Source: a bacterium (GTDB taxonomy: Bacteria; Krumholzibacteriota; Krumholzibacteriia; JACNKJ01). From it: a stretch of 64,000 nucleotides of DNA. Both the position numbers and the translations under genes were made by a program. The notes under the pieces were generated by a model. That model saw only the letters and a program-made list of their open reading frames with translations. It made no database searches and was not told the origin of the DNA. Shown one piece after another: positions 1 to 64,000 of this stretch. The stretch covers positions 2,079 through 66,078 of the forward strand of contig VGXI01000001.1 in assembly GCA_016873475.1 (NCBI GenBank). Reading direction: 5' to 3'. Numbering within the stretch: position 1 is the stretch's first letter; each line of letters starts with the position of its first letter.

Positions 1-464
1 GGGCTCCAGCCGTCGACGACGATGTAGTACAGAGAACCGGCGGTCACCGCGACGGGCGAACCGCTGGCGTAGGTCAGCTCGGAGACGTAGCCCGGGCAGA
101 AGTCGTCGTTGCAGGCGATCACATTGAGGCCAGAATCCAGGACGTAGAGCTTCGTGTCATACGCAGAAGCGGCGCAGAGCGTGATCTCCAGCACGCCGTT
201 CAGGCAGGGCACGAGGGAGTAGACGACATCAGGCGCCCCGGGCAGGTTGTAGGGGCAGACCGCATCGTAGTCGTTGCCGTAGCCGATCGTGCTGCCCGAC
301 CCCGAGAAGGGCAGGACGGTGATCGGCGTGGCAGAGGCGACCGTGTCGCCGCCCTGGCGGTCGAGCGGATGGTCGACGATGGGATAGTTGTAGGGGGTCT
401 TCTCCGCGACGGCCGTCGCGGCGATCAGCAGCAGGCCGACCGTTAGCAAAGTAGCGAGTCTCAT
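1..464 (-). CDS. Secreted cysteine-rich hypothetical protein (5' part only; 3' end lies beyond the window start). N-terminus MRLATLLTVGLLLIAATAVAEKTPYNYPIVDHPL...
   Basis: ATG at about 462-464 on the minus strand, preceded by a GGAGG RBS (caatcaggaggactccATG). Clear signal peptide followed by a Cys-rich mature region; the frame stays open to the window edge. Not listed in the ORF track because it is incomplete. Confidence 0.5.
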   Translation of the reverse strand, partial: MRLATLLTVGLLLIAATAVAEKTPYNYPIVDHPLDRQGGDTVASATPITVLPFSGSGSTIGYGNDYDAVCPYNLPGAPDVVYSLVPCLNGVLEITLCAASAYDTKLYVLDSGLNVIACNDDFCPGYVSELTYASGSPVAVTAGSLYYIVVDGWS

Positions 465-767
465 GGAGTCCTCCTGATTGTCTCAGTTGTTGTTCGCCTC
501 CTGGACGGACAGATCGCTGGTCCCGATCGCCCAGCTTCGGCTCTGACTGGCTTGCGTTCCTGCCAGTGCCGACCCAATGACCGGCGTCCAAGCATGTAAG
601 AGCATAGCATCTGGATTGCTTGCTTTGGAAGCAGGAAAGCGCAGACTCGGCGCTGCCTCCCGGAGCACCCGAGCTCCCCCGAGCCCGCCTGGGGACTGGC
701 ACCTTCCCCCGTTTCTGGAGTATTGTCGCGCTCGACTCCCGAGGCCCGCCGCCGAGGTCCAATCGCG

Positions 768-1574
768 ATGCGCTGCCCCACTCGCCTGCCCGCGCTTCTC
801 CTGCTGCTCCTCCTACCGGCCGCCTCCTGCTCGGAGGAGACCGTGGGCGGCGGCGAGCCGGCGGCCGTCTGGACCGTTCGCGTGCTGGCGAGCTATCCCC
901 ACGATCCAGCGGCATTCACGCAGGGTCTCGTCATCGCCCAAGGGCAGCTCTACGAGAGCACGGGCCTGCACGGGCAGTCGACCCTGCGCCGAGTCGAGGT
1001 CGCGACGGGGGCCGTCCTCGACGGGGTCAGCCTCGACGACGCGGACTTCGGCGAGGGCCTCGCCTACCTGCCTGACGGCGACCGCCTCGCGCAGCTCACC
1101 TGGACCTCGAACCGCGGCCTCGTCTACGCGCGCGACACGCTCGAGCAGGTGGCCGAGTTCAGCTACGCGGGCGAGGGCTGGGGTCTCGCCTTTGACCCGA
1201 CTCGCCAGCGGCTGATCATGAGCGATGGCACGGCGACCCTGCGCTTCCTCGATCCGGCGAGCTTCGCCGAGCTGGGTCGCGTCGAGGTGCGCGAGGGCGG
1301 CCGGCGCGTCGGCATGCTGAACGAGCTGGAAGTCGTGGCCGGCACGCTCTACGCGAACGTGCTGCCGACGAGTCGCATCGCGCGCATCGATCCCGAGACC
1401 GGCCGCCTCGAGGCCTGGATCGACTGCAGCGCCCTGCGCCCCGCCGGCCTGCCGCCCGCCGCTGCGCTCAACGGGATCGCCTACGACCCGGCCGGGGAGC
1501 GCTTCCTGCTGACCGGAAAACTCTGGCCGACGCTCTACGCCGTCGAGTTCCTGCCGCCCAGCTCCGCGCGCTAA
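768..1574 (+). CDS. Glutaminyl-peptide cyclotransferase (glutamine cyclotransferase, beta-propeller type) lipoprotein
   Basis: Motifs FTQGL...ESTGL.G.S.L typical of bacterial/plant-type glutaminyl cyclase. Start refined to the internal ATG (M16 of track ORF 723..1574), which gives a signal peptide MRCPTRLPALLLLLLLPAASC with a lipobox. Confidence 0.7.
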   Translation: MRCPTRLPALLLLLLLPAASCSEETVGGGEPAAVWTVRVLASYPHDPAAFTQGLVIAQGQLYESTGLHGQSTLRRVEVATGAVLDGVSLDDADFGEGLAYLPDGDRLAQLTWTSNRGLVYARDTLEQVAEFSYAGEGWGLAFDPTRQRLIMSDGTATLRFLDPASFAELGRVEVREGGRRVGMLNELEVVAGTLYANVLPTSRIARIDPETGRLEAWIDCSALRPAGLPPAAALNGIAYDPAGERFLLTGKLWPTLYAVEFLPPSSAR

Positions 1575-1628
1575 GCCACGCCACGGCAAGCGCTTCCCTG
1601 CCAGTCCGGGGCGCCGGAAAAAACCGGC

Positions 1629-1660
1629 TTGACATCATATCGAAGTGATATCACACTGTT
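1629..1660 (+). promoter_or_regulatory. Promoter-like element: TTGACA -35 hexamer followed by a perfect 10-bp palindrome GTGATATCAC upstream of the SPFH operon (approximate coordinates)
   Basis: cTTGACAtcatatcgaagTGATATCACactgttatcg is an AT-rich island in GC-rich DNA, about 50-80 nt upstream of the SPFH gene start. The palindrome could be an operator. Confidence 0.35.
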
Positions 1661-1711
1661 ATCGTCCCGACCGCCGAAGGGCGGTCGCCTTACCCCAGCG
1701 AGGAGGCTTCC

Positions 1712-2590
1712 ATGTCCGCCGAACGAATCCGCGGCGCCCTTTCCGGCTACCCGATGCTGCTCGTCATGTTCGCCCTGCTGGCCGGGGCGGTCTGGAGCTT
1801 GGTCAACGCGATTCGCCTGGAGAGCTCGCCCCTGCTCCTGCTCTTCTTCCCGCTCCTCATCCTGGCCTTCCTGAGCATGGCCGGCTTCTTCGTCGTCAAT
1901 CCGAACGACGCGCGCGTGCTGGTGCTCTTCGGCACCTACAAGGGAACGGTGAAGCGGAACGGCTTCTACTGGGCGAATCCCTTCTTCACCAAGCGCAAGA
2001 TCACGCTGCGGGCGCGCAACCTGAACGGCGAGCGCATCAAGGTGAACGACGCGGCGGGCAACCCGATCGAGATCGCCGTCGTGCTCGTCTGGCAGGTTGC
2101 CGAGACCTACAAGGCCTGCTTCGAGGTCGACGACTACGAGCACTACGTCGTCGTCCAGAGCGAGGCGGCCGTGCGGCACATGGCCGGCGCCTACCCCTAC
2201 GACACCTTCAGCGACGAGGACGACCAGGGCCTGACCCTGCGCGGCGGCAAGGACGCGGTGGCCGACGTGCTCGAGCGCGAACTCGGCGAGCGCTTCGCGC
2301 GGGCCGGCATCCAGGTGATCGAGGCCCGCATCAGCCACCTGGCCTACGCGCCGGAGATCGCCGAGGCGATGCTGCGCCGGCAGCAGGCGACGGCCGTCGT
2401 CGCCGCCCGCAGCCAGATCGTCGAGGGCGCGGTGAGCATGGTGGAGATGGCCCTGGAGCGCCTGAGCGCGCGCCACATCGTCGAGCTGGACGAGGAGCGC
2501 AAGGCCGCGATGGTGAGCAACCTGATGGTGGTTCTGTGCAGCGAGAACGCCGCGGCGCCGGTCGTCAACGCCGGCTCGCTCTACCACTAG
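1712..2590 (+). CDS. SPFH/band-7 (stomatin/prohibitin-like) family membrane protein
   Basis: N-terminal TM segment followed by an SPFH domain ([18 protein letters not shown]...[10 protein letters not shown]...). GAGGAGG RBS 7 nt upstream. Confidence 0.8.
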
Positions 2591-2597
2591 GAGCGCC

Positions 2598-2789
2598 GTG
2601 CCCCCCCGCAAGAACTTTCTCTTGCGCATTCCCGAGCCGCTGTGGGAGGACCTCCAGCGCTGGGCCGCCGACGAGCTGCGCAGCGTGAACGCCCAGATCG
2701 AGTTCCTCCTGCAGCGGGCGGTGGCGGAGCGCCGGGGCGGCGCGGCGCCGCCGGCCGAGAGCGACCCGCGAGGCCCGCAGGCCCGATGA
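2598..2789 (+). CDS. Arc/MetJ-type ribbon-helix-helix DNA-binding protein
   Basis: LLRIPEPLWEDLQRWAADELRSVNAQIEFLLQRAV matches the Arc-type RHH pattern. 63 aa; its stop overlaps the next start (ATGA). Confidence 0.6.
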   Translation: MPPRKNFLLRIPEPLWEDLQRWAADELRSVNAQIEFLLQRAVAERRGGAAPPAESDPRGPQAR

Positions 2790-3493
2790 CGCCCAGCCTG
2801 CTCGCGACCCGCGATCTCGCGCGCCACTACCGGCGCGGCCCGCAGACGGTGCGCGCACTGGACGGCGTCAGTTTCGAGCTGGCGCGCGGCGAGTTCCTCG
2901 CCGTGCTCGGCGCCTCGGGCTCGGGCAAGTCGACGCTGCTCAATCTGCTCGCCGGACTCGACACGCCCAGCGCCGGCGAGATTGCGCTCGAGGGCCGCCG
3001 TTTGGACGGGCTCTCGCGCCGCGAGCTGGCTGCCTACCGGTCCGAGCGCGTGGGGATGATCTTCCAGGCCTTCAACCTGCTGCCCCAGTACACGGCGCTC
3101 GAGAACGTCGCGCTCGCCCTCCTCTTCGGCCGCCGCGCCGCCCGCGAGCGGCGCGCCGCCGCGGGGGCGATGCTCGAGCGCCTGGGCCTCGGCGATCGCC
3201 TCGAGCACCGCCCCGGCGATCTCTCGGGCGGCGAGCAGCAGCGCGTGGCCGTGGCGCGCGCGCTCGTCAAGCGGCCGGAGATCCTCTTCGCCGACGAGCC
3301 GACCGGCAATCTCGACCGCGAGAACAGCGAACAGCTCGGCCGGCTGCTGGGCGAACTGGTGGCCGGGGGGCAGACCCTCGTCCTCGTCACGCACGACCGC
3401 GCGCTGGCCGAGCGCCTCGCCCAGCGATTGCTGCGGCTGGACTACGGCCGCATCGCCGAGGTCTGGCAGCCCGTCCGCGAGGCGAGGCCATGA
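2786..3493 (+). CDS. ABC transporter ATP-binding protein (MacB/LolD/FtsE-like)
   Basis: Walker A GASGSGKST, Q-loop, signature LSGGEQQR, Walker B ILFADEPTGNLD. Start refined to the ATG overlapping the upstream stop (M49 of the track ORF); the track's N-terminal extension is Gly/Arg/Pro low-complexity. Confidence 0.85.
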   Translation: MTPSLLATRDLARHYRRGPQTVRALDGVSFELARGEFLAVLGASGSGKSTLLNLLAGLDTPSAGEIALEGRRLDGLSRRELAAYRSERVGMIFQAFNLLPQYTALENVALALLFGRRAARERRAAAGAMLERLGLGDRLEHRPGDLSGGEQQRVAVARALVKRPEILFADEPTGNLDRENSEQLGRLLGELVAGGQTLVLVTHDRALAERLAQRLLRLDYGRIAEVWQPVREARP

Positions 3494-4941
3494 CCCTCGG
3501 CGATGCGCTCGGCATGGCTGCCGGCAACCTGCGCCGCCTGAAGTTGCGTGCGGGGCTGACGATGGCCGGTGTCGTCATCGCCGTGGGGGCGATGGTGGCG
3601 ATGCTCTCCTTCGGGGCGGGCAACCACCGCTTGGGGGCGAGTCAGGCCGAGCGCCTCGGCCTTCTGAACACGGTGCAGGTCACGCCGAGCAGCCCGCGGG
3701 ACAGCCTGCAATCGCCGCCCCTGGACGCGGCCGCCCTCGCCCGCCTCGCGGCCCTCCCCGGCGTGCGGCTTGCCTATCCGCTGGACGCCTTCACGCTCAC
3801 GCTCGCGCGGGGCGAGGGCGCCCTGCCGATCGAAGCGCAGGCGCTGCCGGAGGCCGCGCTCGCGACGCGCCTCTTCTCCCAGCTGCGCGCCGGCGAGGCC
3901 CTGCGGGGCGTGCCGGGCGAGGTCCTCGTCACGGACGCCTTCCTGAGCGCCCTCGACCTGCCCTTCGGCGAGGCCACCGCCGTGGTCGGGGACAGCCTCT
4001 TCGTGAGCCTCACCGTGGCGAGCGTGGACAGCGGCCTCGCGCAGGCGCTGGCGAGCGGGGAGGGCGGCCTCTTCGGCCTCGCCGCCCGGCTGCCTGCAGA
4101 CAGCCTCCGCGATTCCGCCGCGCGGCGCCGCCTGCTGAGCCGCGAGTTGGGCGCCGCGGCCGGCCGCTTCGTTGGCGGCTACCTGGCGGGGACTGTCCTG
4201 CGCGACACCCTCGTCGTGCGCGGCGTCCTGGAGGGCACGCAGTCCAACCGGCTGCGCGTGAAGCCGATCCTCCTGCAGCCAGCCGACGCCCTCCGCTTCA
4301 ACGCCGCCGGCCCGCCCGCCAATCCGCTCGCGCTCGTCACCGCGCTGCAGTCGGGCCAGCTCTTCGCCGCCAGGCCGGACACGGGACGCGGCTATCCCGC
4401 CGTCACCCTGGACCTCGATCCCTACGCGCCCTACGCGGTCGTGCGCGACAGCCTGCGCGCCATGGGCTACCAAGTCTTCAGCTACGCAGACCAGCTCGCC
4501 GACATCCGGCGCGCCTTCGTGATCTTCGACCTTGGGCTGCTCGCCATCGCGCTCGTCGCCCTCGTCACGGCGGCGCTCGGCGTCGTCAACACGCTGCTGA
4601 TGGCGATCAGCGAGCGGCGCCGCGAGATCGGCGTGCTCAAGGCCCTCGGCGCGGACGAGCGCGAGATTCGCTGGCTCTTCCTCGTCGAGTCCGGGCTGAT
4701 GGGCCTGATCGGCTCGATCGGCGGCATCCTGCTGGGCTGGCTGGTGGCGCGCGGCGCCTCGGCCGCGGCCAAGCTCATCATGCAGCGCCAGGGCCTGCCA
4801 CCGCTGGAGCTCTTCGCCACCCCGCTCTGGCTGGTCGCGGGCGCGCTCGCCTTTGGCCTCGCGATCAGCCTCGTTGCCGGCCTGATGCCCGCCGCCCGCG
4901 CCGCCCGCGTGGATGCGGTCGAGGCCCTGCGCGGCGAGTGA
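3490..4941 (+). CDS. ABC transporter permease, FtsX/MacB family
   Basis: N-terminal TM, large periplasmic domain, C-terminal FtsX-like 3-TM bundle (ISERRREIGVLKALGA...). 4-nt overlap with the ATPase gene. Confidence 0.8.
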   Translation: MTLGDALGMAAGNLRRLKLRAGLTMAGVVIAVGAMVAMLSFGAGNHRLGASQAERLGLLNTVQVTPSSPRDSLQSPPLDAAALARLAALPGVRLAYPLDAFTLTLARGEGALPIEAQALPEAALATRLFSQLRAGEALRGVPGEVLVTDAFLSALDLPFGEATAVVGDSLFVSLTVASVDSGLAQALASGEGGLFGLAARLPADSLRDSAARRRLLSRELGAAAGRFVGGYLAGTVLRDTLVVRGVLEGTQSNRLRVKPILLQPADALRFNAAGPPANPLALVTALQSGQLFAARPDTGRGYPAVTLDLDPYAPYAVVRDSLRAMGYQVFSYADQLADIRRAFVIFDLGLLAIALVALVTAALGVVNTLLMAISERRREIGVLKALGADEREIRWLFLVESGLMGLIGSIGGILLGWLVARGASAAAKLIMQRQGLPPLELFATPLWLVAGALAFGLAISLVAGLMPAARAARVDAVEALRGE

Positions 4942-4980
4942 CGGCGCCTGCCGGCCTGGATCCGGGCGAGCCGGCCTGCC

Positions 4981-6366
4981 CTAGCGCTGGCGCGGCGCCA
5001 CCAGCGCGTGCGTCAGTTCGCGCCGCGGCGAGGCGAGGCGCAGGCTCCGGTAGAAGTCCGCGCGCTCGAGCAGCTCGCCCGCGGCGATCAGTGCCAGCAT
5101 GAGCGGCGCCGCCGGCGGGCGGCCTGCGGCGAGCAGCGCTGCGGGCGCGAGGATCCCCAGCCCCACGCGGGCGAGCGCGAGGGGCGCCCAAGGCCGCGGC
5201 TCGCCGGCCCGGCGGGCGATCCAGAAGACGAGCTTGATCGCGAGCAGTGCGGCCAGCGGCCAGGCCCAGCCGCGCAGCGCCGCGGTGTAGACGAGCGCCG
5301 TCGGCAAGGCCTCGGCGCCATGCAGGCCGCCGAGGCCGCGCCGCGGCAGCGCGACGTCGTAGAGCCGGTCCATCGCGTACAGCGCGGCCAGTCCCGCGAG
5401 GGCCCCCGCGAGGCCGATCGCGTAGGGCGCCTCGGGCAGGAAGGCGAGCGGCAGCGCGCCGGCGAGGGCGACGAAGAGCGCGAAGGCGAGGATCTCGCGG
5501 CTGAGCCAGGAGTGCCCGCTGCCGGCCAGCGCGCGCCAGGCGCGCAGGGGGCGGCCGAGGTGCGCGGCGCTGAGCGCCATGGCCAGCAGGCCCCCGATCA
5601 GGATCGGCCACGGCCGATCGAGCCGGCAGGGCGGCAGCGTGTCCAGCTTGAGCGCCACCAGGAAGGGCGCCGCCCAGGTGAAGAGGACCAGCGGCCACTC
5701 CTCGCGCAGGGAGAGGCTGCGGCCGCCGTCCTCGGGTGGCCCGGGCGGCGCGGCGAAGGCGCCGCCGGGAGGCGGCGGCAGATCCGGGAGCGGGCCATGG
5801 GCGCCGGGGCGCAAGGGAATCAGACGCAGCCGCGGACCCGCCGCTGAGGGGGGGAAGCCGGTGAGAGCCGCCACGGCGCCGCCCCCTGCGATCTCGGCCA
5901 GCGGACCCGCCGCGAGGGCGCCCGTGGGGCAGCTCGTCACGCAGGCCGGAGCGCGACCCTCGCCGAGGCGTGGCGCGCAGAGCGTGCACTTGCCCATCGT
6001 GCGCGTTCTGGTGTCGAAGCGCGGCGCGTCGAAGGGGCAGGCCCAGCTGCAGTAGCGGCAGCCGATGCAGCGCTCCGCTTGGATGAGCAGGGCGCCCGTC
6101 GCCGCGTCGCGGCGGTAGGCGTTCGCCGGGCAGGCCGTCGCACAGGGCGACTCGTCGCAGTGATTGCAGGCCAACGAGAGATGGAAGGCCGGCAGGCCGG
6201 CGAGGCCTTCGGGGTTGAAGTCTTCCACGCGCCGCCAGGCGCCCTGCGCCGGCAGCTCGTTCTCGAGAATGCAGGCCAGGGCGCAGGCCTGGCAGCCCGT
6301 GCAGCGATTGAGGTCGAGGCGGAAGCCGGTCTGAGGGGCGCCAGGCGGGTGCGCGCGCGTGTTCAT
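4981..6366 (-). CDS. Fused 4x[4Fe-4S] ferredoxin (DmsB/PsrB/NrfC-like) and DmsC-like membrane anchor subunit
   Basis: Four Cys clusters (CTGCQACALAC; CNHCDESPCATACP; CIGCRYCSWACP; CTLCAPRLGEGRAPACVTSCP) followed by about 250 aa of multi-TM hydrophobic region. The true start MNTRAHPP overlaps the upstream stop (ATGA). The track's 720-aa version has a junk low-complexity N-terminus. Confidence 0.75.
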   Translation of the reverse strand: MNTRAHPPGAPQTGFRLDLNRCTGCQACALACILENELPAQGAWRRVEDFNPEGLAGLPAFHLSLACNHCDESPCATACPANAYRRDAATGALLIQAERCIGCRYCSWACPFDAPRFDTRTRTMGKCTLCAPRLGEGRAPACVTSCPTGALAAGPLAEIAGGGAVAALTGFPPSAAGPRLRLIPLRPGAHGPLPDLPPPPGGAFAAPPGPPEDGGRSLSLREEWPLVLFTWAAPFLVALKLDTLPPCRLDRPWPILIGGLLAMALSAAHLGRPLRAWRALAGSGHSWLSREILAFALFVALAGALPLAFLPEAPYAIGLAGALAGLAALYAMDRLYDVALPRRGLGGLHGAEALPTALVYTAALRGWAWPLAALLAIKLVFWIARRAGEPRPWAPLALARVGLGILAPAALLAAGRPPAAPLMLALIAAGELLERADFYRSLRLASPRRELTHALVAPRQR

Positions 6367-8429
6367 CGCCGAGCCCGCTCCACCTGCACGCGGTTCTCGT
6401 GGAAGGCGGCGCCGTGGCCGAGGTCCGTCTCGCGGCCGGCCGAGAGCAGGTTGACGCCGCCGCCCTCGGCGCGCTGCCAGCCGTTGTGGGCGAGCACGCT
6501 GCCGGCGAGCAGGCGCGCGTCCAGGTGCGCGGCGAGCGTCAGCGTGCCGCGGGCGTTGAAGACGCGCACCGCGTCGCCCTCCTCGATGCCGCGCGCGGCG
6601 GCGTCGGCGGGAGCGAGGTGCAGGCGCGGCGCCGGATCCAGGGCGCGGATCAGCGCGAGCTGCCCGAACTGCGAGTGGATGCGGTTCTTCGTGTTGGGCG
6701 TCATGAGGAGCAGCGGGTAGTCGCGTGCGGTTGCGGCGTCCGCGCCCGCCTCGGGACCGGCGAGATGCTGCGGCAGCGGATCGACGCCCCAGCGCCGCGC
6801 CGCCTCTTCCGAGTAGAGCTCGACGCGGCCGGAGGGCGTGGGGAAGCGGCGGTCCGCGAAGGCCACCTCGGCGAACTCGGGCGAGAGCACGGGTCCCGCC
6901 TTGAGATCCGCCAGCTCGAGACCGGGGAAGGGAGCGAGGCGGCGCGCGAGCCAGGCGTCCACGTCCGCTTCGTCCGGGATCTCGGCGTCGACCGCGGCCT
7001 GCGGCAGATCCAGGCGCGCGGCGAGTTGGCGGTAGATCCAGGTCTCGGGCCGCGCCTCGCCGGGCGGCGCGAGCAGCTTGGGCCGGTACTGGAGGTAGGG
7101 GTGCCAGTAGGCGCCGATCACGTCCGCCTGTTCGAGGAAGCACTTCGCGGGCAACACGAGGTCGGCCTCGCGCGCGGTGTCCGTGAGCGTCTCCTCGACG
7201 ACGACGCGGAAGTCGAGGGCGCGAAAGGCGGCCAGCACGCGGTTCGTGTCGGGGTTCTGGCTGAGCGGATTGCCGCGCTCCACCCAGGCGAAGCGCAGCG
7301 GCGGCTCGCGCTGCGCGAGCATGTCCTCGCCCAGGCGCGCGGTGGAGACGCTCACGCGCAGCGGCCCGTCTTCACCGCTCGGGGGCGGGTAGGCGGCCTC
7401 GGGATCCTTCGTCCCGAAGATGTTCGCCTGGAGATTGGCGAACTGCCAGCCGCCGCCGGCGAGGCCGAGGTTGCCGGTGATCGCCGGCAGGGCGATCAGC
7501 GCGCGCATCGCCTGGCCGCTGTGGGCATAGCGCTGCATGCCGAAGCCCGCGATCAGGGTCGCGGGCCGCCGCGCCATGAAGCGCTCGGCGAGGGCCGCGA
7601 TCTCGGCCTCGCCGAGGCCGCAGGTCCGCGCCGCGCGGGCGAGTGGCCACTCGGCGGCGCGCGCGGCGAAGGGCGCGAAGCCGAGCACGTGCCGGTCGAT
7701 GAACTCGCGATCGACGGCGCCGCGCTCGATGAGCCGATTCGCCACGGCGAGGGCGAGCGCGCCGTCCGTGCCAGGCCGCGGCCTGAGGCAGAGGTCGGCG
7801 CGGTCGGCGGTCTCCGTGCGCCGTGGGTCGATGACCACCAATTCGGCGCCCCGCTCGCGCGCCGCGGCGACGAAGCCCATCTGGTGTACGTTCGTCTCGG
7901 CGGCGTTCTTGCCCCACAGAACGATCAGCCGCGCGTTGACCAGGTCCCAGGGCGCGCTGTGCGTGTTGGCGCCGAGGGTCAAGCGGCTGGCCTCCAGGCC
8001 CGACATCCAGCAGAGGTCGCCGTAGGTCACCGTGGCGCCGCCGAAGAGGCGCCAGAAGGCAAGGCCGGCGCCGTTCAGCAAGCCCTTCGTGCCGCTGGCC
8101 GTGTAGTAGAGAAGGCTCCGCGGACCGGGCGAGCGGCGCAGCGCAGCGAGGCGCTCGGCCAGCTCGTCGAGGGCCGCCTCCCAGGCGATGGGGACGAAGC
8201 TGCCGTCGCGCTGGCGGCGCAGCGGCCGGCGCAGGCGATCGGGGGAGTGCACGCGCTCGACGTAGGCGAGGCCCTTGAGGCAGGGTCCCTCGGCCGTGGC
8301 GCGATTGGCGGCCAGCGGCTCGACGGCGCGCAAGCGGCCGTCCTCGATGCGCAGCGAGAGGCCGCAGGTGCTGTAGCAATTGCGCGGACAGGCGCTGATC
8401 GCGGCGGGCGCTGCGGGCGGCTCGGCCAC
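6363..8429 (-). CDS. Molybdopterin (Mo-bisPGD) oxidoreductase catalytic subunit, DMSO-reductase family, with no recognisable Tat signal
   Basis: N-terminal CX2CX3C...C FeS motif (CPRNCYSTCG...C) followed by molybdopterin oxidoreductase and MopB C-terminal domains. The likely start is a GTG at 8429 preceded by GAGGAGGA. The region upstream of it in the track ORF (to 8699) is Arg/Gly-rich junk, and no RRxFLK motif is present. Confidence 0.7.
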   Translation of the reverse strand: MAEPPAAPAAISACPRNCYSTCGLSLRIEDGRLRAVEPLAANRATAEGPCLKGLAYVERVHSPDRLRRPLRRQRDGSFVPIAWEAALDELAERLAALRRSPGPRSLLYYTASGTKGLLNGAGLAFWRLFGGATVTYGDLCWMSGLEASRLTLGANTHSAPWDLVNARLIVLWGKNAAETNVHQMGFVAAARERGAELVVIDPRRTETADRADLCLRPRPGTDGALALAVANRLIERGAVDREFIDRHVLGFAPFAARAAEWPLARAARTCGLGEAEIAALAERFMARRPATLIAGFGMQRYAHSGQAMRALIALPAITGNLGLAGGGWQFANLQANIFGTKDPEAAYPPPSGEDGPLRVSVSTARLGEDMLAQREPPLRFAWVERGNPLSQNPDTNRVLAAFRALDFRVVVEETLTDTAREADLVLPAKCFLEQADVIGAYWHPYLQYRPKLLAPPGEARPETWIYRQLAARLDLPQAAVDAEIPDEADVDAWLARRLAPFPGLELADLKAGPVLSPEFAEVAFADRRFPTPSGRVELYSEEAARRWGVDPLPQHLAGPEAGADAATARDYPLLLMTPNTKNRIHSQFGQLALIRALDPAPRLHLAPADAAARGIEEGDAVRVFNARGTLTLAAHLDARLLAGSVLAHNGWQRAEGGGVNLLSAGRETDLGHGAAFHENRVQVERARR

Positions 8430-8587
8430 GGGGTCCTCCTCGAGGTCGGGCGGGGGTGCCGGGCAGTATGCCCAGCCGCCGCGCCCCCCGCAATGCCGGC
8501 TTCGCCGTTGCCTGTGGCGGCCGCGGGCCCTACACTGGAGCGGCCCTGCGGAATCGGTCTCGGATTCCCGATCCCCATGGAGTGAGA

Positions 8588-10633
8588 ATGCGGGCGCTGT
8601 CGCTGTTCGTCCCGCGCTTGCTGTTGCTCTGCCTGCTTCCGCTCCTCGCGAGCGTCGCGGTGCCCGCGCTGGCCGACGCGGCCAAGACCCCCACGCCACC
8701 CGACAGCCTGCCCGGTGTCTATGCGCTGCCGTCCGTGGTGGTGACCGCCGATCCGCTCGCCCCGGCGCCGGCGCTCGGCGAGACGCGCCTGGGGGGGCCG
8801 TCCCTGCGCGAGAGGAGCGAGCCCGATGTCGCGGGCCTCGCGCCCCTGCTGCCCGCGCTGCGCCTCGGCCTCAACTCGCGCGGTGAATCGCAATTCATGC
8901 TGCGCGGCGCTTCGGAGCGCCACCTGCTGGTCAGCCAGGACGGCATTCCCCTGAACCTGGCCTGGGACGAGCGCAGCGACCTCTCCCTGCAGCCGGCCGA
9001 GGCCGTGGGAGCGGTGCGCGTCCGTCGCGGCGTGCGCAGCCTCTTGCAGGGCGCCGGCGCCCTGGCCGGCAGCCTCGAGCTGCACTCGCGGGCGGCGCCG
9101 GCGGCGGGCGGCGAGAGCGCGCTCGACCTCGGCGTCGGCGAAGCCGGCCACCTTCGCGCGGCCCTGCTGCACGGGCGCCGCCTCGGCGCCTGGGGCCTGC
9201 TCGCGAGCCTCGCCCGCACTCGCCGCGACGGCTGGCTCCGACCCGCCGGCTACCACAGCGCCTACAACGAGGCGCAGGGCCGCCTGCGCCAGAACAGCGA
9301 CCTCGCGCGCGCGAGCGCATTCGTCACGCTCGATAGGCCGCTGCCCCGCGAGGGCCGCCTCGCGCTGCACCTGGGGGGCAGCCGCGTCGAGAAGGGAGTG
9401 CCACCGGAAACGCACAGCGAGGACGCGCGCTTCTGGCGTTACCCGGACAGCCAGCGCTGGCTCGGCGGCTTCGGCCTCGATCAGCCGCTGGACGCGGGGG
9501 GCGCCTGGCGGCTCGGCCTCGTCGCCGCCCTCGACGCTGCCGACACGGACATCCTCGACTACGAAGACGCCAGCTACAGCGGGCCCGCGGCGGCGATCGG
9601 CCGCGAGCTCGACGAAGACCGCACGCTGCACCTGCGCCTGCTCCTCGAGCGCCGTTTCGCGGGCGGTCGCCTCAGTCTGGCCAGTGAGCTGCGCAACGCG
9701 CGCCACAAGGAGCTGCTCCCCGGGGAAACGGACTGGCAGCGCTATGCGCAGCGCCGCATCGCGGAGACACTGGAACTGGAGTTCTCGCCGCGTCCGGCCT
9801 GGACTCTGCGCGCCGGCACGGCTTGGCTGCGCGCGTCGACGCCCGCGAGCGGCGACAAGCCGGCCCGCGATGCCGATCAGATGAGCGACTGGCTCCTGTC
9901 CCTGGGCCGCCGGCTCGATGGTGCACAGTCGCTCGAGCTGTCGCTCTCGCGCCGCGGGCGCTTCCCCGGCCTGCGCGAGCTCTACTCGGGCGCGCTGGGG
10001 AAGTTCGTCCCCAATCCGGATCTCGCGCCCGAGGCACAGACCCTCACCGAGCTGGCCTACCGCCGCGAGGGCGAGCGGCTGCGCCTGGACTGCTCGCTCT
10101 TCGCGGCGCGGCTCGCCGGCGCCATCGAGCGCATCGTCGTGAACAGCGAGACGGGCGCCTTTCAGCGCGTGAACCTCGACGCGCTGCGCAGCCTGGGGGC
10201 CGAGGCCGAGCTGGCCCTGCGCGCAGGCGCCGGAGTCGACGTGAGCATCCACTGGCTGCAGCTCGCGGCGCGCCGCCGCGTGGATGGCGACTACGAGGGC
10301 CAGGTCGAGGACCGCCCGAACTGCATCGGCGGTCTGCGCCTGGGCTGGTCTGCTCCTCGCGGCTGGCGCCTGGGCGCGGAAGCCGGCCTGCTCGGCCCGC
10401 GCTGGAGCGCCGACGCCACCGATGCGGCGGACGGCCTGCGCCGCCTGCCGGCGCAGGGCCGCCTCGCGCTGCTCGCCGCCTGGCGGCGCTACCTCGGCCG
10501 GGCCGGCCTCGAGGACCTCGAGCTGCGCCTGCGCCTGGACAATGCGCTCGACAGCATCGTCGAGTCGCAGACCGGCCTGGTCGAGCCGGGGCGCAGCCTT
10601 CAGGTCGGCCTGCGCCTGGGCCTGGGCGTCTGA
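8588..10633 (+). CDS. TonB-dependent receptor family outer-membrane protein (plug + beta-barrel); putative cobalamin/BtuB-like receptor by context
   Basis: Signal peptide MRALSLFVPRLLLLCLLPLLASVAVPALA. Plug-domain motifs (VVVTADPL...ETRLGG...NSRGESQFMLRGASERHLLVSQDGIPLN). Start refined to M45 of the track ORF with GGAG RBS. The C-terminus lacks the usual terminal aromatic residue, so the family assignment is moderate. Confidence 0.6.
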   Translation: MRALSLFVPRLLLLCLLPLLASVAVPALADAAKTPTPPDSLPGVYALPSVVVTADPLAPAPALGETRLGGPSLRERSEPDVAGLAPLLPALRLGLNSRGESQFMLRGASERHLLVSQDGIPLNLAWDERSDLSLQPAEAVGAVRVRRGVRSLLQGAGALAGSLELHSRAAPAAGGESALDLGVGEAGHLRAALLHGRRLGAWGLLASLARTRRDGWLRPAGYHSAYNEAQGRLRQNSDLARASAFVTLDRPLPREGRLALHLGGSRVEKGVPPETHSEDARFWRYPDSQRWLGGFGLDQPLDAGGAWRLGLVAALDAADTDILDYEDASYSGPAAAIGRELDEDRTLHLRLLLERRFAGGRLSLASELRNARHKELLPGETDWQRYAQRRIAETLELEFSPRPAWTLRAGTAWLRASTPASGDKPARDADQMSDWLLSLGRRLDGAQSLELSLSRRGRFPGLRELYSGALGKFVPNPDLAPEAQTLTELAYRREGERLRLDCSLFAARLAGAIERIVVNSETGAFQRVNLDALRSLGAEAELALRAGAGVDVSIHWLQLAARRRVDGDYEGQVEDRPNCIGGLRLGWSAPRGWRLGAEAGLLGPRWSADATDAADGLRRLPAQGRLALLAAWRRYLGRAGLEDLELRLRLDNALDSIVESQTGLVEPGRSLQVGLRLGLGV

Positions 10634-10652
10634 GCTTCCAAGAAGGCAGACC

Positions 10653-10681
10653 TTGACCGGCGGGTATCTGTACTGTACGCT
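10653..10681 (+). promoter_or_regulatory. Promoter/operator candidate upstream of the CarH-like gene: TTGACC followed by tandem TGTAC half-sites (tatcTGTACTGTACgct); approximate coordinates
   Basis: AT-richer island about 70 nt upstream of the regulator start. GTAC-containing repeats of the same kind recur downstream of the gene (CTGTACAG). Confidence 0.3.
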
Positions 10682-10746
10682 ACCTGAACAATTCCTCTCC
10701 CGAATCCCCGGGACCTGGCAGGGCGAGGCAGGCCGGACGCTGAGCG

Positions 10747-11706
10747 ATGGACGAAGCCGAAGCCCGACATCCAATCGCCGTGGTCATGCGGCGCACGCGC
10801 CTGAGCGCGGAGCTGCTGCGGGCCTGGGAGCGGCGCTACGGCGCCGTCCGGCCGGGCCGCGGCGCGACCGGCCGGCGCCTCTACTCCGACCTCGACATCG
10901 AGCGCCTGCGCCTGCTCAAGCAGCTCACCGAAGGGGGGCGGCGCATCGGCGAGGTGGCGGCGCTGCCGCTCGCCGCGCTGCAGGGCCTCGAACGCGAGGA
11001 CATCGCCGCCCGGCTGGAGAGCGCCGCGCTCGCGCCGGCCCGGCCGGCCGGCCCGGGGCGGCCGGCGCCGGGCGAGGAGTGTGCGGCGCTGCTCGCCCGC
11101 GCCCTGGCGGCCGTGGAAGACCTCGATCCCCGCGCCCTGCAGGCCGTGCTCGGCGAGGCGAGCGTCGCGCTCAGTCCCGCGCGCCTGCGCGAGGAGTTCC
11201 TCGTGCCCTTGATGGTGCTCATCGGGCAGCGCTGGCACGAGGGCAGCCTGCGCGTGGCGCACGAGCACCTCGCCACGGCCGTCGTGCAGGGCTTCGTGAC
11301 CGAACTCCAGCGGCGGCCACCCCTCTCCGAGACGGCGCCGCGCCTGGTGGCGGCCACGCTCACCGGCAGTCGCCACGAGCTCGGCGTTCTCCTGGCCTGC
11401 GCGGCCGCGGCCGAGGAGGGCTGGGACGTGGCCTACCTGGGCCCCGGGCTGCCGGCCGAGGAGATCGCGGCCGCCGCCCGCCAGCGCCGGGCCCAGGCCG
11501 TGGCGCTGGGTCTCACCCTCATCGACGACCGGGCCTTCGTTCAGAGGGAGCTGGGCCGCCTGCGCGAGCTGATCGGCCCCGGCGTCCAGCTCTACATCGG
11601 CGGCGCGGCCGCCTCCCGCCTCGGCGATGCCCTGGGGCCCAGCGGGGCGGTGGCGGTCCCGACCCTCGCGGAATTCAGCCGCCTCCTCCGTCTCAAGTCA
11701 AACTAG
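10747..11706 (+). CDS. CarH/LitR-like MerR-family regulator with C-terminal cobalamin-binding domain (putative light/B12-responsive)
   Basis: N-terminal MerR HTH (AVVMRRTRLSAELLRAWERRYG). Wx9EH motif (WHEGSLRVAHEH). B12-binding xHxxG (SRHELG) plus GWDVAYLG. Confidence 0.75.
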   Translation: MDEAEARHPIAVVMRRTRLSAELLRAWERRYGAVRPGRGATGRRLYSDLDIERLRLLKQLTEGGRRIGEVAALPLAALQGLEREDIAARLESAALAPARPAGPGRPAPGEECAALLARALAAVEDLDPRALQAVLGEASVALSPARLREEFLVPLMVLIGQRWHEGSLRVAHEHLATAVVQGFVTELQRRPPLSETAPRLVAATLTGSRHELGVLLACAAAAEEGWDVAYLGPGLPAEEIAAAARQRRAQAVALGLTLIDDRAFVQRELGRLRELIGPGVQLYIGGAAASRLGDALGPSGAVAVPTLAEFSRLLRLKSN

Positions 11707-11736
11707 AAGAATAGTTTACGGCCCTGGTCAGGGCGC

Positions 11737-11772
11737 CGGCCTGCCCGGCGTTGCCACTGCTTATCAAACGTA
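11737..11772 (+). terminator. GC hairpin (cgccggc-ctgc-ccggcg) followed by a T-richer stretch downstream of the CarH-like gene; approximate coordinates
   Basis: Perfect 6-7 bp GC stem with a 4-5 nt loop, about 30 nt after the stop, followed by ttgccactgcttatc. Confidence 0.35.
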
Positions 11773-11817
11773 CAGATTTTTCCCTGACGACCTTAGGCTC
11801 TTCGTCTAGATTTTGTC

Positions 11818-11825
11818 CTGTACAG
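11818..11825 (+). promoter_or_regulatory. Perfect palindrome CTGTACAG in an AT-rich intergenic region (a second GTACAGA copy about 45 nt upstream); candidate CarH-type operator/promoter for the downstream gene
   Basis: Region 11707-11893 is unusually AT-rich for this genome. The palindrome and the related aacGTACAGAttt repeat resemble the TGTAC repeats upstream of the CarH-like gene. Confidence 0.3.
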
Positions 11826-11893
11826 AGCGGCAGCAAGCAGCACCGGCGGACGCCGGAGAGCTTCTCGACCGGACCAAACGACGGAGGCCAACG

Positions 11894-12122
11894 ATGACGA
11901 AGCACTTCCTCTTCGGGCTGACTGGCCCTTCCCTCGCGCTGATCGCCACCCCGCAGGCCCAGCCGACTGCAGGGCTCGCCGAGACCCTGAGCGGGCGCGG
12001 CCCCTTCACGCTCTTCGCGCCCACGGACGAGGCCTTCGCCAAGCGGCCCGCCGGCACGGTCGAGGCCCTGCTCAAGGATCCCGAGGCCCTGCGCGCCATC
12101 CTGCTGCACCCCGTCGTCGCTG
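11894..12122 (+). pseudogene. Fasciclin (FAS1) domain gene fragment, truncated (only about 75 aa of an about 135-aa FAS1 domain, then the frame is lost)
   Basis: [42 protein letters not shown] matches FAS1 up to the H-box. GGAGG RBS. After about 12120 the frame continues as Arg/Gly junk, and the coding signal moves to another frame. Confidence 0.5.
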
Positions 12123-12500
12123 GCACCGCTCGCGGAGGCCTTCTCGGGCAGCAGCGCCGTCCTGCTGCGCGCCCTGCACGGCTCGCCCGATGCCCCGGCC
12201 GTGGACATCGGCACGGTGAGCGGCGGCACCTTCACCGCGGTGCCCGGTCTCACCGATCTGGCCTTCGGGGACGCCTCTGCCAGCTCGGGCCTGGCCTTGC
12301 CGGCCGGTCCGATCGTGCTCGGCATCGCCGCGGCCAACGCCCCCGATCCCGTGGCCACCTTCAGCGTGGCGCCGGCTTCCGGACAGCGCCTGTTCGCGCT
12401 GGCCCTCGGCTCGCTCGCGGGCCAAGGCGAGGACTTCCGCCTGGTGCAGGTCGACACCGCGCCTGCGACCTGGTCGGCAACCTCCGTCATGCCGGGCTGA
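12117..12500 (+). pseudogene. DUF4397-like domain fragment (one repeat) in a different frame from the preceding fasciclin fragment; likely frameshifted or decayed gene
   Basis: [24 protein letters not shown]... matches the DUF4397 [11 protein letters not shown] signature. There is no start codon or RBS of its own. Confidence 0.45.
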
Positions 12501-12656
12501 AGGCCGACGCGATCGCCAGTACTGGGCGCTTCAATCGGCAAGGGCAGGGGGCGGGCGCCGCGAGCTGCCCGCCCCTCATTTCGCCGGCGTTTCCCGCCTG
12601 GGCACTGCCACTGCTCTGTGCTAGGCTGCCCGCTTTCCACCGCGGAGGCGAGCCGC

Positions 12657-14063
12657 ATGAACGGCGAGATCGACATCAGCTTCTGGGGCGCGGCGCGGGA
12701 CGTCACCGGCAGCCGCCACCTGCTCGGCCTGGGGGCCGAGAGCATCCTCTTCGACTGCGGCCTCGTGCAGGGCAAGCGCGCCGAGGCCGACCGGGCCAAC
12801 CGCGAGCTGCCCTTCAAGGCGAGCGCGGTGAAGGCCGTCCTGCTCAGCCACGCTCACATGGACCACGGCGGCAACCTGCCCAGCCTCGTCGCCCGCGGCT
12901 TCAGGGGCAAGATCCACTGCACGCGGGCCACGGCCGACCTGCTGGCCGTGATGCTCAGGGACAGCGCCCACATCCAGGCGCGCGACGCCGAGTGGCTGAA
13001 CCGCCGGCGCCGGCGCGGCGAGGCGCCCGTCGAGCCGCTCTACGACCTGGCCGACGTCGAGCGCACGCTGGGTCTGATCGAGCCGCATCCCTACCGGAAG
13101 TCCTTCAGCGTGCGGCCGGGGGTGACCGCGACCTTCCGCGACGCGGGGCACATCCTGGGCAGCGCCTTCGTCGAGACGGTGATCGAACGCGGGGGCGGCC
13201 AGCGCCTGCGCCTCACCTTCTCGGGCGACCTGGGCCGGCGCTTCCTGCCCATCCTCAAGGATCCCGAGCAGCCCGAGGCCGCCGACGTGCTGATCCTGGA
13301 GAGCACCTACGGCGACCGCTTCCACGCCGACATCCGCGGCGCCGAGGAGCAGCTCGGCGCGATCGTCGGTCGCACCGCCGCGCGGGGCGGCAAGGTGATC
13401 ATCCCCGCCTTCAGCGTGGGCCGCAGCCAGGAGCTCATCTACGAGCTGCACCGCCTGATCACGGCGGGGGAGATCCCCGACCTGCCGGTCTACATCGACA
13501 GCCCGCTCACGGCGAAGGCGAGCCAGGTTTTCGCCGCCCACGAGGAGTGCTTCGACGCCGAGACCTGGGCGATCCTGTCGGCGGGCGGCGATCCCTTCGG
13601 CTTCGAGCGCATGCGCTACGTGGAGAGCGTCGAGGAGTCCAAGCGCCTGAACAGCCACCGCGGGCCCTGCGTGATCATCTCCGCCTCGGGCATGTGCGAA
13701 GCCGGCCGCGTGCTGCACCACCTCGCCAACAGCGTCGAGGACCCGCGCAACACGGTGCTCATCGTCGGCTTCCAGGCGGGAAACACGCTGGGGCGGCGGC
13801 TCGAGGAGGGCGCCAAGCGCGTGCGCATCCTCGGCGAGGAGTACAAGGTGGCCGCCGAGGTCGTCGCCCTGCATGCCTACAGCGCCCACGCGGACCGGCT
13901 CGACCTGCTGCGCTTCTACGAGAACATGCGGGAGCGGCCGGGGCGCATCTTCCTGGTCCACGGCGAGGAGCGCCAGTCGGAGGCCCTGGCCGCGGCCCTG
14001 CGCGAGAAGGGCGCGGCCGCGGTGGAGGTGCCCGCCCTCGGCGATCGCTTCCGGCTCGAGTAA
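12657..14063 (+). CDS. MBL-fold metallo-hydrolase of the beta-CASP family (RNase J / RNA-metabolising type)
   Basis: HAHMDHGG motif. Beta-CASP motifs and a C-terminal RNA-specificity region. Start refined to [12 protein letters not shown] with GGAGG RBS. Confidence 0.8.
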
Positions 14064-14143
14064 GGCACTTCCACTGCGCGCGCCGCCCGAAGTACCCGGC
14101 TCGAGGAGAGCGCCCGAATCCCGGCGGACCAACAAGCAGGCTC

Positions 14144-14254
14144 TGGGACGGCTGCACGGATGCGGGCGGGGCTGCCGCGGCAGGTGTCTACTTCGCCCGG
14201 GTGCGCTATACTGATGGGACGGTAGCCTCGCGGAAGTTCACCCTCCTGCGATAA
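14144..14254 (+). pseudogene. Orphan 3' remnant of a T9SS/FlgD-Ig-type C-terminal sorting domain (…[37 protein letters not shown])
   Basis: Only the last roughly 35 aa of the conserved C-terminal sorting domain remain, with no upstream body in frame. It lies between the RNase J-like gene and the next gene. Confidence 0.45.
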
Positions 14255-14261
14255 GGAGGCG

Positions 14262-15737
14262 GTGATGCGTTGGAGAGAACCCTTGAGGGTAACGCTGTGC
14301 GCTCTCCTGTCGGCCGCAGTTCTGACCGGGCGAAGCCAGGCCGAGGGAAGCTGGTCGACGGAGTTCGTCGGCAATGGGCTGTGGTACAACGGCAGTTACG
14401 GATGGGGCCGGGCTGTGGCTTGGTACGACGATCGCCTTTTCGTGGGTGGCGGCTTCGACCGCGCCGGAGGACAGGTGGCGAACGGCATCGCCGCCTGGAA
14501 CGGCACGGCGTGGTCACCGCTCGGATCGGGAGTCTGGGATGCGTTCAATAACGATCCTGGGACTGTCCAGGCTTTCTTGGCGCACGACGGCCAGCTCTTC
14601 GTCGGGGGCTCCTTCACCCACGCGGGCGGGGTCCAGGCCCAGAATCTCGCCAAGTGGTATCCCCCCGATCACTGGCTGGCCGCCGGCAATATCAACGGCA
14701 CCGTGACCTGCATGACCGAGTACAACGGCGATCTCATCGTGGGCGGTGGCTTCGACCATGTCGATTGGGACGGCGAGTGGCTGTACACGGGGAACGTCGC
14801 CGGCCTGGGCCCCTCCGGCTGGTACCCCATCGCGGGGTACGGCGGCTCCAGCGGCGTCATCGACCTGGCCGTCTGGAACGGCCAGCTCGTTGCGGGGGGC
14901 GACTTCCACGGCATGCAGGGCAACTACGACCTCGATTACCTCGCCCGCTGGGACGGCAGCACCTGGAGTTCCTTCTCGGCCTCGGGCAATGACGAGATCG
15001 ACGGGTTCGTGAAGGCCATTGTAGTCTTTCAGGGGGAGCTCTACATCGGCGGCAGCTTCTGGACCATCGGCGGCAAGCCCGTCGAGAAGATGGCGCGCTG
15101 GGACGGTGTCGAGTGGCAGCCCGTCGGCGAGGAGGTCTGGTCGGCGCTCATTCTCGGGAGTGGCGTGAGCAGCTTCGCCATCTACAATGGCGCGCTCTTT
15201 GTCGGCGGCAGTTTCCGCCTCGGCGCCCCCTGGTGGACCGACGGCATCATGCGCTGGGACGGCGCAAGCTGGTCTACTTGCGGCGCGGGCTTGAGCAACT
15301 CCGCTCTAGTCATCGACCTCGAGAGAGTCGACGATGGTGTCTCGGAGAAGCTGTATGCGGCCGGTGTCTTCTCCCTGGCGGATGGGTACATCGACAGCAG
15401 GGGGATTGCAGCCTGGATCGAGACGCCCGTGACCGCCGTCGCGGAAGCCGGTGTCCCTCGCGGGGTCACCCTGCACCCGAGCAGCCCGAATCCTTTCAAT
15501 GCGCAGACCCGTGTCGCATTCACCCTCGAGGAGGAGACCTGGCTCAAGGTAGACCTGCTGGATGTTCTCGGCCGGTTGGTTGCGACCCTGACGGAGGGCC
15601 TGCATGGCCCTGGAGAGCAGACCTTCGATTGGCAGGGTCGGGACAACCGGGGCAATGAGCTGCCCTCGGGCATCTATCTGCTGCGGCTGAGCAGCCCCGC
15701 GGGGGCGCAGCTCCAGAAGCTCGTCCTCGCCAAGTGA
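14262..15737 (+). CDS. Secreted beta-propeller repeat protein with T9SS-type C-terminal sorting domain
   Basis: Signal peptide. About 7 repeats of W(D/N)G..W...G....VxAx....LxVGGxF. C-terminal PNPFNAQTRVAFTL...GIYLLRL...QKLVLAK. AAGGAGG RBS. Confidence 0.7.
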   Translation: MMRWREPLRVTLCALLSAAVLTGRSQAEGSWSTEFVGNGLWYNGSYGWGRAVAWYDDRLFVGGGFDRAGGQVANGIAAWNGTAWSPLGSGVWDAFNNDPGTVQAFLAHDGQLFVGGSFTHAGGVQAQNLAKWYPPDHWLAAGNINGTVTCMTEYNGDLIVGGGFDHVDWDGEWLYTGNVAGLGPSGWYPIAGYGGSSGVIDLAVWNGQLVAGGDFHGMQGNYDLDYLARWDGSTWSSFSASGNDEIDGFVKAIVVFQGELYIGGSFWTIGGKPVEKMARWDGVEWQPVGEEVWSALILGSGVSSFAIYNGALFVGGSFRLGAPWWTDGIMRWDGASWSTCGAGLSNSALVIDLERVDDGVSEKLYAAGVFSLADGYIDSRGIAAWIETPVTAVAEAGVPRGVTLHPSSPNPFNAQTRVAFTLEEETWLKVDLLDVLGRLVATLTEGLHGPGEQTFDWQGRDNRGNELPSGIYLLRLSSPAGAQLQKLVLAK

Positions 15738-15826
15738 GGAGGCCTGGCTCAGCGAGCCACCGGCTCAGATCGACCGCCCTCGCAGGGGCGGCACGACCCG
15801 ACGACTCGTGCGGCGGCGGCTCCGAT

Positions 15827-18325
15827 TCAGCGCAATAGCGTCAGGCGCCGGCTCTCCACTTTGCCCTCGCTGATCAAGCGGGCGAAGTAGACCCCGCTCG
15901 GCAGCTCGCGACCGCTGTCGCTGCGGCCGTCCCAGACGAGGCGCTGCGGACCGGCCGGCAGGCGTCCCGCCTGGAGATGCCGCAGCGCGCGCCCCGCCGC
16001 ATCGACGATGACGAGCCGCGCCTCGCCCGCCGCGGGCAGCGTGAAGCTGAGCGTCGTCTGCGGGTTGAAGGGGTTCGGGTAGTTCGCCAGCCCGAAGCCG
16101 GCTGCGGGAGCCTCGGCCACCGCCGTCAGGCCGTCCGTCGCGAAGTCCCAGATGCCCCGCCCGTAGGTGCCGAAGCGCATGACGCCGATGGCCGGCACGG
16201 CCTCCACGCTCCAGAAGAGCGTCAGCGGCGCGCCGGCGCCGATGTACTGCCAGCTCGCGCCGCCGGCCGGCAGCAGGTAGGGGCCGGCCTCCGTGGCCGC
16301 GTAGAGCGTCTCGCTGGCCGGGCTCTCGGCGGCGAGCATGTAGACCAGCGTGGCCGGCAGGCCCTCGCCCGCGGGCGTCCAGTTCAGGCCGCCGTCGTCG
16401 CTGCGGTAGACGGCGGGGCCGCTGTAGCCGCTGCCGCCCAGCCAGGCGCGCTGGGTCGAGAGCGGCGAGAAGGCGATCCCCGTGCCGTGGAAGTAGTGCG
16501 AGGATGGCCCCTGATCGTCGGAGTGCTGCCAGCTGGCGCCGCGGTCGTGGCTGTACCAGATCTCGCCGGTGTCCGTGACGGCGAGCCGGCGGTCCAGATC
16601 CAGCGGCGAGATCGCGAAGGCGCTGAGATAGCTGCCGCCGTACGCCGTGAAGTTCTGCGCGTGATTGGTATAGCTGACGTTGTTGCCTCCGAGCCAGCGG
16701 CCGCGGTAGAGGTACTGCCCGCAGAAGTAGTAGGCCTGCAGGTCCTCGGGATCGGCGACGATGGGCGGCAGCCACAGGTGGCTCGAGCCGGCGGGGAAGT
16801 CGAGGTAGTGGAGCCCGGGCGCGGTCTCGCCCTGCTGCACCAGCGTGAAGCCCGGGTAGACCGAGAAGACGATGCTGTGCGTCCCGTTGCCGGAGGTGAG
16901 GTGGCCGTAGTCGCCGCTGATGAGCTGGGCGAAGTCGGCGATGGGGTCGCGCAGGCCGTCCGCCCACTGGTAGCCCTGATCCTGGCTGCCGGCCGCGATG
17001 CGGTAGGGATCGTTCACGCTGGTGAGGACGTCGTAGTACTGACTGACGCCGAGCCCGTGGAGCGAGAGGTTGGTCACCGAGGCCATGCGGTCGTCGCTGC
17101 GGTAGATGCCGCCGTCCGTGCAGGGGAACCAGCGCTCGCCGAGGCCGGGGATGTTGAACACCTCCAGGCCCGGGTTGTCGGCATGGAGCTTGTGCAAGGG
17201 GTTGCCGTAGTACTCGCCCCAGCCGTTGACCTTCGTGAAGCTGCCGCCGCCGTTCGTGCTCCGCCAGGCCTCGACACCGGCGTAGACGACGATGTCGGGG
17301 TTAGTGATCGAGCAGTTGAGCGTCTCCCACCAGTCGTCCAGCTCGGCGCGGTAGGCCCAGTTGAGACCGCCGTCGGTGCTGCGCCAGAGCTCCCAGTTGT
17401 TGGCAATCCGCGCCGCCGCGTAGAAGGTCGGCGCGCCGGCCTCCGAACCCGCGAGGATCACCTTGCCCGGGTAGCTGGGCAAGTTGCCCAGGGGCGTCCA
17501 GGTGGCGCCCTGGTTCGTGCTCCGGTAGAGCGTGCGGCTGACCATCAGGTAGAGGTCGCTGCCGTCGAGGCGGTCGAGCCAGAAGTCGGCGACGCTGTTG
17601 TTCGTGTGGTTGATCAGCGTGTAGCTGCGGCCGGCATTCTCCGAGCGGTAGAGCTCTGTGCCCTGGCCCTGCGAAGCGAGCAGCAGGTAGACGCGATTCG
17701 CGTTGCCCGGATCGCGCATCACGCGCGTGGCGAGCTGGGGCACGGCCGGCAGACCGGCGGGGAGCTGCCAGGTCGCGCCCTGATCCACGCTGTAGCGGAC
17801 GACCGCGCTCGTGGAGAGCACGGTGATCACCTCGGGGTTCGTCCCGGCAACGGCGACGCCGCCGCGCACGCCGCCGTAGAGATTGTCCGAGAGGGGGCGC
17901 CAGCCGTTGCCCCAGAGGTCGCCCTTCCAGAGGCCGCCCAGGTCCGAGCCGGCGTAGAGGCTGTCGCCGGCCACCGAGATGGCCGCGCAGTGCATGCGGC
18001 CCGCCTGGTTGCGGCTGCCGATTTCTGTCCAGGTCGCCACCCGTCGGCCGGCGGCCGCGTGCCGGGCCTCGCGAGCGCGGCCGTTGGAGGCTTCGATCGT
18101 CCGCCAGTCCGTGCCGGGCGCGGCGCGGTGCATCTGCTCCATCCAGGCGCGGCGGCCCTTGCGGTTCAGGCGCTCGGCGTCCTCGTCGAGGCGGTGCTCG
18201 GTGGGCATCGGCAGCGCGCGCGAGCCGCTCGGCCACAGGCGCAGCTGCCAGGCGAAGGCGAGCGCAAGGGCGGCGCTCAGGGCGAGGGCGAAGCGCGGCA
18301 ACGCGGTCGGGAGGCGGCGCGGCAC
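15827..18325 (-). CDS. Secreted BNR/Asp-box (sortilin/sialidase-like) repeat glycosidase-like protein with T9SS-type C-terminal sorting domain
   Basis: Multiple S.D.G.TW Asp-box repeats. C-terminal NYPNPFNPQTTLSFTL...GVYFARL...RRLTLLR. Start refined to a GTG at 18325 (RBS GAAGGAG), which gives a signal peptide VPRRLPTALPRFALALSAALALAFA. Confidence 0.65.
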   Translation of the reverse strand: MPRRLPTALPRFALALSAALALAFAWQLRLWPSGSRALPMPTEHRLDEDAERLNRKGRRAWMEQMHRAAPGTDWRTIEASNGRAREARHAAAGRRVATWTEIGSRNQAGRMHCAAISVAGDSLYAGSDLGGLWKGDLWGNGWRPLSDNLYGGVRGGVAVAGTNPEVITVLSTSAVVRYSVDQGATWQLPAGLPAVPQLATRVMRDPGNANRVYLLLASQGQGTELYRSENAGRSYTLINHTNNSVADFWLDRLDGSDLYLMVSRTLYRSTNQGATWTPLGNLPSYPGKVILAGSEAGAPTFYAAARIANNWELWRSTDGGLNWAYRAELDDWWETLNCSITNPDIVVYAGVEAWRSTNGGGSFTKVNGWGEYYGNPLHKLHADNPGLEVFNIPGLGERWFPCTDGGIYRSDDRMASVTNLSLHGLGVSQYYDVLTSVNDPYRIAAGSQDQGYQWADGLRDPIADFAQLISGDYGHLTSGNGTHSIVFSVYPGFTLVQQGETAPGLHYLDFPAGSSHLWLPPIVADPEDLQAYYFCGQYLYRGRWLGGNNVSYTNHAQNFTAYGGSYLSAFAISPLDLDRRLAVTDTGEIWYSHDRGASWQHSDDQGPSSHYFHGTGIAFSPLSTQRAWLGGSGYSGPAVYRSDDGGLNWTPAGEGLPATLVYMLAAESPASETLYAATEAGPYLLPAGGASWQYIGAGAPLTLFWSVEAVPAIGVMRFGTYGRGIWDFATDGLTAVAEAPAAGFGLANYPNPFNPQTTLSFTLPAAGEARLVIVDAAGRALRHLQAGRLPAGPQRLVWDGRSDSGRELPSGVYFARLISEGKVESRRLTLLR

Positions 18326-18479
18326 GGCGGGCTCCTTCGTCGGTGGTCGGCAGACCCGACCAGTATAGCAGAAGGCGACCTGGGCTTGCGGGGCGAGCCT
18401 AGGCCCGGCGCATTGTCTTGCCAAGCCGAATCCATTGGGCTAAGCCTAGGCGCGTTGCCAACCTGCCCGAGGTGGCCCG

Positions 18480-20306
18480 GTGCTTTCCTTGCGCGCCCCG
18501 CTGCTCCTGGCGCTGGTCGCCCTCGCCGCTGCCGCGGCGGCGCCGGCCTGGGGCCTGCCGAGCCTGCTCCCCGCGGCGGGGAGCTACGGCGAGCCCGGCT
18601 GGGGCTGGACCCTGCTCTTCGGCCTCGCCGGCGGCCTCGGCCTCTTCCTGTTCGGCATGGACATGCTCAGCGGCTCGCTGCAGCGCTCGGCGGGCCGCCG
18701 CCTGCGCGCCGTGCTGGGCACCCTCACGCGCAACCGCGTCCTCGGCCTGGCCGCGGGCGCCTTCGTCACCGTGCTCGTCCAGAGTTCGAGCGCGACGACG
18801 GTGTTGCTCGTCAGCTTCGTCCAGGCCGGCCTGATCAGCTTCGCGCAGTCGCTGGGGGTGATCCTCGGCGCCGACATCGGCACCACGGTCACGGCGCAGC
18901 TCATCGCCTTCCGGCTCACGCACTACGCGCTGTTGCTCATCGCCCTCGGCTTCGGCCTGCGCGCGCTGGCCAAGCGCCCCGGCCTGCGCCACGCCGGCGA
19001 GGTGATGCTCGGCGCGGGCCTGCTCTTCTACGGCATGCACGTGATGGCCCAGGCGATGGCGCCGCTGCGCGAACACCCCGCCTTTCCCATCGTGCTGCGC
19101 GGGCTCGAGCACCCGGTGGCGGGCATCCTCGTCGGCACCCTGCTGACGGCCCTCATCCACAGCAGCGCCGCCTTCCTCGGCCTGCTCATCGTGCTCGCGC
19201 AGCAGGGGCTGATCAGCCTGGAGGCGGGCATCCCGCTCATCTTCGGCGCCAACATCGGCACCTGCGTGACGGCCGTCACCGCGAGCCTGCGCGCGGGGCG
19301 GGCGGCCAAGCGGGTCGCCCTGGCGCACACCCTCTTCAAGGTGCTGGGCGTGCTGCTCGTCATCGCCTGGATCCCGGCCTTCGCCGATCTCGTGCGCGGC
19401 ATCTCGCCGAGTGCCGCCCCCGGCGCGACGGGCGCCGAGCTGGCGGGCGTCCTGCCGCGGCAGATCGCCAACGCGCACAGCGTGTTCAACGTCGGGCTCG
19501 CGCTCGTCTTCCTGCCCTTCACGGGCCTCTGTGCCCGCGCGCTCCTGCGCCTCCTGCCCGACAAGCCGGAGCTGCTGCCCGAGCGCCTGCGCGCCCGCCA
19601 CCTCGAGCCGAGCGTGCTCGGCACGCCCGTGCTGGCGCTCAGCCTGGCCAAGGTGGAGATCCTCGGCCTGGGCCAGCTCGTCAAGCGGATGACGGAGGAG
19701 ATCATCGATCCCCTGTGCGGCGAGCGCCCGGAGGTGCTCGACACGCTCGACGAGGAGGAGCACCGCGTCGACGCCCTCGACGAGCAGATCACGGCCTACC
19801 TGCTCGAGATCGGCCGCCGCAATCTGAGCCCCGAGCAGACCGAGGAAGTCTACCTGATGCTCCATGTCAGCAAGCTCTTCGAGCTCAGCTCGGACGTCAT
19901 CTACCGCGAGCTGCGGCCGCTCGCGCGGCACAAGCTCGAAGCCGGCCTCGCCTTCTCGCCCGCCGGCGCCGAGCAGGTGCGCGACTACCACCTGCGCGTG
20001 GTCAAGCAGATCTCCCGCGCCATCGAGGCCTTCCGCGAGGGCAGCCTGAGCCAGGCCGAGCGCATGACGCGCAAGCAGGCGAAGTACGTCGCCCTCGAGG
20101 AGAGCTACCGCCGGGCGCACTTCGAGCGCGTGCGGGGCGAGGTCGTGGATGCGGTCGCGAGCAGCGAGATCCACATCGCCGTCATGGACGCCCTGCGCAA
20201 GCTGAACAGCCACTCGACGGACATCGCCCGCGCCATGCTCGCCCGCTACCGCGCCGGCGAGGGTCCCGCGGCGAGCGCCCCGCTGCCGCCCCCGGAGCGC
20301 GCCTGA
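18480..20306 (+). CDS. Na/Pi cotransporter II-related protein (NptA) with C-terminal PhoU-like domain
   Basis: Duplicated Na/Pi-cotransporter membrane repeats followed by a PhoU-like helical domain. 608 aa. Confidence 0.8.
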   Translation: MLSLRAPLLLALVALAAAAAAPAWGLPSLLPAAGSYGEPGWGWTLLFGLAGGLGLFLFGMDMLSGSLQRSAGRRLRAVLGTLTRNRVLGLAAGAFVTVLVQSSSATTVLLVSFVQAGLISFAQSLGVILGADIGTTVTAQLIAFRLTHYALLLIALGFGLRALAKRPGLRHAGEVMLGAGLLFYGMHVMAQAMAPLREHPAFPIVLRGLEHPVAGILVGTLLTALIHSSAAFLGLLIVLAQQGLISLEAGIPLIFGANIGTCVTAVTASLRAGRAAKRVALAHTLFKVLGVLLVIAWIPAFADLVRGISPSAAPGATGAELAGVLPRQIANAHSVFNVGLALVFLPFTGLCARALLRLLPDKPELLPERLRARHLEPSVLGTPVLALSLAKVEILGLGQLVKRMTEEIIDPLCGERPEVLDTLDEEEHRVDALDEQITAYLLEIGRRNLSPEQTEEVYLMLHVSKLFELSSDVIYRELRPLARHKLEAGLAFSPAGAEQVRDYHLRVVKQISRAIEAFREGSLSQAERMTRKQAKYVALEESYRRAHFERVRGEVVDAVASSEIHIAVMDALRKLNSHSTDIARAMLARYRAGEGPAASAPLPPPERA

Positions 20307-21217
20307 TGCCGCGCGCGGCGATCGACGTCGGCAGCAACTCGGTCAAGCTCGTCCTCGCCGACGACCTGGCGACGCCGCTGCTCGATCGCGTGGCGGTCAC
20401 GGGTCTCGGCGAGGGGCTGGGTCGCACGGGCCGCCTCGCCGAGCCGGCGATGGCCCGCACCCTGGACGCCCTCGCCGCGCTCGTCGCTGAGGCGCGCGCC
20501 CGCGGGGCCGGCGACTTCGCGGCCGTCGGCACGGCCGCCCTGCGCGCGGCGGCCAACGCCGACGAGTTCTGCGCGCGTGCCCGCGCGCGCTGCGGCATCG
20601 CGATCGCCGTCATCCCGGGCGAGGAGGAGGCGCGCCTGGCCTTCCTCGCCGCGCGCTCGGGGGCCGGGGCGCCGGCGGGGCCCTGCCTCGTCGTCGACAT
20701 TGGGGGCGGCAGCACGGAGTTCATCTTCGGCAAGGGCAAGGGCGAGGGCGATGCGATGGGCGAGCGCTTCAGCCTGCCGCTGGGCTGCCTGCGCGCCACC
20801 GAGGAGTTCCAGCGCAGCGATCCGGCGCCGCCCGCGGTCCTGGCCGCGATGGCGACGGCTTTCGCCGCCGCCCTCGCGCCACTGGCCCCGGGGGCGGGCG
20901 CCCTCATCGGCATCGGCGGCACCTTCAGCAGCCTCGGCACCGTGGCGCTCGGCGCGCCGGACTGGGACCCGCGCCGCGTCGAGGGCCTGGAGCTCTCGCG
21001 CGCCGAGGTGGAGCGGCAACTCGCGCTCTACCAGCGGCTGCGCATTGCCGAGCGGGCGGCTCTGCCCGGCTTGATGCCCGAGCGGGCGCCGGTGATCCTG
21101 GCGGGGGCGGCCATCGCGCTGGCCGTCATGCGCCGGCGCGGGGCCGAGCGCCTGCGCCTGAGCAGCCGCGCCCTGCGCCACGGGCTCTGGCTGGCCCGCT
21201 GGGGGCGGAGCGCCTAG
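20306..21217 (+). CDS. Ppx/GppA family phosphatase (exopolyphosphatase / pppGpp phosphohydrolase)
   Basis: N-terminal AIDVGSNSVKLVLA...VDIGGGSTEF actin-like ATPase fold motifs of Ppx/GppA. Its ATG overlaps the NptA stop. The track embeds it in a 1746-aa artefact ORF. Confidence 0.75.
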   Translation: MPRAAIDVGSNSVKLVLADDLATPLLDRVAVTGLGEGLGRTGRLAEPAMARTLDALAALVAEARARGAGDFAAVGTAALRAAANADEFCARARARCGIAIAVIPGEEEARLAFLAARSGAGAPAGPCLVVDIGGGSTEFIFGKGKGEGDAMGERFSLPLGCLRATEEFQRSDPAPPAVLAAMATAFAAALAPLAPGAGALIGIGGTFSSLGTVALGAPDWDPRRVEGLELSRAEVERQLALYQRLRIAERAALPGLMPERAPVILAGAAIALAVMRRRGAERLRLSSRALRHGLWLARWGRSA

Positions 21218-21302
21218 CCTCGCCGTCTTCTCCGCGGCGCGGCAATGGTCTATAATTGACCGATTCCAACCCGGCTCGACGCCGGCCGCCCGCGGAGCGA
21301 CG

Positions 21303-22055
21303 ATGTCCCCTCGCCCCTGGCAGCGCTTTGTCCGCGCCCTCGCGCCGGCGCTCTGCGCGCTCGGGCTCAGTGCGCCGCACGCGGCGGCCGGCACGGCCCT
21401 GGCGATCAGTCCGCCGGGCGCGGTCGATACCCGCGGGCCCCGCTTCACGCTGCTCGCACCCGAGCCGGGGGCCATCCTCATCGGCGGCGAGAGCGTCACG
21501 CTGCGCTGGTCGCTCGAGGACCCCTATCTGCCGGCGGGGCAGGCCGGGCAGGCGCCGCTCGGCCTGAGCTTCCACGTGGACGGAGCGCTGGTGCACGCGG
21601 ACTCGCTGAGCCTCGCGGCGGGCATCGGTCAGCCGCCCAGCTTCGCCTACTTCTGGCTCGTCCCGTCGCTGCCCACGGAGAACTGCCGCTGGACGCTGAC
21701 TCTCGCCGACGCCTTCGGCAACCTGGGCACGATCGAGAGCGAGCCGCACCGCATCGCCACCGACGAGAGCCCCGCCGACGCGCTCGCGCCCGCGGCGCTG
21801 AGCCTCGCGCCCAATTGGCCGAACCCATTCAATCCCGCCACGCGGCTGCGTTTCGGCCTGCCCCGCGCCGGCAGCCCGCGCCTGACCATCCACGACGTGC
21901 AGGGCCGCGAGCTCGCGCGGCTCTGGGACGGCCCGCATCCAGCCGGCTGGCTCGAACTGGAATGGCGGCCGCAGGCCCTGGCCAGCGGCGTCTACTTCGC
22001 GCGTCTCGTCCTGGACGGCGAGCAGCTCACCCGCAAGCTGGTGCTCCTCAAATGA
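21303..22055 (+). CDS. Secreted hypothetical protein with T9SS-type C-terminal sorting domain
   Basis: Signal peptide. C-terminal NWPNPFNPATRLRFGLP...GVYFARLVLDGEQLTRKLVLLK. TATAAT-like element about 45 nt upstream. Confidence 0.6.
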   Translation: MSPRPWQRFVRALAPALCALGLSAPHAAAGTALAISPPGAVDTRGPRFTLLAPEPGAILIGGESVTLRWSLEDPYLPAGQAGQAPLGLSFHVDGALVHADSLSLAAGIGQPPSFAYFWLVPSLPTENCRWTLTLADAFGNLGTIESEPHRIATDESPADALAPAALSLAPNWPNPFNPATRLRFGLPRAGSPRLTIHDVQGRELARLWDGPHPAGWLELEWRPQALASGVYFARLVLDGEQLTRKLVLLK

Positions 22056-25000
22056 GCACCCATCGGCGCTCGCTGCGCATCCGGCTGGCGCTCCTCGCGC
22101 TCGGACTCGCGCCTGCGCTCGCGCGCGGCGCCGAGCCGCAGGTCGCGAACCTGAGCTTCGCCCAGCGGACGGACGGCAGCGGGCTCGTCGACATCGCCTT
22201 CGATCTCGCCGACGCCGATGGCGGCACCCTCTTCGTCAGTGTCCAGGCCAGCGAGGACGGCGGGCTCACCTGGCTGGCGCCCTGCTACAGCCTGAGCGGC
22301 GACGTGGGCGCCGGCGTGCCGGCGACGCCCGGCCGCCACGCCGTCTGGAACGCGGGCGCCGACCTGCCGGGGCGCGAGCTCGGCGACCTGCGCCTGCGCC
22401 TGCTCGCCAGCGACGAGGCCTACCCGCGCGACATGCTGCGCCTGCCCGCCGGCAGCTTCATGATGGGCGAGACGGGCGCGCGCCAGGTCACGCTCACGCG
22501 GGACTTCCTGCTCGACCGCCAAGAACTGAGCAACGCCGAGTTCCTCGGCCTCCTGCAGTGGGCGAAGAGCGTCGGCCTGCTGACGATGCACGGGAACCTG
22601 GTCGTGGCCCAGCCCAGCGGCTTGAACCTGCTCGACCTCGGCGCCTCCACCTCGGAGATCAGCTACAGCGGGCCCAGCGGGCAGTTCAGCCTGCGCCAGG
22701 CGCCAGCGGCGGCCGCCGCCTATCCCGGCGGCTACGACTCCGGACCGCACCCGCTCAAGAATCTGAGCTGGAAGGGCGCGGCGATCGTCTGCAACTGGCT
22801 GAGCCAGCGCGCGGGACTGACGCCCGCCTACTCGACGAGCAGCTGGCTCTGCGGCGGCGGCGATCCCTACGCGGCCGTCGGCTACCGCCTGCCCACAGAG
22901 GCCGAGTGGGAGTACGCGGCGCGGCTCGCGGACGGCCGCCTCTACCCCTGGGGTGGCCCGGAGGTCGACTGCGAGCGCTGCAACGGCGCGCTGGGCGCGC
23001 CCTGCCTGGGTTGGAGCGCCGCCTGCGGCGCCCACGCCGCCGGGCGCAGCCTTCTCGGCGGCGAGGACCTGGCCGGCAACCTCGGCGAGTATTGCAACGA
23101 CTGGTGGGGGTCCCTGGCCGCGGGCCAGTTCACGAACCCGAAGGGCCCGACGACCGGTATCACGCGCATCGTGCGGGGCGGAGATTTCCTCAGCGGCGCG
23201 GCGGCGCTCAAGACCACCGCCCGCGCCTCGCTGGCGCCGAACCAGGCCTCCTTCGCGACGGGCCTGCGCGTCGCGCGCAGCTGCGCGAACTCCTTCCCGG
23301 CTCCGCCCGCCGCGCCGACCCCGGCCGACGGCGCCGTGCTCATCGCGACGCAGGTGACGCTCGGCTGGACGGCGAGCGACCCCGACGGCGGGCCGCTGAG
23401 CTACGACCTCTACGTGAACGGTGCGCTGACCGCGGCCGGCCTCGCGGCCCCGAGCTACACGCTCGGCGGCCTCGCGCCCGACAGCGTGATTGCCTGGCAG
23501 GTGCTCGCGCGCGATCCGGGCGGACTCGCGCAGTGGGGCCCGCTCTGGCGCTTCGAGGCCTGGGCGCAGCCCACGGGCGAGGGCCTGCGTTTCGACTTCG
23601 ACCAGGCCTACTTCGCGAGCGAGGCGGGCGAGCTGATCGCCGATCACGCGCTGGTCTTCGCGGACGGGCGCTACCACTGCTTCCACATCTACCATCGCGC
23701 GGGCGGCGGGCCGACCCAGCTCGGGCACATCACGAGCAGCGACCTGCGTCACTGGACGCGCGAGGCCGACATCCTGCCCGTCGGCGAGGGCGAGCCCTGG
23801 GAGGCCTGGGGCATCTGGGCGCCGCAGGTGATCGCCAATCCGCTGCCGGGTCCCGCCTGGCTGATGCTCTACGCCGGCGTCAAGGGCGATGGCCGGCCCC
23901 AGCAGATCGGCCTCGCCTTCAGCGAGGACCTCTTCACCTGGTGGCGCGCAGACGCGGCGCACGAGCAGCTCAATCCCTTCTACCACCCGACGGCGGCCTG
24001 GGCGGCCTGGACGGACGACGAGGCCGCGCCCGACTGGGCCGCGCCCTGCCGCGATCCCTTCGTCTTCCACCACGAGGGCCGCTGGCGCCTGCTGGCGACC
24101 GGGAAGGCACCGGACCGGAGCGGGCTGATCCTGCTCGCCGAGGCGGCGCCGGAGAGCTTCGCCTTCCAGGGGCGCGACGCGGCGGCGCCGCTGCTGCTGC
24201 GCGCGGACATCCAGCAGCCCGAGTCGCCGCAGCTCGTGGCCGTCGACCACGCCGACGGCCAGCGGCGCTGGCACCTCTTCTACTCCGATGCGAGCGGCAC
24301 GCGGCACCAGATGGCGAGTGACCCCTTCGGCGGCCCGGGCGGCTGGTCGGGTGCCGAGGGCGCTGGCGACAACCTCGGCCTGCTCGGCTACAGCGCCGCC
24401 GAGCTCAACTGGCTCGAGGGGCGCTGGGTCTTCAGCCAGCATCACAAGGATGCGCCCGAGAACCGCTACCTGCTGCGCTTTGCGAGCCTGGACTTCGAGG
24501 CGAGCGGCGACGGCCGGCCCACCCTCGTCGAACCGGGCGGCGTGTCCGGGATCCTCGGCACCGACGGCGGCCGGCTCGAGGGCGCGCTCACCTGGGAGCT
24601 GATCGGCGCGCTGCAGGGGCACGCCTTCGAGCACCAGCCCACCTGGGGGGACAATCCGCTGTTCGATCCCGCGCGCGGCGTCGCGAGCGGGATGACGGGC
24701 AACAGCTACCTGGCCACCTACGAGCGGCATCCGCGGCCCGACACCGGCGAGCCCGGCACGCACTACGAGGACTTCAGCCGCGTCGGCTGGATCCGCAGCG
24801 CGCCCTTCCGGCTGCGCCACAACCGGCTGCGCCTGGCCGTCGGCGGCGGCCAGCAGCCGGAAGCCGAATTCGTGGCCCTCGTGCGCGAGGCGGACGGCGC
24901 CGTGCTCTTCCGCGCGACGGGCGCGGACAGCCACGTCCTCGCGCCACGGGTCTGGGATTGCGAGAGCCTGCGCGGGGAGTGGGTGCGCCTCGTCGTCGCC

Positions 25001-25180
25001 GACCTCGGCGCCGCGGATTGGGGAGCGATCGCGCTCGACGCGGTGCTTGCCTTCGAGGACCCGGACGGCAGCGCGCCGGGCGAGGCGTCCGATCCGAGTC
25101 CTGTGAGTCTCGACAGCCTGCTCGCCGCGGCGGGTTTCCCGCCGGCGCCGCGCCCGGCGCCGCCGGCGGAGCATCGCTGA
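22052..25180 (+). CDS. Large secreted multidomain protein: formylglycine-generating-enzyme (SUMF1/FGE-sulfatase)-like domain + fibronectin-III domain + GH32/43-like five-bladed beta-propeller + conserved 'WGDNPY' C-terminal module (paralog 1 of 3)
   Basis: Start MSTHRRSLRIRLALLALGLAPALA overlaps the upstream stop (ATGA). The FGE region (RLPTEAEWEYAAR...GNLGEYCNDWW...RIVRGG) and the C-terminal 550 aa are co-linear with the proteins at 27164..29017 and 33979..35838. No C-terminal sorting domain. Confidence 0.65.
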   Translation: MSTHRRSLRIRLALLALGLAPALARGAEPQVANLSFAQRTDGSGLVDIAFDLADADGGTLFVSVQASEDGGLTWLAPCYSLSGDVGAGVPATPGRHAVWNAGADLPGRELGDLRLRLLASDEAYPRDMLRLPAGSFMMGETGARQVTLTRDFLLDRQELSNAEFLGLLQWAKSVGLLTMHGNLVVAQPSGLNLLDLGASTSEISYSGPSGQFSLRQAPAAAAAYPGGYDSGPHPLKNLSWKGAAIVCNWLSQRAGLTPAYSTSSWLCGGGDPYAAVGYRLPTEAEWEYAARLADGRLYPWGGPEVDCERCNGALGAPCLGWSAACGAHAAGRSLLGGEDLAGNLGEYCNDWWGSLAAGQFTNPKGPTTGITRIVRGGDFLSGAAALKTTARASLAPNQASFATGLRVARSCANSFPAPPAAPTPADGAVLIATQVTLGWTASDPDGGPLSYDLYVNGALTAAGLAAPSYTLGGLAPDSVIAWQVLARDPGGLAQWGPLWRFEAWAQPTGEGLRFDFDQAYFASEAGELIADHALVFADGRYHCFHIYHRAGGGPTQLGHITSSDLRHWTREADILPVGEGEPWEAWGIWAPQVIANPLPGPAWLMLYAGVKGDGRPQQIGLAFSEDLFTWWRADAAHEQLNPFYHPTAAWAAWTDDEAAPDWAAPCRDPFVFHHEGRWRLLATGKAPDRSGLILLAEAAPESFAFQGRDAAAPLLLRADIQQPESPQLVAVDHADGQRRWHLFYSDASGTRHQMASDPFGGPGGWSGAEGAGDNLGLLGYSAAELNWLEGRWVFSQHHKDAPENRYLLRFASLDFEASGDGRPTLVEPGGVSGILGTDGGRLEGALTWELIGALQGHAFEHQPTWGDNPLFDPARGVASGMTGNSYLATYERHPRPDTGEPGTHYEDFSRVGWIRSAPFRLRHNRLRLAVGGGQQPEAEFVALVREADGAVLFRATGADSHVLAPRVWDCESLRGEWVRLVVADLGAADWGAIALDAVLAFEDPDGSAPGEASDPSPVSLDSLLAAAGFPPAPRPAPPAEHR

Positions 25181-25238
25181 GGTGAGCGCGCTGGCCCTCC
25201 ACCCCGCGCGCAAGCCGGTTCTCCTGAGGTGGCGCGTG

Positions 25239-25285
25239 CTCCCCTCCTCGCCGCGCCCGTTGTTTCGGGCGCGGGAGGAGGGGAG
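25239..25285. terminator. Strong GC hairpin (19-20 bp stem ctcccctcctcgccgcgccc / gggcgcgggaggaggggag, 8-nt loop) between convergent genes; putative bidirectional terminator (approximate coordinates)
   Basis: Near-perfect inverted repeat seen directly, located between the stop of the FGE-domain gene (25180) and the stop of the minus-strand DUF1670-like gene (25322). No T-tract, which is common in high-GC genomes. Confidence 0.45.
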
Positions 25286-25321
25286 AACGCGCGGTCACTT
25301 ACTCTTAGGCCATCTGACCTG

Positions 25322-26254
25322 TTAGAGATTTCTTTCCACGTCGCCGGCCCTTGCCGGCGTTCTTGTCTCCAGCCCCTGGCGCATCCGCTCCCCATCCTCT
25401 GGAGACAAAGCCACGTTGCCCTTTTTCAGAAGCGTCGCCAGCCAGGACCGGTGCCCGGCCGTCAGCAGCTCCGGATGATAGCAGTCCGCGATCACCAGGT
25501 ACTGGGCCACGGTCCGCTGCGCCTTGCCCGTCGCCTGGCAGAGCGTCGCCGCATCCAGGCCGCGGCGCAGCAGGACCTTGATCTGATCGTAGGCCTTCAG
25601 GTAGTTGTCCACCGCGGCCAGGCTGTGTCCCGTGGCACGTGCGATGTCCGGTGGACTCATCCCCTCTTCAAACCTCCTACAGATGATCCCCTTGTGCGTC
25701 GGCGAGCTGCCCATGTCCAGGACGTAGCCCTTCAGCGGCAGCGCCTCGCCCGTCTCCTGCTCGTAGGTGCGCACATACTCGTGGATCCTGCCCAGGGACC
25801 GGTTCATCAGCACCGACAGCTCCGCGCCCGTGAGCAAACCACCCTGCGCCGCTGCGCTCCGCACGAGCCGAACCAGCGTCTCGATATCGCGGCGGGCCTC
25901 CCGCCGGCGGTTGATGCGACCGTCACCCTGGCGCCCCGTCCGCATCCGCGCCTCGATCTCCGCCTTCGTCACCAGCGGCAGATGCACGATCTGCGTACCG
26001 TAAGCCTCGGCCCGCTTGCCATAGCCCACCTTCGCGCCCTCGCCCCGCTTCGTCGTCGCCCAGACGATCGTGCCCGGCTCGGCACGATCCTGCTCCGGAT
26101 AAAACTCCCGCTGCAGATCCACGATCGCTTCCGCGATCAGACGAATCACCCGATGGCTGCCCACCAGCTTGAAGTCGGTCTCCAGCAGGTGCGCGATCGC
26201 CGAGCCGAAATCACGGCGGCCCACCGTCGCGTAGCGATCCCGGGAATCACCCAT
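25322..26254 (-). CDS. DUF1670-like protein with C-terminal HTH-like region (downstream member of a tandem paralogous pair)
   Basis: Region GGLLTGAELSVLMNRSLGRIHEYVRTYEQETGEALPLKGYVLDMGSSPTHKGIICRRFEEGMSPPDIARATGHSLAAVDNYLKAYD is co-linear with the upstream paralog. Its start overlaps the upstream stop (ATGA). Local GC is about 66%, against about 74% in the flanks. Confidence 0.55.
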   Translation of the reverse strand: MGDSRDRYATVGRRDFGSAIAHLLETDFKLVGSHRVIRLIAEAIVDLQREFYPEQDRAEPGTIVWATTKRGEGAKVGYGKRAEAYGTQIVHLPLVTKAEIEARMRTGRQGDGRINRRREARRDIETLVRLVRSAAAQGGLLTGAELSVLMNRSLGRIHEYVRTYEQETGEALPLKGYVLDMGSSPTHKGIICRRFEEGMSPPDIARATGHSLAAVDNYLKAYDQIKVLLRRGLDAATLCQATGKAQRTVAQYLVIADCYHPELLTAGHRSWLATLLKKGNVALSPEDGERMRQGLETRTPARAGDVERNL

Positions 26255-27078
26255 CAGGAGCCCCCCTTTTCTTCCCCGTTCGCCGGCAGCGAGGTGCGCA
26301 CCTGCCGGGCAATCTCCGCCAAACGATCGCGGAAGGGCGACTCGGCATACTGCTCCCGTAGCCGCAGATACTCGCCCGCCAGCCGCTCGCTGATGCCCAC
26401 CACGTAGGCGATCTCACCCGCTTCACGTAGGCCCTTCTCCCACAGCACCACCACACGGCCAAAGGTCTCCACGTAGCGTTTGATCGCCCCCGCGCTGTGG
26501 CGCGTCTGGCGCATGATCGCAGAGTACGTCATCCGGCGCAGGTAGAACTCGACGATCTTGGCCTTGTGCGACTGCCCCCGTCCCATCTCCTGCACCGTGC
26601 CCCGGGTCGGCACCCAGTAGTCCGCTGCCCGCAGCGCCGCAATGTCCCGGCGGATCGTCCGCACACCGGTCTGGAGCAACCGCGAAAGGTCCTCCTGGGT
26701 CAGGACCCCGCCCTGGTCCACCGCTTCTTCACACAGACGCAGCAGCCGGACGCGGCGAACGCCCTGCAGGCCACAGCGAACCTGGATCTCCAGATCCTCC
26801 AGCCCCCCGTCCACCGTCACGACCACAGCGACCTTCTTCATCGCCGCCAACGGCTTGCCCGCCGGCTCGCGCCGGCTCACCGCCGTGATCCGCATCTGCC
26901 CTTCCCGCACGTCGGTTGCGCTGCAAGACGGCAAAAGCACCTGCTGCGCCGTGGCCAACAGGGCCCGCGATAGCGCAGGTGCCAATTCGAAATCCTGCTC
27001 GAGGGCGTAGAGAAACTGATGCTCGATCGTCTTGGCCGCCAGCCGGGGCCCCGCGCTTCCACCCATGTCCCTCCTCAC
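26254..27078 (-). CDS. DUF1670-like protein (upstream member of the tandem pair), predicted HTH
   Basis: GGVLTQEDLSRLLQTGVRTIRRDIAALRAADYWVPTRGTVQEMGRGQSHKAKIVEFYLRRMTYSAIMRQTRHSAGAIKRYVETF is paralogous to the downstream gene. Start region has GTG/ATG candidates with a GAGGAGGG RBS. Confidence 0.55.
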   Translation of the reverse strand: MRRDMGGSAGPRLAAKTIEHQFLYALEQDFELAPALSRALLATAQQVLLPSCSATDVREGQMRITAVSRREPAGKPLAAMKKVAVVVTVDGGLEDLEIQVRCGLQGVRRVRLLRLCEEAVDQGGVLTQEDLSRLLQTGVRTIRRDIAALRAADYWVPTRGTVQEMGRGQSHKAKIVEFYLRRMTYSAIMRQTRHSAGAIKRYVETFGRVVVLWEKGLREAGEIAYVVGISERLAGEYLRLREQYAESPFRDRLAEIARQVRTSLPANGEEKGGS

Positions 27079-27163
27079 TTCCGCCTGCTCAAGGCGGGGG
27101 AATGACCGGATGATTTCCGGTCACTCCCCGCCTTGGCAACGGAAAGTCAGAGGTCAGGTGGCC

Positions 27164-29017
27164 TTATTTCAGGAGCAGCAGCTTCTGCCGGCCCAGCTCG
27201 CGGCCGTCCAGGCGCAGGCGGGCGAAGTAGACACCGCTCGCCGCGCGCTGGCCCTGGGCGTCCCGGCCGTCCCAGAGGACGAAGCCCGGCCCGGCCGGCA
27301 GCTCCTCCGCGAGCAAGGTCTGCAGGACGCGGCCCTGGGCATCGAGGATGGTCAGCTCGGCGCGGCCCGCCGCCGCCAGCTCGTAGCGCAGGCGCGTGCT
27401 TGGATTGAAGGGATTGGGGTGCGGCGCGAAGAGGCGGCCGGCGCCGGCCGCCGGCGCGACGGGCGCGTCCGACCAGCCGAAGCCGGCTTCCAGCAGCACC
27501 TGCCCGAGGGTCGGCCCGTCGGTCATCGGCGCCGTGGGCGGCATCGGATCCTGGCCGACACGAACGTACTCCTCGATGCTGTCGACGGCGATGTGTCCCC
27601 AGGCCACGGTGCTCAGATCGGCGATGACGAGAAAGACCGTCTGCCCCGCGAGGCTGGCCAGGTCCCAGAGCCGCGGCGTGATCTGGTGGCTGTCGTTGCC
27701 CGTCGCCCAGAGCAGGATGCGCTGATCGCTCGCGCGCACCAGGGCGACGAAGGTGAGCCCCGGCTGGTTGCCGCCGCCGACGCGGAGGCTCAGGCGATCG
27801 CCCGTCACCGTGAAGTCGTCGCTGCGGATCAGGCCCGTCGGCACGTTGCCCTGGATGCGGCCCGGCGGGTAGATCTCCGGGTTCGGGAAGAACTCGTAGG
27901 TGGCGATGTAGCTGTTGCCCGCCATCCCGGTGGGCACGCCGCTGCGCTCGTAGGGGTTGTCGCCCCAGGTCGGCTGGTAGTTGAACGCGGTGCCGAAGAC
28001 GTTCGTCCAGTTCTCGGGCAACCCGTCGTTGAAGCTCACCGAGGGGTCGCCGCCTGGTCCGTCGAAAGCGATCTCGCCGAAGTGGTAGTAATAGCGCGTG
28101 CCGTCGCGCAGGCCGAGGCCGCGGTGCAGGCTCCACAGCTCGGGCTCGCCGGGGATGGTCGTGATCTCGCAGGCGTGCCCCTCGTCGATGTAGGTGCGGT
28201 TCTCCTTCGACCAGCCGCCGAGGAAGGTGGGGCTCGCGATGTGGCTGATCTGTTGCTGGCCCCCCTCGGTGAAGAACAGGTGGTAGTTGCCGCCCCGCTT
28301 CACGAGCTGCACGCTCTCGAGCACGTTCTGGCTGTCGTTGACGAAGAAGGCGCCGCGGTCCATCCAGGGGCCGAGGTTGAAGCTGAGGGCGTAGCTGATG
28401 GCGCCCAGGGTGTCCGGCGCCGCCGAGGCCGTATTCAGCAGGTACCAGCTGCTGCTGCCGTCCTCGTGGAAGATCTCGGGGTCGCGGCAGTTCGACCACT
28501 GCCCCGACGACCAGATCGCCCAGCTCCCCGGACGATAGATCGGGTTGTTCGGGTAGCGATACCAGTTGTAGAGGTTGTAGCTCGAGGCGAGGCCGGTCTG
28601 CTGGGTGACGGTGTAGTTGGCACCCGTGTAGTACATCAGCCAGTCGTTGCTGTTGGGATCATCGATGATCTTCGGCGCCCAGATGAACTCCGACTCCCAG
28701 GCCGGCGGATTCGGAATGTCGATCGAGAGGATGCTGTCCTGCCGCGCCCAGTGGCGCAGGTCGGGGCTGGTGATGTGGCCGAACCACTGCTCCTTGCGCA
28801 GGTAGTGGCCGCTAGGCGGCAGGCTCTGGATGTAGAAGACGTGGTAGAGCCCGTTGTGCTTGACCACCGCGTGGTCCTTGCACTGCAGGCCCATCGTCTC
28901 GAGGAAGTAGGGCTGCTCGAAGTCGGTGACGTGCAGCGCCCCTGCCGGCGCGGCCCTGAGCGTCAGAGCCGCAAGTCCCAGCAGAAGGGCCTGCGCGACC
29001 ATGGGGAGTCGTGGCAT
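27164..29017 (-). CDS. Secreted GH32/43-like five-bladed beta-propeller + 'WGDNPY' module protein with T9SS-type C-terminal sorting domain (paralog 2 of 3)
   Basis: Signal peptide MPRLPMVAQALLLGLAALTLRAAPAGA. Motifs YHVFYI, IWAPKII, NCRDPEIF, YHLFFTE, QPTWGDNPY, GNSYIATYE. C-terminal PNPFNPSTRLRYEL...GVYFARLRLDG...QKLLLLK. Confidence 0.7.
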   Translation of the reverse strand: MPRLPMVAQALLLGLAALTLRAAPAGALHVTDFEQPYFLETMGLQCKDHAVVKHNGLYHVFYIQSLPPSGHYLRKEQWFGHITSPDLRHWARQDSILSIDIPNPPAWESEFIWAPKIIDDPNSNDWLMYYTGANYTVTQQTGLASSYNLYNWYRYPNNPIYRPGSWAIWSSGQWSNCRDPEIFHEDGSSSWYLLNTASAAPDTLGAISYALSFNLGPWMDRGAFFVNDSQNVLESVQLVKRGGNYHLFFTEGGQQQISHIASPTFLGGWSKENRTYIDEGHACEITTIPGEPELWSLHRGLGLRDGTRYYYHFGEIAFDGPGGDPSVSFNDGLPENWTNVFGTAFNYQPTWGDNPYERSGVPTGMAGNSYIATYEFFPNPEIYPPGRIQGNVPTGLIRSDDFTVTGDRLSLRVGGGNQPGLTFVALVRASDQRILLWATGNDSHQITPRLWDLASLAGQTVFLVIADLSTVAWGHIAVDSIEEYVRVGQDPMPPTAPMTDGPTLGQVLLEAGFGWSDAPVAPAAGAGRLFAPHPNPFNPSTRLRYELAAAGRAELTILDAQGRVLQTLLAEELPAGPGFVLWDGRDAQGQRAASGVYFARLRLDGRELGRQKLLLLK

Positions 29018-29136
29018 TGCTCACCTCGCGAGAGGCCACAATTCTAGCAGATCCGCGCCGGACGCGGGGCCTTGAAATGGGCGGAGTTCGCGCTCCGGAA
29101 CGGTGGGCAATCCCGGGGTCGTCCGCGGAAGGGAGC

Positions 29137-30198
29137 TCAGCGCTGCGCTGCCTCGCCCTCCGCTCGCTCGCGCTCGCGGGCCTGCTGGGCGAGCACGGAG
29201 AACTCGTCGGCGCGCCGGCTGTCGCGGCGCTCCGCGAAGATCCGGCTGAGCAGCTCGTAGACGTGCGCGGTCTCGGCCTGCGCCGCCGGCAGGCGCTGCA
29301 GCTGCTGCTCCGCGGCCGTCAGCTCGCCCATGCCGACCAGCAACTCGGCCCGGCCGAGCGCCGCCTTCGCATAGAGCGGGTTGATCGCGAGCGCCTTGCC
29401 GAGCTGGAGGAGCGAGGCCTCGCGGTGCTCGGCCTCCTGGAGCAGTCGCGCCAGGTCGTAGCGCAGGTCCGGCCAATCCGGCTGCAGCGCGACCGCGCGC
29501 TCGAGCAGTGCCACCGACGCGGCGAGGTCGCCGCGCCGGTCCCGCTCCGCAGCCGCTTCGCGCAGCAGCTCGATGGAGGCCGGCCAGCGCGCCAGGCCCT
29601 GCTCGAGCAGACCGAGCGCCGCGCTGGCATCGCCCAGCTTGCGCTCCCAACGCGCCCGGAAGAGCCAGTAGCGATCCGGCTGCCGGCCGGCGAGCACCGC
29701 CCAGGCGTAGAGCCGGCGCCCAAGCTCACCCTCGCCGCGGAACGTGAAGAACTCGCCCATGGCGGCAAAGAGGCGGCGGAAGGCCGGGCAGAGCAGGGCG
29801 CGCCGGAGGACCGCCGGTTCTGTGGCGAGGGGCGCTACGGCGGCGAGGAGGGCTTCGAGCTCCGGGCCGGCATCCGCGAAGTCCGTGCGCAGCCGCTGCA
29901 CCAGCGCCTCGGCGCTTGGCGCCGCCTGGCTCGGGCGCAGGCCGCCCTGGGCCGTGAGCCAGCTCTCCCAGAGCTGCCGGTCCTCGAGCCCCGGCACGCG
30001 CACCGCGAGCGCCGCTCGCGCCTCGGCCGCGGCCGCGAGGGCCGCCGCAGCCGCCGCCGGGTCGCGCTCGGCGACGAGCTGCCCGCGCAGGAGCGCGTGC
30101 AGTCCCCATTCCAGCGTGAGGTCGGGGTAGGGCGGATGCTGCTCGCGACGCCAGCGGTAGTATGGCTCGCAGCGCTCGAGAAGGAGGATCCAGTCCAC
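29137..30198 (-). CDS. TPR-repeat protein (cytoplasmic)
   Basis: Repeated TPR-like helical hairpins (AALGLLEQGLARWP...LLERAVALQPDW...LGKALAINPLYAKAALGRAELLVGMG). Immediately downstream of glpX on the same strand. Confidence 0.6.
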   Translation of the reverse strand: MDWILLLERCEPYYRWRREQHPPYPDLTLEWGLHALLRGQLVAERDPAAAAAALAAAAEARAALAVRVPGLEDRQLWESWLTAQGGLRPSQAAPSAEALVQRLRTDFADAGPELEALLAAVAPLATEPAVLRRALLCPAFRRLFAAMGEFFTFRGEGELGRRLYAWAVLAGRQPDRYWLFRARWERKLGDASAALGLLEQGLARWPASIELLREAAAERDRRGDLAASVALLERAVALQPDWPDLRYDLARLLQEAEHREASLLQLGKALAINPLYAKAALGRAELLVGMGELTAAEQQLQRLPAAQAETAHVYELLSRIFAERRDSRRADEFSVLAQQARERERAEGEAAQR

Positions 30199-30205
30199 GG
30201 CAGCC

Positions 30206-31153
30206 TCAGCTTTCGAAGACGTGCTGCGCCTCGATGTAGCGGATGGTGCGCGACATGCTGCGCATCACGATGCTGTGCGTGTGGCAGCCGCCCCTGTGGA
30301 AGCGCACGCCGCGCAGCAGATCGCCGTCGGTGATGCCCGTGGCGGCGAACATGATGTTGTCGCCGACGGCGAGGTCGTTCAGCTGGAAGATGCGACCGGG
30401 ATCGGCGAGGCCCATGCCCACGGCGCGCTCGCGCTCGGCCTCGCTGCGGAAGGCGAGCCGGGCCTGCATGTCCCCGCCCAGGCAGCGCAGGGCCGCGGCC
30501 GCGAGCACGCCTTCGGGCGCGCCGCCGGTGCCGAGCAGGATGTCCACCGTCGCCTCGCTGACCGCCGTGGCGATGGCCGCCGAGACGTCGCCATCCGGAA
30601 TCAGGTGGATGCGGCAGCCGACCCTGCGCACGCGGGCGATGAGCTGCTCGTGCCGCTCGCGATCGAGGATCGCCACCGTGAGATCCTGCACCGGCTGCCC
30701 CTTGGCCTCGGCGACCGCGTGCAGATTCTCCTCCGGGCTGCGCCGGATGTCGATGGCGCCGGCCGCCGTCGGACCGACGGCGATCTTCTCCATGTAGGTG
30801 TCCGGGGCGTGCAGGAACTGCCCGCGCGGCGCGAGCGCCACCACGGAGAGCGCGTTGGGTCGGCCGTAGGCGACGCTGTTCGTGCACTCGAGCGGGTCGA
30901 GGGCGATGTCGACCGCCGGCTCCGCGCCCGTGCCGACGCGCTCGCCGATGAACAGCATCGGCGCCTCGTCGCGCTCTCCTTCGCCGATCACGACGACGCC
31001 GTCCATGGCGATGCGGTTGAAGCCCTCGCGCATGGCCGTGGTCGCCGCCTCGTCGGCGGCGTTGGGATCGCCGCGGCCGAGCAGGCGGGATGAGGCGATG
31101 GCCGCCGCCTCCGTGACGCGCACGAACTCCAGCGCGAGATTGCGATCCATCAC
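30206..31153 (-). CDS. glpX: Fructose-1,6-bisphosphatase class II (GlpX)
   Basis: Strong family signature (FVRVTEAAAIASSRLLGRGD...VVIGEGERDEAPMLFIGERVG...LDPLECTN...GGAPEGV). 315 aa. Confidence 0.9.
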   Translation of the reverse strand: MMDRNLALEFVRVTEAAAIASSRLLGRGDPNAADEAATTAMREGFNRIAMDGVVVIGEGERDEAPMLFIGERVGTGAEPAVDIALDPLECTNSVAYGRPNALSVVALAPRGQFLHAPDTYMEKIAVGPTAAGAIDIRRSPEENLHAVAEAKGQPVQDLTVAILDRERHEQLIARVRRVGCRIHLIPDGDVSAAIATAVSEATVDILLGTGGAPEGVLAAAALRCLGGDMQARLAFRSEAERERAVGMGLADPGRIFQLNDLAVGDNIMFAATGITDGDLLRGVRFHRGGCHTHSIVMRSMSRTIRYIEAQHVFES

Positions 31154-31167
31154 GGGCTCCTCCCCGT

Positions 31168-31641
31168 CTAGACGGTGTCTCCTCCCGGGAGAGGCGGCTG
31201 GCGCTGGCCGGCGCGCAGCTCATCGTTGAGGATCAACGCCACGTCGTAGGCATGGAGCACGAATCCGGCGAGGAGCAGGGGCAGCGCCTCGCCGCGGCTC
31301 ACGAGGAGGAGGACGAAGCCCCCGAGCAGGCTCCACCAGAACCAGTTGGCCTGTTCGAGGTAGAGGTAGCTGAAGGGCCCGAAGAAGAAGGCAAGCGTGG
31401 CGGCGACGAAGGGCCGCTTCGTCTCCCGGGTGCCGTGCAGGCGCAGCACGCGCGGCCAGGCGCTGGGCGCGCCACCCTCGAAGGCGGTCGCCTCGCCGGC
31501 GGGCGACGCCGGAGTCTCCGCGGACGTGCCGAGCGCGGTCGGCGACTCGCGTTCGGGCGGTAGCAGGCTCAGGTCGAGACCACAGGCGGGACAGAAACTG
31601 GCCCCTGTCGGTGTCGGCTGGGTGCAGCGAGGGCAGTTCAT
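31168..31641 (-). CDS. Zinc-ribbon domain membrane protein (MNCPRCTQPTPTGASFCPACG... with C-terminal TM helices)
   Basis: CxxC...CxxC zinc ribbon at the N-terminus and hydrophobic C-terminal half. Start refined to M30 of the track ORF with AAGGAGA RBS. Confidence 0.55.
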   Translation of the reverse strand: MNCPRCTQPTPTGASFCPACGLDLSLLPPERESPTALGTSAETPASPAGEATAFEGGAPSAWPRVLRLHGTRETKRPFVAATLAFFFGPFSYLYLEQANWFWWSLLGGFVLLLVSRGEALPLLLAGFVLHAYDVALILNDELRAGQRQPPLPGGDTV

Positions 31642-31784
31642 CAGGTCTCCTTTCCGCGATCCGGGGACCCGGGCGCCGGGCGTATTCTGCGGCGTCGGCA
31701 GTCTAGGAGCCCCCTGTCGCGCGCGCAAGCATCATTCGGGCCTGTCGCTTGTGGCGAAGCCCGGTCCCGACCTATTCTCACCGC

Positions 31785-32747
31785 ATGTGGCGACGCCCGC
31801 ATTTCCCCGGCCTCCTGCTCGCGGCCTGCCTCGGCTGCTCGGAGTCGAATCGCCAGCAGCCGGAAGCGCCGCGCGCGCAGGCCATCCGGGCCGCAGCGGC
31901 AGCGGTGGACGTCCATCGTCTCTACGCCCACGTCGCGGCCCTGAATGGCATCCACTCGCGCTGGATGCACTACGACCCCGGCACCGCCGCCACCATCAAC
32001 TGGCTGCTCGAGACGCTGGCGGCCCAGGGCACGCCGGCCAGCACCGACAGCTTCACATTCCGCCGCATCCGCGACATCCACACGGCCAACGTCGTGCTCC
32101 GCATCCCGGGCCAGGTCAGGCCCGGGGAGCACGTTCTCGTCGGCGCCCACTGGGACACGACGAGCTATCCCGAGAGCTGGCAGGACTCGACCGCCCGCGC
32201 GCCCGGCGCCGTGGACAACGCGAGCGGCGTCGCCGCCCTCCTCGAGCTCGCCCGCGTCCTCGCCGAGCGACCCCTCGAGCGCACGGTCGAAATCGTGTTC
32301 GTCGCCGCCGAGGAGGTCGGCATGTTCGGCAGCCGCCGTGTGCGGGATTACTGGCGACACGAGACCGGCCCCGACAGCCTCGTCTGCTACATCAACGTGG
32401 ATATGCTCGGCTACGACGCCGACCTGCCCGATGCGAACATCCTCTGCGATACGCTGAGTGCCGCCCTCGCGGCGGACTTGCTGCCCTGGGCCCAACTGAC
32501 CGGCGAGGGGTTGGCTCTCGATACCCTCTTGCGTTCGACCGGGAATCCGGGGGGCAGCAGCGACCATCTTCAGTTCTGGTACTACGGGCTGCCCGCGATC
32601 TGGGTACACGAAGGGCCGGGCGACGTTTCGCCCAACGCCAATACCACGGCGGACAGCCTGCCCGATCTGTGCCCCAGATTCCTCGCGGCCGGCACGCGGG
32701 CCCTCGTCGGGGCGGTCATGCATCTCGCGGAGCCGGTGCTACGCTGA
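31785..32747 (+). CDS. M28 family metallopeptidase (aminopeptidase) lipoprotein
   Basis: Lipoprotein signal MWRRPHFPGLLLAACLGC. M28 motifs (VLVGAHWDT...GAVDNASGVAALLELAR...FVAAEEVGMFGS...NVDMLG). Confidence 0.75.
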   Translation: MWRRPHFPGLLLAACLGCSESNRQQPEAPRAQAIRAAAAAVDVHRLYAHVAALNGIHSRWMHYDPGTAATINWLLETLAAQGTPASTDSFTFRRIRDIHTANVVLRIPGQVRPGEHVLVGAHWDTTSYPESWQDSTARAPGAVDNASGVAALLELARVLAERPLERTVEIVFVAAEEVGMFGSRRVRDYWRHETGPDSLVCYINVDMLGYDADLPDANILCDTLSAALAADLLPWAQLTGEGLALDTLLRSTGNPGGSSDHLQFWYYGLPAIWVHEGPGDVSPNANTTADSLPDLCPRFLAAGTRALVGAVMHLAEPVLR

Positions 32748-33833
32748 GACCGTCGGCCGCCGCTGTCCCGCGCCCAGCGCCGCCAGCTGGCTCTCGAGGG
32801 TCTCCCGGCGCAGGACGCCGAGGATGCGGCCGCCCGCCTGCACCGGCCAGGCCTCGCGTCCGCCGGCCCGCAGGCGGTGCAGCGCCTCGCCCACCGGCAG
32901 CGCGGCGGGCAGCGGCAGGAGTCCCTCCTCGACGAGCTGGCCGAGCGGCAGGGGCGCCGGCATCACGAGGAAGGCCGACAGCAAGGCGCGGCGCGAAAGG
33001 AGGCCGAAGCGGCCGCCCTCCAAGTCCACCACCGCCCAGGCGATTCCCTCGCGCGCGGCCAGCGCGGCCTGCAGATCGACCAGCCGCGTCTCGCGGTTCG
33101 CGAGCAGCCAGGACGCGGGATCGAGGCACTCGCCGACCGGGCGGTGGCTTAGGAACTCGTCCAGGCGCACGCCGCGCAGCTCGCGACCGCCGGCCACGAA
33201 GAGGAAGACGCCGATGAGGCCCAGGAGCAGGTACTGCAGTCCCAGCAGCGGCAGCAGGATCAGGAGGGCGGCGAGAATTCGACCCGCGCGCACGGCCCAC
33301 TCCGTGGCCCGCAGGTAGGGCAGCCGCAGCGCGAGCAGCGCGCGCAAGACGCGACCGCCGTCGAGCGGGAAGGCCGGGAGCAGATTGAAGAGCGCGAGAG
33401 CCAGATTCGCGTGGAGAAAACGGGCCAGCAGCCCTGCGCCGAGGAGCCGCTCGCTGAGAAGCGGTCCCTCGGCCAGGCCCAGCCCGAGGAGCGCCGGCGC
33501 GGCGAGCGCCAGGTTCACGGCTGGCCCGGCGATGGCGATGAGGATCTCCTGTCGCGGGCGGCGCGGCAGGCGGTCCATCAGCGCCATGCCGCCCAGGGGC
33601 ATCAGGGTGATCGAGCGGATCGCCACGCCGAAGCGCTGCGCGACCAGACTGTGTCCGAGTTCGTGCAGTAGAACCAAACTGAAGACGAGCAGGAGGCTGA
33701 GCAGGGTCAGCGCCGCCTCGCGCCAGCCGCCGCCGAGTCCATAGAGCAATCCAAGGAAAATCAAGAAGGGCGGAAAGCTCCCGTGGAGAACCACTTCGAT
33801 CCCGGCGATCCGCCCGATGCGCAACCGCGCCAT
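32739..33833 (-). CDS. Site-2 protease (M50 family) with C-terminal CBS-domain pair
   Basis: HELGH zinc motif inside a TM helix and a second LPAFPLDGGRV motif. Start refined to MARLRIGRIAG. 9-nt convergent overlap with the peptidase gene. Confidence 0.75.
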   Translation of the reverse strand: MARLRIGRIAGIEVVLHGSFPPFLIFLGLLYGLGGGWREAALTLLSLLLVFSLVLLHELGHSLVAQRFGVAIRSITLMPLGGMALMDRLPRRPRQEILIAIAGPAVNLALAAPALLGLGLAEGPLLSERLLGAGLLARFLHANLALALFNLLPAFPLDGGRVLRALLALRLPYLRATEWAVRAGRILAALLILLPLLGLQYLLLGLIGVFLFVAGGRELRGVRLDEFLSHRPVGECLDPASWLLANRETRLVDLQAALAAREGIAWAVVDLEGGRFGLLSRRALLSAFLVMPAPLPLGQLVEEGLLPLPAALPVGEALHRLRAGGREAWPVQAGGRILGVLRRETLESQLAALGAGQRRPTVSA

Positions 33834-33903
33834 GCCTGGCTCCTCTCGAGTCCGCTGGTCCCCGGAGGCGACGCCGCAGCGCAGCACCGGCACTCGCCCG
33901 GAT

Positions 33904-33933
33904 TTGACCTCGCGCGAATCCGTCTGTTATAAT
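33904..33933 (+). promoter_or_regulatory. Near-consensus sigma70 promoter: TTGACC - 18 nt - TATAAT (with TGT just upstream of the -10)
   Basis: gatTTGACCtcgcgcgaatccgtctgtTATAATctcggcc, about 45 nt upstream of the ATG at 33979. AT-rich island. Confidence 0.55.
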
Positions 33934-33978
33934 CTCGGCCAATTGACACGCGCTCACAACCCCACGCAGGACTGCGGC

Positions 33979-35838
33979 ATGACCTCTGGTTCGATCCGGC
34001 CGGCGCGACGCGCCGCCGCCATCGCAATCCTCTGTGTGCTGGCCGCGCTCCCCGCCCGGTTCGCCCGCGCCGAGCTCCGCTTCGACTTCGAGCAGCCCTA
34101 CTTCGTCGAGGAGCAGTCCGTCGCCTGCAAGGACCACGCCCTGCTCAAGGTCGACGGCGTTTACCACGTCTTCTACATCCACAGCTTCCCGCCGGTCCCG
34201 CCCGACTACCTGCGCAGCGAGCGCTGGCTCGGCCATCTGACGAGCACCGACCTGCGCCATTGGGCACGGCAGGACAGCATCCTGCCGGTGAGCGAGGTGC
34301 CCCCCTACGGCTGGGAGGGCAAGTTCATCTGGGCGCCGAAGGTGATCCAGGATGTCTCCGGCGCCTGGTTCCTCTTCTACACGGGAGTGAGCCAGACGGT
34401 CACCCAGCAGACGGGCCTCGCCTACAGCTGGGACCTCTACGATTGGGCGCGCTGGCCGCTGAATCCGATCTACCGTCCGGGCAGCTGGTCCAATTGGACG
34501 GCGGGCGCCTGGGCCAATTGCCGCGACCCCGAGATCTTCCGCGAGGCCGGCAGCCCGGACTACTACCTGCTCAACACCGCTAGCACGGCATCCGGACTGG
34601 GCGCGATCAGCTTCGCCCGCAGCCCGAACACGATCAACTGGGTGGACCTGCCGCCTCTCTTCGTGAATAGCAGCACGGCCGTGCTGGAAAGCCCGCAGCT
34701 CGTCAAGGACGGCGACCTGTACCACCTCTTCTTCACGGAGGAGTGGGTGCAGGGCACGAGCCACATGACCGCGCCCACGCTCACGGGCGCCTGGACCAAG
34801 GACAACCTGGAGATCATCGACCCCGGGAACGCCCCCGAGATCTCGAACCTCGGCGACGAGGTCGTCTTCAGCCGGCACAACGCCATCCTCTCGCCGGACG
34901 GCCCGATCTACTTCTACCGCTTCGACCACATCGCGCTGGACGGCCCCGGCGGCGCCGCGCAGATCACGCCGCTGCCTTCGGCGCTGGCGGACTGGACGAT
35001 CGTCTTCGGCTCCGCCTTCGACAACCAGCCGACCTGGGGCGACAATCCGTACCAGCGCGGCGACGGGCAGAGCCATCTGCAGGGCAACAGTTACATCGCG
35101 ACCTACGAGGACTTCCCCGAGCCCATCGAGGGGCAGGAGGGTGACGCGCAGGGCGTGCTGCCGGTCGGCCTCCTGCGCAGCGCACCGTTCACGATCAGCG
35201 AGAACCGGCTGCGCCTGCTCGTCGGCGGCGGCAACGACCCGAGCCGCCTCTTCGTCGGCCTCGTTCTCGTGGCCGGCGACATGCTCGTCCTGCGCGCCAC
35301 CGGCCAAGGAAGCCACGCACTTGCGCTGCAGCTCTGGGACACCAGCGTCCTCATCGGCCAGGAGGCCTATCTGGTCATCGCCGATCTTTCCTTCACCGCC
35401 GGTGGCTTCTTCAGCGTGGACGACATCGAGGACTACCACGAGACGGGCATCGATCCCTTCCCGCCGACGCAGCCGACGATCCCCGGGCCCACGCTCGAAG
35501 AGGTCCTCGACGCCGTCGGCTACGGGCAGACCGCGGTCGCGCCGGCGCCGGCCGGTCCTGCCGGGCGCTTGCTCGCGCCCTATCCGAATCCCTTCAATCC
35601 GAGCACGCGCCTGCGCTACGAGCTGGCGCGCGGGGCGCGGGTGGAGATCAGCATCCTCGATGCCGCCGGCCGCCAGTTGCGCCGCCTGCTCAGCGCCCCG
35701 CTCCCGGCCGGACCCGGCTTCGTCAGCTGGGATGGTCGCGACGAGGCAGGGCAGGGGCTGCCCAGCGGCGTCTACCTGGCGTGCCTGAGCATCGACGGCC
35801 GCGCCGCCGACACTCGCAAGCTCCACCTGATTCGCTAG
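33979..35838 (+). CDS. Secreted GH32/43-like five-bladed beta-propeller + 'WGDNPY' module protein with T9SS-type C-terminal sorting domain (paralog 3 of 3)
   Basis: Signal peptide MTSGSIRPARRAAAIAILCVLAALPARFARA. Same motif set as the gene at 27164..29017. C-terminal PYPNPFNPSTRLRYEL...GVYLACLSIDG...RKLHLIR. Start is M55 of the track ORF. Confidence 0.7.
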   Translation: MTSGSIRPARRAAAIAILCVLAALPARFARAELRFDFEQPYFVEEQSVACKDHALLKVDGVYHVFYIHSFPPVPPDYLRSERWLGHLTSTDLRHWARQDSILPVSEVPPYGWEGKFIWAPKVIQDVSGAWFLFYTGVSQTVTQQTGLAYSWDLYDWARWPLNPIYRPGSWSNWTAGAWANCRDPEIFREAGSPDYYLLNTASTASGLGAISFARSPNTINWVDLPPLFVNSSTAVLESPQLVKDGDLYHLFFTEEWVQGTSHMTAPTLTGAWTKDNLEIIDPGNAPEISNLGDEVVFSRHNAILSPDGPIYFYRFDHIALDGPGGAAQITPLPSALADWTIVFGSAFDNQPTWGDNPYQRGDGQSHLQGNSYIATYEDFPEPIEGQEGDAQGVLPVGLLRSAPFTISENRLRLLVGGGNDPSRLFVGLVLVAGDMLVLRATGQGSHALALQLWDTSVLIGQEAYLVIADLSFTAGGFFSVDDIEDYHETGIDPFPPTQPTIPGPTLEEVLDAVGYGQTAVAPAPAGPAGRLLAPYPNPFNPSTRLRYELARGARVEISILDAAGRQLRRLLSAPLPAGPGFVSWDGRDEAGQGLPSGVYLACLSIDGRAADTRKLHLIR

Positions 35839-35856
35839 GCTTCCCGCCCGCGGCCG

Positions 35857-37716
35857 CTAGTTCGCGACCAGCAGGCCGAGGTCTTGGCGCGCGGGCATGT
35901 GGTAGAGGATCCGCAGCAGCTTGATCTCGTCGGCGGATGGACGATCGACGGTGTTCGTCGTCGCCAGCACGTGCAGCGTCTCGAGGCTGTGCCGCTGGGG
36001 CCCCAGGGCGTGGCCCAGTTCGTGGAGGATGACCCGCTGCAGGTTCGCTTCGCTGCCCGGCTGGCCGTTGGCGACCCAGCGGATCTCGCTGCGCAGCGGC
36101 ACGCCGGTCCCGGCCTCCCAGGCCGTGTAGCGGTGGCTGCTGTACCCTTCGCTGGTGTAGACGATGTCGATGGCGCTCTCGGCCGGGCTGGCCACCTCGG
36201 TGAAGAGGTCGAGCCCCGTGTCCTCCTCCCAGATCGCAAGCGCATTGCGCGCGAGTGCATCGTAGGCGATGCCGTTCAGGGCGTAGGGGGCGAGGTGGAT
36301 CGGGATCGGGTAGCGCGGATGGACGACGACGCCCTCGCCGAGATCGTTCAAGCCGCCGCTGATCCCCATCGTGAGCAGGTAGTCGAGGAACTGCGGGTAG
36401 GCGCCGCTCTGCGTGCTTCCCGCGCGGAAGGTGCCGTGAAGGTAGTGCAGCGAGTCGTCGATGGCGCGCGTGTCGAGAATGTCGTACCAGACACCGACGC
36501 CGCTGGTCATCTCGTCGCGGAGGCGGCCGGTGGGATTGCTCTCGCTGCCCGCCGGCTTCAGGGGAACGTTCGAGCAGTGGAAGCGCCCCTCGGCATCGGT
36601 GAAGACCCACACCTCGTCCTGCAGGCGGCCGATTCCATAGCGCACCTCGACGGCGGGGATGCCCTGACCCGTCTCCCAGTCGAGCAACCGCCCGCCGACC
36701 GCGAAGCCGGCCACCTTGCCGGAGGCGGCGGCACTCCAGGCCGAACGGTTGCCGCAGCCGTCCTGAGCCCGCACACGCACGTAGAAGAGCCGACCCGGGG
36801 CGAGCTGAGGGATCACGAAGAGCTCCTCGCTCGCGCCTGGCGTGGCCGGCAGGAGGCCGATCAGGTTCGTCGTGTTCCACTGCTGCGGTGGCAGGAGGCT
36901 GTCCCAGAAGCGGACCTCGTAGCGCTCGGGCTCTCCTTCCGGCAGGTCCACCGCCGCGTCGAAGCGGACGACGAGATCGCCGGGATTCGGCCCCGGGCCG
37001 ATGCGCAGGTCGCTCACGGTACCCGGCGGCTCCTGGTCGCCGCAGGGGGCGATCGTCAGGTGCCAGTAGTGGAAGAGGCTGATGGTGGTCCCCGGCACCC
37101 AGGCATGGCCTTTGACGAGCAGCGCGCCCTCGGCCTGCGGCACGAAACGCAGCGCCTGGCCGGCCCCCACGTAGACGTTGTCCACGCTCCAGCGGTACTC
37201 GACCGGCCCCGGCGCATTGAGGACGGTCATCGTGAACTCGAGCGTATCGTTCACCGCGGCTGCGACCTCGGGATCCGGCGGCGTGACGAGGAACTCGATG
37301 CCGGGCGTCACGTTCACCCGCAGGGGCCAGCTGCGGCCCAGAGTCAGGCCGGCGTCCAACACCTGCAGCGTGACCGTGACGAGGCTGTCCTGGCGGATGT
37401 TCGGCCAGACGAGGCCGAAATCGGCGGGTCGGAAGAGGAACTCGCCCCCGGCGAGGGGCAGCAGGCTGTCCCCCACCAGGGCCTCGTAGCGAGCCTCGGT
37501 CCCCGCCTGGGCGGCGAGGAGGAAGCGCTCGGTGCCGTCCTCGTCGAGAACCAGGGTGTCCGTCCCGCTGGGCGAGAAGTAGAGCAGCCGCGGCGGAATG
37601 GCGGCCGGCGGCACGGCGCGCCCGCAAGAGCCCAGGCCGAACGCGCCCGCCAGCCAAAAGAGGAGGATCATCGGGACGCCACCGCGCCCCGCGGCCGTCT
37701 TACCCATTGTTGCCAT
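35857..37716 (-). CDS. Lipoprotein with C-terminal metzincin-like zinc-protease motif (HELGHALGPQRH)
   Basis: Lipoprotein signal ...MILLFWLAGAFGLGSC. C-terminal VILHELGHALGPQRHSLETLHV fits HExxHxxGxxxH. The N-terminal 450 aa have no recognisable family. Start could be M1 (37716) or M16 (37671). Confidence 0.55.
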   Translation of the reverse strand: MATMGKTAAGRGGVPMILLFWLAGAFGLGSCGRAVPPAAIPPRLLYFSPSGTDTLVLDEDGTERFLLAAQAGTEARYEALVGDSLLPLAGGEFLFRPADFGLVWPNIRQDSLVTVTLQVLDAGLTLGRSWPLRVNVTPGIEFLVTPPDPEVAAAVNDTLEFTMTVLNAPGPVEYRWSVDNVYVGAGQALRFVPQAEGALLVKGHAWVPGTTISLFHYWHLTIAPCGDQEPPGTVSDLRIGPGPNPGDLVVRFDAAVDLPEGEPERYEVRFWDSLLPPQQWNTTNLIGLLPATPGASEELFVIPQLAPGRLFYVRVRAQDGCGNRSAWSAAASGKVAGFAVGGRLLDWETGQGIPAVEVRYGIGRLQDEVWVFTDAEGRFHCSNVPLKPAGSESNPTGRLRDEMTSGVGVWYDILDTRAIDDSLHYLHGTFRAGSTQSGAYPQFLDYLLTMGISGGLNDLGEGVVVHPRYPIPIHLAPYALNGIAYDALARNALAIWEEDTGLDLFTEVASPAESAIDIVYTSEGYSSHRYTAWEAGTGVPLRSEIRWVANGQPGSEANLQRVILHELGHALGPQRHSLETLHVLATTNTVDRPSADEIKLLRILYHMPARQDLGLLVAN

Positions 37717-37806
37717 CGCCCTGAACCGATGCCGGCGCCGCGCCGACCCAAGCGGAATCTAAGGTCCCGGGAACCGCAGGGCAACGCGGCCGTGCAAGCG
37801 CCGGGG

Positions 37807-37835
37807 TTGAAGCGGTTTCCGGGCTCCTGTATATT
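37807..37835 (+). promoter_or_regulatory. Sigma70-like promoter: TTGAAG - 17 nt - TATATT upstream of the TPR gene (approximate coordinates)
   Basis: ggTTGAAGcggtttccgggctcctgTATATTgcc, about 40 nt upstream of the ATG at 37874. Confidence 0.45.
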
Positions 37836-37873
37836 GCCCCTGCCTCAAGAGAACTTCCCCCATTCCGACGAGG

Positions 37874-39022
37874 GTGACCATGAACTTCCCGCTTCGCTTC
37901 CTTGCCGTCGTCTGCCTCCTGACCCTGGCCGCCGTGGCTGGCCAGGCTCAACCCAGCGAGGTGGAGCAGCTCGTCGCCAGCGGCGGCGAGTACTACCGAA
38001 ACGGCATGTACCGGCAGGCGGTGGCGAGCTTCCGGGAGGCCTTCACCAAGGACAGCAAGCACCTCGACGCAGCCAAGGGCCTGGGCAACGCCGCCATGCA
38101 GCTCCAGGACTGGCGGAACGCCAAGTCGGGCTTCGAGGCCGCCCACGCGCTGGCGCCCGAGGACTGCGCGGTCACCAACAGCCTGGCCTACGTCTACCTC
38201 GCCCTGAAGATCGAGGAGCGGGCCAAGGCGACCTACGAGGAGATCGTCGGCAAGCCGGGGACGCCGGGCTGCGAACCGGGCAACAACTTCGCCAAGGTCA
38301 ACCTGGCCACGCTGTACATGCGCTCGCGCAACGATGAGGAGAAGAGCCGTGCGCTGCAGGTCCTCAACCAGGTCGTGAACAGCGACGTCCAGGACACTTC
38401 GCTGCTGGCGCGCGCCCACTTCTCGCTCGGCACGCTCTACCGGCAGAACAAGAGCTACGACCTGGCGATCTCCAACCTCGAGAAGGCCTACGAGTACGAT
38501 CCGAGCAAGCTGGACGGCCGCTACAACCTCGGCCTCCTCTACTTCAACAAGCAGCAGTACGACAAGGCGCTCAAGCACCTCGAGCTGGCCTACGCCGAGC
38601 AGGAGAACGACTACAACATCAACCTCATGCTCGGACTCGTCTACAACGAGATGCCCAACGGCAAGGAAGACGCGCGCAAGTACCTGCAGCGCGCGGTCGA
38701 CGTGATCGAGTCGCTCGAGGCGACCGCGCGGCCGGACAAGAACCTGCCCCACCGCTACCTGGGCAACATCTACAACGACATCGGCGAGCCGGCGAGCGCC
38801 CTCGAGGTCGTGGACGCCGGGTTGCGTCTGGTCAAGGATCCCTCCGAACGTGCGGGCCTGCTCTGCACGCGGGCCAAGGCCTACGAGAAGCAGGGTCGCT
38901 ACAAGGACGCCCTCGACATCTTCGAGTCCATCCTCGATGACCCCCAGTGGGGCGGCTACGCTCTGACGGAGATCAAGCGGCAGGAGAGCCTGATCGCGCG
39001 GGCTGGCGCTTCGGGAGACTAG
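37874..39022 (+). CDS. Secreted TPR-repeat protein
   Basis: Signal peptide MTMNFPLRFLAVVCLLTLAAVAGQA followed by about 8 TPR repeats (YYRNGMYRQAVASFREA..., HFSLGTLYRQNKSYDLAISNLEKAYEYDP, RYNLGLLYFNKQQYDKALKHLELAY...). Confidence 0.75.
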   Translation: MTMNFPLRFLAVVCLLTLAAVAGQAQPSEVEQLVASGGEYYRNGMYRQAVASFREAFTKDSKHLDAAKGLGNAAMQLQDWRNAKSGFEAAHALAPEDCAVTNSLAYVYLALKIEERAKATYEEIVGKPGTPGCEPGNNFAKVNLATLYMRSRNDEEKSRALQVLNQVVNSDVQDTSLLARAHFSLGTLYRQNKSYDLAISNLEKAYEYDPSKLDGRYNLGLLYFNKQQYDKALKHLELAYAEQENDYNINLMLGLVYNEMPNGKEDARKYLQRAVDVIESLEATARPDKNLPHRYLGNIYNDIGEPASALEVVDAGLRLVKDPSERAGLLCTRAKAYEKQGRYKDALDIFESILDDPQWGGYALTEIKRQESLIARAGASGD

Positions 39023-39037
39023 GCGCCGGCGGAGGAG

Positions 39038-40315
39038 ATGCGCCTCACCTGGTTTCTCGCCCTGCGGCAGCTCGGCGATCCCCGGCGGGGTCGCGCGGTC
39101 ACGCTGACGGCACTGGTCGCGATGGCCGGCATCGCCGTCGGCGTGCTCGCGCTGACCGTGATCCTCTCGGTGATGAACGGCCTCGAGTCCGAGCTGCGCC
39201 GGCTCATCAACGACGGTGAGGCCCACATCGAACTGCGTCCCGGCGGCGGCCGAGCGATCGCCGACCCGGCGCCCCTCCTCCAGATCCTGGCCGATCGCGC
39301 CGAGCTGGCCGCGGCTGCGCCCTTCGTGCGCTCGGAGGTGCTCGCCGTCGCCCTGGACGCCACCGGCTACGAGCGCCTCGAGACGGCGACTCTGACCGGC
39401 ATCGATCCCGGGCGGGAGGCGGCGGTGACCGGCGTGCTCGCCATGAGCTACCCCGATTTCACCGGCTTTGCGCCGCACCCGGGCTGGATCCTGCCGGACG
39501 GCGACGGCAAGGAGCCGGGAATCCTGCTCGGCGAGGAGCTGGCCCGCAATCTCCAGCTCGGTCTGGGCGAGCGCCTCCGCCTGCTCGTCCCAGACGCCAG
39601 CACGGGCAGCGCCAGCGATCTCGACTCGCTGCGCGGCCGCGAGGCCTGGTTTCGCCTGGTCGGGCTGGTGGACGCCGGCCTGTACGAGTTCAACGCGACG
39701 CGCGCCTTCGCCGACCTCCGCGTCTGCGGCGAGTTCCTCCAGGTGACGGGCCGCGCGCAGGGCCTCGGCCTGCGCTGCGTCCGACCGGAGCTGGCAAGTG
39801 CCGTGGCCGAGAGCCTGCTCGCGCTGCCGGCCCTCGCCGGTTATCGGGCCGAGACCTGGCAAGAGCGCAATCGCGTGCTCTTCGAGGCCATGCACCGCGA
39901 GAAGGTCATGATGTACCTCTTTCTCCTCCTCACGGTCGCGGTCGCCAGCCTCGGCATCGTCAGTGCGCTGACGCTCATGGTGAGCGCGAAACGGGCCGAG
40001 CTGGGGATCCTGCGCACCCTGGGCTTGAGCCGGGGCGGCGTTCTCGGGCTCGTCGTGCTGGAGGGCTGGCTGGTGGGTCTGGTCGGCGTGCTGGTCGGGC
40101 TGCTTGGCGGCTGGCTGCTCGGGCTCTACTTGCAGGTCCATCCCCTGCGGATACCCTGGGATCTCTTCGTCCTCGAGACGGTCCCGATCTTGCTCAATCC
40201 CATTGACTTCCTGCGGGTGGGGACCATTACCCTGGCCGTCTGCCTGCTGGCCGCCTTGTACCCTGGCTGGGAGGCGGCGCGTCTGGATCCGATCGCGGCG
40301 ATCCGGTCGCTCTGA
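39038..40315 (+). CDS. Lipoprotein-releasing system-type ABC permease (LolC/LolE, FtsX family)
   Basis: N-terminal TM, periplasmic domain, C-terminal FtsX-like bundle (VSAKRAELGILRTLGLSRGGVLGLVVLEG...AALYPGWEAARLDPIAAIRSL). 16 nt after the TPR gene. Confidence 0.7.
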   Translation: MRLTWFLALRQLGDPRRGRAVTLTALVAMAGIAVGVLALTVILSVMNGLESELRRLINDGEAHIELRPGGGRAIADPAPLLQILADRAELAAAAPFVRSEVLAVALDATGYERLETATLTGIDPGREAAVTGVLAMSYPDFTGFAPHPGWILPDGDGKEPGILLGEELARNLQLGLGERLRLLVPDASTGSASDLDSLRGREAWFRLVGLVDAGLYEFNATRAFADLRVCGEFLQVTGRAQGLGLRCVRPELASAVAESLLALPALAGYRAETWQERNRVLFEAMHREKVMMYLFLLLTVAVASLGIVSALTLMVSAKRAELGILRTLGLSRGGVLGLVVLEGWLVGLVGVLVGLLGGWLLGLYLQVHPLRIPWDLFVLETVPILLNPIDFLRVGTITLAVCLLAALYPGWEAARLDPIAAIRSL

Positions 40316-40338
40316 AGCCGCGGGCGAAAGGGACGCGC

Positions 40339-41139
40339 TTGGGCATCGACTACGTCATCCCCTTCCCCTGCCAGAACAGAGAGGAATTGGGCGAGCCGGG
40401 CCTTCGGCGCTGGACCTTCCTCTTCATGGTCCACAAGTACCTGGCCGAGCGCCCGGAGTTGAATCGGCACGGGCTGGCGGACAAGCAATGGCAGATGCCC
40501 TCCTACCGCGGGGAGCAGGTCGAGCCCGAGGCCTTCACGATCGAGGACGTGCGCAAGGTGGGCGCGGACATCGGCAAGCGCCTGCGGATCTGCCGCGATT
40601 GCCCCGCGAACCTCGACCCGAAGGCCGAGGAGTTCGGCTGCGTGGGCAGGATCAACTACCCCCTGCTGGCCAGCTTCGAGGAGTTCCTCGGCGAGCGCTT
40701 GCAGCCCCTGATCGACCGCCGCGGCGTCGAGGAATGGCCCACCCTGCTCAACCTGATCCTGCGCACGGACTCGCCCTTCACCGGCGCCCCCGTGGCGCGG
40801 CTCCGGGCCACGGAGCTGCGCGGCGGCAGCCGCCTGCTGGAGCGGCACGAGCCCGTGGCCTTCCGGCGCGCCGGCGACGGGATCAGCACCGACCACATCC
40901 TGCACGCGCTGCTCGGTCTTGCCTCGCCAAACAGCGCCGACACCGGCTACGCCCGCGAGATCCCGCGCGAGCTGCTGAGCATCTACCTGGACTTCCTGGC
41001 CGGGGTCCTCTACGAGCGGATGAGCGAGGAGCGCGTCATCGACTTCTCCCGCAGCTGCTCGACCTATCTCCAGTTCCGCTGGCTGCACCGCGCGCTGCGG
41101 CTGGCCTTCAAGCTGGACCTGCCGCTGCTGATCCACTGA
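40339..41139 (+). CDS. Hypothetical protein with Cys cluster (CRDCPANLDPKAEEFGC), no recognised family
   Basis: 266-aa ORF with consistent GC3 bias, starting at a TTG (alternative ATG at M30). CX2CX12C arrangement. Unknown function. Confidence 0.4.
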   Translation: MGIDYVIPFPCQNREELGEPGLRRWTFLFMVHKYLAERPELNRHGLADKQWQMPSYRGEQVEPEAFTIEDVRKVGADIGKRLRICRDCPANLDPKAEEFGCVGRINYPLLASFEEFLGERLQPLIDRRGVEEWPTLLNLILRTDSPFTGAPVARLRATELRGGSRLLERHEPVAFRRAGDGISTDHILHALLGLASPNSADTGYAREIPRELLSIYLDFLAGVLYERMSEERVIDFSRSCSTYLQFRWLHRALRLAFKLDLPLLIH

Positions 41140-41146
41140 GCAGGGA

Positions 41147-42625
41147 CTAGATCTCGTGCGGCAGGAGTTCCTCGGGGCTGAGGAAGTACTTGTCGGCGGG
41201 GTAGTACGCGAGGTTGCTCACGCGAGACGTGTAGAGGCAGGCGAAGTCGCACATCTGGTCGCCGAAACGGCTCAGCTCGTTGTCCACCTTGCAGAGCGGT
41301 CCCCAGTAGCGGTTGAAGCGGCGCCGGATGCCGACTTCCACCTCCTTGATCGCGAGCAGGTTGGCCGTGAGGCGGCGGTCCAGCTCGCGCCCTTCCGCGC
41401 CCAGCGCTTCGAGGCGCTCGTCGAGGGCGCGGAGTTCGTCGGGGGGCAGGGAGCGATAGCGGCTGAGCTTGGTCTGGCGGGCCGCGTCCAGGCTCTCACG
41501 CGCCTCCAGAAGCCGCTCGAGAATCGCCTCGTTCTCCACCTGGAGACCGTCGATGCGCTCCGTGTCCGGTGCGCTCGCCTCCATCGCCCGGAGCTCGTGC
41601 TCGAGCTCCTCGACGACCATCATCGTGCGCCAGCCGCAGGTCTTCTTGGACCGGAGAATGTCTCCGTAGATGTGATCGCCGACGTAGAGGATCGCGTCGC
41701 CGCCGGCCCCCAACTGCTGCTGGAGGAGCTGGACGTTGCCGCCGGCGAAGCACGGCACCCCGTGGCAGTCCCCCGCGACGGCTCGCCAGGGCGCCGGTCC
41801 GGCGAAGAAACCCGGCTTGCGCGAGTCCGTGACGATGAGGTCGAAGTAGCTCCACCAGGGGCGCTCGAGGCCGTCGACGAGCACGTGGCTGAGCACCGCG
41901 TCGGTGTAGGTCAGGTCCGAGTTCGTGAGCAGGAAGAGCTTCTTTCCCGCCCGGCGCAGCTTGTCCAGCGCGGCCGGAAGCCTGGGATCGCGGAGGAAGC
42001 ACTCGCCCAGCCGCTCGAGGATGATTGCCTTCAGGGTGCCGTCCCGGTGCACCAGGTCGACGCTGCTGCGGATGTCGTCGAATAGCCGGCGGTAGTCCAG
42101 GTCTCCCAGCGCCGCCGCCTCCATCGCCTCGACGACGCCTGCGTAGAGGGAGATCTCCGGCAGGCCGAAGAGGGTGTCGTTGCTCCAGAAGCGCTCGTCC
42201 GACATGCGGAGGCCGCCCCCCGTGTAGAGGGCTCTGCGCATCTCCTTGTCCAGCCGGCGCCGGCCGTGCAGAGCCTCGGCCACGTACTGGAACTTGTCCA
42301 TTTTCAATATGTTACCTGTGACTTTGTCCACGACGAGGCCGCGGATCCCGAACTCGGGGTCGTAGCGGACCTCCCGCAGCAGCTCGGGGTAGCCGCAGTC
42401 GCGGATGAGTCTCTCCTTGGCGTGGTCGAAGGCCAGGGCCTCGATGAAATTGCGGTTGTAGAGCGCCAGGGTGTGGTCCATGTCGAAGCCCACCCAGCGG
42501 ATGCTCCCCATGCGCAGGTTGCGATTCACGTAGATGCGATTGGGCTTCTCGATGAAGCGTTCGAAGCGGTGGGCGGCCACCGTCGGCAGGCGATGCGGGG
42601 AGATCTCTGAGGCTTTGCGCATCAT
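41147..42625 (-). CDS. HAD-superfamily cytosolic 5'-nucleotidase (cN-II/HAD-IG type) domain protein
   Basis: IYVNRNLRMGSIRWVGFDMDHTLALY (DxDxT), LFLLTNSD, YVGDHIYGDIL motifs typical of 5'-nucleotidase-domain proteins. 492 aa. Confidence 0.75.
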   Translation of the reverse strand: MMRKASEISPHRLPTVAAHRFERFIEKPNRIYVNRNLRMGSIRWVGFDMDHTLALYNRNFIEALAFDHAKERLIRDCGYPELLREVRYDPEFGIRGLVVDKVTGNILKMDKFQYVAEALHGRRRLDKEMRRALYTGGGLRMSDERFWSNDTLFGLPEISLYAGVVEAMEAAALGDLDYRRLFDDIRSSVDLVHRDGTLKAIILERLGECFLRDPRLPAALDKLRRAGKKLFLLTNSDLTYTDAVLSHVLVDGLERPWWSYFDLIVTDSRKPGFFAGPAPWRAVAGDCHGVPCFAGGNVQLLQQQLGAGGDAILYVGDHIYGDILRSKKTCGWRTMMVVEELEHELRAMEASAPDTERIDGLQVENEAILERLLEARESLDAARQTKLSRYRSLPPDELRALDERLEALGAEGRELDRRLTANLLAIKEVEVGIRRRFNRYWGPLCKVDNELSRFGDQMCDFACLYTSRVSNLAYYPADKYFLSPEELLPHEI

Positions 42626-42749
42626 GGCTCAGTGAATGTGCCGCGCGCGCGGCGCGGGGGCAAGCGAAGGGGCCTTGGTATCCGAGGACTTCCCTTAGTG
42701 CATAATCCTTGCCAGGAATTCCGAATTGCCGAAAAAAGTCCGCCAGGGG

Positions 42750-42779
42750 TTGACCCCTGCCGGAGCGTCTGCCTAGACT
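42750..42779 (+). promoter_or_regulatory. Sigma70-like promoter TTGACC - 18 nt - TAGACT, with upstream A6 tract and a short hairpin caggggTTGAcccctg overlapping the -35 (approximate coordinates)
   Basis: About 30 nt upstream of the GGAGGAGG RBS and ATG of the 3D-domain gene. Confidence 0.4.
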
Positions 42780-42807
42780 GCTGCCCTCAGGAGGAGGTGC
42801 CCCGACC

Positions 42808-43311
42808 ATGAAGTCCACCGTCGCCCCCCTGTTCGCGCTCGTGTTCGCCCTGGGCCTGCGCCCGGTCGGGCCCTGGCGCGCGCCTGCCCCCGGGGGCGGG
42901 GCGGCGGCCGGTGCGGACTCCCTCCTGCGCCCCTCGCCGACCCTGGCCCTCATCGACGAGTGGCTGGGGCTGGCCAGCCCGCCGATCTACGCCGTCACGG
43001 TCACGGCCTACTCCAGTCACGAGGGACAGTGCGACTCGACGCCGCACCTGACGGCCTCCGGCACCCGCGTCCGCCAGGGGGTCATCGCCCTCAGCCGGGA
43101 CCTCCTGCGCCATTTCAACCCGGCGGCGCCCTTCAGCTGGGGCGACCGGGTGCACGTCGAGGGGCTCGGCGAGTTCATCGTGGAGGACACGATGAACCGG
43201 CGCCACCAGCTCCGGGCCGACATCTGGCTGCCGGACGAGGCCAGCGCCATCGCCTGGGGCGTTCGGGAGCTGACACTGAGCCCCGTTCCCGACAACCCCC
43301 TGGGCCTCTGA
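42808..43311 (+). CDS. 3D-domain (MltA-like double-psi beta-barrel) secreted protein
   Basis: Signal peptide. YAVTVTAYSSHEGQCDSTPHLTASGTRVRQGVIALSRDLL...GDRVHVEGLGEFIVEDTM matches the 3D-domain pattern. Strong RBS. Confidence 0.65.
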   Translation: MKSTVAPLFALVFALGLRPVGPWRAPAPGGGAAAGADSLLRPSPTLALIDEWLGLASPPIYAVTVTAYSSHEGQCDSTPHLTASGTRVRQGVIALSRDLLRHFNPAAPFSWGDRVHVEGLGEFIVEDTMNRRHQLRADIWLPDEASAIAWGVRELTLSPVPDNPLGL

Positions 43312-43386
43312 TCCCTCCGCCCAACAAAGGCCGCAGGCGGGAGCCTGCGGCCCCCGCCTGCCAGTAAATGCTTCTGAGTCAATAAG

Positions 43387-44220
43387 CTACATCGCGCCCT
43401 CGCCGCGGACGACCACGCGGAATGTCCGTGCGATGATCTTGAGATCGTTCCCCAACGAGCACTTCTGGATGTAGTAGCGATCCAGGGTGATCTTGCGACG
43501 GATGTGCTCGAGGTCCGTGTCGTAGCCGTTGCGGATCTGCGCCAGGCCGGTGATGCCGGGCTTCACGCCCAGGCGGTCCGTGTAGCCGGGGATCTGCTCG
43601 GCCAGATAGGCGATGATCTCGGGCCGCTCCGGGCGGGGCCCGACGATGCTCATGTCGCCCTTCAGCACGTTCCAGAACTGGGGCAGCTCGTCGATCCGCG
43701 TGCGCCGCATGAGGCGGCCGAGGCGGGTGATGCGTGCGTCGTTCTTCTTGGCGAGCTGGATGCCGTTCTTCTCGGCGTCCGAGACCATGCTGCGGAACTT
43801 GTAGATCTCGAAGGGCCGACCGGGCACGGGAGCGAGGCGGCGGTCGCTGCGGCGCCGCTCCTCGAGCACGCGGATGTTCGTGTGGCGACGGCGGTCACCG
43901 GTGCGCAGGTTCAGGCCGGTCCGCTGCTGGCGGTAGATCACCGGGCCAGGGCTCTCGAGCTTGATCAGGACGGCTAGCGCGAAGAAGAGCGGGCTCAGCA
44001 GGACCAGCGCCAGGAGGGAGACCAGGACATCGAAAGCGCGGATGGCCCGTCGCGTCAGCGGGCTCAGGTAGCGCTCGTTCGGCACGTGACCGCGCTTCTC
44101 GTAGCGGCTGAGCCAAGTCAGCGAGGGATCGCCCTCGGGGTCACTCACCGTGCTGAGCTGGAGCTGTCCCTTGCTGCGGAAGGACTCCAGAAAGTCGTCT
44201 GCCAGGACTGTCTTCTTCAT
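43387..44220 (-). CDS. Bacterial sugar transferase (undecaprenyl-phosphate glycosyl-1-phosphate transferase, PglC/WbaP/EpsL type); initiating enzyme of the EPS locus
   Basis: C-terminal catalytic domain (FEIYKFRSM...LDELPQFWNVLKGDMSIVGPRPE...YIQKCSLGNDLKI) preceded by a TM helix. Start refined to MKKTVL (M78 of the track ORF). An upstream in-frame ATG at 44451 would add a 77-aa extension that runs through a T8 tract, which is unlikely. Confidence 0.75.
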   Translation of the reverse strand: MKKTVLADDFLESFRSKGQLQLSTVSDPEGDPSLTWLSRYEKRGHVPNERYLSPLTRRAIRAFDVLVSLLALVLLSPLFFALAVLIKLESPGPVIYRQQRTGLNLRTGDRRRHTNIRVLEERRRSDRRLAPVPGRPFEIYKFRSMVSDAEKNGIQLAKKNDARITRLGRLMRRTRIDELPQFWNVLKGDMSIVGPRPERPEIIAYLAEQIPGYTDRLGVKPGITGLAQIRNGYDTDLEHIRRKITLDRYYIQKCSLGNDLKIIARTFRVVVRGEGAM

Positions 44221-44693
44221 CGGGGACCACGCCTGTTGTTCGTCACATGGGGGTGCTAGCGCTGACGCAATCAGGGTACCAAGTCGCGCTGCGCCGACAT
44301 GTAAGGGTTCCCACATTCCGAACGAATCCGGGCGGCTAAAAAAAAGCAGGGCGAATCTGAAGCTTCCCCCTGTCTCCTTCACCGACCCGGAGAGCTCGAG
44401 CCATGGCGCATACTCCGCCGCTGCTCTCACCCACCGATCCATGTCTGACACCCGGAATCCGTCCCGGGCAGCGCTGCGCGCCGGGTCTCAGTATATCATC
44501 GCCCTCTGAGATGCCGCAAGGTGGACGGGTGCAATATCACGAAAACAAGAGGAGGCACCCGCGGAAATCCGGCGTTTCAGACAGGAATTGCTGTTTCTGC
44601 GCCCGCTCCGGCTCGCGTTGCGCATTGCGGGTCTGCTGCGGAATGGTGAATCCCGCTGACTGCGGCGCCCCGGCGAACTCTCCGGCGCTCGGC

Positions 44694-45803
44694 TCAGAAC
44701 GCCGTACTGACCCCCAGGCCCGGCTGCCCCGCCGGGGAGGCGAGCAGAGCGAGCTTCGGCACGCGCCCGCGCGGGCGCGAACCCTCTGGATGGCTGAGCA
44801 GCGCATCCATCGCGTTGACCACCCAGAGCCCGCCGGCCAGCGCGCCCAGGAGGTGGAGATCGTCCTTGGCCTGCTGCATGCGCTCCTGCAGGCGGCGCAG
44901 CCGCTCCGCCTCGCCGGCATCCAGACCGTCGGCGCTCAGGAAGCCACGCTCTTCGACGAGCACGCGCTCGTGCAACTCCCGCCGCCGATAGCTGTCCAGT
45001 GACTCCTGCGCGAGATAGGCCCCTGCGGCCAGATAGACACCCGAGCGCCACTGATGCCGGTAGGCCTGGCCCATCCCGGGCAAGATCAGCGACGCGAGCA
45101 CGGCCTTTCCGCGCGAGAGTCGCGGCACCTGCAGGCCCAGTTGCTGGCCGCGAATCTGGGCTTCGAGGGGACGGTTGAACCACCAGGACTCGAGCACGCC
45201 CAGGCCGAGGTAGACCCCCGTCGTCAACAGCTGCCGCTCCCGGTGGCGCTTCTGCTCCGACCAGAGGCCGAGGGCAATGCCGGCCTGACGCTCGTAGGCG
45301 GTCGGATCGTTCGCGTCCTCGGCGAGGGCGCGCCAGCGCTCGTAGTCCTCGAGGGCGGCGTCCCGATCATCGCTGGCCTGCACGATGCCTATCGCCAGGT
45401 AGGCTGCGGTGGCCAACTCCACGGTTCCGTGCAGGCGGCGATTCGAGAGCAGGCTGCCGCCACCGGGGAGCAGGGTGCCCAGGACAGCGCGGCGCGTCGC
45501 ATCGTTCGTCACCAGGGGGTGGCCCTGGGCGTCCCAGCCCAGGCGGGCCTGCCGCGACTCGAAGCCACGGCCGCCCGCGCGCAGGCGGGTGTAGGCCCCG
45601 GCCGCGTTCATGGTGAAAGGCGTCAGCGCGTTCAGAGGCCGGGCACCCTCCAGGCGCACGGGCAGACCGGCCTCGGTGGACAGAACGCCCAGTTCCTGCG
45701 CCGCGGCCGGTTTGCCCAGGAGGGCGGCAAGCGCGAGCAGGAGCGGCGGGAGCGCCAGGAAGAGTGCGCGCTGGGCGCGCCGGGGGGCGGTATCCGTCGT
45801 CAT
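44694..45803 (-). CDS. Secreted/membrane hypothetical protein (signal peptide; C-terminal LILPGMGQAYRHQWRSGVYLAAGAYLA segment)
   Basis: Signal peptide MTTDTAPRRAQRALFLALPPLLLALAALLGKPAAA. Consistent coding bias. Abuts the next gene (1-nt gap). Family not recognised. Confidence 0.45.
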   Translation of the reverse strand: MTTDTAPRRAQRALFLALPPLLLALAALLGKPAAAQELGVLSTEAGLPVRLEGARPLNALTPFTMNAAGAYTRLRAGGRGFESRQARLGWDAQGHPLVTNDATRRAVLGTLLPGGGSLLSNRRLHGTVELATAAYLAIGIVQASDDRDAALEDYERWRALAEDANDPTAYERQAGIALGLWSEQKRHRERQLLTTGVYLGLGVLESWWFNRPLEAQIRGQQLGLQVPRLSRGKAVLASLILPGMGQAYRHQWRSGVYLAAGAYLAQESLDSYRRRELHERVLVEERGFLSADGLDAGEAERLRRLQERMQQAKDDLHLLGALAGGLWVVNAMDALLSHPEGSRPRGRVPKLALLASPAGQPGLGVSTAF

Positions 45804-45804
45804 G

Positions 45805-46824
45805 TCAACTCCGGCCGGCTTCCAGCCCGGGTTCGCCGTCCCGGGCGGGGTTCAGGGTATCGAGACCGCTCCACAGCCGGGCGCCGAGGCGCCAGCGGCG
45901 ATCGAGCCAGACGAGCGCCAGCAGCCCCAGGGCCACGGCGAACCAGAGCGTGGTGGCGCGGATGAGCAGGGTTGCAGCCGCCGCCGGGCCAGCGGGCAGC
46001 CCGGCGCCGCGGCCCAGGAGGAGTGCGAGCGAGCCCTCGGTCACGCCCAGGCCCCCCGGCACGAAGGCCAGCGCGCCCAGGAGCGTGGCGAGCGAGTAGT
46101 AGCCAAGCGCTTGGCCCAGAGGCAAGGACTCGCCGAAGGCCCGGGCGGCGAAGACCAGCGCCCAGCCCTCCCAGAACCAGGCGAGCGCGCTGAGCAGGAG
46201 CAGCAGCGGCAGGTCTCGCGGACGCAGCAGGGCGCGAGTGCTCGCGAGAGCCCGCTCGAGGGACTCGCCGCGCGTGCGCAGCCCGGGGAGGCGCGCCAGC
46301 AGGCCGAGGAGCCAGCGCTCCAGCCCCGGCGCGAGCAGCAGCACGAGCAGGAGGAGTAGCAGGCCCAGGCCGAACAGCCAGGCGAGCCCGCCCTGGCGAC
46401 TGCTGTAGACGCCCAGCGTGGCCAGCAGCAGCAGGCCACCGAGATCCGTCAGCCGCTCGGCCAGAATCACCGGCGCCGTCCGCGCAAGGGCCGCACCCTG
46501 GAGATGCTTCAGGAGGACGGACTTGAAGACTTCGCCGAGCTTCCCCGGCGTCACCGAGAAGGTGAAGCCGCCGACGAAGACGCCCAGGCTGTCGCGGCGG
46601 GGCAGGCGCAGCCCGAGCCGGCGCAGGAAGAACTCCCAGCGCCCGAAGCGCGTGATGTAGTTGCCGAGCGAGAAGGCGAGCAAGAGCGGCAGCCAGAGCG
46701 GATTGAGCCGGCGCAGCGCGCCCAGGGTCGCGCCCAGATCCGCCGCCACGGCGAGGACGATCATCACCAGGAGCCCCGCGGCCAGCGACAGCCAGAGGGT
46801 GCGGCTCAGACCCCGGCTCGCCAT
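45805..46824 (-). CDS. Integral membrane protein of the UPF0104 / lysylphosphatidylglycerol-synthase-TM-domain (flippase-like) family
   Basis: 8 predicted TM helices. FTFSVTPGKLGEVFKSV motif typical of the family. 339 aa. Confidence 0.55.
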   Translation of the reverse strand: MASRGLSRTLWLSLAAGLLVMIVLAVAADLGATLGALRRLNPLWLPLLLAFSLGNYITRFGRWEFFLRRLGLRLPRRDSLGVFVGGFTFSVTPGKLGEVFKSVLLKHLQGAALARTAPVILAERLTDLGGLLLLATLGVYSSRQGGLAWLFGLGLLLLLLVLLLAPGLERWLLGLLARLPGLRTRGESLERALASTRALLRPRDLPLLLLLSALAWFWEGWALVFAARAFGESLPLGQALGYYSLATLLGALAFVPGGLGVTEGSLALLLGRGAGLPAGPAAAATLLIRATTLWFAVALGLLALVWLDRRWRLGARLWSGLDTLNPARDGEPGLEAGRS

Positions 46825-46827
46825 CGC

Positions 46828-47841
46828 TCAGCTGTTCCTCAGCAGGATGAAGCTTGTCAGCAGCGTGGCGATCGTCGTCAGGATGCCGAGGTTCGAGCGG
46901 ACCAGCGCCATGACCGCCGTTTGCCGCGGCACGAAGATCGTGTCGCCGGCCCGCACATCGGGGTTCTGGCTGTCGTCGGCATCGGCAAGGTACTCGCTGA
47001 CGTTGATCTCCAGGCGCAGCAGGCTGCCGTCGGGGCGCGGGCGGAGCAGCACCACCTTGCCCATGTTCGCGTCGCCGAGCGGCCCGCCGGCCTGCAGGAT
47101 GAAGCCGAGCACGTCGCTGGCGCCGGCCTCCAGGCGGTAGATGCCGGGGTGGAGCACCTGGCCGAAGACGTAGATGCCGTCCGATCCCACGTAGCCGGCC
47201 GGGTTCACGGGCCGGCGCGGCACCTCGACGGTCTCGCCGGGCGCCAGCGCTGGTAGATCGAGGACGCCCTCCTGCGCGGTGAGCGCCTCGAGGTTGTAGG
47301 TCTCGAGGACCTGCTGGCCGTCGCGGAGGCGATAGACGCGCACGTGGCTGAGGTCGCCGTCGGGAGCGACGCCCCCCGCCTCGCGAATCGCGCGCCAAAC
47401 ATCCGGCAGCGGCCAGACGGCGTAGCGGCCCGGCGTGGTGACGGCGCCGATCACATAGAAGGCCTTGCTGTTGTAGGCCGTCAGCTCGAGGGAGACGCGG
47501 TTCACGGTGCGGTGGAAGACCTGGATGCGCTCGACGATCTCCGCCTCGATCTCGGGCGCCGTGCGCCCGCCGGCCTGGACGTCGCCGATCAGCGGCACCG
47601 TCAGGCGACCGTTCTCATCGACGGTCAGGCTGCGATCCAGGTCGGGAACCTGCCAGACCCGCAGGGCGAGCTGGTCACCGGGGCCGAGTCGATAGACCGG
47701 CGGCTCGCCCTGGGCAAAGCCGTGGGTTGGCCCCGCCGTCGCAATCAGGAGCAGGAGGAGGCAGAACGAAGCGGGTCGGAGACAGCGCAGCGCGCAGGCG
47801 CGAACCAAAGCGCGCGCGCAAGTGGACTTGCGTTCAGGCAT
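46828..47841 (-). CDS. Polysaccharide biosynthesis/export protein (Wza-like: Poly_export + SLBB domains)
   Basis: YRLGPGDQLALRVWQVPDL Poly_export signature. SLBB-like repeats. C-terminal TM. Start refined to MPERKST (M51 of the track ORF). Confidence 0.75.
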   Translation of the reverse strand: MPERKSTCARALVRACALRCLRPASFCLLLLLIATAGPTHGFAQGEPPVYRLGPGDQLALRVWQVPDLDRSLTVDENGRLTVPLIGDVQAGGRTAPEIEAEIVERIQVFHRTVNRVSLELTAYNSKAFYVIGAVTTPGRYAVWPLPDVWRAIREAGGVAPDGDLSHVRVYRLRDGQQVLETYNLEALTAQEGVLDLPALAPGETVEVPRRPVNPAGYVGSDGIYVFGQVLHPGIYRLEAGASDVLGFILQAGGPLGDANMGKVVLLRPRPDGSLLRLEINVSEYLADADDSQNPDVRAGDTIFVPRQTAVMALVRSNLGILTTIATLLTSFILLRNS

Positions 47842-48045
47842 CTTCCCCCCCGAGTGGAATTCCAAGGCACAGTAAGCAGCGCTACAGACAGTGTCTAGTG
47901 CTTTGTCGGACACTCCTTCGCAACGCAGCGATAGCCCGGGGCGCACCAGGACACCGGCCGCTCCTTCGCGGCACCCCGAGACACTTCTCAAACAGGAGGG
48001 CCAACTCCTTATTCGCTTTTCTTACCGCCGGATCCGTCCCGCCGC

Positions 48046-48074
48046 TTGCATGGAGATCACAGGGCCCTTACAAT
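48046..48074 (+). promoter_or_regulatory. Sigma70-like promoter TTGCAT - 17 nt - TACAAT upstream of the PEP-CTERM gene (approximate coordinates)
   Basis: cgcTTGCATggagatcacagggcccTTACAATtatggg, about 60 nt upstream of the ATG at 48138. Confidence 0.4.
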
Positions 48075-48137
48075 TATGGGCTAAGCTGACCCGCCTCGCG
48101 GGTGCGCGATACCCCACTCTTCGTTGAGGATGGCACT

Positions 48138-48485
48138 ATGCTGAAACGCGTTCTGATCCTGTCCAGTCTGCTCATGCTTCTCGCTCTCAGCGCCAGCGCT
48201 GGCGTCGATCAGATCATCACCGGCAGCGGGGAGTTCGGCAACGAGCACTTCGGTACCGGCGAGATGCCGACCGACAACCAGTCCGATCTCTTCGTGAAGG
48301 GCAACAGCCAGCCCAACGACCAGGGCGATAGCGGCGGCCCGCTGGACTCGCCGAGCGGCCCGATCGATCCCCAGGGCGAGCCCCCGGTCGGCGACAGCGC
48401 GCCGGTCCCGGAGCCGGCCACGGGCATCATGCTCGGGATGGGCGTTCTGGGCCTGGCCCGTCTGATTCGCCGCAAGGCCGAGTAG
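48138..48485 (+). CDS. PEP-CTERM sorting-domain protein (putative exosortase substrate)
   Basis: Signal peptide MLKRVLILSSLLMLLALSASAG. Low-complexity Gly/Asp/Pro region. C-terminal VPEPATGIMLGMGVLGLARLIRRKAE (PEP motif + TM + basic tail). Confidence 0.75.
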   Translation: MLKRVLILSSLLMLLALSASAGVDQIITGSGEFGNEHFGTGEMPTDNQSDLFVKGNSQPNDQGDSGGPLDSPSGPIDPQGEPPVGDSAPVPEPATGIMLGMGVLGLARLIRRKAE

Positions 48486-48507
48486 AGCCTAGCCACGCAC
48501 GCGAGGA

Positions 48508-48547
48508 GAGGCCGCTTCCCGAAGGGGAGGCGGCCTTTCGGCATTCT
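48508..48547. terminator. Intrinsic terminator-like hairpin (11-bp GC stem, GAAG loop) followed by a T-rich stretch; between convergent genes (approximate coordinates)
   Basis: aggccgcttccc-gaag-gggaggcggcct then TTTCggcaTTcTc. Sits between the PEP-CTERM gene stop (48485) and the ligase gene stop (48560). Confidence 0.5.
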
Positions 48548-48559
48548 CGGCGGAGCGCC

Positions 48560-50092
48560 CTAGCGCTCGGCCTCGAGCTGGGCCTGGATCAGGTGCTTGC
48601 GGATCTTGCCGGAGCTGGTGCGGGGCAGCTCCTCGAAGAAGCGGGCGGCCTGGGGCTGCTTCCAGTGGGGCAGTCGCCGCTTCAGGTGGTTCAGCACGGT
48701 CGCCTCGTCCAGCGCGGCCGCCGGCCCCGGCACCAGGCAAACCACCATCTTCTCGCCGAGGAGGTCGTCGCTGACGCCGACCACCGCGCAGGCCAGCACC
48801 CCCTCCAGCTCCTGGACGATGTCCTCGATCTCCTTCGGGTTGATCCGGAAGGCCCCGCTCTTGATCATGTCCTTCTCCCGGCCGACTACCCAGAGGTAGC
48901 CCTCCTCGTCCGCCCGGGCGAGATCCCCGGTCCAGAGGCGACCCTCGCTGTCGATCACCTTCGCCGTCTCGGCCGGGTCCTGCCAATAGCCCGCCATGAT
49001 GTTCTCGCCCGCGGCGACGATCTCGCCCGTCTCGCCCGGGGGCACGGCCCGGCCGTCCTTGTCGAGCACGGCGAGCGTGACGCCCGGGATGCCGCGGCCG
49101 ATCGAACCCGGCTTGCGGTCCACGTCCGCGGGCGGCAGGTAGGAGAGCCGCGCGGTGCCCTCGGTCTGCCCGTACATGACGATCGGCTTCGCCTGGGGCA
49201 GCATCCCGCGCAGGCGGGCCAGGCCAGCGGGCGGCAGGGCGCCGCCGGCCGTCGCGAAGTAGCGCAGGCTCGGAATCCCCGTCTCGGGCAGACGGCTCCT
49301 CTGCATCAGGATGTTGAAGGTCGAGGCAACGCCGGGCAGGCCGGTCACCCGTTCGCGCAGGGCGGTGTCGAGGACGGTGTTCGGAAAGCCGAAGCGGTTG
49401 TCGACGACCAGGCAGCCCCCCACCGCCGCGTGCGTGAGCAGCAGCGAGTGGCCGTACGAGTAGTAGAAGGGCAGCAGCACGAGGCAGCGCTCGCTCTCGT
49501 CCAGGCGCAGGTACTCGTTGATCGAGTCGGTGTTGGCGATCAGGTTGCGCTGGGTCAGGCAGACGCCCTTCGGCGCCCCCGTGGTGCCAGAGGTGTAGAG
49601 GATCATCGCCAGGTCGCCCGCCGCCGGCCCCTGCAGGTCGAGCGGCTCGCCTTCCGCCGCATCGAGCAGACCCGTCTCGCCCGGCAGCGGCGTCTCGAGG
49701 GGCGCGTCCAGCAGGATCCGCGGCGGGAGCAGGGTCCGGTCCAGCCCGGCCGCGAAGCGGCGCAGGAACTTCTCCTGGGCGACCAGCAGCGCTGGCGCGC
49801 AGTCGGCCAGCACCTTGTTGACGTAGGCCTCGTCGTTCACCGGATTGAGCGCGACGAGCACCGCGCCCAGGCGCATCACGGCGAAGTAGATCTGCGCGTA
49901 GGCGGGCGAGTTCTCCCAGAGCAGGGCGACGCGATCGCCCGGCTGGATCCCGAGCGCCTGGAGCCGCGCCGTCAGCGCGCCGGCGCGGCGGGCGAGGGTC
50001 GCGTAGGTCCAGCGCTCGTCGCCCTGTACGATGGCCTCGCGCCCGGCGTGCCTGCACTGCGTTGCGGTGAGATACTCCCAGACCGCGTTCAT
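48560..50092 (-). CDS. AMP-dependent acyl-CoA/acyl-ACP ligase (exosortase/EPS-locus-associated type)
   Basis: AMP-binding motifs LYTSGTTGAPKGV, YGQTEG, GDLARADEEGYLWVVGREKDMIKSGAFRI, SSGKIRK. Start refined to MNAVWEY (M15 of the track ORF). Confidence 0.8.
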   Translation of the reverse strand: MNAVWEYLTATQCRHAGREAIVQGDERWTYATLARRAGALTARLQALGIQPGDRVALLWENSPAYAQIYFAVMRLGAVLVALNPVNDEAYVNKVLADCAPALLVAQEKFLRRFAAGLDRTLLPPRILLDAPLETPLPGETGLLDAAEGEPLDLQGPAAGDLAMILYTSGTTGAPKGVCLTQRNLIANTDSINEYLRLDESERCLVLLPFYYSYGHSLLLTHAAVGGCLVVDNRFGFPNTVLDTALRERVTGLPGVASTFNILMQRSRLPETGIPSLRYFATAGGALPPAGLARLRGMLPQAKPIVMYGQTEGTARLSYLPPADVDRKPGSIGRGIPGVTLAVLDKDGRAVPPGETGEIVAAGENIMAGYWQDPAETAKVIDSEGRLWTGDLARADEEGYLWVVGREKDMIKSGAFRINPKEIEDIVQELEGVLACAVVGVSDDLLGEKMVVCLVPGPAAALDEATVLNHLKRRLPHWKQPQAARFFEELPRTSSGKIRKHLIQAQLEAER

Positions 50093-50102
50093 GGCCGGTC
50101 GT

Positions 50103-50348
50103 CTAGCCGAGCTTGCCCTGGACGAAGCCGGCAACCTTGGCGATGGAGTCGAAGTTGTCGGGCGTCAGCTCGCTGTCCTGGACGCCGATCCCCCACTCCG
50201 ATTCGACGAACTCCAGCAGCTCCATGATGCCCGTGGAGTCGATGACCCGCGTCTCCATGAAGGAGTCGCTGTTCTTGAAGTTGGGGTCGTCCTTGCCCGC
50301 CAGGAAGTTCTCGACGATGAACTGGCGGATGGCGCTTTCCATGCTCAC
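50103..50348 (-). CDS. Acyl carrier protein (phosphopantetheine-binding)
   Basis: 81 aa with an IDSTGIMELL phosphopantetheine-attachment motif. Sits between the amidotransferase and the ligase. Confidence 0.8.
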   Translation of the reverse strand: MSMESAIRQFIVENFLAGKDDPNFKNSDSFMETRVIDSTGIMELLEFVESEWGIGVQDSELTPDNFDSIAKVAGFVQGKLG

Positions 50349-50356
50349 GGCCTACC

Positions 50357-52354
50357 TCAGAGGGCCGCGGGACTGCCCAGCGGCAGCGCCTCGCGGAAGC
50401 TGGCATCCGGCGCGCTCGCCGCCGCCGGATTGCCGTCGATGAAGCTGTGTACCAGCAGCTGCGTGGAGAGAATCCCCACGAGCAGCATGTTGTCGCGAAA
50501 CCCGATCTGCGTTCCCCGCCGGCGCTGCAGCTTGGCGGCGAGGGCCGCCACCGCCTGCGGGTCGAAGAGACCATAGCGGGCGAGGCGCTGGCCATCAAGC
50601 ATCTCCGCTACCCAGTCCGGTGCGCCCTCGGCGAAGAAGCAGGGCGCGTCCGGCGCCATGTAGGGCTGCTTGGGGCGCTCGAGCACGGCGTCCGGCAGCA
50701 CGCCGCGCGCCGCGCGCTTCAGCAGGTCCTTCTCATGGAGGACGGGCAGGCGCAGGCGCCAGGGCAGCGTCGCCGCGAAGGCCGCCACGTCGCGGTCGAG
50801 ATAGGGGAAGCGCCCCTCGACGCTGTGCGCCATCGCGGGCCGGTCGCCTTGGCTGCTCAGCAGGTAGCCCCCGAGCAGGGTCTCGCTCTCCAGGAGCTGC
50901 GCGCGGTCGAGCCAGTTCCAGCGCTCGAAGTCGGCCGGCAGGCCGTCCAGGTACTCCGCGTCCCAGTCGCTCACCCGCGCGAGCAGGGCGGCCGGCTCGG
51001 GCTGCAGGTAGTTGTCGAGCACGCCGAGGTTCGTTTCCCAGCGGGGGCGGTGGCTGAAGCCGCGGTCGGCCGGGTCGTGGATCCAGCGGCCGTAGTACTG
51101 GTGCAGGTAGTCGGCGCGGCCGGCGCGCGCGAGCACGGGGCTGGTCGGGTACAGGCGCGTGAGCAGCAGCGGGCGCAGGCGGCTCTCGGGCCGGCGCGCC
51201 CACCAGTGGCGGATCTTGGCGTCCTTGAAGAGGTCGTAGCCGGCCAGCACCTCGTCGGCGCCCTCGCCGGTGAGGACGACCTTCACGCCCACCTCGCGCA
51301 CCTTCTCGGCGAGCAGCATCAGCGGCGTCGGCGCCGTGCGCAGGACGGGCTTCTCGCTGTGCCGGACGAGGCGCGGGAAGGCGGCCGCGATGTCGGCGCC
51401 GCTCACCTCGACGAAGTGGTGGCGGCTCCCGAGTTGCTTCACCATCAGGTCCTGGTAGCGCCGCTCGTCGAAGACCTGGTCGGTGAAGCGGATCGAGAAG
51501 GTGTGCATGCCGGGGTTCTCGTCCCGGATCAGCGAGGCGAGCAGGGAGCTGTCGATGCCCCCGCTGACGTAGGCGCCCACCGGCACGTCGGCGCGCAGGC
51601 GCAGGCTGGTCGCGCGGCGCAGGACCTCGCGCAGGGCCTCGGCGGCCTCCTCGGGGCGGCGCGGCGCGGGCTCGCCGCTGCGGAAGGGGAAGCGCCACCA
51701 GCGCTCCTCGCGCCAGCGGCCGTCGGCGTCCAGGCGCGCCCAGTGGCCGGCCTTCAGCTCGCCGATGTCCGCGAAGGCCGTGCGACCGGGCAGCGGCGTC
51801 CAGTAGCGGAACAGCTGGAGCAGGGCCTCCCGATCCAGCGCGCGGGGTACCTCGGGATGCGCGAAGAGGGCCTTCACCTCCGAGGCGAAGGCGAAGACGC
51901 CCTCGCCCCGCCAGTAGTGCACGGGCCGGATGCCGAAGCGGTCGCGGGCCAGCAAGAGCGAGCCCTCGCGGGCGTCCCAGAGGGCGAGGGCGAACTGCCC
52001 GTTCAGGCGCGGCAGGGCCGCCGGCCCGCCGATCATCAGCATGCGCAGCAGCACTTCCGTGTCGCTGGTGGTGTGGAAGCGGTGGCCGGCGGCCTCGAGC
52101 TCGGCGCGCAGCTCGATGTAGTTGAAGATCTCCCCGTTGAAGACGAGCCAGTAGCGCCCGCTGGGGTCGGCCATCGGCTGGTCGCCACTCGTGAGGTCGA
52201 TGATCGCCAGGCGGCTGTGGCCGAGCGCGGCCGCGCCCTCGACGCGGACGCCGAAGCCGTCCGGGCCGCGGTGGCCCAGCGTGGCCGTCATGCGCCGGAG
52301 CACTCCGGGATCGGGCGCGCGCCGCCGATCGACGAATCCCGCGATGCCGCACAT
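50357..52354 (-). CDS. Asparagine synthase (glutamine-hydrolysing) family amidotransferase (AsnB homolog, exosortase-system-associated type)
   Basis: N-terminal MCGIAGFV class-II glutamine amidotransferase nucleophile followed by an asparagine-synthase domain (SGGIDSS PP-loop). The start overlaps the upstream stop. The track's N-terminal 80 aa are junk. Confidence 0.8.
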   Translation of the reverse strand: MCGIAGFVDRRRAPDPGVLRRMTATLGHRGPDGFGVRVEGAAALGHSRLAIIDLTSGDQPMADPSGRYWLVFNGEIFNYIELRAELEAAGHRFHTTSDTEVLLRMLMIGGPAALPRLNGQFALALWDAREGSLLLARDRFGIRPVHYWRGEGVFAFASEVKALFAHPEVPRALDREALLQLFRYWTPLPGRTAFADIGELKAGHWARLDADGRWREERWWRFPFRSGEPAPRRPEEAAEALREVLRRATSLRLRADVPVGAYVSGGIDSSLLASLIRDENPGMHTFSIRFTDQVFDERRYQDLMVKQLGSRHHFVEVSGADIAAAFPRLVRHSEKPVLRTAPTPLMLLAEKVREVGVKVVLTGEGADEVLAGYDLFKDAKIRHWWARRPESRLRPLLLTRLYPTSPVLARAGRADYLHQYYGRWIHDPADRGFSHRPRWETNLGVLDNYLQPEPAALLARVSDWDAEYLDGLPADFERWNWLDRAQLLESETLLGGYLLSSQGDRPAMAHSVEGRFPYLDRDVAAFAATLPWRLRLPVLHEKDLLKRAARGVLPDAVLERPKQPYMAPDAPCFFAEGAPDWVAEMLDGQRLARYGLFDPQAVAALAAKLQRRRGTQIGFRDNMLLVGILSTQLLVHSFIDGNPAAASAPDASFREALPLGSPAAL

Positions 52355-53310
52355 CAGGCGCCGCCTCCCGCGTTGGGGCTCTGCTCCTCGAGCCGTTCGA
52401 GGATGTCCCGGTACAGGAGCAGCTCCAGCTCGTCGCGCCGCTCGGCCATGCGCGCGAGCAGCGCTTCGAAGCCCGCGAGCTGGGGCAGGTCCCAGGGGTC
52501 GAGGTAGATGTTCACGTAGTTGCCGTAGGCCAGCGCCGCCTCGGCCGTCTCCCAGAGCAGCGCGCAGAACTCCTGCGCCGTGTCGTGGCTCCACTTGTAG
52601 AAGGGATGCCCCACGTGCAGGCTGTGCCAGGTGTCGAGCACGGTGAGCGGGTGCTTCGGGCAGGTCGTGAGCGGAAACTCCCAGATGCCCTGCGGTCCGC
52701 GGAAGGGCCGGCCGCCCGTCGGCGAGCCGGTCATCAGCGTGGAGGAGTCGAAGCGGTAGCCCAGCTCGGCGAGGATGCCATAGATCTCCGGCGTGAAGAG
52801 GTCCTTGAAGTGCGGGATGCGGCAGCCCGCGCAGTCCACGCCCATCACCTGGCGGATCACCTCGTGGGCCCGAGCCACTTCTTCCTTCTTCTCCTCGCGC
52901 GAGATGAGGCGGAACTTGCGGCCGGGGTTGATCTCCTCGTTGTCCGGGTGGCTGTAGGTGTGGTTGACGATCTCGTGCCCGTCCTCGAGCAGGGCCTTGT
53001 GCAGGTCCGGGTAGCGCTCGACCCAGAGACCGACCACCGCGAAGCTGGCTCGGATGCGGTAGCGCTTGAGCAGCGCGACGACGTAGGGGTAGGCCTCGAC
53101 GTCCTTGCTGTAGTCGCAGTCGAAGCTGAGCGTGAGCGCGCCGCGGCCGCGCAGCCAGCCGAGGGGCTTCTGCTCCGTCAGCCGCATGAAGGACCTGAAG
53201 AGGCGGCGCGGCGCCAGCACCGTGGTGGCCGCCATCAAGGGCCGCGACTCGTGGTGCGCGACCACGAAGCGCTGCAGGCGGCTGAGCGACGGCATCTCGG
53301 TGGGCTTCAT
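52354..53310 (-). CDS. Polysaccharide deacetylase (NodB/CE4 family)
   Basis: LTLSFDCDYSKD...FAVVGLWVERYPDLHKALLEDGHEIVNHTYSHP matches NodB-homology motifs. Start refined to MKPTEMPS with GAGGAAG RBS. Confidence 0.7.
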   Translation of the reverse strand: MKPTEMPSLSRLQRFVVAHHESRPLMAATTVLAPRRLFRSFMRLTEQKPLGWLRGRGALTLSFDCDYSKDVEAYPYVVALLKRYRIRASFAVVGLWVERYPDLHKALLEDGHEIVNHTYSHPDNEEINPGRKFRLISREEKKEEVARAHEVIRQVMGVDCAGCRIPHFKDLFTPEIYGILAELGYRFDSSTLMTGSPTGGRPFRGPQGIWEFPLTTCPKHPLTVLDTWHSLHVGHPFYKWSHDTAQEFCALLWETAEAALAYGNYVNIYLDPWDLPQLAGFEALLARMAERRDELELLLYRDILERLEEQSPNAGGGA

Positions 53311-53323
53311 CGGGCTTCCTCGT

Positions 53324-54850
53324 TCAATCTCCGCGCGCCTGGCCGCGGTGGATGGTGGCGCGCAGCGGAGCGCCGGCGGCGAGCGCGAGGCGCCAGCGCC
53401 CCGCACCGGCCGCAGTGCCGGCCCCGCGCAATTGCAGGTTCCCTGCCAGCTCCAGCTCGATCTCGCCCGCCGCGGCCAGTGCGAGCGCCCAGACGCCCTC
53501 GCGTTCGGGGGCAACGGTCAGCTCCCTCAGCGGGCCGCGCAGCGCGCTCAGGCCGCCGCGCAGCTCGAGCTGCGCCTCCGGCCCCGGATCGAGCAGCTCG
53601 AGCGCGAGCGCGGGCGGCGCGTCCGCGGCGCCCGGCAGGAAGCGCGTCGCCCGGTAGCGGCGGTTGCAGCGAATGGCGCGCGTGAGATAGGGAGGCAGCG
53701 TGTAGTCGCGATACTCGCCCGCGTTCCCGGCCAGGCCGTCCTCGGCCGCGCGCAGGATGTTGTAGCACTCCCGCGCGTTCACGAAGTGCAGGCGCCAGCG
53801 CTCGCCGTCGTTGTACTCGCCGCAGAGGGTCTCGAACATCCGCGCCGCGCCTTCTCCGAGCAGCGCGTCGCGGTGGCGCTCGGGTGCCCCGTGCGTGTGC
53901 ACCTTGACGACGATCCACTCCGGCCGCCCCGCCACGTGGATGCCCGTGTTCACCCAGCCGCGCACGCGCGCCGGCGTGCCCGGGCCTTCGCCGGTGACGT
54001 CCGCGTCCTCCACGCTGAAGAAGGGAAAGCGCCGCCGCGCGCGCAGGCCGATGGGCCCCGTGATCAGCGCGAACTCGTCCGGCGCCGGCCGGCGGCCGGC
54101 CTGCATCAGCGGTCCGTCGTCGTAGCTCTTGGGGGCGCGCGGGTCGTCGATGGCGCGGTAGAGCGCGTTCACGCGCCGCGGCTGCGCGGCGTAGAGGCTG
54201 GGGAAGGTGAAGTCCCCGTAGCAGCCCGTCTCGCGCAGGATCGTCAGCTCGTCGTCGACGCCGCAGTACTCGGCCCGGCTGTTGTCCAGGGCCCAGTTGC
54301 CGTGGATGAAGCCGTAGGCCCGCCGCACCGGATCGCCCTGCATCAGGAATACGCCGTAGTCGGCGTAGCGCTCGAGCGTCTCCTCGAGCAAGGCGCGCAG
54401 GCTCTCGCTCGTGTCGTGGTCGTGGTGCAGGTGCAGCTCCGTCTCGCCGACGCCCTGCCAGTCCATGGCGGCCAGGCCAAGGAGGTACTCCTCGCGGAAG
54501 TAGTGCGGCGGGAAGAAGAAGCCGTGCTGCGGGTGGCGGCCCTCGGCGTCGGCGAAGCGGCGCGCGAGAGGCGGATAGAGCTCGGTCCAGGCGGCGAAGC
54601 GCGCGCGGGCGCGCCCCAAGTCGGCGCCCTTGGTGCCCGGCTCGAAGTGGTCGACGAAGCAGAAGAGCAGATCGCGCGTGGTGCCCGGCGGCACGGCGGG
54701 CGGCCGGCCGCCGAGGGCGAGGCGCCGCTCGAGCCAGGGGGCGAGCCAAAGATCGAAGCGCAGCAGCGCCGCCCGGCGCGGCTGGACGAGGCCGAAGAGG
54801 CCGGCGCCGGCGCGGGCCGCGGCAAGGAGCGCCGCGCGCCGCGCGCTCAT
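53324..54850 (-). CDS. Conserved hypothetical protein of the EPS locus (His-rich HLHHDHDT/HGNWALDN motifs; possible metal-dependent hydrolase)
   Basis: 508-aa ORF with consistent coding bias between the deacetylase and a glycosyltransferase. Family not recognised from sequence alone. Confidence 0.4.
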   Translation of the reverse strand: MSARRAALLAAARAGAGLFGLVQPRRAALLRFDLWLAPWLERRLALGGRPPAVPPGTTRDLLFCFVDHFEPGTKGADLGRARARFAAWTELYPPLARRFADAEGRHPQHGFFFPPHYFREEYLLGLAAMDWQGVGETELHLHHDHDTSESLRALLEETLERYADYGVFLMQGDPVRRAYGFIHGNWALDNSRAEYCGVDDELTILRETGCYGDFTFPSLYAAQPRRVNALYRAIDDPRAPKSYDDGPLMQAGRRPAPDEFALITGPIGLRARRRFPFFSVEDADVTGEGPGTPARVRGWVNTGIHVAGRPEWIVVKVHTHGAPERHRDALLGEGAARMFETLCGEYNDGERWRLHFVNARECYNILRAAEDGLAGNAGEYRDYTLPPYLTRAIRCNRRYRATRFLPGAADAPPALALELLDPGPEAQLELRGGLSALRGPLRELTVAPEREGVWALALAAAGEIELELAGNLQLRGAGTAAGAGRWRLALAAGAPLRATIHRGQARGD

Positions 54851-56037
54851 CGCCGGGCCTCCGGGCCCGGCCCGTTCTGGGCCGCCAGCGCCTGTTCGAC
54901 GCGCCGCCAGTTCTCCTGCCAGGTGTGCCGCTCGCCGACGCGCCGGCGCGCCGCGGCGCCCAGGCGCGCCCGCAGTGCGGGATCCGCGAGCAGCGCGCGC
55001 AGGGCCGCCGTGAGCGGGGCGGGAGGGTCGGCGTCGCGCGCGGCGAAGAGGCGGCCCTCGAGGCCGTCGTCGAGGGCATCGCGCAGAGGCGGCAGGTCGG
55101 GCGCGAGCACCGGCCGGCCCAGGCTCATGTACTCGAAGACCTTCATCGGCGAGCCGTAGTCGTTGCTATCGGGCATGGCGCAGAGGTCCATCGCGGCGAT
55201 CCAGGCCGGCAGCTCGCGATGGGGCAGCGCGCCCGTGAGCAGCGCGTGCTGGGCGAGACCGGCAGCCGCGAGATCCGCCTCGATGCGCGGGCGCTCGGGG
55301 CCGTCGCCGACAAGCAGCAGCTTGCCCGGCAAACCCTCCGCGCGGCAGCGGCGCAGGGCCTCGACGAGACGATCCACGCCGTGCCAGGGGTAGAAGCCGC
55401 CCACGAAGCCCACCACCGGCTCGCCGGCGAGCCGCGCGGGCAGCGCGGCCGGCGCCTGCTTCGCCGCCGCTTCCCACCAGCCGCGGTGGACGGCATTGGG
55501 CATCAGCAGGATGCGCGCCTCGGCCACGCCCTGCGCGCGCACGCGCTGGACGAGGCGGCTCGAGACGGCGGCGACGAGCGCGGCCCGCCGAAAGAGCGCG
55601 GCCTCGCTGCGCCGCGCCTGGCCCATGAGCAGCCCGCTGCGCCGGCGCACGAGCGGGTCGGCCACCGTGTAGTTCACCTCGAGCACGTGCGGGATGCCGA
55701 GCCGCGCGGCCAGCCGCCCGCCCGCGCTGCCGAAGAAGGCATAGCGCTCGTAGAGCAGCTCGGGCTGGAAACGCGCAGCGGCCGCGGCGAGGCGCCCGGC
55801 GAGCCGGCGGTCGTAGGCCTGCTCGGCCAGCTCGAAGAGCAGCTCGGGGGCGCGACGCGCGAAGCGCGCCGCGAGGCCGGGCCGTCCGCCGGCGGCGGGC
55901 GGCGCATAGGGATCGGCGCCCGGCGGGCCGACGAGCGCCACCGCGTGGCCGGCCGCGCGCATCGCGTCCACCATGCCGCGCAGGTGGACGGCCTCGACGC
56001 CGTGTCCCTGGGTCCGGTGCAGGGCGAGGATGCGCAT
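54847..56037 (-). CDS. Glycosyltransferase family 4 (GT-B, group 1)
   Basis: C-terminal GT1 motifs (VGFVGGFYPWHGVDRLVEALR...LLLVGDGPER...SLGRPVLAPDLPPLRD). 4-nt overlap with the upstream gene. Confidence 0.75.
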   Translation of the reverse strand: MRILALHRTQGHGVEAVHLRGMVDAMRAAGHAVALVGPPGADPYAPPAAGGRPGLAARFARRAPELLFELAEQAYDRRLAGRLAAAAARFQPELLYERYAFFGSAGGRLAARLGIPHVLEVNYTVADPLVRRRSGLLMGQARRSEAALFRRAALVAAVSSRLVQRVRAQGVAEARILLMPNAVHRGWWEAAAKQAPAALPARLAGEPVVGFVGGFYPWHGVDRLVEALRRCRAEGLPGKLLLVGDGPERPRIEADLAAAGLAQHALLTGALPHRELPAWIAAMDLCAMPDSNDYGSPMKVFEYMSLGRPVLAPDLPPLRDALDDGLEGRLFAARDADPPAPLTAALRALLADPALRARLGAAARRRVGERHTWQENWRRVEQALAAQNGPGPEARR

Positions 56038-56038
56038 G

Positions 56039-57244
56039 TCAGGCGCGTCCGCGCTCGGCCCGCATGGACTGGATGAGCGCGTGCATCTCGTCGGCGACGT
56101 CCTCCCAGCGGCGGCGGGCGGCGCCCGCGCGGCGGTCGTCGAAGCGAAAGCCCGCCAGCATGCTCAGCATCGCGTCCGTGAGCGGCCAGACCTCGCCGGG
56201 CGGTACCAGCAGGCCGCTCTCGCCCTCGACGACGATCTCCGGAATCCCCCCCACGCGCGAGGCGATCACGGGCCGCCTGGCCGCCAGCGCCTCGACGAGC
56301 ACGTTCGGGTAGCCCTCCATGCGACTGGGCAGGACGAGGCAGTCGCAGGCGCCCAGCCAGCGGGGGATCTCGGCGTGCGGCACGGGCGGCCGTAGCTCGA
56401 CCTGATCGCCCATCCCGAAGCGCGCAATGCGATCGCGCAGCTCCGCTTCGAGATTGCCCGCGCCGATCATCACCAGGCGCGCGCGGCGGCGCTCCATCTC
56501 GGGGATTGCCCGAAAGGCCTGGAGCAGCGTCGTCAGGCCCTTGACCGGCCGCAAGATGCCGACGAACAGGAAGAGGAAGGGCTCCTCGGGCAGACCGAGC
56601 TCGCGCCGGCTCGCCGCGCGCTCGCGGGGCGTGAAGCGCTCGAGGTTGACGCCGTTGGGCATCACGGTGACGCGCTCGGGCGGCAGGCCGAGCTGGGCCA
56701 GGCGATCGCGCAGCGCGCCGCTCACCGCGACCACGCGGTCGGCGCCCCTGAGTGCGTCCAGCGTGAGTCGGCGGCGCGCGAAGCCGCGCGTGAAGAGGTT
56801 CACGTCCGAGCCCCGCACCTTGATCAGGAGCGGCAGCCCGTAACGCTTGGCCAGGCGCATGGCGGCATAGCCGTCGGGAAAGGCGTAGTGCGCAAGCACG
56901 AAGTCGGCCGGCGCCGCCGTGTGCAGGCGCGCGAAGTGCGGCGCGACGCCCCACAGCAGGAAGTCCCCGTAGCAGAAGCGCAGCACGCCGGGCGTCACGA
57001 TGTGGCGCGGGTACTCGACCGCGAAGCCCTCGATGCTGTCGGTGGCCGGCACCGCGCTGAAGGGATAGCGGCTCTTGCCGCGCAGGAAGGGCGGCACCCA
57101 GGGCAGCGGCGCCAGCACACGCAAGTCGTAGCCGTGGCGCTCGCGCAGCGCTTGCGTCTCCTGCAGCACGAACTGCCCGCGCATCCGCTCGATGGCGTTC
57201 GGGAAGAGGTTCGTGATGACGATGCCGCGCCCTGCGCTCTCCAT
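56039..57244 (-). CDS. Glycosyltransferase family 4 (GT-B, group 1)
   Basis: FLFVGILRPVKGLTTLLQAF...LVMIGAGNLEAEL...EGYPNVLVEALAARRPVIASRVGGIPEIV. Start refined to MESAGRGIVITNLF (M77 of the track ORF). Confidence 0.75.
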   Translation of the reverse strand: MESAGRGIVITNLFPNAIERMRGQFVLQETQALRERHGYDLRVLAPLPWVPPFLRGKSRYPFSAVPATDSIEGFAVEYPRHIVTPGVLRFCYGDFLLWGVAPHFARLHTAAPADFVLAHYAFPDGYAAMRLAKRYGLPLLIKVRGSDVNLFTRGFARRRLTLDALRGADRVVAVSGALRDRLAQLGLPPERVTVMPNGVNLERFTPRERAASRRELGLPEEPFLFLFVGILRPVKGLTTLLQAFRAIPEMERRRARLVMIGAGNLEAELRDRIARFGMGDQVELRPPVPHAEIPRWLGACDCLVLPSRMEGYPNVLVEALAARRPVIASRVGGIPEIVVEGESGLLVPPGEVWPLTDAMLSMLAGFRFDDRRAGAARRRWEDVADEMHALIQSMRAERGRA

Positions 57245-57279
57245 GGCTCCTGCTTCGTTCGCTGCTGTCCGGGCCCCGG

Positions 57280-59466
57280 CTAGTCCCGGACGAAGGCCCC
57301 CGGCTCGGTGCCGAGAGCGAGAACCTGCGCCGCAGCACCCTGCCGCTGGATCTCGAGGCGGACGGCGCCGCCCGGCTCCCGCCGCAGCCGGCTGGCCTGG
57401 AGGCCCCCGGCCGGATCGGCCAGCAGGCTCAGGCAGAAGCCGGTCGCCGGCGCGCTGCCGGCCAGGCGCCACTGGAGGGCGGGCCGCCGCTCGCCGTAGC
57501 TGGGGGAAACCCAGCCCGCGGGGCCTTCCTCATCCCCCATCCGGAGGGCGCTGTCAAGTCCCTCTGGCAAGAAGACTTGCAGCCAGAGCCGGGGTTCGGC
57601 CGCCTCGCCGAGGAGCAGGCCGGCCGCTCCGAAGCCCGGCAGGGCGCAGTCGGCGGCCGGCGCCGGGCCCGGCAGAATGCGCAATTCCGGCGCCGCTTGC
57701 CAGAGGAGTGCCACGGGCAGGGGCGTCTCGGCCCGCCAGGCGTCCAGGACCAGGAGCAGATCCGGCGCCAGCAGGGCCAGCCGGCGCCCCACCGCCACGG
57801 GTCGGCCAGCGGCGTCGCGGTCCCCCCGGCGGCGGGCACTCCAGTCGAGCAGGGCCCCGGGCCACGCGGGCGCGCTCTCGGCGAGGTCGGCCTCCGAGCG
57901 CCGCGCCCAGCCGAAGCGGTCCGGCGCCGGCAGGGGCTCCGCCGGATCGCGCTCGCCCACCCGGAGCAGGTTGTGCGCGGCCGCCCCGCGGAAGTGATCC
58001 CGCCAGCGCTGTGGCCCGTTGTAGAGGAAGGTGCCGGCCTCGACCAGCAGCGGCCGACCGCCGAAGGCGGGCGAGAGCGAGAGCGCGTCGGCGTGCCCGT
58101 GCCCGGCGCCGCCGCGGCCCATCGGCCCGGCCTTGACGAGGAGCTGCGCGCCGGGCAGGCCGGCCGCCCCCGCCGGCGCCCCCCAGCGCGCCGTGTGCCA
58201 GCCGGCGGCCGGGAAGCGCTCGACCTGCAAGCCCGGCGCCTCCGCGGGCTGGGCGGCGGGCGCAGCCCCGGCGCCCCCCAGCCAGAGCGCCTCGCCCGCC
58301 AGGGGCCAGGCCGCCGCCTCGGGGACCGTCGCGCCGTAGCGGCGCGCGGCAAGGGCGAGCAGGCCGCGGGCGTCACGGCGCGGGCCGTCCTCGAGGCGCA
58401 GCACGCGGCCGCTGTCGTCGTCGCCGAAGGGGACGAGCAAGCCGTCCGGCGCCGTGAGCGCGGCCAGGGGCCGGCACATCGCGGCCAGGGTGGGCAGCCA
58501 GTCCTCGGCGGCGGGATCCCCGGCCGCGCGTCCCCAGAGCAGGCACTGGAGCAGGAAGTCCAGCACGAAGCGGTGGTAGTCGACGGCCTGCTCGGCGAGC
58601 ACGCCGTCGGCGAGCAGCTGCAGCGGCAGGGGGCGCACGAGGATGGCCCGCCCGCGCGCCTGCCAGTCCGCCGACTCCGGAAAGACCGGCAGGGCCGCGC
58701 CCAGGCAGTAGAGCGCCGCCGCCTCGCCGAGCAGGTGGTTGTTGGCGACGGCCTTCTCCGAGAGGTGCCCCGCCGTGAAGCGGGCGTTCTCGTGCAGGCA
58801 GGCTGCGAGCAGGACGAGCGCCGGCTCGTCGCGCGCCGCGGCGGGCAGGAGCTGCCAGGTCCAGAGCAGCGAGAAGATGCGCAGCCCGCTCTCCAAAACC
58901 GCGATCCAGTGCGGCCCCCAGCCGAAGGGGTTCGCGGCGCGAAAATCGGCGATGAGGGCGAGCGCCGCCGCCGCCCGGGCGCGCGCGGCCGGCGAGTCGG
59001 ATGGCGCGAGGCGCGCGGCGGCCGCCAGCGGCGGGGCCGCCTGCAGGCGACCCAGTTCCCAGAGGCCGCGCACGTCGCCGTGCGCCGTGAAGTCACTGGA
59101 CGAGTAGGCCTCCGCCGGCAGCAGGGGCCAGCGGCCACCGCCCGGCACCTGCCGCCAGTCCAGCGGCGAGGCGGCGGCGAGACGCCCGTCGAAGAAGGGC
59201 CAGCGGCCGGCGAGGGCGTCCTCGGCCAGGGCGGAAAGCCCGCGATCGGCGCCTGGCTGGGCGGCGATCGCCGCCAGGGCCGCTTCATCATGCAGAGGCC
59301 GAAAGGCTGCCGCCAGGGCCGCAGCGTCAGGAACGCCGCCTGGAGAGAAGGTGGGCAGCAGGGCGTCGCCGGCGAGGGCGGCGGCCGGCGGCGGCACGGC
59401 AGGCCGGGGCGCCAGGCGCCCCCGCCAGCGGAGCGCGCTGCGGCGCAGGCGGCCGAGTCCGCGCAT
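57280..59466 (-). CDS. Heparinase II/III-like (alginate-lyase fold) family protein
   Basis: Alpha/alpha-toroid N-terminal region (WGPHWIAVLESGLRIFSLLWTW...NNHLLGEAAALYCLG) and a C-terminal beta-sandwich. Common in EPS/capsule loci. Confidence 0.55.
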   Translation of the reverse strand: MRGLGRLRRSALRWRGRLAPRPAVPPPAAALAGDALLPTFSPGGVPDAAALAAAFRPLHDEAALAAIAAQPGADRGLSALAEDALAGRWPFFDGRLAAASPLDWRQVPGGGRWPLLPAEAYSSSDFTAHGDVRGLWELGRLQAAPPLAAAARLAPSDSPAARARAAAALALIADFRAANPFGWGPHWIAVLESGLRIFSLLWTWQLLPAAARDEPALVLLAACLHENARFTAGHLSEKAVANNHLLGEAAALYCLGAALPVFPESADWQARGRAILVRPLPLQLLADGVLAEQAVDYHRFVLDFLLQCLLWGRAAGDPAAEDWLPTLAAMCRPLAALTAPDGLLVPFGDDDSGRVLRLEDGPRRDARGLLALAARRYGATVPEAAAWPLAGEALWLGGAGAAPAAQPAEAPGLQVERFPAAGWHTARWGAPAGAAGLPGAQLLVKAGPMGRGGAGHGHADALSLSPAFGGRPLLVEAGTFLYNGPQRWRDHFRGAAAHNLLRVGERDPAEPLPAPDRFGWARRSEADLAESAPAWPGALLDWSARRRGDRDAAGRPVAVGRRLALLAPDLLLVLDAWRAETPLPVALLWQAAPELRILPGPAPAADCALPGFGAAGLLLGEAAEPRLWLQVFLPEGLDSALRMGDEEGPAGWVSPSYGERRPALQWRLAGSAPATGFCLSLLADPAGGLQASRLRREPGGAVRLEIQRQGAAAQVLALGTEPGAFVRD

Positions 59467-60641
59467 CAGGCCTCCCTGACGAAGGGGGCAAAGGGCTCGG
59501 GCAGGTTCTCCCCGTGAAAGCGATGGGCCAGGCGCTGCACGATGCGGCGCGCGGCCTGGCCGTCGCCATAGGGATTCACGGCGGCCGCCATCGCGGCGTG
59601 GGCGGCCGGATCGTCGAGCAGGCGGCCCAGTTCGCGCACGATGCGCGCGGGGTCGGTGCCCACGAGGCGCACGGTGCCGGCCTCCACGGCCTCGGGCCGC
59701 TCGGTGACCTCGCGCATCACGAGCACGGGCACGCCGAGGCTCGGCGCCTCCTCCTGCACGCCGCCGCTGTCGGTAACGATCGCGTAGGAGCGCTTCATCA
59801 GGTGCACGAAGGGCGCGTAGTCCAGCGGCTCGCAGAGGACCACGTTCGCGAGCCCGCCGAGGATGCGCGCAGCCGGCTCCTTCACGTTCGGGTTCGGGTG
59901 CACCGGGTAGACGAGCAGGCAGTCCGGGTGCGAGGTCGCGATCGCCGCCAGCGCGGCGAAGGCGCGCTCCAGCGGCGCGCCGAAGGACTCGCGGCGGTGC
60001 GCGGTCATCAGGAGCAGGCGGCGGCCCGTGAGATCGGGCAGCGCGGGCAGTCCGGGCGGCGCCTCGCGGCGCGCGGCCACCGTGAGCAGGGCGTCGATCA
60101 CCGTGTTGCCCGTGACGAGGATGTCGTTGCCGTCCACGCCCTCGCTGCGCAGGTTCCAGGCCGCCTTGTGCGTGGGCGCGAAGTGGAGGTCGGTGAGCAC
60201 GCCGGCGAGATGGCGGTTCTTCTCCTCGGGGAAGGGGCTGTAGCGCTGGCCCGTGCGCAGGCCGGCCTCGACGTGCCCGACGGGGATCTTCAGGTAGTAG
60301 GCGGCCAGGGCGCCGATGAAGGTGGTCGTCGTGTCGCCGTGGACGAGCACCATGTCGGGCGCCAGCTCGCCGAAGGCGCGCTCGAGGCCGCGCAGGGCGC
60401 GCTCGGTGACGTCGAAGAGGCTCTGGCCGGCCTGCATGATGTCCAGGTCGCGGTCGGGCGCGATGTCGAAGAGGCGGAAGACCTGGTCGAGCAGCTCGCG
60501 GTGCTGCGCCGTGGCGACGACGAGGGGCCGCCAGCGGGCCGGCGCGGCCTTCAGCTCGCGGATGACGGGGGCCATCTTGATCGCCTCGGGGCGCGTCCCG
60601 ACGACGACGGCGATGCTGACGGGGGCCTTGCTCGTGCTCAT
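59466..60641 (-). CDS. wecB: UDP-N-acetylglucosamine 2-epimerase (non-hydrolysing), WecB/MnaA family
   Basis: VVVGTRPEAIKMAPVI...VHGDTTTTF...HVEAGLRT...DSGGVQEEAPSLGVPVLVMRE signature. Start refined to MSTSKAPVSIAVVV (M21 of the track ORF). TATAAG -10-like element upstream. Confidence 0.85.
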   Translation of the reverse strand: MSTSKAPVSIAVVVGTRPEAIKMAPVIRELKAAPARWRPLVVATAQHRELLDQVFRLFDIAPDRDLDIMQAGQSLFDVTERALRGLERAFGELAPDMVLVHGDTTTTFIGALAAYYLKIPVGHVEAGLRTGQRYSPFPEEKNRHLAGVLTDLHFAPTHKAAWNLRSEGVDGNDILVTGNTVIDALLTVAARREAPPGLPALPDLTGRRLLLMTAHRRESFGAPLERAFAALAAIATSHPDCLLVYPVHPNPNVKEPAARILGGLANVVLCEPLDYAPFVHLMKRSYAIVTDSGGVQEEAPSLGVPVLVMREVTERPEAVEAGTVRLVGTDPARIVRELGRLLDDPAAHAAMAAAVNPYGDGQAARRIVQRLAHRFHGENLPEPFAPFVREA

Positions 60642-60724
60642 GCGGGGCTCATCTCCGGGCGAATCTTGACACTTATAGCAGCCCGCGCGGGCCGCTGCCA
60701 TGAGAATGGCATGAAATCGCTTGG

Positions 60725-61669
60725 GTGGCGGGCGGCCCTCGTCTAGGCTGCCCGGCGAATCCGGACCGGGAGCGCGGCGTGCAGAATCCGATCCAGCGGG
60801 TGAGCCTGATCTACTGGGAGGCCCTGGCCAGCCTGCGCGCCTGGCGGAACTGGTTTCCGCTCTTGCTCTTCTGGGCGGTGCAGGGCCTGCTGCTCTGGCT
60901 CCTCACCGCGCTCGTCGCCCGGCCGAGCGGCGCCTGGCTGACGCAACTCCTCGTCGCACAGTTCGGCCCCGAGGCGGCCGAGTACCCGCGCCTCTTCCTC
61001 GAGCTGCCCGACCTGCACCGGCGCCTCTACCTGAGCCTCGCCGCCACCCTGGGGATGTATTGCCAGGGCGTGAGTCTGCTGCGGCTGCTGGACTGGCACA
61101 CGGGCGGCAAGCTCAGGCGCGAGTCGCCCTGGCGGCGGGCCTTCGCGCGCTGGCCGGGGCTCGTGCTCATCAACCTCGCGCTGCTCGCCTGCTTCCTGCT
61201 GCCCCTGGCGGCGGTCGAGCGCCTGCTCTTGCCGAGCCTCGGTCCCGGCGGCCCGGCGCGCGTCCTGCTGCTCGGCGCCTACGGGCTGGGCTTCGTCGGC
61301 GCGGTCTTCCTGCTCTACGCGCCCTTTCTCCACGTCGCCTTCAGCAGCGGCTGGCGGCGCGCGATCCGTGAGAGCGCCCGCTTCGCCCGGCGGCACCTGG
61401 GGGTCACCTTGGTGCTGGTCCTCGTGCCCTTCCTGTTCGCCCTGCCGGTGCACGCGTTGACGCTCCTGCGCCGGGTCATCGTGTTCGGCTTCCGGCCCGA
61501 ACTGATGCTGCACATCTTGCTCGCGAGCAGCTTCCTCACCCTGCTCGTGCTCTTCATCGAGCTGTCCACGCTCGTGCGCTACTACGCCGAGGAGGAGTTG
61601 CGCCGGCCCTACGAGGGCGAATGGGATGACAAGCCGGAGCTCGCGCGCCACTACACCGACAGCGGCTAG
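60725..61669 (+). CDS. Integral membrane hypothetical protein (about 8 TM helices)
   Basis: Hydrophobic throughout (LLLFWAVQGLLLWLLTALVA...). Probable start is a GTG at about 60776 after GGGAG. Divergent from wecB. Confidence 0.45.
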   Translation: MAGGPRLGCPANPDRERGVQNPIQRVSLIYWEALASLRAWRNWFPLLLFWAVQGLLLWLLTALVARPSGAWLTQLLVAQFGPEAAEYPRLFLELPDLHRRLYLSLAATLGMYCQGVSLLRLLDWHTGGKLRRESPWRRAFARWPGLVLINLALLACFLLPLAAVERLLLPSLGPGGPARVLLLGAYGLGFVGAVFLLYAPFLHVAFSSGWRRAIRESARFARRHLGVTLVLVLVPFLFALPVHALTLLRRVIVFGFRPELMLHILLASSFLTLLVLFIELSTLVRYYAEEELRRPYEGEWDDKPELARHYTDSG

Positions 61670-64000
61670 CGCAGCAGCACCAGCTTCTGGCTCTCGGCGA
61701 GGCCCGCCGCCTCCAGGCGCACGAAGTAGACCCCCGTGCCCGCCGCGCGGCCGGCTTCATCGCGACCGTCCCAGACGACCGCATGCTCGCCCGCCGGGCG
61801 CGGCTCGTTCAAGAGCTCCCGCACGAGCCGGCCCGGCACGTCGTAGACCGCCAGGCGCGCCCGCCCCGCCGCCGCCAGCGAGAAGGGCACCGTCACGTTC
61901 GGGTTGAAGGGATTCGGGTGCGCCGCCGCGAGCCGCGTCGCGAAGCGCCGGCCGCTCACGGCCAGCGACTCGCTGCGCAGGAGCTGCCAGCTCTCGCCCG
62001 GCAGACGGCCGAAGAGCCGGTAGTGCAGCTCACCCGCGGTCGCCAGCGCCGCGGCGTGGTCCTCGGCTTCGTACTGGCCGGGCGCCGTCTGCTGCCAGGC
62101 GACCTGCCAGGAGAGGCCGTCCCGCTCGCCTTCGAGGCGGAACTCCGCATCCCCGCCCCCCTCGTAGCGCCAGCGCGCGAGCGCCGCGCCGCCGAGGTCG
62201 GCGAGGCTGAAGTCGGAGAGAACCACCGGCATCGCGATGGTGCAAGAGCAGCCGCCGGGCAGGCTGCCCGTGCAGTTGAAGGTGAGATGCCCCGGCTCGC
62301 ACCAGTACTCGACGTAGTCCGTGCCGACGAGAACGAGATTGCCGCTGTCCAGACTCTCACACACCGTGATGCGGTGGTCCTCTCCGATCCAACTGTCCTG
62401 GATCTCGAAGAAGTCGATGGTGCCGAGCAGGGCCATCGGCCCCGGCACCGGCGGGTTGAAGGCCATGGCAATGCCGTGGCCGGCCTCGCCGATCACCAGC
62501 GATGTGTTCCAGTGGTAGCTGATGATGCCGCCGTTGCCTGCCGCGGGCAGGTTGCCGATCCTGAACTCGGCGGCCGTGATCGCCGTGAAATACTCGGGCA
62601 GGATCGCGAAGACGTAGACCGTGGCGGTCTGGAACTGCTCCTGGTTCAGCTGGCAAAGGATCGCATCCTCTTCGGCGTAGATGCCGAGCATCGGCGTACC
62701 GCCGCCCCCACCGGTGCCGGTGCCGTAGCAGCTGATCGAAGGGCAATCCTCCAGGCCCGTCGTGATCAGGGCGGAGTAGACCCCCATCGCACCGGGGTGG
62801 AAGCTGGCCCGCGCATTCAAGGTTTCCCCGGGATCGAGCAGGAAGGGGCCGGCACCGAGGGTCAGCGCGAAGTAGTCGCCCGAGATCTGCAGACTGCCGC
62901 CCAGGGGCGCGTAGCCGACGTTGGTGATGCTGAAGTCGCGATGAGCCGTGTTGCCGTAGAAGACCGTCCCGAAGTCCAGTGACGTGGCCGAGAGCTCGCA
63001 GGAGCCGCTCTCGAAATCCAGGCAATCGCAGAGCCCCGGATCGTTGCAGTTGAGGGTGAAGCGCCCGCCGCCCACGTCCCAGCCCAAGCCGGCGCCGTCG
63101 TTCACGCGCAGCTGGTCGCCGTCCAGGGAACGCTGCATGTGCAGGACGATGTCGTGGCCAAGGTCGGTGAAGGGAAGGATCGTCAGCCGCCCCAGTGCGA
63201 CCCAATCGCCCGGCACCGGCGCGCCGAAGTCGAAACGGATGCCCGAGGCCAAGTTGCCGTCCAGCGGCGGATAGAACCACTCCTCGGTGACTTCGGCTAC
63301 ACCGCTGAGCGCCTCGAGGCCGGCAACGCGGAACTCGGCGCCCGTGATGCCCGGATCCGCGAAGCTGGGCACCCGGGCGATGACGTAGAGGGTGTCGGGA
63401 ACGCCGACCGGGAAGTCGCCCGCGCAGAGCGTGCCCGCGGCATCGAGAAAGAGACCGAGATGATCGGCGCCGTGCGCGGGGTTGCGCGCAAAACCGCTGA
63501 GAGGCACGTCTGCGCAGGCCGCCGCGCCGAGCGCGACCGTGGCCGCATGCGGGCCGTAGCTCGCAGGGTCATAGCGCACCGTGACCTGCCGCCCATGCCC
63601 GGGCTGCAGCGTGAAGGCGCCACCCCCGGCCAGCAGGTGGAAGTGCTCACTGTCCAAGGTGACCTCGCCGACCAGCGGGCCGTCGCCCGTGTTGGCGATG
63701 TTGAAGCTCGCAGTGGCGTAGCTGCCCAGGAGTCGCTCGCCGAAGTCGAGGCTTTCCGGTTCGAGCACGCAGTTCGGCGCCGGCTCGTGAGCGCGTCCGA
63801 TCAGCGGCAACTCGGCGCAGTAGGGCAGGCCCGTGGTCAGCACGGCCGCGTGTTGCCCCGCCGCCAGAGGCGTGTAGCGCACGGTGAAGTTGTGGACCGC
63901 GGCCGGCGCTACCGTGAAGGCGCCGCCCCCCGCGACGAGACTGAAGTTGGGATCGGCGAGGGCGATCACGCCGCTGAGCGCTAGATCCCCCGTGTTCTCG
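61666..64000 (-). CDS. Large secreted protein with repeated Ig-like/beta-sandwich modules and T9SS-type C-terminal sorting domain (N-terminus beyond the window end)
   Basis: Repeated modules of the form FSL.AGGGAFT..PG....TVRY.P...G.H.A....G. C-terminal AHPNPFNPNVTVPFSL...GVYFVRLEAAG...QKLVLLR. The frame is open to the window edge. Confidence 0.6.
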   Translation of the reverse strand, partial: ENTGDLALSGVIALADPNFSLVAGGGAFTVAPAAVHNFTVRYTPLAAGQHAAVLTTGLPYCAELPLIGRAHEPAPNCVLEPESLDFGERLLGSYATASFNIANTGDGPLVGEVTLDSEHFHLLAGGGAFTLQPGHGRQVTVRYDPASYGPHAATVALGAAACADVPLSGFARNPAHGADHLGLFLDAAGTLCAGDFPVGVPDTLYVIARVPSFADPGITGAEFRVAGLEALSGVAEVTEEWFYPPLDGNLASGIRFDFGAPVPGDWVALGRLTILPFTDLGHDIVLHMQRSLDGDQLRVNDGAGLGWDVGGGRFTLNCNDPGLCDCLDFESGSCELSATSLDFGTVFYGNTAHRDFSITNVGYAPLGGSLQISGDYFALTLGAGPFLLDPGETLNARASFHPGAMGVYSALITTGLEDCPSISCYGTGTGGGGGTPMLGIYAEEDAILCQLNQEQFQTATVYVFAILPEYFTAITAAEFRIGNLPAAGNGGIISYHWNTSLVIGEAGHGIAMAFNPPVPGPMALLGTIDFFEIQDSWIGEDHRITVCESLDSGNLVLVGTDYVEYWCEPGHLTFNCTGSLPGGCSCTIAMPVVLSDFSLADLGGAALARWRYEGGGDAEFRLEGERDGLSWQVAWQQTAPGQYEAEDHAAALATAGELHYRLFGRLPGESWQLLRSESLAVSGRRFATRLAAAHPNPFNPNVTVPFSLAAAGRARLAVYDVPGRLVRELLNEPRPAGEHAVVWDGRDEAGRAAGTGVYFVRLEAAGLAESQKLVLLR

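Follow-up and report, generated by a model that had tools for sequence, protein, structure and literature searches.

A leaderless two-gene operon for a DmsABC-like molybdenum enzyme with a predicted cytoplasmic orientation

Organization of the operon

The stretch of DNA that was analysed (64 kb; the window) carries on its minus strand a two-gene operon for a molybdenum enzyme, in which gene A (8429..6363) is followed by gene BC (6366..4981). The original prediction had placed a Mo-bisPGD subunit and a fused DmsB–DmsC gene here, and this assignment was borne out by matches in Pfam and NCBIfam and by related genomes, where B and C come directly after A as a single open reading frame in 72 of the 73 testable loci. 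The pair is confirmed as a genuine two-gene operon encoding a membrane-bound molybdenum enzyme, with the following features:

8430..8587, divergent intergenic region of 158 bp between the operon and a TonB-dependent receptor gene
8435..8441, minus strand, ribosome-binding site GAGGAGG, 5 nt ahead of the gene A start codon
6363..8429, minus strand, gene A, catalytic subunit with Mo/W-bisPGD and no leader, 688 aa plus stop, start codon GTG
8364..8390, minus strand, FS0 [4Fe-4S] motif CPRNCYSTC, C14-X3-C18-X3-C22, type II (DmsA-like) spacing
8010..8012, minus strand, Cys140 codon, within the invariant G-D-L-C-W, placed by alignment to Mo-ligand positions
6363..6366, minus strand, stop of A and start of BC overlapping as ATGA, translational coupling
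4981..6366, minus strand, gene BC, DmsB-like FeS domain fused to a DmsC-like anchor in a single 461-aa protein
5872..6333, minus strand, B domain, residues ~12-165, four Cys groups for four [4Fe-4S] clusters, TIGR02951
5701..5871, minus strand, Pro/Gly-rich linker from B to C, residues ~166-222, pLDDT low around 200-210
4984..5700, minus strand, C domain, residues ~223-461, 8 transmembrane helices, PF04976, DmsC homology
5494..5571, minus strand, TM2-TM3 loop SAAHLGRPLRAWRALAGSGHSWLSRE, bearing S266/H269/S286/E291, on the B-domain side

The product of gene A contains the Molybdop_Fe4S4, Molybdopterin and Molydop_binding domains (Pfam). Its GTG start codon (8429-8427) had been proposed from a GGAGG in front of it and does lie behind a ribosome-binding site, GAGGAGG at 8441-8435; the ATGA overlap with BC is likewise present at 6366-6363. 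The N-terminal FeS motif, in contrast, had been misread as CX2CX3C. It is CX3CX3C, formed by C14-PRN-C18-YST-C22, and C50 (codon at 8280-8282) is the fourth ligand. These four FS0 cysteines are invariant in 46/46 aligned A sequences, and the motif aligns with CTVNCGSRC of E. coli DmsA, which has the same type II spacing.

Cys140 aligns with the serine that ligates molybdenum in Rhodobacter sphaeroides DMSO reductase (Ser147, in GDYS) and in E. coli DmsA (S205, precursor numbering), and also with the cysteine of HDCR FdhF. A cysteine ligand is usual in molybdenum enzymes handling S, Se, As, formate or nitrate. The residue after Cys140 is an invariant Trp, and an invariant Asn332 stands where FdhH has Arg333. 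The active-site signature GDLCW / W328-x2-A-N-L is conserved and is common to no characterised enzyme compared here.

Absence of a Tat leader

Gene A had been predicted to lack a twin-arginine leader, and this holds for the whole family. The window's A has 13 residues ahead of FS0, the 46 aligned A homologues have 3-26, mostly 7, and none of the 46 carries a Tat leader. Homologues of A measure 675-722 aa. The 42 BC homologues are leaderless as well; all of them open directly with the FeS domain, and their first FeS Cys comes after 10-29 residues.

A leader could have been lost from view as an artefact, by a frameshift or a miscalled start, in which case the operon would encode an ordinary periplasm-facing reductase of the DmsABC/PsrABC type. 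The frame of A is open upstream to 8699 and has RR pairs inside it, but this in-frame extension is the Arg/Gly-rich "junk" already described in the original prediction: it has no hydrophobic stretch and overlaps the TonB-dependent receptor gene, which runs on the plus strand from a likely ATG at 8588. When the three frames upstream of A were checked, no Tat-like leader (an RR motif and then a hydrophobic region) was found, including the hidden in-frame leader that had been named as a finding that would refute the prediction. The 158-bp intergenic DNA is too short, and all of its frames too hydrophilic, to hide one. Also at odds with an artefact are the correct spacing between the ribosome-binding site and the GTG, the start 3-26 residues before FS0 in all 46 homologues from independent assemblies, the leaderless N-termini of BC and the anchor's reversed charge bias, described below. 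The artefact reading is effectively refuted already, with next to no probability left to it, and the leaderless start is a family-wide property rather than an assembly error. Tat export is available in at least one host lineage, since the 'Ca. Polarisedimenticola svalbardensis' AM4 MAG has both an A-BC operon (locus L052) and a PsrA reported to carry a Tat leader (PMC8528874).

The fused BC protein

The B domain contains 16 Cys in four ferredoxin-type groups (Fer4_11), all 16 of them invariant across the homologues, in agreement with the four [4Fe-4S] clusters predicted. Its best NCBIfam model is TIGR02951 DMSO_dmsB (148 bits vs a cutoff of 214), and the segment CIGCRYCSWACP is almost identical to CIGCRYCHMACP of E. 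coli DmsB. No signal peptide was found ahead of the B domain in BC. The C domain corresponds to the DmsC-like multi-helix anchor that had been proposed: it matches PF04976 (34.6 bits vs a cutoff of 22.3), has 8 helices and can be aligned to TM1-TM8 of E. coli DmsC. The resemblance is visible at both ends of the anchor, where EEWPLVLFT at the N-terminus of the BC anchor stands for HEWPLMIFT in DmsC, and AGELLERADFY in TM8 for AGELIGRGVFY. S266, H269, S286 and E291 of BC correspond to S62, H65, S82 and E87, which PMC8076601 lists for the quinol site of DmsC. H269, S286 and E291 are invariant in the BC homologues, and S266 is the majority residue.

A and BC were folded separately in the structure models. 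The AF2 model of BC is a confident single body (pLDDT 87.6, pTM 0.88). In Foldseek, it matched 2vpw_B (PsrB) with a TM-score of 0.77, normalised by target, and 2vpw_C (PsrC) with 0.54. For the B half as for the C half, no better structural template was found than Thermus thermophilus PsrABC (polysulfide reductase, PDB 2vpw), in which PsrB and PsrC are separate proteins.

Predicted membrane orientation

The distribution of positive charge in the anchor is strongly one-sided. Across 42 BC sequences, loops on the B-domain side hold a mean of 17.5 K+R and far-side loops 1.1, with the same sign of bias in every sequence. E. coli DmsC shows the opposite bias in the same alignment (2 vs 4 K+R) with much shorter far-side loops, and its termini are on the P-side (PMC8076601). 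Because this bias is the reverse of that in E. coli DmsC, a cytoplasmic orientation is predicted; together with the absence of export signals, this suggests that the A-BC complex faces the cytoplasm, as had been proposed for the catalytic subunit. In DmsABC, the A-B dimer and the anchor termini lie on the P-side, whereas the charge bias predicts the opposite arrangement for the window's complex. Calling this orientation atypical was fair, but it is not unprecedented: NarGHI and SoeABC are membrane-anchored molybdenum enzymes whose active sites face the cytoplasm (PMC8076601).

The complex might nevertheless be exported without a leader of its own, by hitch-hiking on an unlinked Tat protein or by a non-canonical crossing of the FeS domain, and have a periplasmic active site. 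Hitch-hiking of a signal-less subunit is well known, for instance that of DmsB with DmsA (PMC4273604, PMC10609526). Against such a route, no conserved neighbour or third gene was found beside the A-BC pair in the 84 loci compared, and in 42/42 sequences the B-side loops are predicted by their K+R content to lie inside. A folded four-cluster domain joined covalently to an 8-helix polytopic domain is not a known type of Tat cargo. Export is accordingly considered very unlikely.

Distribution of the family

The A-BC family is widespread across bacterial phyla and highly conserved. The protein database holds more than 2500 matches to A at E<=1e-10, the 120 listed having 59-100% identity, and more than 1100 matches to BC at E<=1e-5; the operon is thus not a chance feature. 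In a genome scan, at least 563 relatives were recovered, of which 80 loci in more than 10 phyla were kept, with 55-64% identity. The partnership of A with BC is not absolute, since an Omnitrophota MAG (L078) encodes an A homologue of 56% identity with neither B nor C within 6 kb on either side.

The arrangement changes among more distant relatives. The B-C fusion is present in a relative at 50% identity, whereas in relatives at 47-49% identity, found in metagenomes, A, B and C are three distinct but overlapping genes that lack leaders. The sole split operon analysed in detail (L087) encodes a leaderless B and an anchor with the same charge bias as the fused family. The fusion probably arose from adjoining, overlapping B and C genes of this sister-lineage type. 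Four relatives at 35-41% identity were examined; they are stand-alone leaderless A genes, lacking a B or C partner, and their products are presumably soluble. Leaderless "molybdopterin-dependent oxidoreductases" of ~650-700 aa (e.g. Clostridium zeae WP_206869496.1) have CX3CX3C in common with the window's A, and many also have the ligand motif as G-[SDN]-L-C-W. A functional characterisation of these relatives or of the split operons was not found, nor did the literature yield a study of the large multi-phylum A-BC family.

Relationship to characterised enzymes

DmsABC/YnfEFGH, the menaquinol:DMSO / selenate reductases, provide the best models for all three modules: TIGR02166 (dmsA_ynfE) for A, TIGR02951 for B and PF04976 for C. 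For A, TIGR02166 gives 292 bits against a cutoff of 778 and is still the top-scoring NCBIfam model, so that A and B both score far below the NCBIfam cutoffs for these families. A is 28% identical to E. coli DmsA, and the B domain is 38% identical to DmsB. The likeness extends to the type II FS0, the four [4Fe-4S] groups with a near-identical CIGCRYC..ACP, the 8-helix anchor and the counterparts of the quinol site. Conversely, E. coli DmsA has a 45-aa Tat leader (SRRGLVK), which A lacks; its Mo ligand is Ser instead of Cys140; the mature protein is ~80 residues longer than A; DmsB and DmsC are separate proteins rather than one polypeptide; and no DmsD-like chaperone gene is linked to A-BC. The best reading is that A-BC is a DmsABC-like enzyme that couples to quinone and faces the cytoplasm.

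The other families compared share fewer of these features. PsrA has a Cys Mo-ligand and an FS0 of type I (CX2CX3C), and Tat exports it to the periplasm. Psr/Phs and A-BC have just the Cys ligand and the B/C fold in common; A has no leader, its motif is CX3CX3C, and the PhsA model gives 158 bits vs a cutoff of 694. NarGHI resembles A-BC in its type II FS0, its anchoring to the membrane, the lack of Tat export and a Mo-bisPGD active site that faces the cytoplasm, as predicted for A-BC. It differs in the size of NarG (about 1250 aa), its Asp ligand and HX3CX3C motif, in the di-haem b NarI that is unrelated to DmsC, and in its need for NarJ; no chaperone gene was found near A-BC in the window or related loci. 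Identity with NarGHI was rejected on the sub-cutoff scores (narG 88 bits vs 1084, narH 45 vs 524), the DmsC-type anchor and the missing chaperone gene. Identity as a formate dehydrogenase was rejected as well: the Sec/Cys-His dyad and the counterpart of FdhH R333 are missing, and Fdh-alpha (234 bits vs 666) is below its cutoff.

Clustering with assimilatory nitrate reductases would have told against the original prediction, and it is not seen. NasC gives 173 bits vs a cutoff of 1100, over residues 38-341 only, and NasA 115 vs 1000; the DmsA/YnfE, Fdh-alpha and BisC models all outscore NasC. These sub-cutoff scores and the conserved BC partner led to the rejection of NasC/NasA/NarB as an identity for A. 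A broader possibility is a membrane-tethered cytoplasmic reductase of nitrate, chlorate, selenate or a similar oxyanion, like Nas/NarB or a small Nar. Besides the model scores, the lack of a linked nitrate/nitrite transporter or nitrite reductase in any locus speaks against it, and the invariant Asn at the FDH Arg333 position argues against FDH-like anion binding, which makes such a function highly improbable.

Another parallel in orientation is SoeABC, the sulfite:quinone oxidoreductase of Allochromatium vinosum and Aquifex aeolicus. SoeA is reported to be much larger than A, at about 109 kDa. SoeABC is a three-module Mo-bisPGD/FeS/NrfD-like enzyme that is proposed to reduce quinone, and its anchor is considered inverted relative to other family members because the catalytic dimer is proposed to lie on the N-side (PMC8076601). 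From this description, A-BC has in common with it a leaderless catalytic subunit, predicted to face the cytoplasm, and a predicted inverted anchor, although SoeB and SoeC are separate proteins. SoeC and bacterial DmsC are set apart in the dendrogram of PMC8076601, though they belong to one broad group there, and no Soe model appears among the best 25 of 27 NCBIfam matches.

By analogy, A-BC could be a cytoplasm-facing dehydrogenase that oxidises sulfite or another low-potential compound, for example formate or an aldehyde, and supplies the respiratory chain with electrons by way of menaquinone. A stand-alone, apparently unregulated operon with strong conservation in aerobes and anaerobes would fit housekeeping electron input or detoxification, and the Cys ligand is of the expected type. 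However, all three modules score best on the models of DmsABC, whose characterised enzymes oxidise quinol; linked sulfur-metabolism genes were not found in the window or related loci; the size of SoeA does not match; and the FDH signature is missing, with Trp rather than His after the Cys and Asn at the FdhH Arg333 position. A SoeABC-like role is therefore regarded as rather unlikely.

Proposed mechanism and significance

The gene structure, the absence of leaders, the fusion, the conservation of the cofactor and quinone sites and the inverted charge bias point to a membrane-bound, quinone-coupled Mo (or W) bis-PGD oxidoreductase with DmsABC-like modules in the opposite membrane orientation, a reading to which we assign a probability of about 0.75. 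Subunit A would fold and gain its cofactors in the cytoplasm and, as it has no export signal, remain there. The leading FeS domain of BC would also be kept in the cytoplasm, while the 8-helix DmsC-like domain would be inserted co-translationally with its N-terminus inside. By homology, electrons may move along a chain made up of the Mo-bisPGD (Cys140), FS0, the B domain with its four [4Fe-4S] clusters and, within the TM1-4 bundle, a quinone/quinol site (S266/H269/S286/E291) that would adjoin the cytoplasmic face. A fusion of B with C would be workable only in this arrangement, where nothing needs to pass through Tat.

The direction of electron flow and the substrate are less constrained. No linked chaperone, transporter or regulator that would hint at either was found in the window or related loci, and we agree with the original prediction that the substrate cannot be called from sequence. 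A quinol-driven reductase of a neutral or endogenous oxidised compound is favoured, by a narrow preference, over a SoeABC-like dehydrogenase feeding quinone. Analogy with DmsABC chemistry is weak here because the combination of a Cys ligand and a type II FS0 matches no characterised enzyme compared.

A more ambitious proposal, which we put forward tentatively and think doubtful as a whole, is that A-BC is an unrecognised but widespread respiratory or redox-housekeeping module. It would be an "inside-out" DMSO-reductase-type complex with Cys-ligated Mo/W in a type II scaffold and a chemistry of its own, linking the menaquinone pool to a cytoplasmic metabolite handled by no known molybdenum enzyme. 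If true, inversion of a CISM would lift the Tat constraint and allow the FeS subunit to be fused to a polytopic anchor.

Gene organization and protein modules

The G+C content of the window is about 72%, and spurious open reading frames are therefore plentiful in it. The minus strand between 4981 and 8429 is occupied by two real genes:

8429 (GTG) to stop at 6363, minus strand: gene A, 688 aa, with a GAGGAGG box 5 nt upstream of the GTG
6366 to 4981, minus strand: gene BC, 461 aa, its ATG overlapping the stop of A as ATGA

The three Pfam domains in A are those of a Mo/W-bisPGD catalytic subunit. In BC, a DmsB-like domain, whose 16 Cys fall into four groups, is joined through a Pro/Gly-rich linker (about 55 residues) to a DmsC-like membrane domain that follows it. 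The two-gene feature of the original prediction, a catalytic subunit followed by a fused BC, is thus real, and its interpretation is supported overall. One detail had been misread: the ligands of FS0, the [4Fe-4S] cluster of A, are not spaced CX2CX3C but C14-X3-C18-X3-C22...C50, the "type II" spacing of E. coli DmsA. A scan of 4800-8800 returned no sigma-70-like promoter, and its one terminator-like match is uninformative because it lies inside gene A on the wrong strand.

The best-scoring models of all three modules are those of DmsABC: TIGR02166 (292 bits against a cutoff of 778), TIGR02951 (148 against 214) and PF04976. A curated family assignment was rejected, since no NCBIfam model attains its cutoff with A or BC. 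A is 28% identical to E. coli DmsA.

Absence of an export signal

The frame of A stays open upstream to 8699. As originally described, this extension is Arg/Gly-rich junk; it has no hydrophobic segment and runs into the beginning of a TonB-dependent receptor gene that is transcribed divergently. The likely ATG of this receptor gene, at 8588, leaves 158 bp between it and gene A. No Tat-like leader was found upstream of 8429 in any of three frames. More than 2500 database proteins match A; for the best 120, lengths range from 675 to 722 aa and identities from 59 to 100%. Across 46 aligned A homologues, 3-26 residues (usually seven) precede the first FS0 Cys, with the consensus MPxxTTA-CPRNCYSTC. 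Homologues of BC number more than 1100. Those listed, 120 proteins of 434-485 aa, share its Fer4 domains, and for most of them a DmsC match is recorded too; 10-29 residues precede the first ferredoxin Cys in 42 of the BC homologues. Judged from these alignments, a Tat or Sec signal is absent from the members of both families compared (46 and 42). A leader hidden by a frameshift is therefore ruled out by the homologue N-termini together with the three upstream frames, and the claim that A lacks a twin-arginine leader stands.

Membrane orientation

No export signal is found on either the A or the BC polypeptide. The FeS domain of BC lies N-terminal to the membrane domain with no helix before it, and it therefore stays where it is made. 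A folded four-cluster domain that is tethered to a polytopic domain of eight helices is, to our knowledge, an implausible Tat cargo; the fusion therefore makes most sense if export does not take place. The anchor, predicted earlier to be a DmsC-like domain with multiple transmembrane helices, does have eight helices, both by alignment hydropathy and in an AF2 model of BC (pLDDT 87.6, pTM 0.88). It is homologous to E. coli DmsC from its first residues (EEWPLVLFT / HEWPLMIFT) to TM8 (AGELLERADFY / AGELIGRGVFY). Its loops carry a mean of 17.5 Lys+Arg on the side of the B domain versus 1.1 in the four short far-side loops, and the sign of this bias is identical in 42/42 BC sequences. E. coli DmsC shows the opposite tendency in the same alignment, with most positive charge in the far-side loops KGDLRAEAQQR and LKKLSPALR. 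In E. coli, DmsAB and the termini of DmsC lie at the P-side (PMC8076601). The missing export signals, the N-terminal FeS domain, the inverted anchor charge and the fusion point to an A-BC complex predicted to face the cytoplasm, and support the orientation first proposed for the catalytic subunit.

The operon is also present in the 'Ca. Polarisedimenticola svalbardensis' AM4 MAG (L052), and PsrA of this MAG is reported to carry a Tat leader (PMC8528874). Tat appears to be used for another Mo enzyme in at least this one host lineage.

Comparison with known inward-facing enzymes

Membrane-bound Mo-bisPGD enzymes with NrfD/DmsC-type anchors are in textbooks periplasm-facing, Tat-dependent respiratory reductases. 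Against these Tat-exported enzymes the predicted complex is atypical, as had been proposed, although its orientation as such has precedents in NarGHI and SoeABC. NarGHI is membrane-anchored with a cytoplasmic active site, but through a haem-b anchor that is unrelated to the DmsC-type anchor of BC. SoeABC is the only complex with an NrfD/DmsC-type anchor that we know to have been proposed as inward-facing. Its NrfD-like anchor has been proposed to be inverted, making it a membrane-anchored Mo enzyme with a cytoplasmic active site (PMC8076601). Three traits set the A-BC family apart from both: every module is DmsABC-like, the type II scaffold holds a Cys ligand, and FeS subunit and anchor are fused. 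A-BC is thus predicted to be a second inward-facing lineage with an NrfD/DmsC-type anchor, much more DmsABC-like than SoeABC. Cytoplasm-facing membrane Mo enzymes are already known; what would be new is the inversion of topology together with the DmsB-DmsC fusion in a DmsABC-like family.

Cofactors and electron path

The four FS0 Cys of A and the 16 Cys of the B domain are invariant in the alignments of 46 A and 42 BC sequences, and the CIGCRYC-x3-CP group of the B domain differs hardly at all from its counterpart in E. coli DmsB. Cys140 of A lies within an invariant G-D-L-C-W motif. It aligns with the Mo-ligand Ser of DMSO reductases (GDYS in R. sphaeroides; S205 of E. coli DmsA in precursor numbering, probably the residue called "Ser176" in older papers) and also with the Cys of HDCR FdhF. 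The formate dehydrogenase signature is not present in A: Trp instead of His follows Cys140, and FdhH Arg333 is replaced by an invariant Asn.

The loop between TM2 and TM3 of the anchor reads SAAHLGRPLRAWRALAGSGHSWLSRE. The quinol site of DmsC is formed by S62, H65, S82 and E87 (reviewed in PMC8076601). Their counterparts in BC are S266, H269, S286 and E291, the last three of which are invariant. The two halves of the BC model match PsrB and PsrC of the Thermus polysulfide reductase in Foldseek. By homology, electrons would pass between Mo, FS0, the four clusters of the B domain (FS1-4) and the quinone site, which would adjoin the FeS domain and so lie at the cytoplasmic face. With the substrate and quinone sites on one side, the enzyme by itself would not be expected to form a redox loop.

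Distribution and evolutionary relatives

A scan of one genome per species yielded at least 563 confirmed relatives, and 80 loci were kept. These span more than 10 phyla, among them Gemmatimonadota, several classes of Acidobacteriota, Krumholzibacteriota, Eisenbacteria, Latescibacterota, Calditrichota, Ignavibacteria, Bacteroidota, Planctomycetota, Myxococcota, Deferribacteres and Omnitrophota; the Gemmatimonadota, Acidobacteriota, Planctomycetota and Bacteroidota relatives belong to abundant soil and sediment groups. One NCBI entry, from a bacterial MAG, is identical to BC; among the matches listed, the closest named relatives of BC are Krumholzibacteriia. Identity to A is 55-64% at 79 of the 80 loci and 83% in one close relative. 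The mean column identity of the A alignment, 66%, indicates strong constraint.

B and C follow A directly in one reading frame at 72 of the 73 loci with enough flanking DNA. Two loci depart from this arrangement. One is in a Gemmatimonadota MAG (L080, JBDHLC010000065.1), in which an unrelated gene of about 560 aa lies between A and BC on the opposite strand (8177-9853). The other, from an Omnitrophota MAG (L078, JBLMYT010000056.1), has a 56%-identity A homologue at 5980-8043 followed by a convergent gene, and the 6 kb on each side contain neither a B nor a C module. The partner of this A may lie at another site; alternatively, the lineage may have gone back to a soluble form of the enzyme.

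When representatives of clusters at 50% identity were searched exhaustively, the A family turned out to belong to a very large group of proteins that lack a leader and measure about 650-700 aa. They share its CX3CX3C motif, many of them also show a G-[SDN]-L-C-W ligand motif, and the names of the representatives are all generic. The fused BC also occurs in a 50%-identity relative from Bacteroidales, whereas two relatives at 47-49% identity encode A, B and C as separate overlapping genes. Split operons of the sister clade are found on two metagenome contigs:

L087, 5001-8496: separate A, B and C genes
L091, 4001-7403: separate A, B and C genes

In these operons B is 190-194 aa and C 270-301 aa, with a 4-nt overlap at each junction. 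A and B of L087 are leaderless and its anchor has the same charge bias as BC, and both operons look like the unfused precursor state. Four relatives at 35-41% identity are stand-alone A genes, one of them from a cultured Clostridium, and the plasmid collection holds only relatives at ≤35% identity with generic names. The three arrangements, with A by itself, with A, B and C split and with BC fused, resemble stages in a single series. In the simplest reading, a soluble cytoplasmic enzyme would have recruited a DmsB/DmsC pair in inward orientation, and the neighbouring B and C genes would have fused afterwards.

Genomic neighbourhood

The context was analysed by a Pfam scan of 20 window genes and by clustering all reading frames from 84 related loci. 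The operon is flanked in the window as follows:

Adjoining BC, convergent with it: ABC ATPase and FtsX permease
8588-11706, plus strand, divergent from the operon: TonB-dependent receptor (Plug and beta-barrel), then a MerR regulator with two B12-binding domains

The MerR regulator has the architecture of a CarH-like light/B12 sensor; a link of this block to the Mo enzyme is not conserved in other genomes. On the other side, a block of glutaminyl cyclase, SPFH/Band7, ABC ATPase and FtsX/MacB permease (1-4941) is syntenic with 11416-15550 of L001, from the Krumholzibacteriia MAG GCA_020633725.1, where an RND efflux system replaces the TonB receptor across the operon. This synteny favours a Krumholzibacteriota-like origin for the window.

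Elsewhere in the window, large predicted secreted proteins at 14262-15737 (+), 15827-18424 (-), 27164-29020 (-) and 33745-35838 (+) carry C-terminal FlgD_ig / Por_Secre_tail-type domains (T9SS-like sorting) together with BNR/sortilin or GH32/GH43 modules and suggest that the organism lives by degrading polysaccharides. A 1306-aa reading frame (21260-25180, +) has the unusual combination of an FGE-sulfatase (formylglycine-generating enzyme-like) and a GH32 N-terminal domain, and a 633-aa frame (35857-37758, -) shows strong coding-type GC3 bias with no Pfam match at E≤1e-5.

The A-BC pair has no conserved neighbour at the 84 loci, and the called-gene tables of three distant carriers agree. Among the neighbour families, FG-GAP proteins lead with 10 loci, followed by Ogt methyltransferase with 7; others include a response regulator and a nitrilase, each at ≤10 of 84 loci and functionally unrelated. 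No TorD/DmsD/NarJ-type chaperone, transporter or regulator recurs with A-BC across the 20 window genes and the 84 loci. Assigning a function from context was therefore abandoned.

Possible function and significance

The original prediction held that the substrate cannot be called from sequence, and this is borne out: the neighbouring genes give no clue, and none of the characterised enzymes compared has the active-site signature. The lack of a linked transporter suggests that the substrate may be membrane-permeant or made endogenously. Menaquinone is used by most host phyla. A reductase that draws on menaquinol to reduce an oxidised compound would fit the DmsABC-like modules and is weakly preferred (about 55:45) over a dehydrogenase that would feed electrons from a low-potential substrate such as sulfite into the quinone pool. 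The dehydrogenase has the precedent of SoeABC and the Cys ligand in its favour, such ligands being characteristic of enzymes with S, Se, As, formate or nitrate as substrate.

Full-text searches of the open-access literature brought up the SoeABC precedent and work on other clades, and no description of the A-BC family or of a DmsB-DmsC fusion; an account in a subscription journal is possible. Database labels are generic, or misleading ("DMSO reductase" subunits, "anaerobic selenocysteine-containing dehydrogenase"), and such labels from metagenome pipelines therefore risk a false inference of DMSO or DMS cycling. The predicted inverted topology, the fusion and the wide distribution make the family a worthwhile target, although its orientation has precedents. 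A-BC offers a natural test case for the co-evolution of membrane orientation, Tat dependence and subunit fusion, and for whether flipped NrfD-like anchors work alike. Its function, if worked out, would supply for many uncultured bacteria a connection of the quinone pool with cytoplasmic metabolism that annotation at present lacks.

Follow-up and report, generated by a model that had tools for sequence, protein, structure and literature searches.

The CarH proteins of Thermus thermophilus (PDB: 3WHP, 5C8A, 5C8D-F) and Bacillus megaterium are class I photoreceptor-repressors that use AdoCbl and control carotenoid genes. In their operators, 11-bp direct repeats stand three or four in a row over a sigma-70-type promoter, and the Thermus repeat, nAnnTnnACAn, contains a TnnACA half-site (PMC8156234). 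Cystobacter CarH and M. xanthus CarA are dimeric and recognize (pseudo)palindromic sites. The operator design of CarH has been called 'remarkably plastic', and dimeric CarH proteins bind palindrome-like sites in a stepwise manner (PMC9304148). CarH is distinguished from CarA by an intact Wx9EH motif, which caps the adenosyl group, together with the His-on motif (PMC8156234, PMC9304148). The class II LitR proteins PplR1 and PmlR2 of Pseudomonas lack the Rossmann B12-binding domain and need a LOV partner. Each promoter has two operator sites, located over the -35 element and leader, and the footprinted sites, T(G/A)TACA-N12-TGTA(C/T)A, carry the TnnACA half-site (PMC9758184).

The locus described here was analysed within a 64-kb stretch of DNA (the window). 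We assign a probability of about 0.7 to the reading that its regulator is a class I CarH/LitR-type photoreceptor-repressor, which acts on its own promoter and on that of a downstream fasciclin/DUF4397 operon, and that the TonB-dependent receptor encoded upstream is not a functional partner. The features of the locus, with the plus strand marked (+), are:

8588–10633 (+), TonB-dependent receptor of 681 aa, with a signal peptide, PF07715 Plug, PF00593 TonB_dep_Rec_b-barrel and a 22-strand barrel (Pfam, AlphaFold2)
10653–10681 (+), putative carH promoter as read from the sequence, with -35 element TTGACC (10653–10658), a 17-nt spacer and -10 element TACGCT (10676–10681)
10669–10690 (+), putative CarH operator TGTACT-N10-TGAACA (consensus TGTMCW-N10-WGNACA), which includes the TGTACTGTAC repeat and overlaps both spacer and -10 element
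10747–11706 (+), carH/litR-type gene, 319 aa, with a MerR HTH, four-helix bundle and B12-binding Rossmann domain (Pfam, NCBIfam, PDB matches, motif positions)
11769–11824 (+), putative promoter/operator region for the fasciclin/DUF4397 operon, with four TnnACA-like hexamers (alignment of five orthologues)
11769–11774 (+), hexamer H1, CGTACA
11784–11789 (+), hexamer H2, CTGACG, which is the -35 element (TTGACA in orthologues)
11803–11808 (+), hexamer H3, CGTCTA
11807–11812 (+), -10 element TAGATT of the fasciclin promoter
11814–11823 (+), shared 10-mer TGTCCTGTAC
11819–11824 (+), hexamer H4, TGTACA
11894–12133 (+), remnant of a fasciclin-domain gene, corresponding to residues 1–121 of the 176-aa orthologue and then out of frame (tblastn with the protein from locus L005)
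12117–12500 (+), remnant of a DUF4397 gene, corresponding to residues 342–467 of the 468-aa orthologue, in a frame different from that of the fasciclin remnant

Judged by its sequence, the product of 10747–11706 belongs to a known family, the CarH/LitR repressors that sense light by means of B12, and is an ordinary representative of the class I type. It has the three-part architecture of the Thermus and Bacillus proteins. The MerR_1 domain (PF13411, residues 10–71, E=9e-13) aligns with the DNA-binding domain of Thermus CarH, and the B12-binding_2 (PF02607, residues 116–187) and B12-binding (PF02310, residues 199–290) domains both score above their gathering thresholds. In the HMMER alignment the protein matches Thermus thermophilus CarH (3whp/5c8d) with E=7e-24 and an identity of about 37% across 244 aligned residues. 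W163-x9-E173-H174 (W163-HEGSLRVAH-E173-H174) coincides with the Wx9EH motif of Thermus, and SRH210ELG with gERHEIG, which makes His210 the lower-ligand histidine. The MerR HTH, Wx9EH and xHxxG signature that a previous sequence-only reading had ascribed to the regulator was thus located by Pfam and HMMER, and the comparison with T. thermophilus CarH that it had proposed places the B12-ligand His and Trp residues in register. The best NCBIfam match is CarH (NF052513), with 105.9 bits, which does not reach the equivalog cut-off of 400.

The receptor gene lies directly upstream of carH, and the plug and barrel that the sequence-only reading had seen in its product are both found by Pfam. That reading had also regarded the receptor as BtuB-like. 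If it were a corrinoid importer coupled to the sensor, it would supply the chromophore, or would be repressed by AdoCbl-bound CarH in place of a riboswitch. The adjacency of receptor and carH in five orthologous loci speaks for such a coupling, as does E. coli BtuB being the top Foldseek match (E=8e-33) of the AlphaFold2 receptor model (pLDDT 90) and the sole PDB sequence match, albeit a weak one (E=3e-4) limited to the plug. The TM-score is highest, at 0.78, for B. thetaiotaomicron BtuB1. What the receptor shares with E. coli BtuB and Bacteroides BtuB1-3 is a small barrel of 22 strands and a plug (TMq 0.73–0.78), at an identity of 14–18%. However, OprC, YncD and PqqU match at E=1e-28 to 1e-29, at 14–17% identity and with equal or higher TM-scores, which leaves a negligible margin, and siderophore receptors score essentially the same. 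The BtuB profiles are far from their cut-offs (TIGR01779, 27.6 bits versus 599.7; NF007926, 23.7 bits versus 836), and siderophore and haem subfamily models outscore the BtuB equivalog. A BtuB identity of the receptor is not supported by these scores.

Most btuB genes have a cobalamin riboswitch in their leader. The scan of the receptor leader suggested by the sequence-only reading gave no match to the RF00174 clan, here extended over 7500–13000, even at E≤10, and seven related loci (L005–L007, L010–L013) contained no match at gathering level. The TGTAC operator is absent from the receptor leader (8433–8587) and from the receptor leaders of L005, L006 and L025. Upstream of the receptor gene of L007 there is a TGTACA-CG-TGTACA palindrome, which would favour coupling, but it has no counterpart in the close relative L025. 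Receptor homologues with 51–54% identity sit in the same backbone of ygaP-like gene, receptor, beta-CASP and FlgD_ig protein but lack carH, fasciclin and DUF4397, and therefore the adjacency of receptor and carH looks like the outcome of a module insertion. CarH homologues with an identity of about 50% lack a neighbouring receptor. The search of the 64 kb (about 35 annotated ORFs) yielded no btuF, btuCD or cob genes, and no B12 transport or salvage genes were found beside the receptor homologues. A receptor that imports corrinoids for the sensor is thus unlikely, and it is probably a resident neighbour of the carH-fasciclin-DUF4397 module that is not part of the regulon. The self-contained light- and B12-responsive regulon that the sequence-only reading had envisaged survives in its CarH-type regulator and conserved operators. 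Its coupled B12 import, the attractive idea of a B12 photoreceptor connected to a B12 importer, is not supported, given the missing riboswitch and receptor operator and the receptor homologues without carH.

The regulator could also sense B12 availability or redox state, or be a repressor that works without B12, like CarA or the class II–V LitR proteins, so that the operators would be real and respond to a signal other than light. The classic B12 motif, ExHx2Gx41SxV/Tx22-27GG, is retained at His210, Gly213, x41, Thr257, x27 and GG285-286, with the lower axial His and GG at the canonical spacing shared with the Thermus and Bacillus proteins, and departs from theirs at two positions, with Ser208 for Glu two residues before His210 and Gly255 for Ser in SxT. 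The same GxT occurs in the four closest orthologous loci checked, and Gln occupies the first motif position in most of the 120 homologues listed; 116 of these 120 listed matches have both the Wx9EH and the B12 motif in relaxed form. The family includes B12-independent relatives (PMC8156234, PMC9758184), and photolyase or carotenoid genes were not found in the 64-kb window, as would suit a non-light sensor. Against this, the Wx9EH and His-on motifs that separate CarH from CarA are both present (PMC8156234, PMC9304148). The histidine that becomes the upper ligand of Thermus CarH after photolysis is kept next to the tryptophan (W163-H164). Both B12 subdomains are present, unlike in class II LitR, and a photolyase gene adjoins a family member with 52% identity (L013). 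A sensor of something other than light is accordingly improbable. A class II LitR identity does not fit the Rossmann B12-binding domain and the N10 operator spacer.

Upstream of carH, TTGACC is followed by TGTACTGTAC (10669–10678), as had been claimed from the sequence. The TTGACC-N17-TACnnT arrangement recurs upstream of carH in L005 and L006; a strict sigma-70 consensus scan reported no promoter at 10653–10681. In five orthologous loci, 12 of the 22 operator columns are invariant, compared to 4 of 88 in the rest of the intergenic region (Fisher p=2e-7). The pattern TGTMC-N12-GNACA has a single exact match in the 64 kb, which is this operator. A TnnACA-containing operator over a sigma-70-type promoter is shared with the Thermus and Bacillus systems. 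Here, however, a divergent pair of hexamers 16 bp apart, TGTMCW-N10-WGNACA, takes the place of their direct repeats. The repeat nAnnTnnACAn has only single matches, such as TACCTGAACAA at 10681, and no tandem array of it was found at these operators. Since plasticity of operator design has been reported (PMC9304148), the missing tandem repeats do not disqualify CarH as the binder. The class II LitR operators of Pseudomonas contain the same hexamer, with a spacer of N12 instead of N10 (PMC9758184).

The region 3' of carH is relatively AT-rich, with a GC content of 0.575 at 11700–11899 versus about 0.74 in the flanks, and contains GTACAG (11770–11775) and the palindrome CTGTACAG (11818–11825), both noted in the sequence-only reading. 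In the orthologue alignment, the core of the fasciclin promoter is (T/C)TGAC(A/G)-N17-TAGATT, which is overlapped by the operator block. The hexamers are spaced 15/19/16 in L006, L007 and L025, whereas L005, with a deletion of 1 bp, has 15/19/15. Invariant columns make up 27/56 of the operator block and 26/131 of the sequence outside it (p=1e-4, five orthologous loci). The right half-site is ambiguous in that two overlapping registers fit. The paired H1-H2 and H3-H4 resemble the arrangement bound by Cystobacter CarH and M. xanthus CarA; unlike in those systems, no CarS antirepressor or carotenoid operon was found in the neighbourhood.

The two regions share the 10-mer TGTMCTGTAC, which occurs exactly twice in the 64 kb, at 10669 and 11814, both times on the plus strand and adjoining carH, and in none of 100 shuffled sequences. 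The bare TGTACA (3 matches versus 1.1 expected) and the bare CTGTACAG (1 versus 0.25) are not significant. Across five orthologues (69–80% protein identity), conservation within each of the two intergenic regions is highest in the operator block. The TGTAC repeats that had been reported on both sides of the regulator are hence present, exceed chance as a 10-mer within 64 kb and are conserved in orthologues, which supports their behaviour as conserved putative operators at two promoters. It is very unlikely that another regulator binds these blocks, or that they are promoter or leader elements without a connection to CarH: although CarH is named as their binder from sequence, TGTACA-type palindromes also serve other regulators and the motifs overlap core promoter elements that would be conserved anyway, the 10-mer is common to just the two carH-flanking promoters, the conserved positions reach past the -35 and -10 hexamers, the half-site fits the TnnACA recognized by characterized CarH/LitR DNA-binding domains (PMC8156234, PMC9758184), and members of the family typically autoregulate through an operator at the promoter of their own gene.

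The mechanism that we propose for the class I photoreceptor-repressor follows the established behaviour of the CarH/LitR family (PMC8156234). In the dark, the AdoCbl-bound regulator would oligomerize and sit on the TGTAC-containing operators over the -35 and -10 elements of two sigma-70-type promoters. The first target would be the carH promoter, through the operator at 10669–10690, which would result in autoregulation. The second would be the promoter of the operon encoding a secreted fasciclin-domain protein and a DUF4397 lipoprotein, through the hexamers between 11769 and 11824. Repression may occur by promoter occlusion. UV, blue or green light would photolyse the Co-C bond, after which the oligomer would disassemble and both promoters would be freed. 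The sequence data suggest carH and the downstream fasciclin/DUF4397 operon as the likely regulon; the search for further operator targets covered the 64-kb window.

The regulator's real partner is likely to be this operon rather than the TonB-dependent receptor. The operon starts just beyond the segment covered by the sequence-only reading (8588–11893). In the orthologous loci the genes are intact and encode 176 aa (fasciclin) and 468 aa (DUF4397), whereas the operon in the window has lost about 1.2 kb by deletion and is frameshifted. The Pfam Fasciclin match covers only profile positions 12–67 of 123, and the DUF4397 remnant has 75% identity in tblastn with the L005 and L006 proteins. In addition, three of the four fasciclin-promoter hexamers, including the -35 element, carry T-to-C changes. 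Because the target operon is a pseudogene remnant, autoregulation is probably all that is left of the circuit in this genome, unless further targets lie beyond the window. Only if the deletion were an artefact of the assembly or the population could regulation of the disrupted operon be of consequence here.

The carH-fasciclin-DUF4397 order is conserved in L005, L006, L007 and L025, and the carH-fasciclin pair also occurs in L011 and L012 and, with regulators that are only about 30% identical, in eight Nannocystis-type loci. The pairing was present in 15 of the 17 CarH-like loci examined, those from Nannocystis among them. The lineages with the pair are this uncultured high-GC lineage, Krumholzibacteria-like MAGs and Nannocystis (Myxococcota). 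We tentatively propose, at slightly less than even odds, that a CarH-like B12 photoreceptor and a secreted fasciclin-domain protein form a conserved two-gene module in at least three distant lineages, with a surface or envelope protein as the main light-controlled output. If so, the primary output of such regulators would be a cell-envelope or surface protein and not the carotenoid synthesis controlled by Thermus and Bacillus CarH, and in this lineage it would be read out through a palindrome-like operator of hexamers spaced by 16 bp.

No description of the carH-fasciclin pairing was found in the literature searched. The fasciclin protein RSP_1409 of R. sphaeroides is a member of the RpoE regulon. 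Its gene is listed among those induced by photooxidative stress (PMC7074977), and the fasciclin genes mpk70 and mpk83 of M. kansasii are induced by light or singlet-oxygen (photo-oxidative) conditions (PMC9861118). These are likewise secreted fasciclin-domain proteins tied to photo-oxidative conditions, but their control by a CarH-type repressor has not been reported. The carH-fasciclin linkage is the more useful by-product of the analysis, since a dedicated photoreceptor that adjoins fasciclin genes in several phyla makes the role of fasciclin testable. The phylogenetically footprinted putative operator, with its TGTACA-type half-site and different spacing, is in keeping with the plasticity that has been reported for CarH operators. 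With this locus, the CarH/LitR family reaches into an uncultured lineage of very high GC content, whose proteins have their nearest named relatives in Krumholzibacteria and Eisenbacteria MAGs.

Two real genes, both on the plus strand, lie between positions 8588 and 11893. They encode a TonB-dependent receptor and a regulator that combines a MerR domain with B12-binding domains, and the domains occur where the sequence-only reading had placed them. Because of the very high GC content, many long spurious open reading frames overlap real genes on both strands between 4865 and 14254, and the real reading frames were picked by a GC3 above 0.85.

Features of the carH region, in window coordinates
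8075–10774, minus strand: spurious open reading frame (example), 899 aa
8588–10633, plus strand: TonB-dependent receptor, 681 aa, with a signal peptide, the TonB-box-like PSVVVTA, a Plug domain and a TonB-dependent receptor barrel
10669–10690: putative CarH operator upstream of carH, TGTMCW-GKAC-N5-C-WGNACA, the sole conserved block of the carH upstream intergenic region
10747–11706, plus strand: carH, CarH-type regulator, 319 aa, with MerR_1, B12-binding_2 (four-helix bundle) and B12-binding (Rossmann) domains
11769 (H1), 11784 (H2), 11803 (H3), 11819 (H4): conserved TnnACA-like hexamers between carH and the fasciclin gene
11813–14254, plus strand: spurious open reading frame (example), 813 aa
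11894–12133: fasciclin remnant, residues 1–121 (tblastn)
12117–12494: DUF4397 remnant, residues 342–467, in a frame that differs from that of the fasciclin remnant (tblastn)

The top PDB matches of the regulator are structures of Thermus thermophilus CarH (3WHP and 5C8D, E=7e-24), to which it is about 37% identical over 244 aligned residues. The ligand residues are in place: the segment GQRW163HEGSLRVAHE173H174 aligns on the Thermus Wx9EH motif, with Trp163, Glu173 and His174 in register, and GSRH210ELG aligns on GERHEIG, the bearer of the lower axial histidine, with His210. CarH homologues have been defined by the motifs Wx9EH and ExHx2Gx41SxV/Tx22-27GG (PMC8156234). The first motif is intact in the regulator, and the second retains the histidine, the glycine, both spacings, the threonine and the GG, with serine replacing the glutamate and Gly255 replacing the serine. 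The NCBIfam CarH model gives the regulator a score of 105.9, versus an equivalog cut-off of 400. By the published two-motif definition, the regulator is essentially a class I CarH/LitR protein, and its sequence suggests that it works like one; an identity as class II LitR was rejected. The homologues listed come from metagenome-assembled genomes of Krumholzibacteria, Gemmatimonadetes, Latescibacteria and Acidobacteriota, and both B12 motifs are present, in a relaxed form, in 116 of 120 of them.

Phylogenetic footprinting, which provides stronger evidence for the repeats around carH than word counts, covered the window and four orthologous loci (L005, L006 (=L001), L007 and L025) with regulators that are 69–80% identical. 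In the block at 10669–10690, 12 of 22 columns are invariant, versus 4 of 88 in the rest of the intergenic region (Fisher p=2e-7). The elements TTGACC-N17-TAC(G/T)nT precede carH in the window, L005 and L006; in the promoter predicted from them, the left operator hexamer falls within the spacer and -10 element, with its right counterpart just downstream. In L007 and L025, TTGCAT or TTGTTT, N17 and TACAAT lie over the same operator. A strict consensus sigma-70 and terminator scan of 8300–12700 returned no matches, and the promoters are therefore proposed from conservation in the alignments. In the degenerate copies, TGTnCn stands on the left and its reverse complement, nGnACA, on the right; this orientation makes each 22-bp unit a divergent, palindrome-like pair. 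A search for Thermus-type tandem 11-bp repeats gave isolated matches only.

The predicted promoter of the fasciclin gene contains the hexamers H1–H4, which are separated by 15, 19 and 16 bp in L006, L007 and L025, and by 15, 19 and 15 bp in L005 because of a 1-bp deletion. Its conserved blocks are invariant in 27 of 56 columns, versus 26 of 131 elsewhere (p=1e-4). In the orthologues, the fasciclin gene is preceded by TTGACA-N17-TA(G/C/A)nnT, where H1 is located 15 bp upstream of the -35 element, H2 is the -35 element itself, H3 overlaps the -10 element, and H4 (TGTACA) lies around the expected transcription start. The promoter appears to hold two hexamer pairs, H1–H2 and H3–H4, spanning 56 bp. 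The 5′ UTR contains a small GC hairpin, CCGGCG-GA-CGCCGG (11844–11858), which is conserved at the aligned positions of L005, L006, L007 and L025 and sits upstream of a conserved ribosome-binding site, GACGGAGG; the changes within it are all wobble changes, with zero compensatory pairs.

All the sequence strings quoted in the sequence-only reading are at their positions, and the stretch after the regulator gene is AT-richer, with GC down to 57.5% versus approximately 73–75% in the window. TGTACA has three matches in the window versus 1.1 expected, and CTGTACAG has one versus 0.25 expected; neither count is significant alone. The 10-mer TGTMCTGTAC, common to both promoters, occurs exactly twice in the 64 kb, at 10669 and 11814 on the plus strand, and has zero matches in 100 dinucleotide-preserving shuffles. 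Its one-mismatch matches are at 38387 and 50174. Scanning the 64-kb window with TGTMC-N12-GNACA identified no further exact operator site, and the 11 one-mismatch sites, versus 8 expected, correspond to the chance level.

By homology with CarH of Thermus and Bacillus (PMC8156234), the AdoCbl-bound CarH oligomer would sit on the operators in the dark and block RNA polymerase. Light would cleave the Co–C bond and dissociate the oligomer, after which carH and the fasciclin operon could both be transcribed, with carH under negative autoregulation. The analysis shows the domain architecture, the motif residues, the synteny and the conserved sites overlapping both promoters; the ligand, the light response, the repression, and CarH as the binding partner of these sites are inferred. 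The TnnACA hexamer is the element contacted by the DNA-binding domains of CarH/LitR proteins and is present in the Thermus repeat (PMC8156234). The hexamer is also part of the footprinted sites of Pseudomonas class II LitR, T(G/A)TACA-N12-TGTA(C/T)A (PMC9758184), which have an N12 spacer, whereas that of the window operator is N10. The 56-bp span of the fasciclin promoter pairs is similar to that of the ~55-bp CarH operator of M. xanthus (PMC8156234). Since the operator design of the CarH/LitR family is very plastic and includes dimeric CarH proteins on palindrome-like sites (PMC9304148), the arrangement in the window is a variant rather than a surprise.

The gene order in the orthologous loci is carH, a fasciclin-domain protein of 176–190 aa with a signal peptide, a DUF4397 protein of 468–473 aa with a lipoprotein-type signal (LAGC), and a beta-CASP RNase-like gene. 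In the window, the fasciclin start codon (11894) and the beta-CASP gene are only ~720 bp apart. The remnants in 11894–12500 cover just residues 1–121 of fasciclin and 342–467 of DUF4397, in two frames; ~1.2 kb is therefore missing and the rest is frameshifted. If the deletion is not an artefact of assembly, the operon in the window genome appears to be a pseudogene in decay; besides a pseudogene, the fragments could reflect a variant within the population or a collapsed assembly. Three of the four window hexamers (11769, 11784 and 11803) carry a T-to-C change of the first base relative to all four orthologues, and the -35 element is CTGACG, versus TTGACA in the orthologues. The hexamer changes would fit a promoter decaying together with the disrupted operon. 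Past the DUF4397 remnant and before the beta-CASP gene, the stretch 12514–12580 holds a conserved inverted repeat, CGCCAGTACTGGGCG, and then a GC-rich hairpin (GGGGCGGGC...GCCCGCCCC, then TCATTT); the element also occurs in L005–L007. It looks like a terminator and accounts for weak Rfam sRNA matches at 12542–12599. The ~30 other open reading frames of the window include no photolyase, carotenoid or B12-related genes.

The pairing of carH with fasciclin extends across lineages and is the sole lead worth following. A metagenome scan for further close orthologues of the regulator identified relatives at ~30% identity only, which were of use for the fasciclin linkage and of none for the operator. 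In all the ~30%-identity loci from two collection scans (L002–L004, L017–L019 and L021–L023), the CarH-like gene is followed directly by a fasciclin gene in the same orientation; these Nannocystis metagenome-assembled genomes and metagenome contigs were counted as eight, L002 and L018 being near-identical in appearance. L011 and L012 have the order carH-fasciclin-SRPBCC. Of 17 CarH-like loci for which downstream sequence was available, 15 have the pairing, in a sample biased by the use of peptide patterns from the window regulator to find the loci. The fasciclin proteins of the Nannocystis-type loci are 51–57% identical to that of L005 and the regulators only ~30%, and the fasciclin is thus more conserved than the regulators. 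In the Nannocystis-type regulators, the upstream motif differs (TATAGAGGGTTTGCATAGGGTT), and the sequence at the histidine position, EEHVVP, is non-canonical. Our literature search found no papers naming fasciclin together with CarH or LitR. Fasciclin genes of R. sphaeroides (RSP_1409; PMC7074977) and M. kansasii (mpk70/mpk83; PMC9861118) are listed among genes induced by singlet oxygen or light. In L013, a relative at 52% identity, carH belongs to a DUF378-carH-photolyase cluster. The upstream region (4470–4638) contains two AATATGGACAA repeats with a 12-bp period, which fit the Thermus nAnnTnnACAn repeat and resemble a Thermus-like direct-repeat operator, and also, surrounding a TTGACA -35 element, the inverted repeat TGTCC-N9-GGACA.

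Of the light- and B12-responsive regulon suggested by the sequence-only reading, the regulator stands, as do the operators, as putative sites recognized by conservation, whereas the coupling of B12 import to the sensor does not: five independent lines of evidence speak against the receptor and carH being functionally linked. Zero cobalamin riboswitches were detected in 7500–13000, which includes the receptor leader, at the permissive threshold of E<=10, and seven related loci had none at the gathering threshold. The receptor, considered BtuB-like from its context in the sequence-only reading, scores 27.6 and 23.7 bits with the BtuB equivalog models, versus cut-offs of 599.7 and 836. The models for siderophore and haem subfamilies outscore those for BtuB, all under their own cut-offs. 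The confident AlphaFold2 model of the receptor (pLDDT 90) has E. coli BtuB as its first fold match (E=8e-33), followed by OprC, YncD, PqqU and Bacteroides BtuB1/3 with equal or better TM-scores and 14–17% identity. The predicted fold is that of a small 22-strand transporter and is uninformative about the substrate, and the receptor is not demonstrably a BtuB. An OprC-type copper site was informally rejected, as the receptor contains no invariant Cys or Met in a 48-sequence alignment.

The receptor leader (8433–8587) contains no TGTAC motif, and the promoter-like element TAGACT/TACACT-GGAG, conserved in the receptor leaders of L007, L025 and the window, is likewise without it. Receptor homologues with 51–54% identity share the same backbone (ygaP-like gene, receptor, unrelated DUF5128-like gene, beta-CASP and Sortilin/FlgD_ig protein) without carH, fasciclin or DUF4397, and those with 41–44% identity are in unrelated contexts. 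CarH homologues with ~50% identity have no receptor nearby. The simplest reading of these gene orders is that the carH-fasciclin-DUF4397 module came to adjoin a resident receptor gene by insertion.

In relatives, the receptor gene is preceded by a gene for a YgaP-like (DUF2892) membrane protein of 58–63 aa (L005 3549–3740, L006 3614–3790, and also the P0131 contig). The gene is absent from 8433–8587 of the window, where 155 bp separate the receptor from a molybdopterin oxidoreductase gene that is divergently oriented. Between the MacB/FtsX and receptor genes of L007 (1690–1720), there is a perfect palindrome, GCGGATTGTACACGTGTACAATCCGC, with two TGTACA hexamers 2 bp apart, which is missing from the close relative L025 and may act as an additional CarH site or as a terminator.

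The window also encodes several large secreted proteins with a C-terminal FlgD_ig-type sorting domain (15827–18424, 27164–29017, 33817–35838 and 61666–63969), some of which contain GH32/GH43-like or BNR/Sortilin-like domains. Such proteins are typical of Eisenbacteria/Krumholzibacteria-like lineages, and the nearest named homologues of the window proteins belong to these lineages.

Follow-up and report, generated by a model that had tools for sequence, protein, structure and literature searches.

An uncultured bacterium of the Krumholzibacteriota carries three genes, here called A, B and C, for proteins in which a propeller is followed by a C-terminal module, and these raise the question of whether such proteins cleave sugars or only bind them. 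The genes lie in a window of 64,000 nt, which is the whole stretch of DNA analysed (contig VGXI01000001.1, assembly GCA_016873475.1). An earlier note on this DNA had proposed that the propeller lacks its catalytic Asp and may be non-catalytic. The analysis favours the opposite reading, with a probability of about 0.7: A, B and C would be secreted sugar-cleaving enzymes, each combining a carbohydrate-binding-type module, probably CAZy CBM38, with a five-bladed propeller whose catalytic triad is intact.

The three open reading frames were confirmed at the coordinates collected in Table 1. Each protein carries a Sec-type signal peptide, as judged by inspection, and the motifs YHVFYI, IWAPK, CRDPEIF, YHLFFTE, QPTWGDNP, GNSY and VGGG were all found. 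By BLASTP, B and C share 54% identity over 607 aa (E = 0), and A shares 36% with B over 533 aa (E = 2e-68) and 37% with C over 539 aa (E = 9e-72). The proteins are collinear and the alignment covers the propeller and the C-terminal module, beyond the sorting domain; hence the paralogy claimed by the earlier note stands, and the outcome that it had named as fatal, similarity confined to the sorting domain, is not what the alignment gives. Family HMMs run against the six-frame translation detected exactly three propeller-plus-module units in the window. The description of the propeller as GH32/GH43-like was borne out by Pfam GH32N, which scores above its cut-off in A, B and C, and the fusion of A to FGE-sulfatase-like and FN3 domains by the matches listed in the table; the FN3 region gives in addition a weak match to Pfam Big_7.

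Table 1. Positions in the window of genes A, B and C, their domains and neighbouring elements (Asp, Arg-Asp-Pro and Glu are the residues of the putative active site).
Feature	Position	Strand	Residues or supporting match
250-aa secreted protein with sorting domain as on B and C	21303..22055	+	stop overlaps A start (ATGA)
Gene A, 1042 aa: signal peptide, small N-terminal domain, FGE-sulfatase-like, FN3, propeller, CBM38-like module, Pro/Ala-rich tail	22052..25180	+	
A FGE-sulfatase-like domain, aa 126-409	22427..23278	+	Pfam PF03781 96 bits, cut-off 23.3
A FN3 domain, about aa 418-491	23303..23524	+	phmmer: B. circulans chitinase A1 FN3 (1K85), E = 3.7e-7
A propeller, aa 511-817	23582..24502	+	Asp531, Arg667-Asp668-Pro669, Glu724; family HMM 247.5 bits; Pfam GH32N 31.6 bits
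A CBM38-like jelly-roll module, aa 848-1005	24593..25066	+	family module HMM 182.7 bits; GH32-linked-module HMM 54.9 bits, E = 2e-16
Gene B, 617 aa: signal peptide, propeller, CBM38-like module, T9SS-type sorting domain	27164..29017	-	
B propeller, aa 27-320	28058..28939	-	Asp48 28874-28876, Asp179 28481-28483, Glu234 28316-28318
B CBM38-like jelly-roll module, aa 325-499	27521..28045	-	
B C-terminal sorting domain, aa 532-617	27167..27424	-	Pfam FlgD_ig 36.5 bits
Sigma-70-like promoter match TTGACC-18-TATAAT, 46 nt upstream of C	33904..33933	+	11/12; consensus match only
Gene C, 619 aa, architecture as B	33979..35838	+	Asp52, Arg182-Asp183-Pro184, Glu237
C propeller, aa 29-322	34063..34944	+	Pfam GH32N 49.9, GH43 37.8, family HMM 432 bits
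C CBM38-like module, aa 329-500	34963..35478	+	GH32-linked-module HMM 55.4 bits
C C-terminal sorting domain, aa 534-619	35578..35835	+	Pfam FlgD_ig 33.7 bits

The C-terminal tails of B and C resemble those of type A cargo of the type IX secretion system (T9SS) in being 85-aa Ig-like domains that start with PNPFNP. Both exceed the FlgD_ig cut-off of 27 bits, in agreement with the T9SS-type tails proposed previously, but remain below the cut-off of 23 for TIGR04183 Por_Secre_tail (16.3 and 14.7 bits, respectively), and the window ORFs scanned included no recognisable T9SS machinery gene. One homolog (P0057) reaches 23.3 bits with Por_Secre_tail against a cut-off of 27, another family member (P0064) is named "T9SS type A sorting domain-containing protein" by NCBI, and the sorting domain is present on at least six ORFs of the window. 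Through this domain B and C would cross the outer membrane by the type IX system, and their site of action would be the cell surface or the extracellular space. The family HMM scan of the window translation found no sorting domain in A. The 250-aa secreted protein encoded immediately upstream is a likely co-transcribed partner of A, and the pairing recurs upstream of an A ortholog at another locus (L044); A may be coupled in translation to this small protein, which has the domain that A lacks. Truncation of A by insertion of a DUF1670 pair was considered and rejected: there is no sorting-domain remnant, there are no terminal inverted repeats, and a 58% identical ortholog with the architecture of A (P0156) is likewise devoid of the domain. 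The FGE-sulfatase-fold and FN3 domains of A could be additional modules for binding or spacing.

The module that follows the propeller in A, B and C comprises roughly 150-160 aa and has a predicted CBM/MAM-like beta-jelly-roll fold. The earlier note could not place it in a known family, and this held in so far as the isolated module gave no Pfam match (E ≤ 10) and NCBIfam nothing on the module; it did not hold in that the module is far from private, its profile finding 3,993 50%-identity clusters at E ≤ 1e-3. Among these are authentic GH32 enzymes of Paenibacillus, Caldicellulosiruptor, Guptibacillus and Flavobacterium, with 3-6 tandem copies that score 70-90 bits each. Reciprocally, an HMM built from the GH32-linked copies alone scores 54.9-71.3 bits on A, B and C and matches nothing else in the window. 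These reciprocal profile matches establish homology between the module and the repeats flanking bacterial and fungal GH32 fructanases. Since the GH32-linked HMM finds A, B and C back, and the family extends to some 4,000 clusters, the module is largely assignable to a common domain, which the earlier note had listed as counting against its proposal. The repeats can be highly diverged: those of protein P0372 were not detected when it was compared with itself by BLASTP.

CBM38 has been described as an inulin-binding, GH32-linked module and was defined on the CFTase of Paenibacillus macerans. The GH32-linked copies found here agree in number, size and positions with those of a Defluviitalea enzyme annotated as CBM38x3 + GH32 + CBM38 (PMC7355431). 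The module-bearing GH32 homologs are all generically named "GH32 C-terminal domain-containing protein", and include a three-module GH32 of 1338 aa in the CFTase-producing Paenibacillus sp. LX16 and a 1333-aa Paenibacillus GH32. The link of the 1338-aa protein to the LX16 CFTase is circumstantial, and the purified LX16 enzyme ran at 101 kDa, not at about 148 kDa. The module of A, B and C is probably CBM38, an assignment drawn from matching architectures and the literature rather than from a CBM38 HMM. It differs from the GH32-linked copies in that only its C-terminal two-thirds align strongly with them, whereas its N-terminal third bears the highly conserved QPTWGDNP...GNSYIATYE, common to copies in non-CAZyme proteins. 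This "QPTxGDNP" subtype is likewise combined with caspase, M19 peptidase, CsgG-like, GH116, PASTA and further domains; its ligand need not be a fructan, or even a glycan.

In domain order the module would take the place of the GH32 C-terminal beta-sandwich, and it may tether the enzyme to a polymeric glycan or extend the surface that binds it. Alternatively, and compatible with the enzymatic reading of the propeller, it could be a structural element indispensable to the catalytic unit, one that completes the active site or stabilises the propeller, as do the GH32 C-terminal domain and the sandwich of GH43 beta-xylosidases, instead of a substrate-targeting CBM. Every family member has strictly one module per propeller, and a short, conserved linker joins the two. 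The AlphaFold2 model of both domains of B (aa 25-520; pLDDT 95.1) has a pTM of 0.91, which implies a fixed interface, and the GH43 beta-xylosidase 8HCJ, with its C-terminal sandwich, matches the whole model as well as the module model. However, AF..QPTxGDNP...WIGT.E, the motif in which conservation of the module is highest, is kept just as well by copies that stand alone or are joined to unrelated domains, which points to an autonomous function and not to a propeller interface, and the homologous modules of GH32 enzymes are free tandem repeats. A purely structural role is unlikely, although it deserves the most weight among the alternatives.

The family forms a distinct clade that is almost entirely restricted to Krumholzibacteriota. 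B-type and C-type orthologs constitute separate, old lineages, and B and C belong to a block of housekeeping genes with synteny in six genomes of the phylum. The B/C duplication is old, and the whole arrangement is old and stable, with the architecture of A kept in its 58% identical ortholog; the local paralog expansion suggested earlier is not upheld, and a recent adaptive burst is not the case. The conserved neighbourhoods of 42 loci contain housekeeping genes only, with no sugar transporter, kinase or SusC/D gene. The genes are core, vertically inherited and outside any polysaccharide-utilisation locus, which would also suit transglycosylases, or polymer-remodelling enzymes akin to GH68 levansucrase or CFTase, whose target would be a surface or matrix glycan of the cell itself, rather than nutrient-foraging hydrolases. 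GH68 and GH32 transferases use the same catalytic triad, and homologous modules occur in CFTase-type enzymes. Such a role is considered quite improbable.

Asp48, Arg178-Asp179-Pro180 and Glu234-Ser235 (B numbering) are invariant in 72 of 72 aligned family members, down to 36% identity, and the triad columns are equally invariant among A, B and C. The putative catalytic Asp sits 10 residues upstream of the YH motif, inside an invariant K-D-H motif; this is the spacing of the GH43 motif DPxxxxxxxxYY, and in two homologs K-D-H falls on positions 11-13 of the Pfam GH43 model. The best match of the family profile among PDB sequences is the invertase of Thermotoga maritima (E = 2e-15), in which the family RDP aligns with RDP (D138) and ES with EC (E190). 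In this ungapped comparison, which is one of sequence only, Asp48 is offset by a single residue from the GH32 nucleophile. Propeller proteins that have lost the catalytic Asp and act as lectins would account for the literal absence of the canonical GH32 WMNDPNG and GH43 DP motifs, and for local alignments to GH32 structures that begin just after the Asp. The invariance of the triad at such divergence is hard to explain without catalysis, and the position and spacing of K-D-H also speak against the loss; the lectin-like reading is very improbable. A, B and C look like active glycosidases rather than lectins, and the catalytic Asp deemed missing in the earlier note appears to be Asp48. All three residues would act in the axial funnel of the propeller: Asp48 as nucleophile or general base, Glu234 as general acid (or acid/base), and Asp179 by stabilising the transition state or modulating the pKa.

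Least credible of all are GH130-like glycoside phosphorylases: the beta-1,2-mannoside phosphorylases 7FIP and 9FJ8 nearly equal GH32 in the profile search of the PDB (E = 2e-13 to 4e-13) and NCBIfam and Pfam GH130 models match weakly, but several blades match and the similarity is partly one of out-of-register blade repeats (query 81-164 on chain 185-269), the proteins are secreted and carry a sorting domain, GH130 is not known to have an Asp base at the position of Asp48, and a phosphorylase-type active site with a family model above cut-off was not found.

Regarding the substrate, the best guess is a furanosidic polysaccharide. Because the best family matches are to GH32 and the module is of CBM38 type, a beta-fructan (levan or inulin) would be the leading single candidate, tentatively and at clearly less than even odds. 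In the invertase alignment, WMNDPNG, FYQ and FSGSA, which are GH32 -1 subsite residues, are replaced in the family by KDH, FYI and WAP, the last typical of GH43; therefore a fructoside substrate is far from certain. Fructan-active GH genes have been reported in a Krumholzibacteriota genome by dbCAN-based work (PMC10936416).

The family is real yet familiar in kind, and does not overturn current understanding. It would represent a conserved clade of glycosidases, specific to one phylum of uncultured bacteria and probably exposed at the surface, and its substrate would inform on the diet or surface remodelling of these organisms. Moreover, a jelly-roll domain of about 150 aa, covering the presumed CBM38 and the larger QPTxGDNP subtype, has no Pfam or NCBIfam model, and is consequently missed in genome annotation. 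It is possible, if rather doubtful, that A, B and C constitute a glycoside-hydrolase family that is new and distinct from both GH32 and GH43, belonging to the Krumholzibacteriota core and having a new substrate specificity, with the jelly roll obligatory in the catalytic unit and the QPTxGDNP subtype a large unmodelled ligand-binding family that recurs alongside peptidases, caspases and envelope proteins.

Comparison with solved GH32 and GH43 enzymes, to none of which identity exceeds the range of 12-19%, places the clade between both. A phmmer search of the PDB with B returned FlgD matches only, all on the tail, and a BFVD fold search generic propeller matches only. With GH32, represented by the T. 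maritima invertase (1UYP) and the Bacteroides thetaiotaomicron endo-levanase BT1760 (7ZNR), the family has in common the five-bladed propeller, the aligned RDP and EC-motif Glu, the first-blade motifs YHxFY and GHxxSxDLxHW and a beta-sandwich domain after the propeller, but identity is 12-17%, EC is changed to ES, and the Pfam model of the GH32 C-terminal beta-sandwich (Glyco_hydro_32C) gave no qualifying match in A, B or C. GH32N exceeds its cut-off in A, B, C and the five homologs tested, and the GH43 score is always lower; C and several homologs are above the GH43 cut-off, A is below it and B gives no match. With GH43 (BT_3675; 3QZ4, 3QED) and GH159 (7ZEI) the family shares the WAP motif, and several members are labelled "family 43 glycosylhydrolase" by NCBI; it departs from GH43 in these scores and in having RDP, a hallmark of GH32/GH68, in place of xDP. 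The clade could thus help to define the boundary between the two clans.

The genes A, B and C encode secreted proteins in which a propeller with an invariant Asp/Asp/Glu triad is fixed to a CBM-type jelly roll. The earlier note had described three paralogs of this architecture, and both the paralogy and the domain reading hold, the ORFs (Table), BLASTP and a three-way alignment being in agreement. B and C are 54% identical across 607 aa (E = 0), and A shares 36% identity with B across 533 aa (2e-68) and 37% with C across 539 aa (9e-72). The three-way alignment extends beyond the sorting domain alone, covering the propeller (~300 aa) and the C-terminal module (~160 aa). Family HMMs run against the six-frame translation of the window (G+C ~71%) detected exactly three propeller-plus-module units.

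Coordinates of the genes and features discussed
Feature	Positions	Strand	Remarks
Tail-domain candidate ORF (seventh)	11810-14251		weaker, partial match
Tail-domain ORF	14226-15734		HMM match
Tail-domain ORF	15830-18439		HMM match
Tail-domain ORF	21162-22052		HMM match; that of the 250-aa secreted protein
250-aa secreted tail-bearing protein	21303-22055	+	stop overlaps A start at 22052 (ATGA)
A	22052-25180	+	ORF, 1042 aa
N-terminal domain of A	22133-22411		aa 28-120
Hairpin	25232-25292		between convergent A and DUF1670
DUF1670/HTH gene	25322-26254	-	between A and B
DUF1670/HTH gene	26254-27078	-	between A and B, adjoins the preceding gene
B	27164-29017	-	ORF, 617 aa
Tail-domain ORF (B)	27167-29020		HMM match
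Tail-domain ORF (C)	33745-35835		HMM match
Sigma-70 match	33904-33933	+	46 nt upstream of C
C	33979-35838	+	ORF, 619 aa
Tail-domain ORF	61669-63999		HMM match

Glyco_hydro_32N exceeded its Pfam gathering cut-off of 22.1 bits in all three proteins (52.9, 49.9 and 31.6 bits), with GH43 ranking second and passing its cut-off, among the three, in C only, as well as in some homologs. A search of 5.8 billion proteins gave 92 relatives (88 at E <= 6e-46), labelled "hypothetical" or "family 43 glycosylhydrolase"; those with organism names are nearly all from Krumholzibacteriota or Latescibacteria MAGs, and the 42 loci in GTDB species genomes nearly all from Krumholzibacteriota or Krumholzibacteriia. 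In a 72-sequence alignment, with identity as low as 36%, Asp48 inside K-D-H, His59, the Ala-Pro within W-A-P, Arg178-Asp179-Pro180 and Glu234-Ser235 (B numbering) are invariant. The best PDB-sequence match of the family profile is T. maritima invertase (E = 2e-15), whose RDP (Asp138) and E-C (Glu190) pair with the family RDP and E-S. Asp48 lies 10 residues ahead of Y-H in YHVFYI, the same Asp-to-aromatic spacing as in the GH43 motif DP........YY, whereas in GH32 it is one residue longer, and because of this difference local alignments to GH32 begin just past the Asp. K-D-H falls at model positions 11-13 in the Pfam GH43 alignment of two homologs. Since Asp48, RDP and Glu234 are invariant, and RDP and Glu234 also align with the invertase, the former claim that the propeller lacks the catalytic Asp is wrong. 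Identity to solved GH32 and GH43 structures is 12-19%. The -1 subsite motifs of GH32 are NDPNG, FYQ and FSGSA; in the alignment with T. maritima invertase other residues occupy these positions in the A/B/C family, and its WAP motif is GH43-like. On these comparisons the propeller looks active and falls within the GH32/GH43 superfamily, slightly closer to GH32, and it is assigned to neither family.

The C-terminal module, previously held to be unplaceable, belongs to a large family of known type, a very common jelly-roll domain without a Pfam model. HMMER comparison of a 28-sequence profile with 1.84 billion representative proteins gave matches to 3,993 clusters at E <= 1e-3, GH32 enzymes included, and 2,027 at E <= 1e-10. 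The matches sort into two groups. The first comprises genuine GH32 enzymes, in which Pfam recognises GH32N, GH32C, Laminin_G_3 and often SLH (Caldicellulosiruptor, Guptibacillus, Halalkalibacter, Paenibacillus, Flavobacterium, Paraglaciecola, Aspergillus), each with 2-6 module copies matching profile positions ~65-160. The second carries the complete module, including QPTxGDNP...WIGT.E, single or in tandem, joined to caspase, M19 dipeptidase, CsgG/LpoB-like, DUF4412, GH116, PASTA, PKD, FGE-sulfatase, AA14 and other domains. Among the top 148 representatives of this search, 21 are A/B/C family members, 19 combine a more divergent propeller with the full module, in 57 the complete module stands without a propeller, and 51 show a shorter match type (detectable propeller in 24). 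QPTxGDNP is equally conserved in copies joined to unrelated domains, so it more likely marks a ligand site of the module or its fold core than an interface with the propeller.

Five larger proteins (P0149, P0151, P0174, P0179, P0221) matched the family propeller HMM at 60-143 bits, with a full module after it, and no Pfam domains were found in them; the propeller-plus-module unit reaches past detection by the GH32N and GH43 models. Two metagenomic proteins (P0164, P0173) have an N-terminal Phage_attach domain (head-tail attachment), then a divergent propeller and the module, and may be phage-borne depolymerase-like proteins of A/B/C design. Three tandem full-length QPTxGDNP modules occur in a sea-anemone assembly (Actinostola sp., P0095/P0246, KAK3723837/8), where they are either genuinely eukaryotic or the result of contamination.

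The C-terminal 85 aa of B and C form a domain opening with PNPFNP, over the cut-off for Pfam FlgD_ig and under it for TIGR04183; one A/B/C family member is named by NCBI a T9SS type A sorting-domain protein. The same HMM scan of the six-frame translation placed this tail on B, C and at least four further window ORFs, and none on A. The tail-domain ORFs include a Sortilin/BNR protein, a DUF5122 propeller protein and a HYDIN-like Ig protein, presumed T9SS cargo being plentiful in this region. A contains an FGE-sulfatase-fold domain (Pfam, 96 bits), an FN3 domain (match to 1K85, E = 3.7e-7) and a ~95-aa N-terminal domain with a single Asp-box-like SxDxGxTW (SEDGGLTW), for which no family match was obtained beyond weak BNR/sialidase-repeat similarity. 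That A is a truncated protein was rejected: a 58%-identical ortholog of 1034 aa has the same architecture, and no tail remnant lies downstream. The gene of the 250-aa tail-bearing protein, paired with A, recurs upstream of the A ortholog (locus L044), and this protein may serve the tail-less A as carrier or anchor.

Six genomes share a syntenic block that runs matrixin-like peptidase, C, M50, M28, Zn-ribbon protein, GlpX, TPR protein, B; in two of them GlpX was not detected, and the B orthologs of the six are 57-79% identical to B. This synteny and the separate grouping of B-type and C-type orthologs argue that the B/C duplication is old and stable and does not reflect recent local expansion. 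At the corresponding position the other genomes have neither A with its partner gene nor the DUF1670 pair, the latter being absent there from the six relatives compared. The DUF1670 pair, with GC3 of 0.79 and 0.84 (neighbours 0.87-0.97), is possibly a foreign insertion; terminal inverted repeats were looked for and none found. The hairpin (18-nt arms, 94% complementary, 25-nt loop, no T-run) looks like a bidirectional terminator. Upstream of C lies a near-consensus sigma-70 match, TTGACC-18-TATAAT with TG; over 15.5 kb there are four matches of this kind, where 0.4 would be expected. Conserved neighbours across the 42 loci are an OMP-like 212-aa protein, PyrE, TPR proteins, GlpX, RarA, succinate dehydrogenase and an asparaginase-type hydrolase. 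No conserved sugar transporters, kinases or SusC/D were found across these loci, and therefore gene context gives no substrate clue.

The repeats in the 1333-aa CFTase of Paenibacillus macerans served to define CBM38, which is described as an inulin-binding module accompanying GH32. Paenibacillus GH32s of 1333 and 1338 aa contain three module copies, two N-terminal and one C-terminal, the cluster of the latter including strain LX16, a CFTase producer. In a Defluviitalea enzyme, dbCAN annotation gives CBM38 x3 + GH32 + CBM38 (PMC7355431), in number, size and positions as in the GH32-associated copies compared (P0366, P0347, P0122). A reverse HMM whose only input was 57 modules taken from 21 GH32 enzymes recovered the modules of B (71.3 bits), C (55.4) and A (54.9), with one marginal 9.7-bit match inside the B propeller and no other ORF of the window. 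The GH32-linked homologs and their layout make it very likely that the A/B/C module is a divergent relative of CBM38.

We propose that glycoside hydrolysis or transfer would proceed by acid/base catalysis in the propeller funnel, and that the module would bind the polymer or extend the binding site. B and C would be exported through the T9SS, and A may act together with the tail-bearing protein encoded next to it. The substrate class is most likely a furanosidic polymer. Given the affinity to GH32 and a module of CBM38 type, fructan heads the individual candidates, as a tentative guess with the odds still against it; fructan-active genes reported from dbCAN in a Krumholzibacteriota MAG (PMC10936416) are compatible with it, and the non-GH32 subsite motifs and non-CAZyme module partners argue caution. 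The design of the enzyme is a familiar one, of which A, B and C represent an uncharacterised, phylum-restricted variant.
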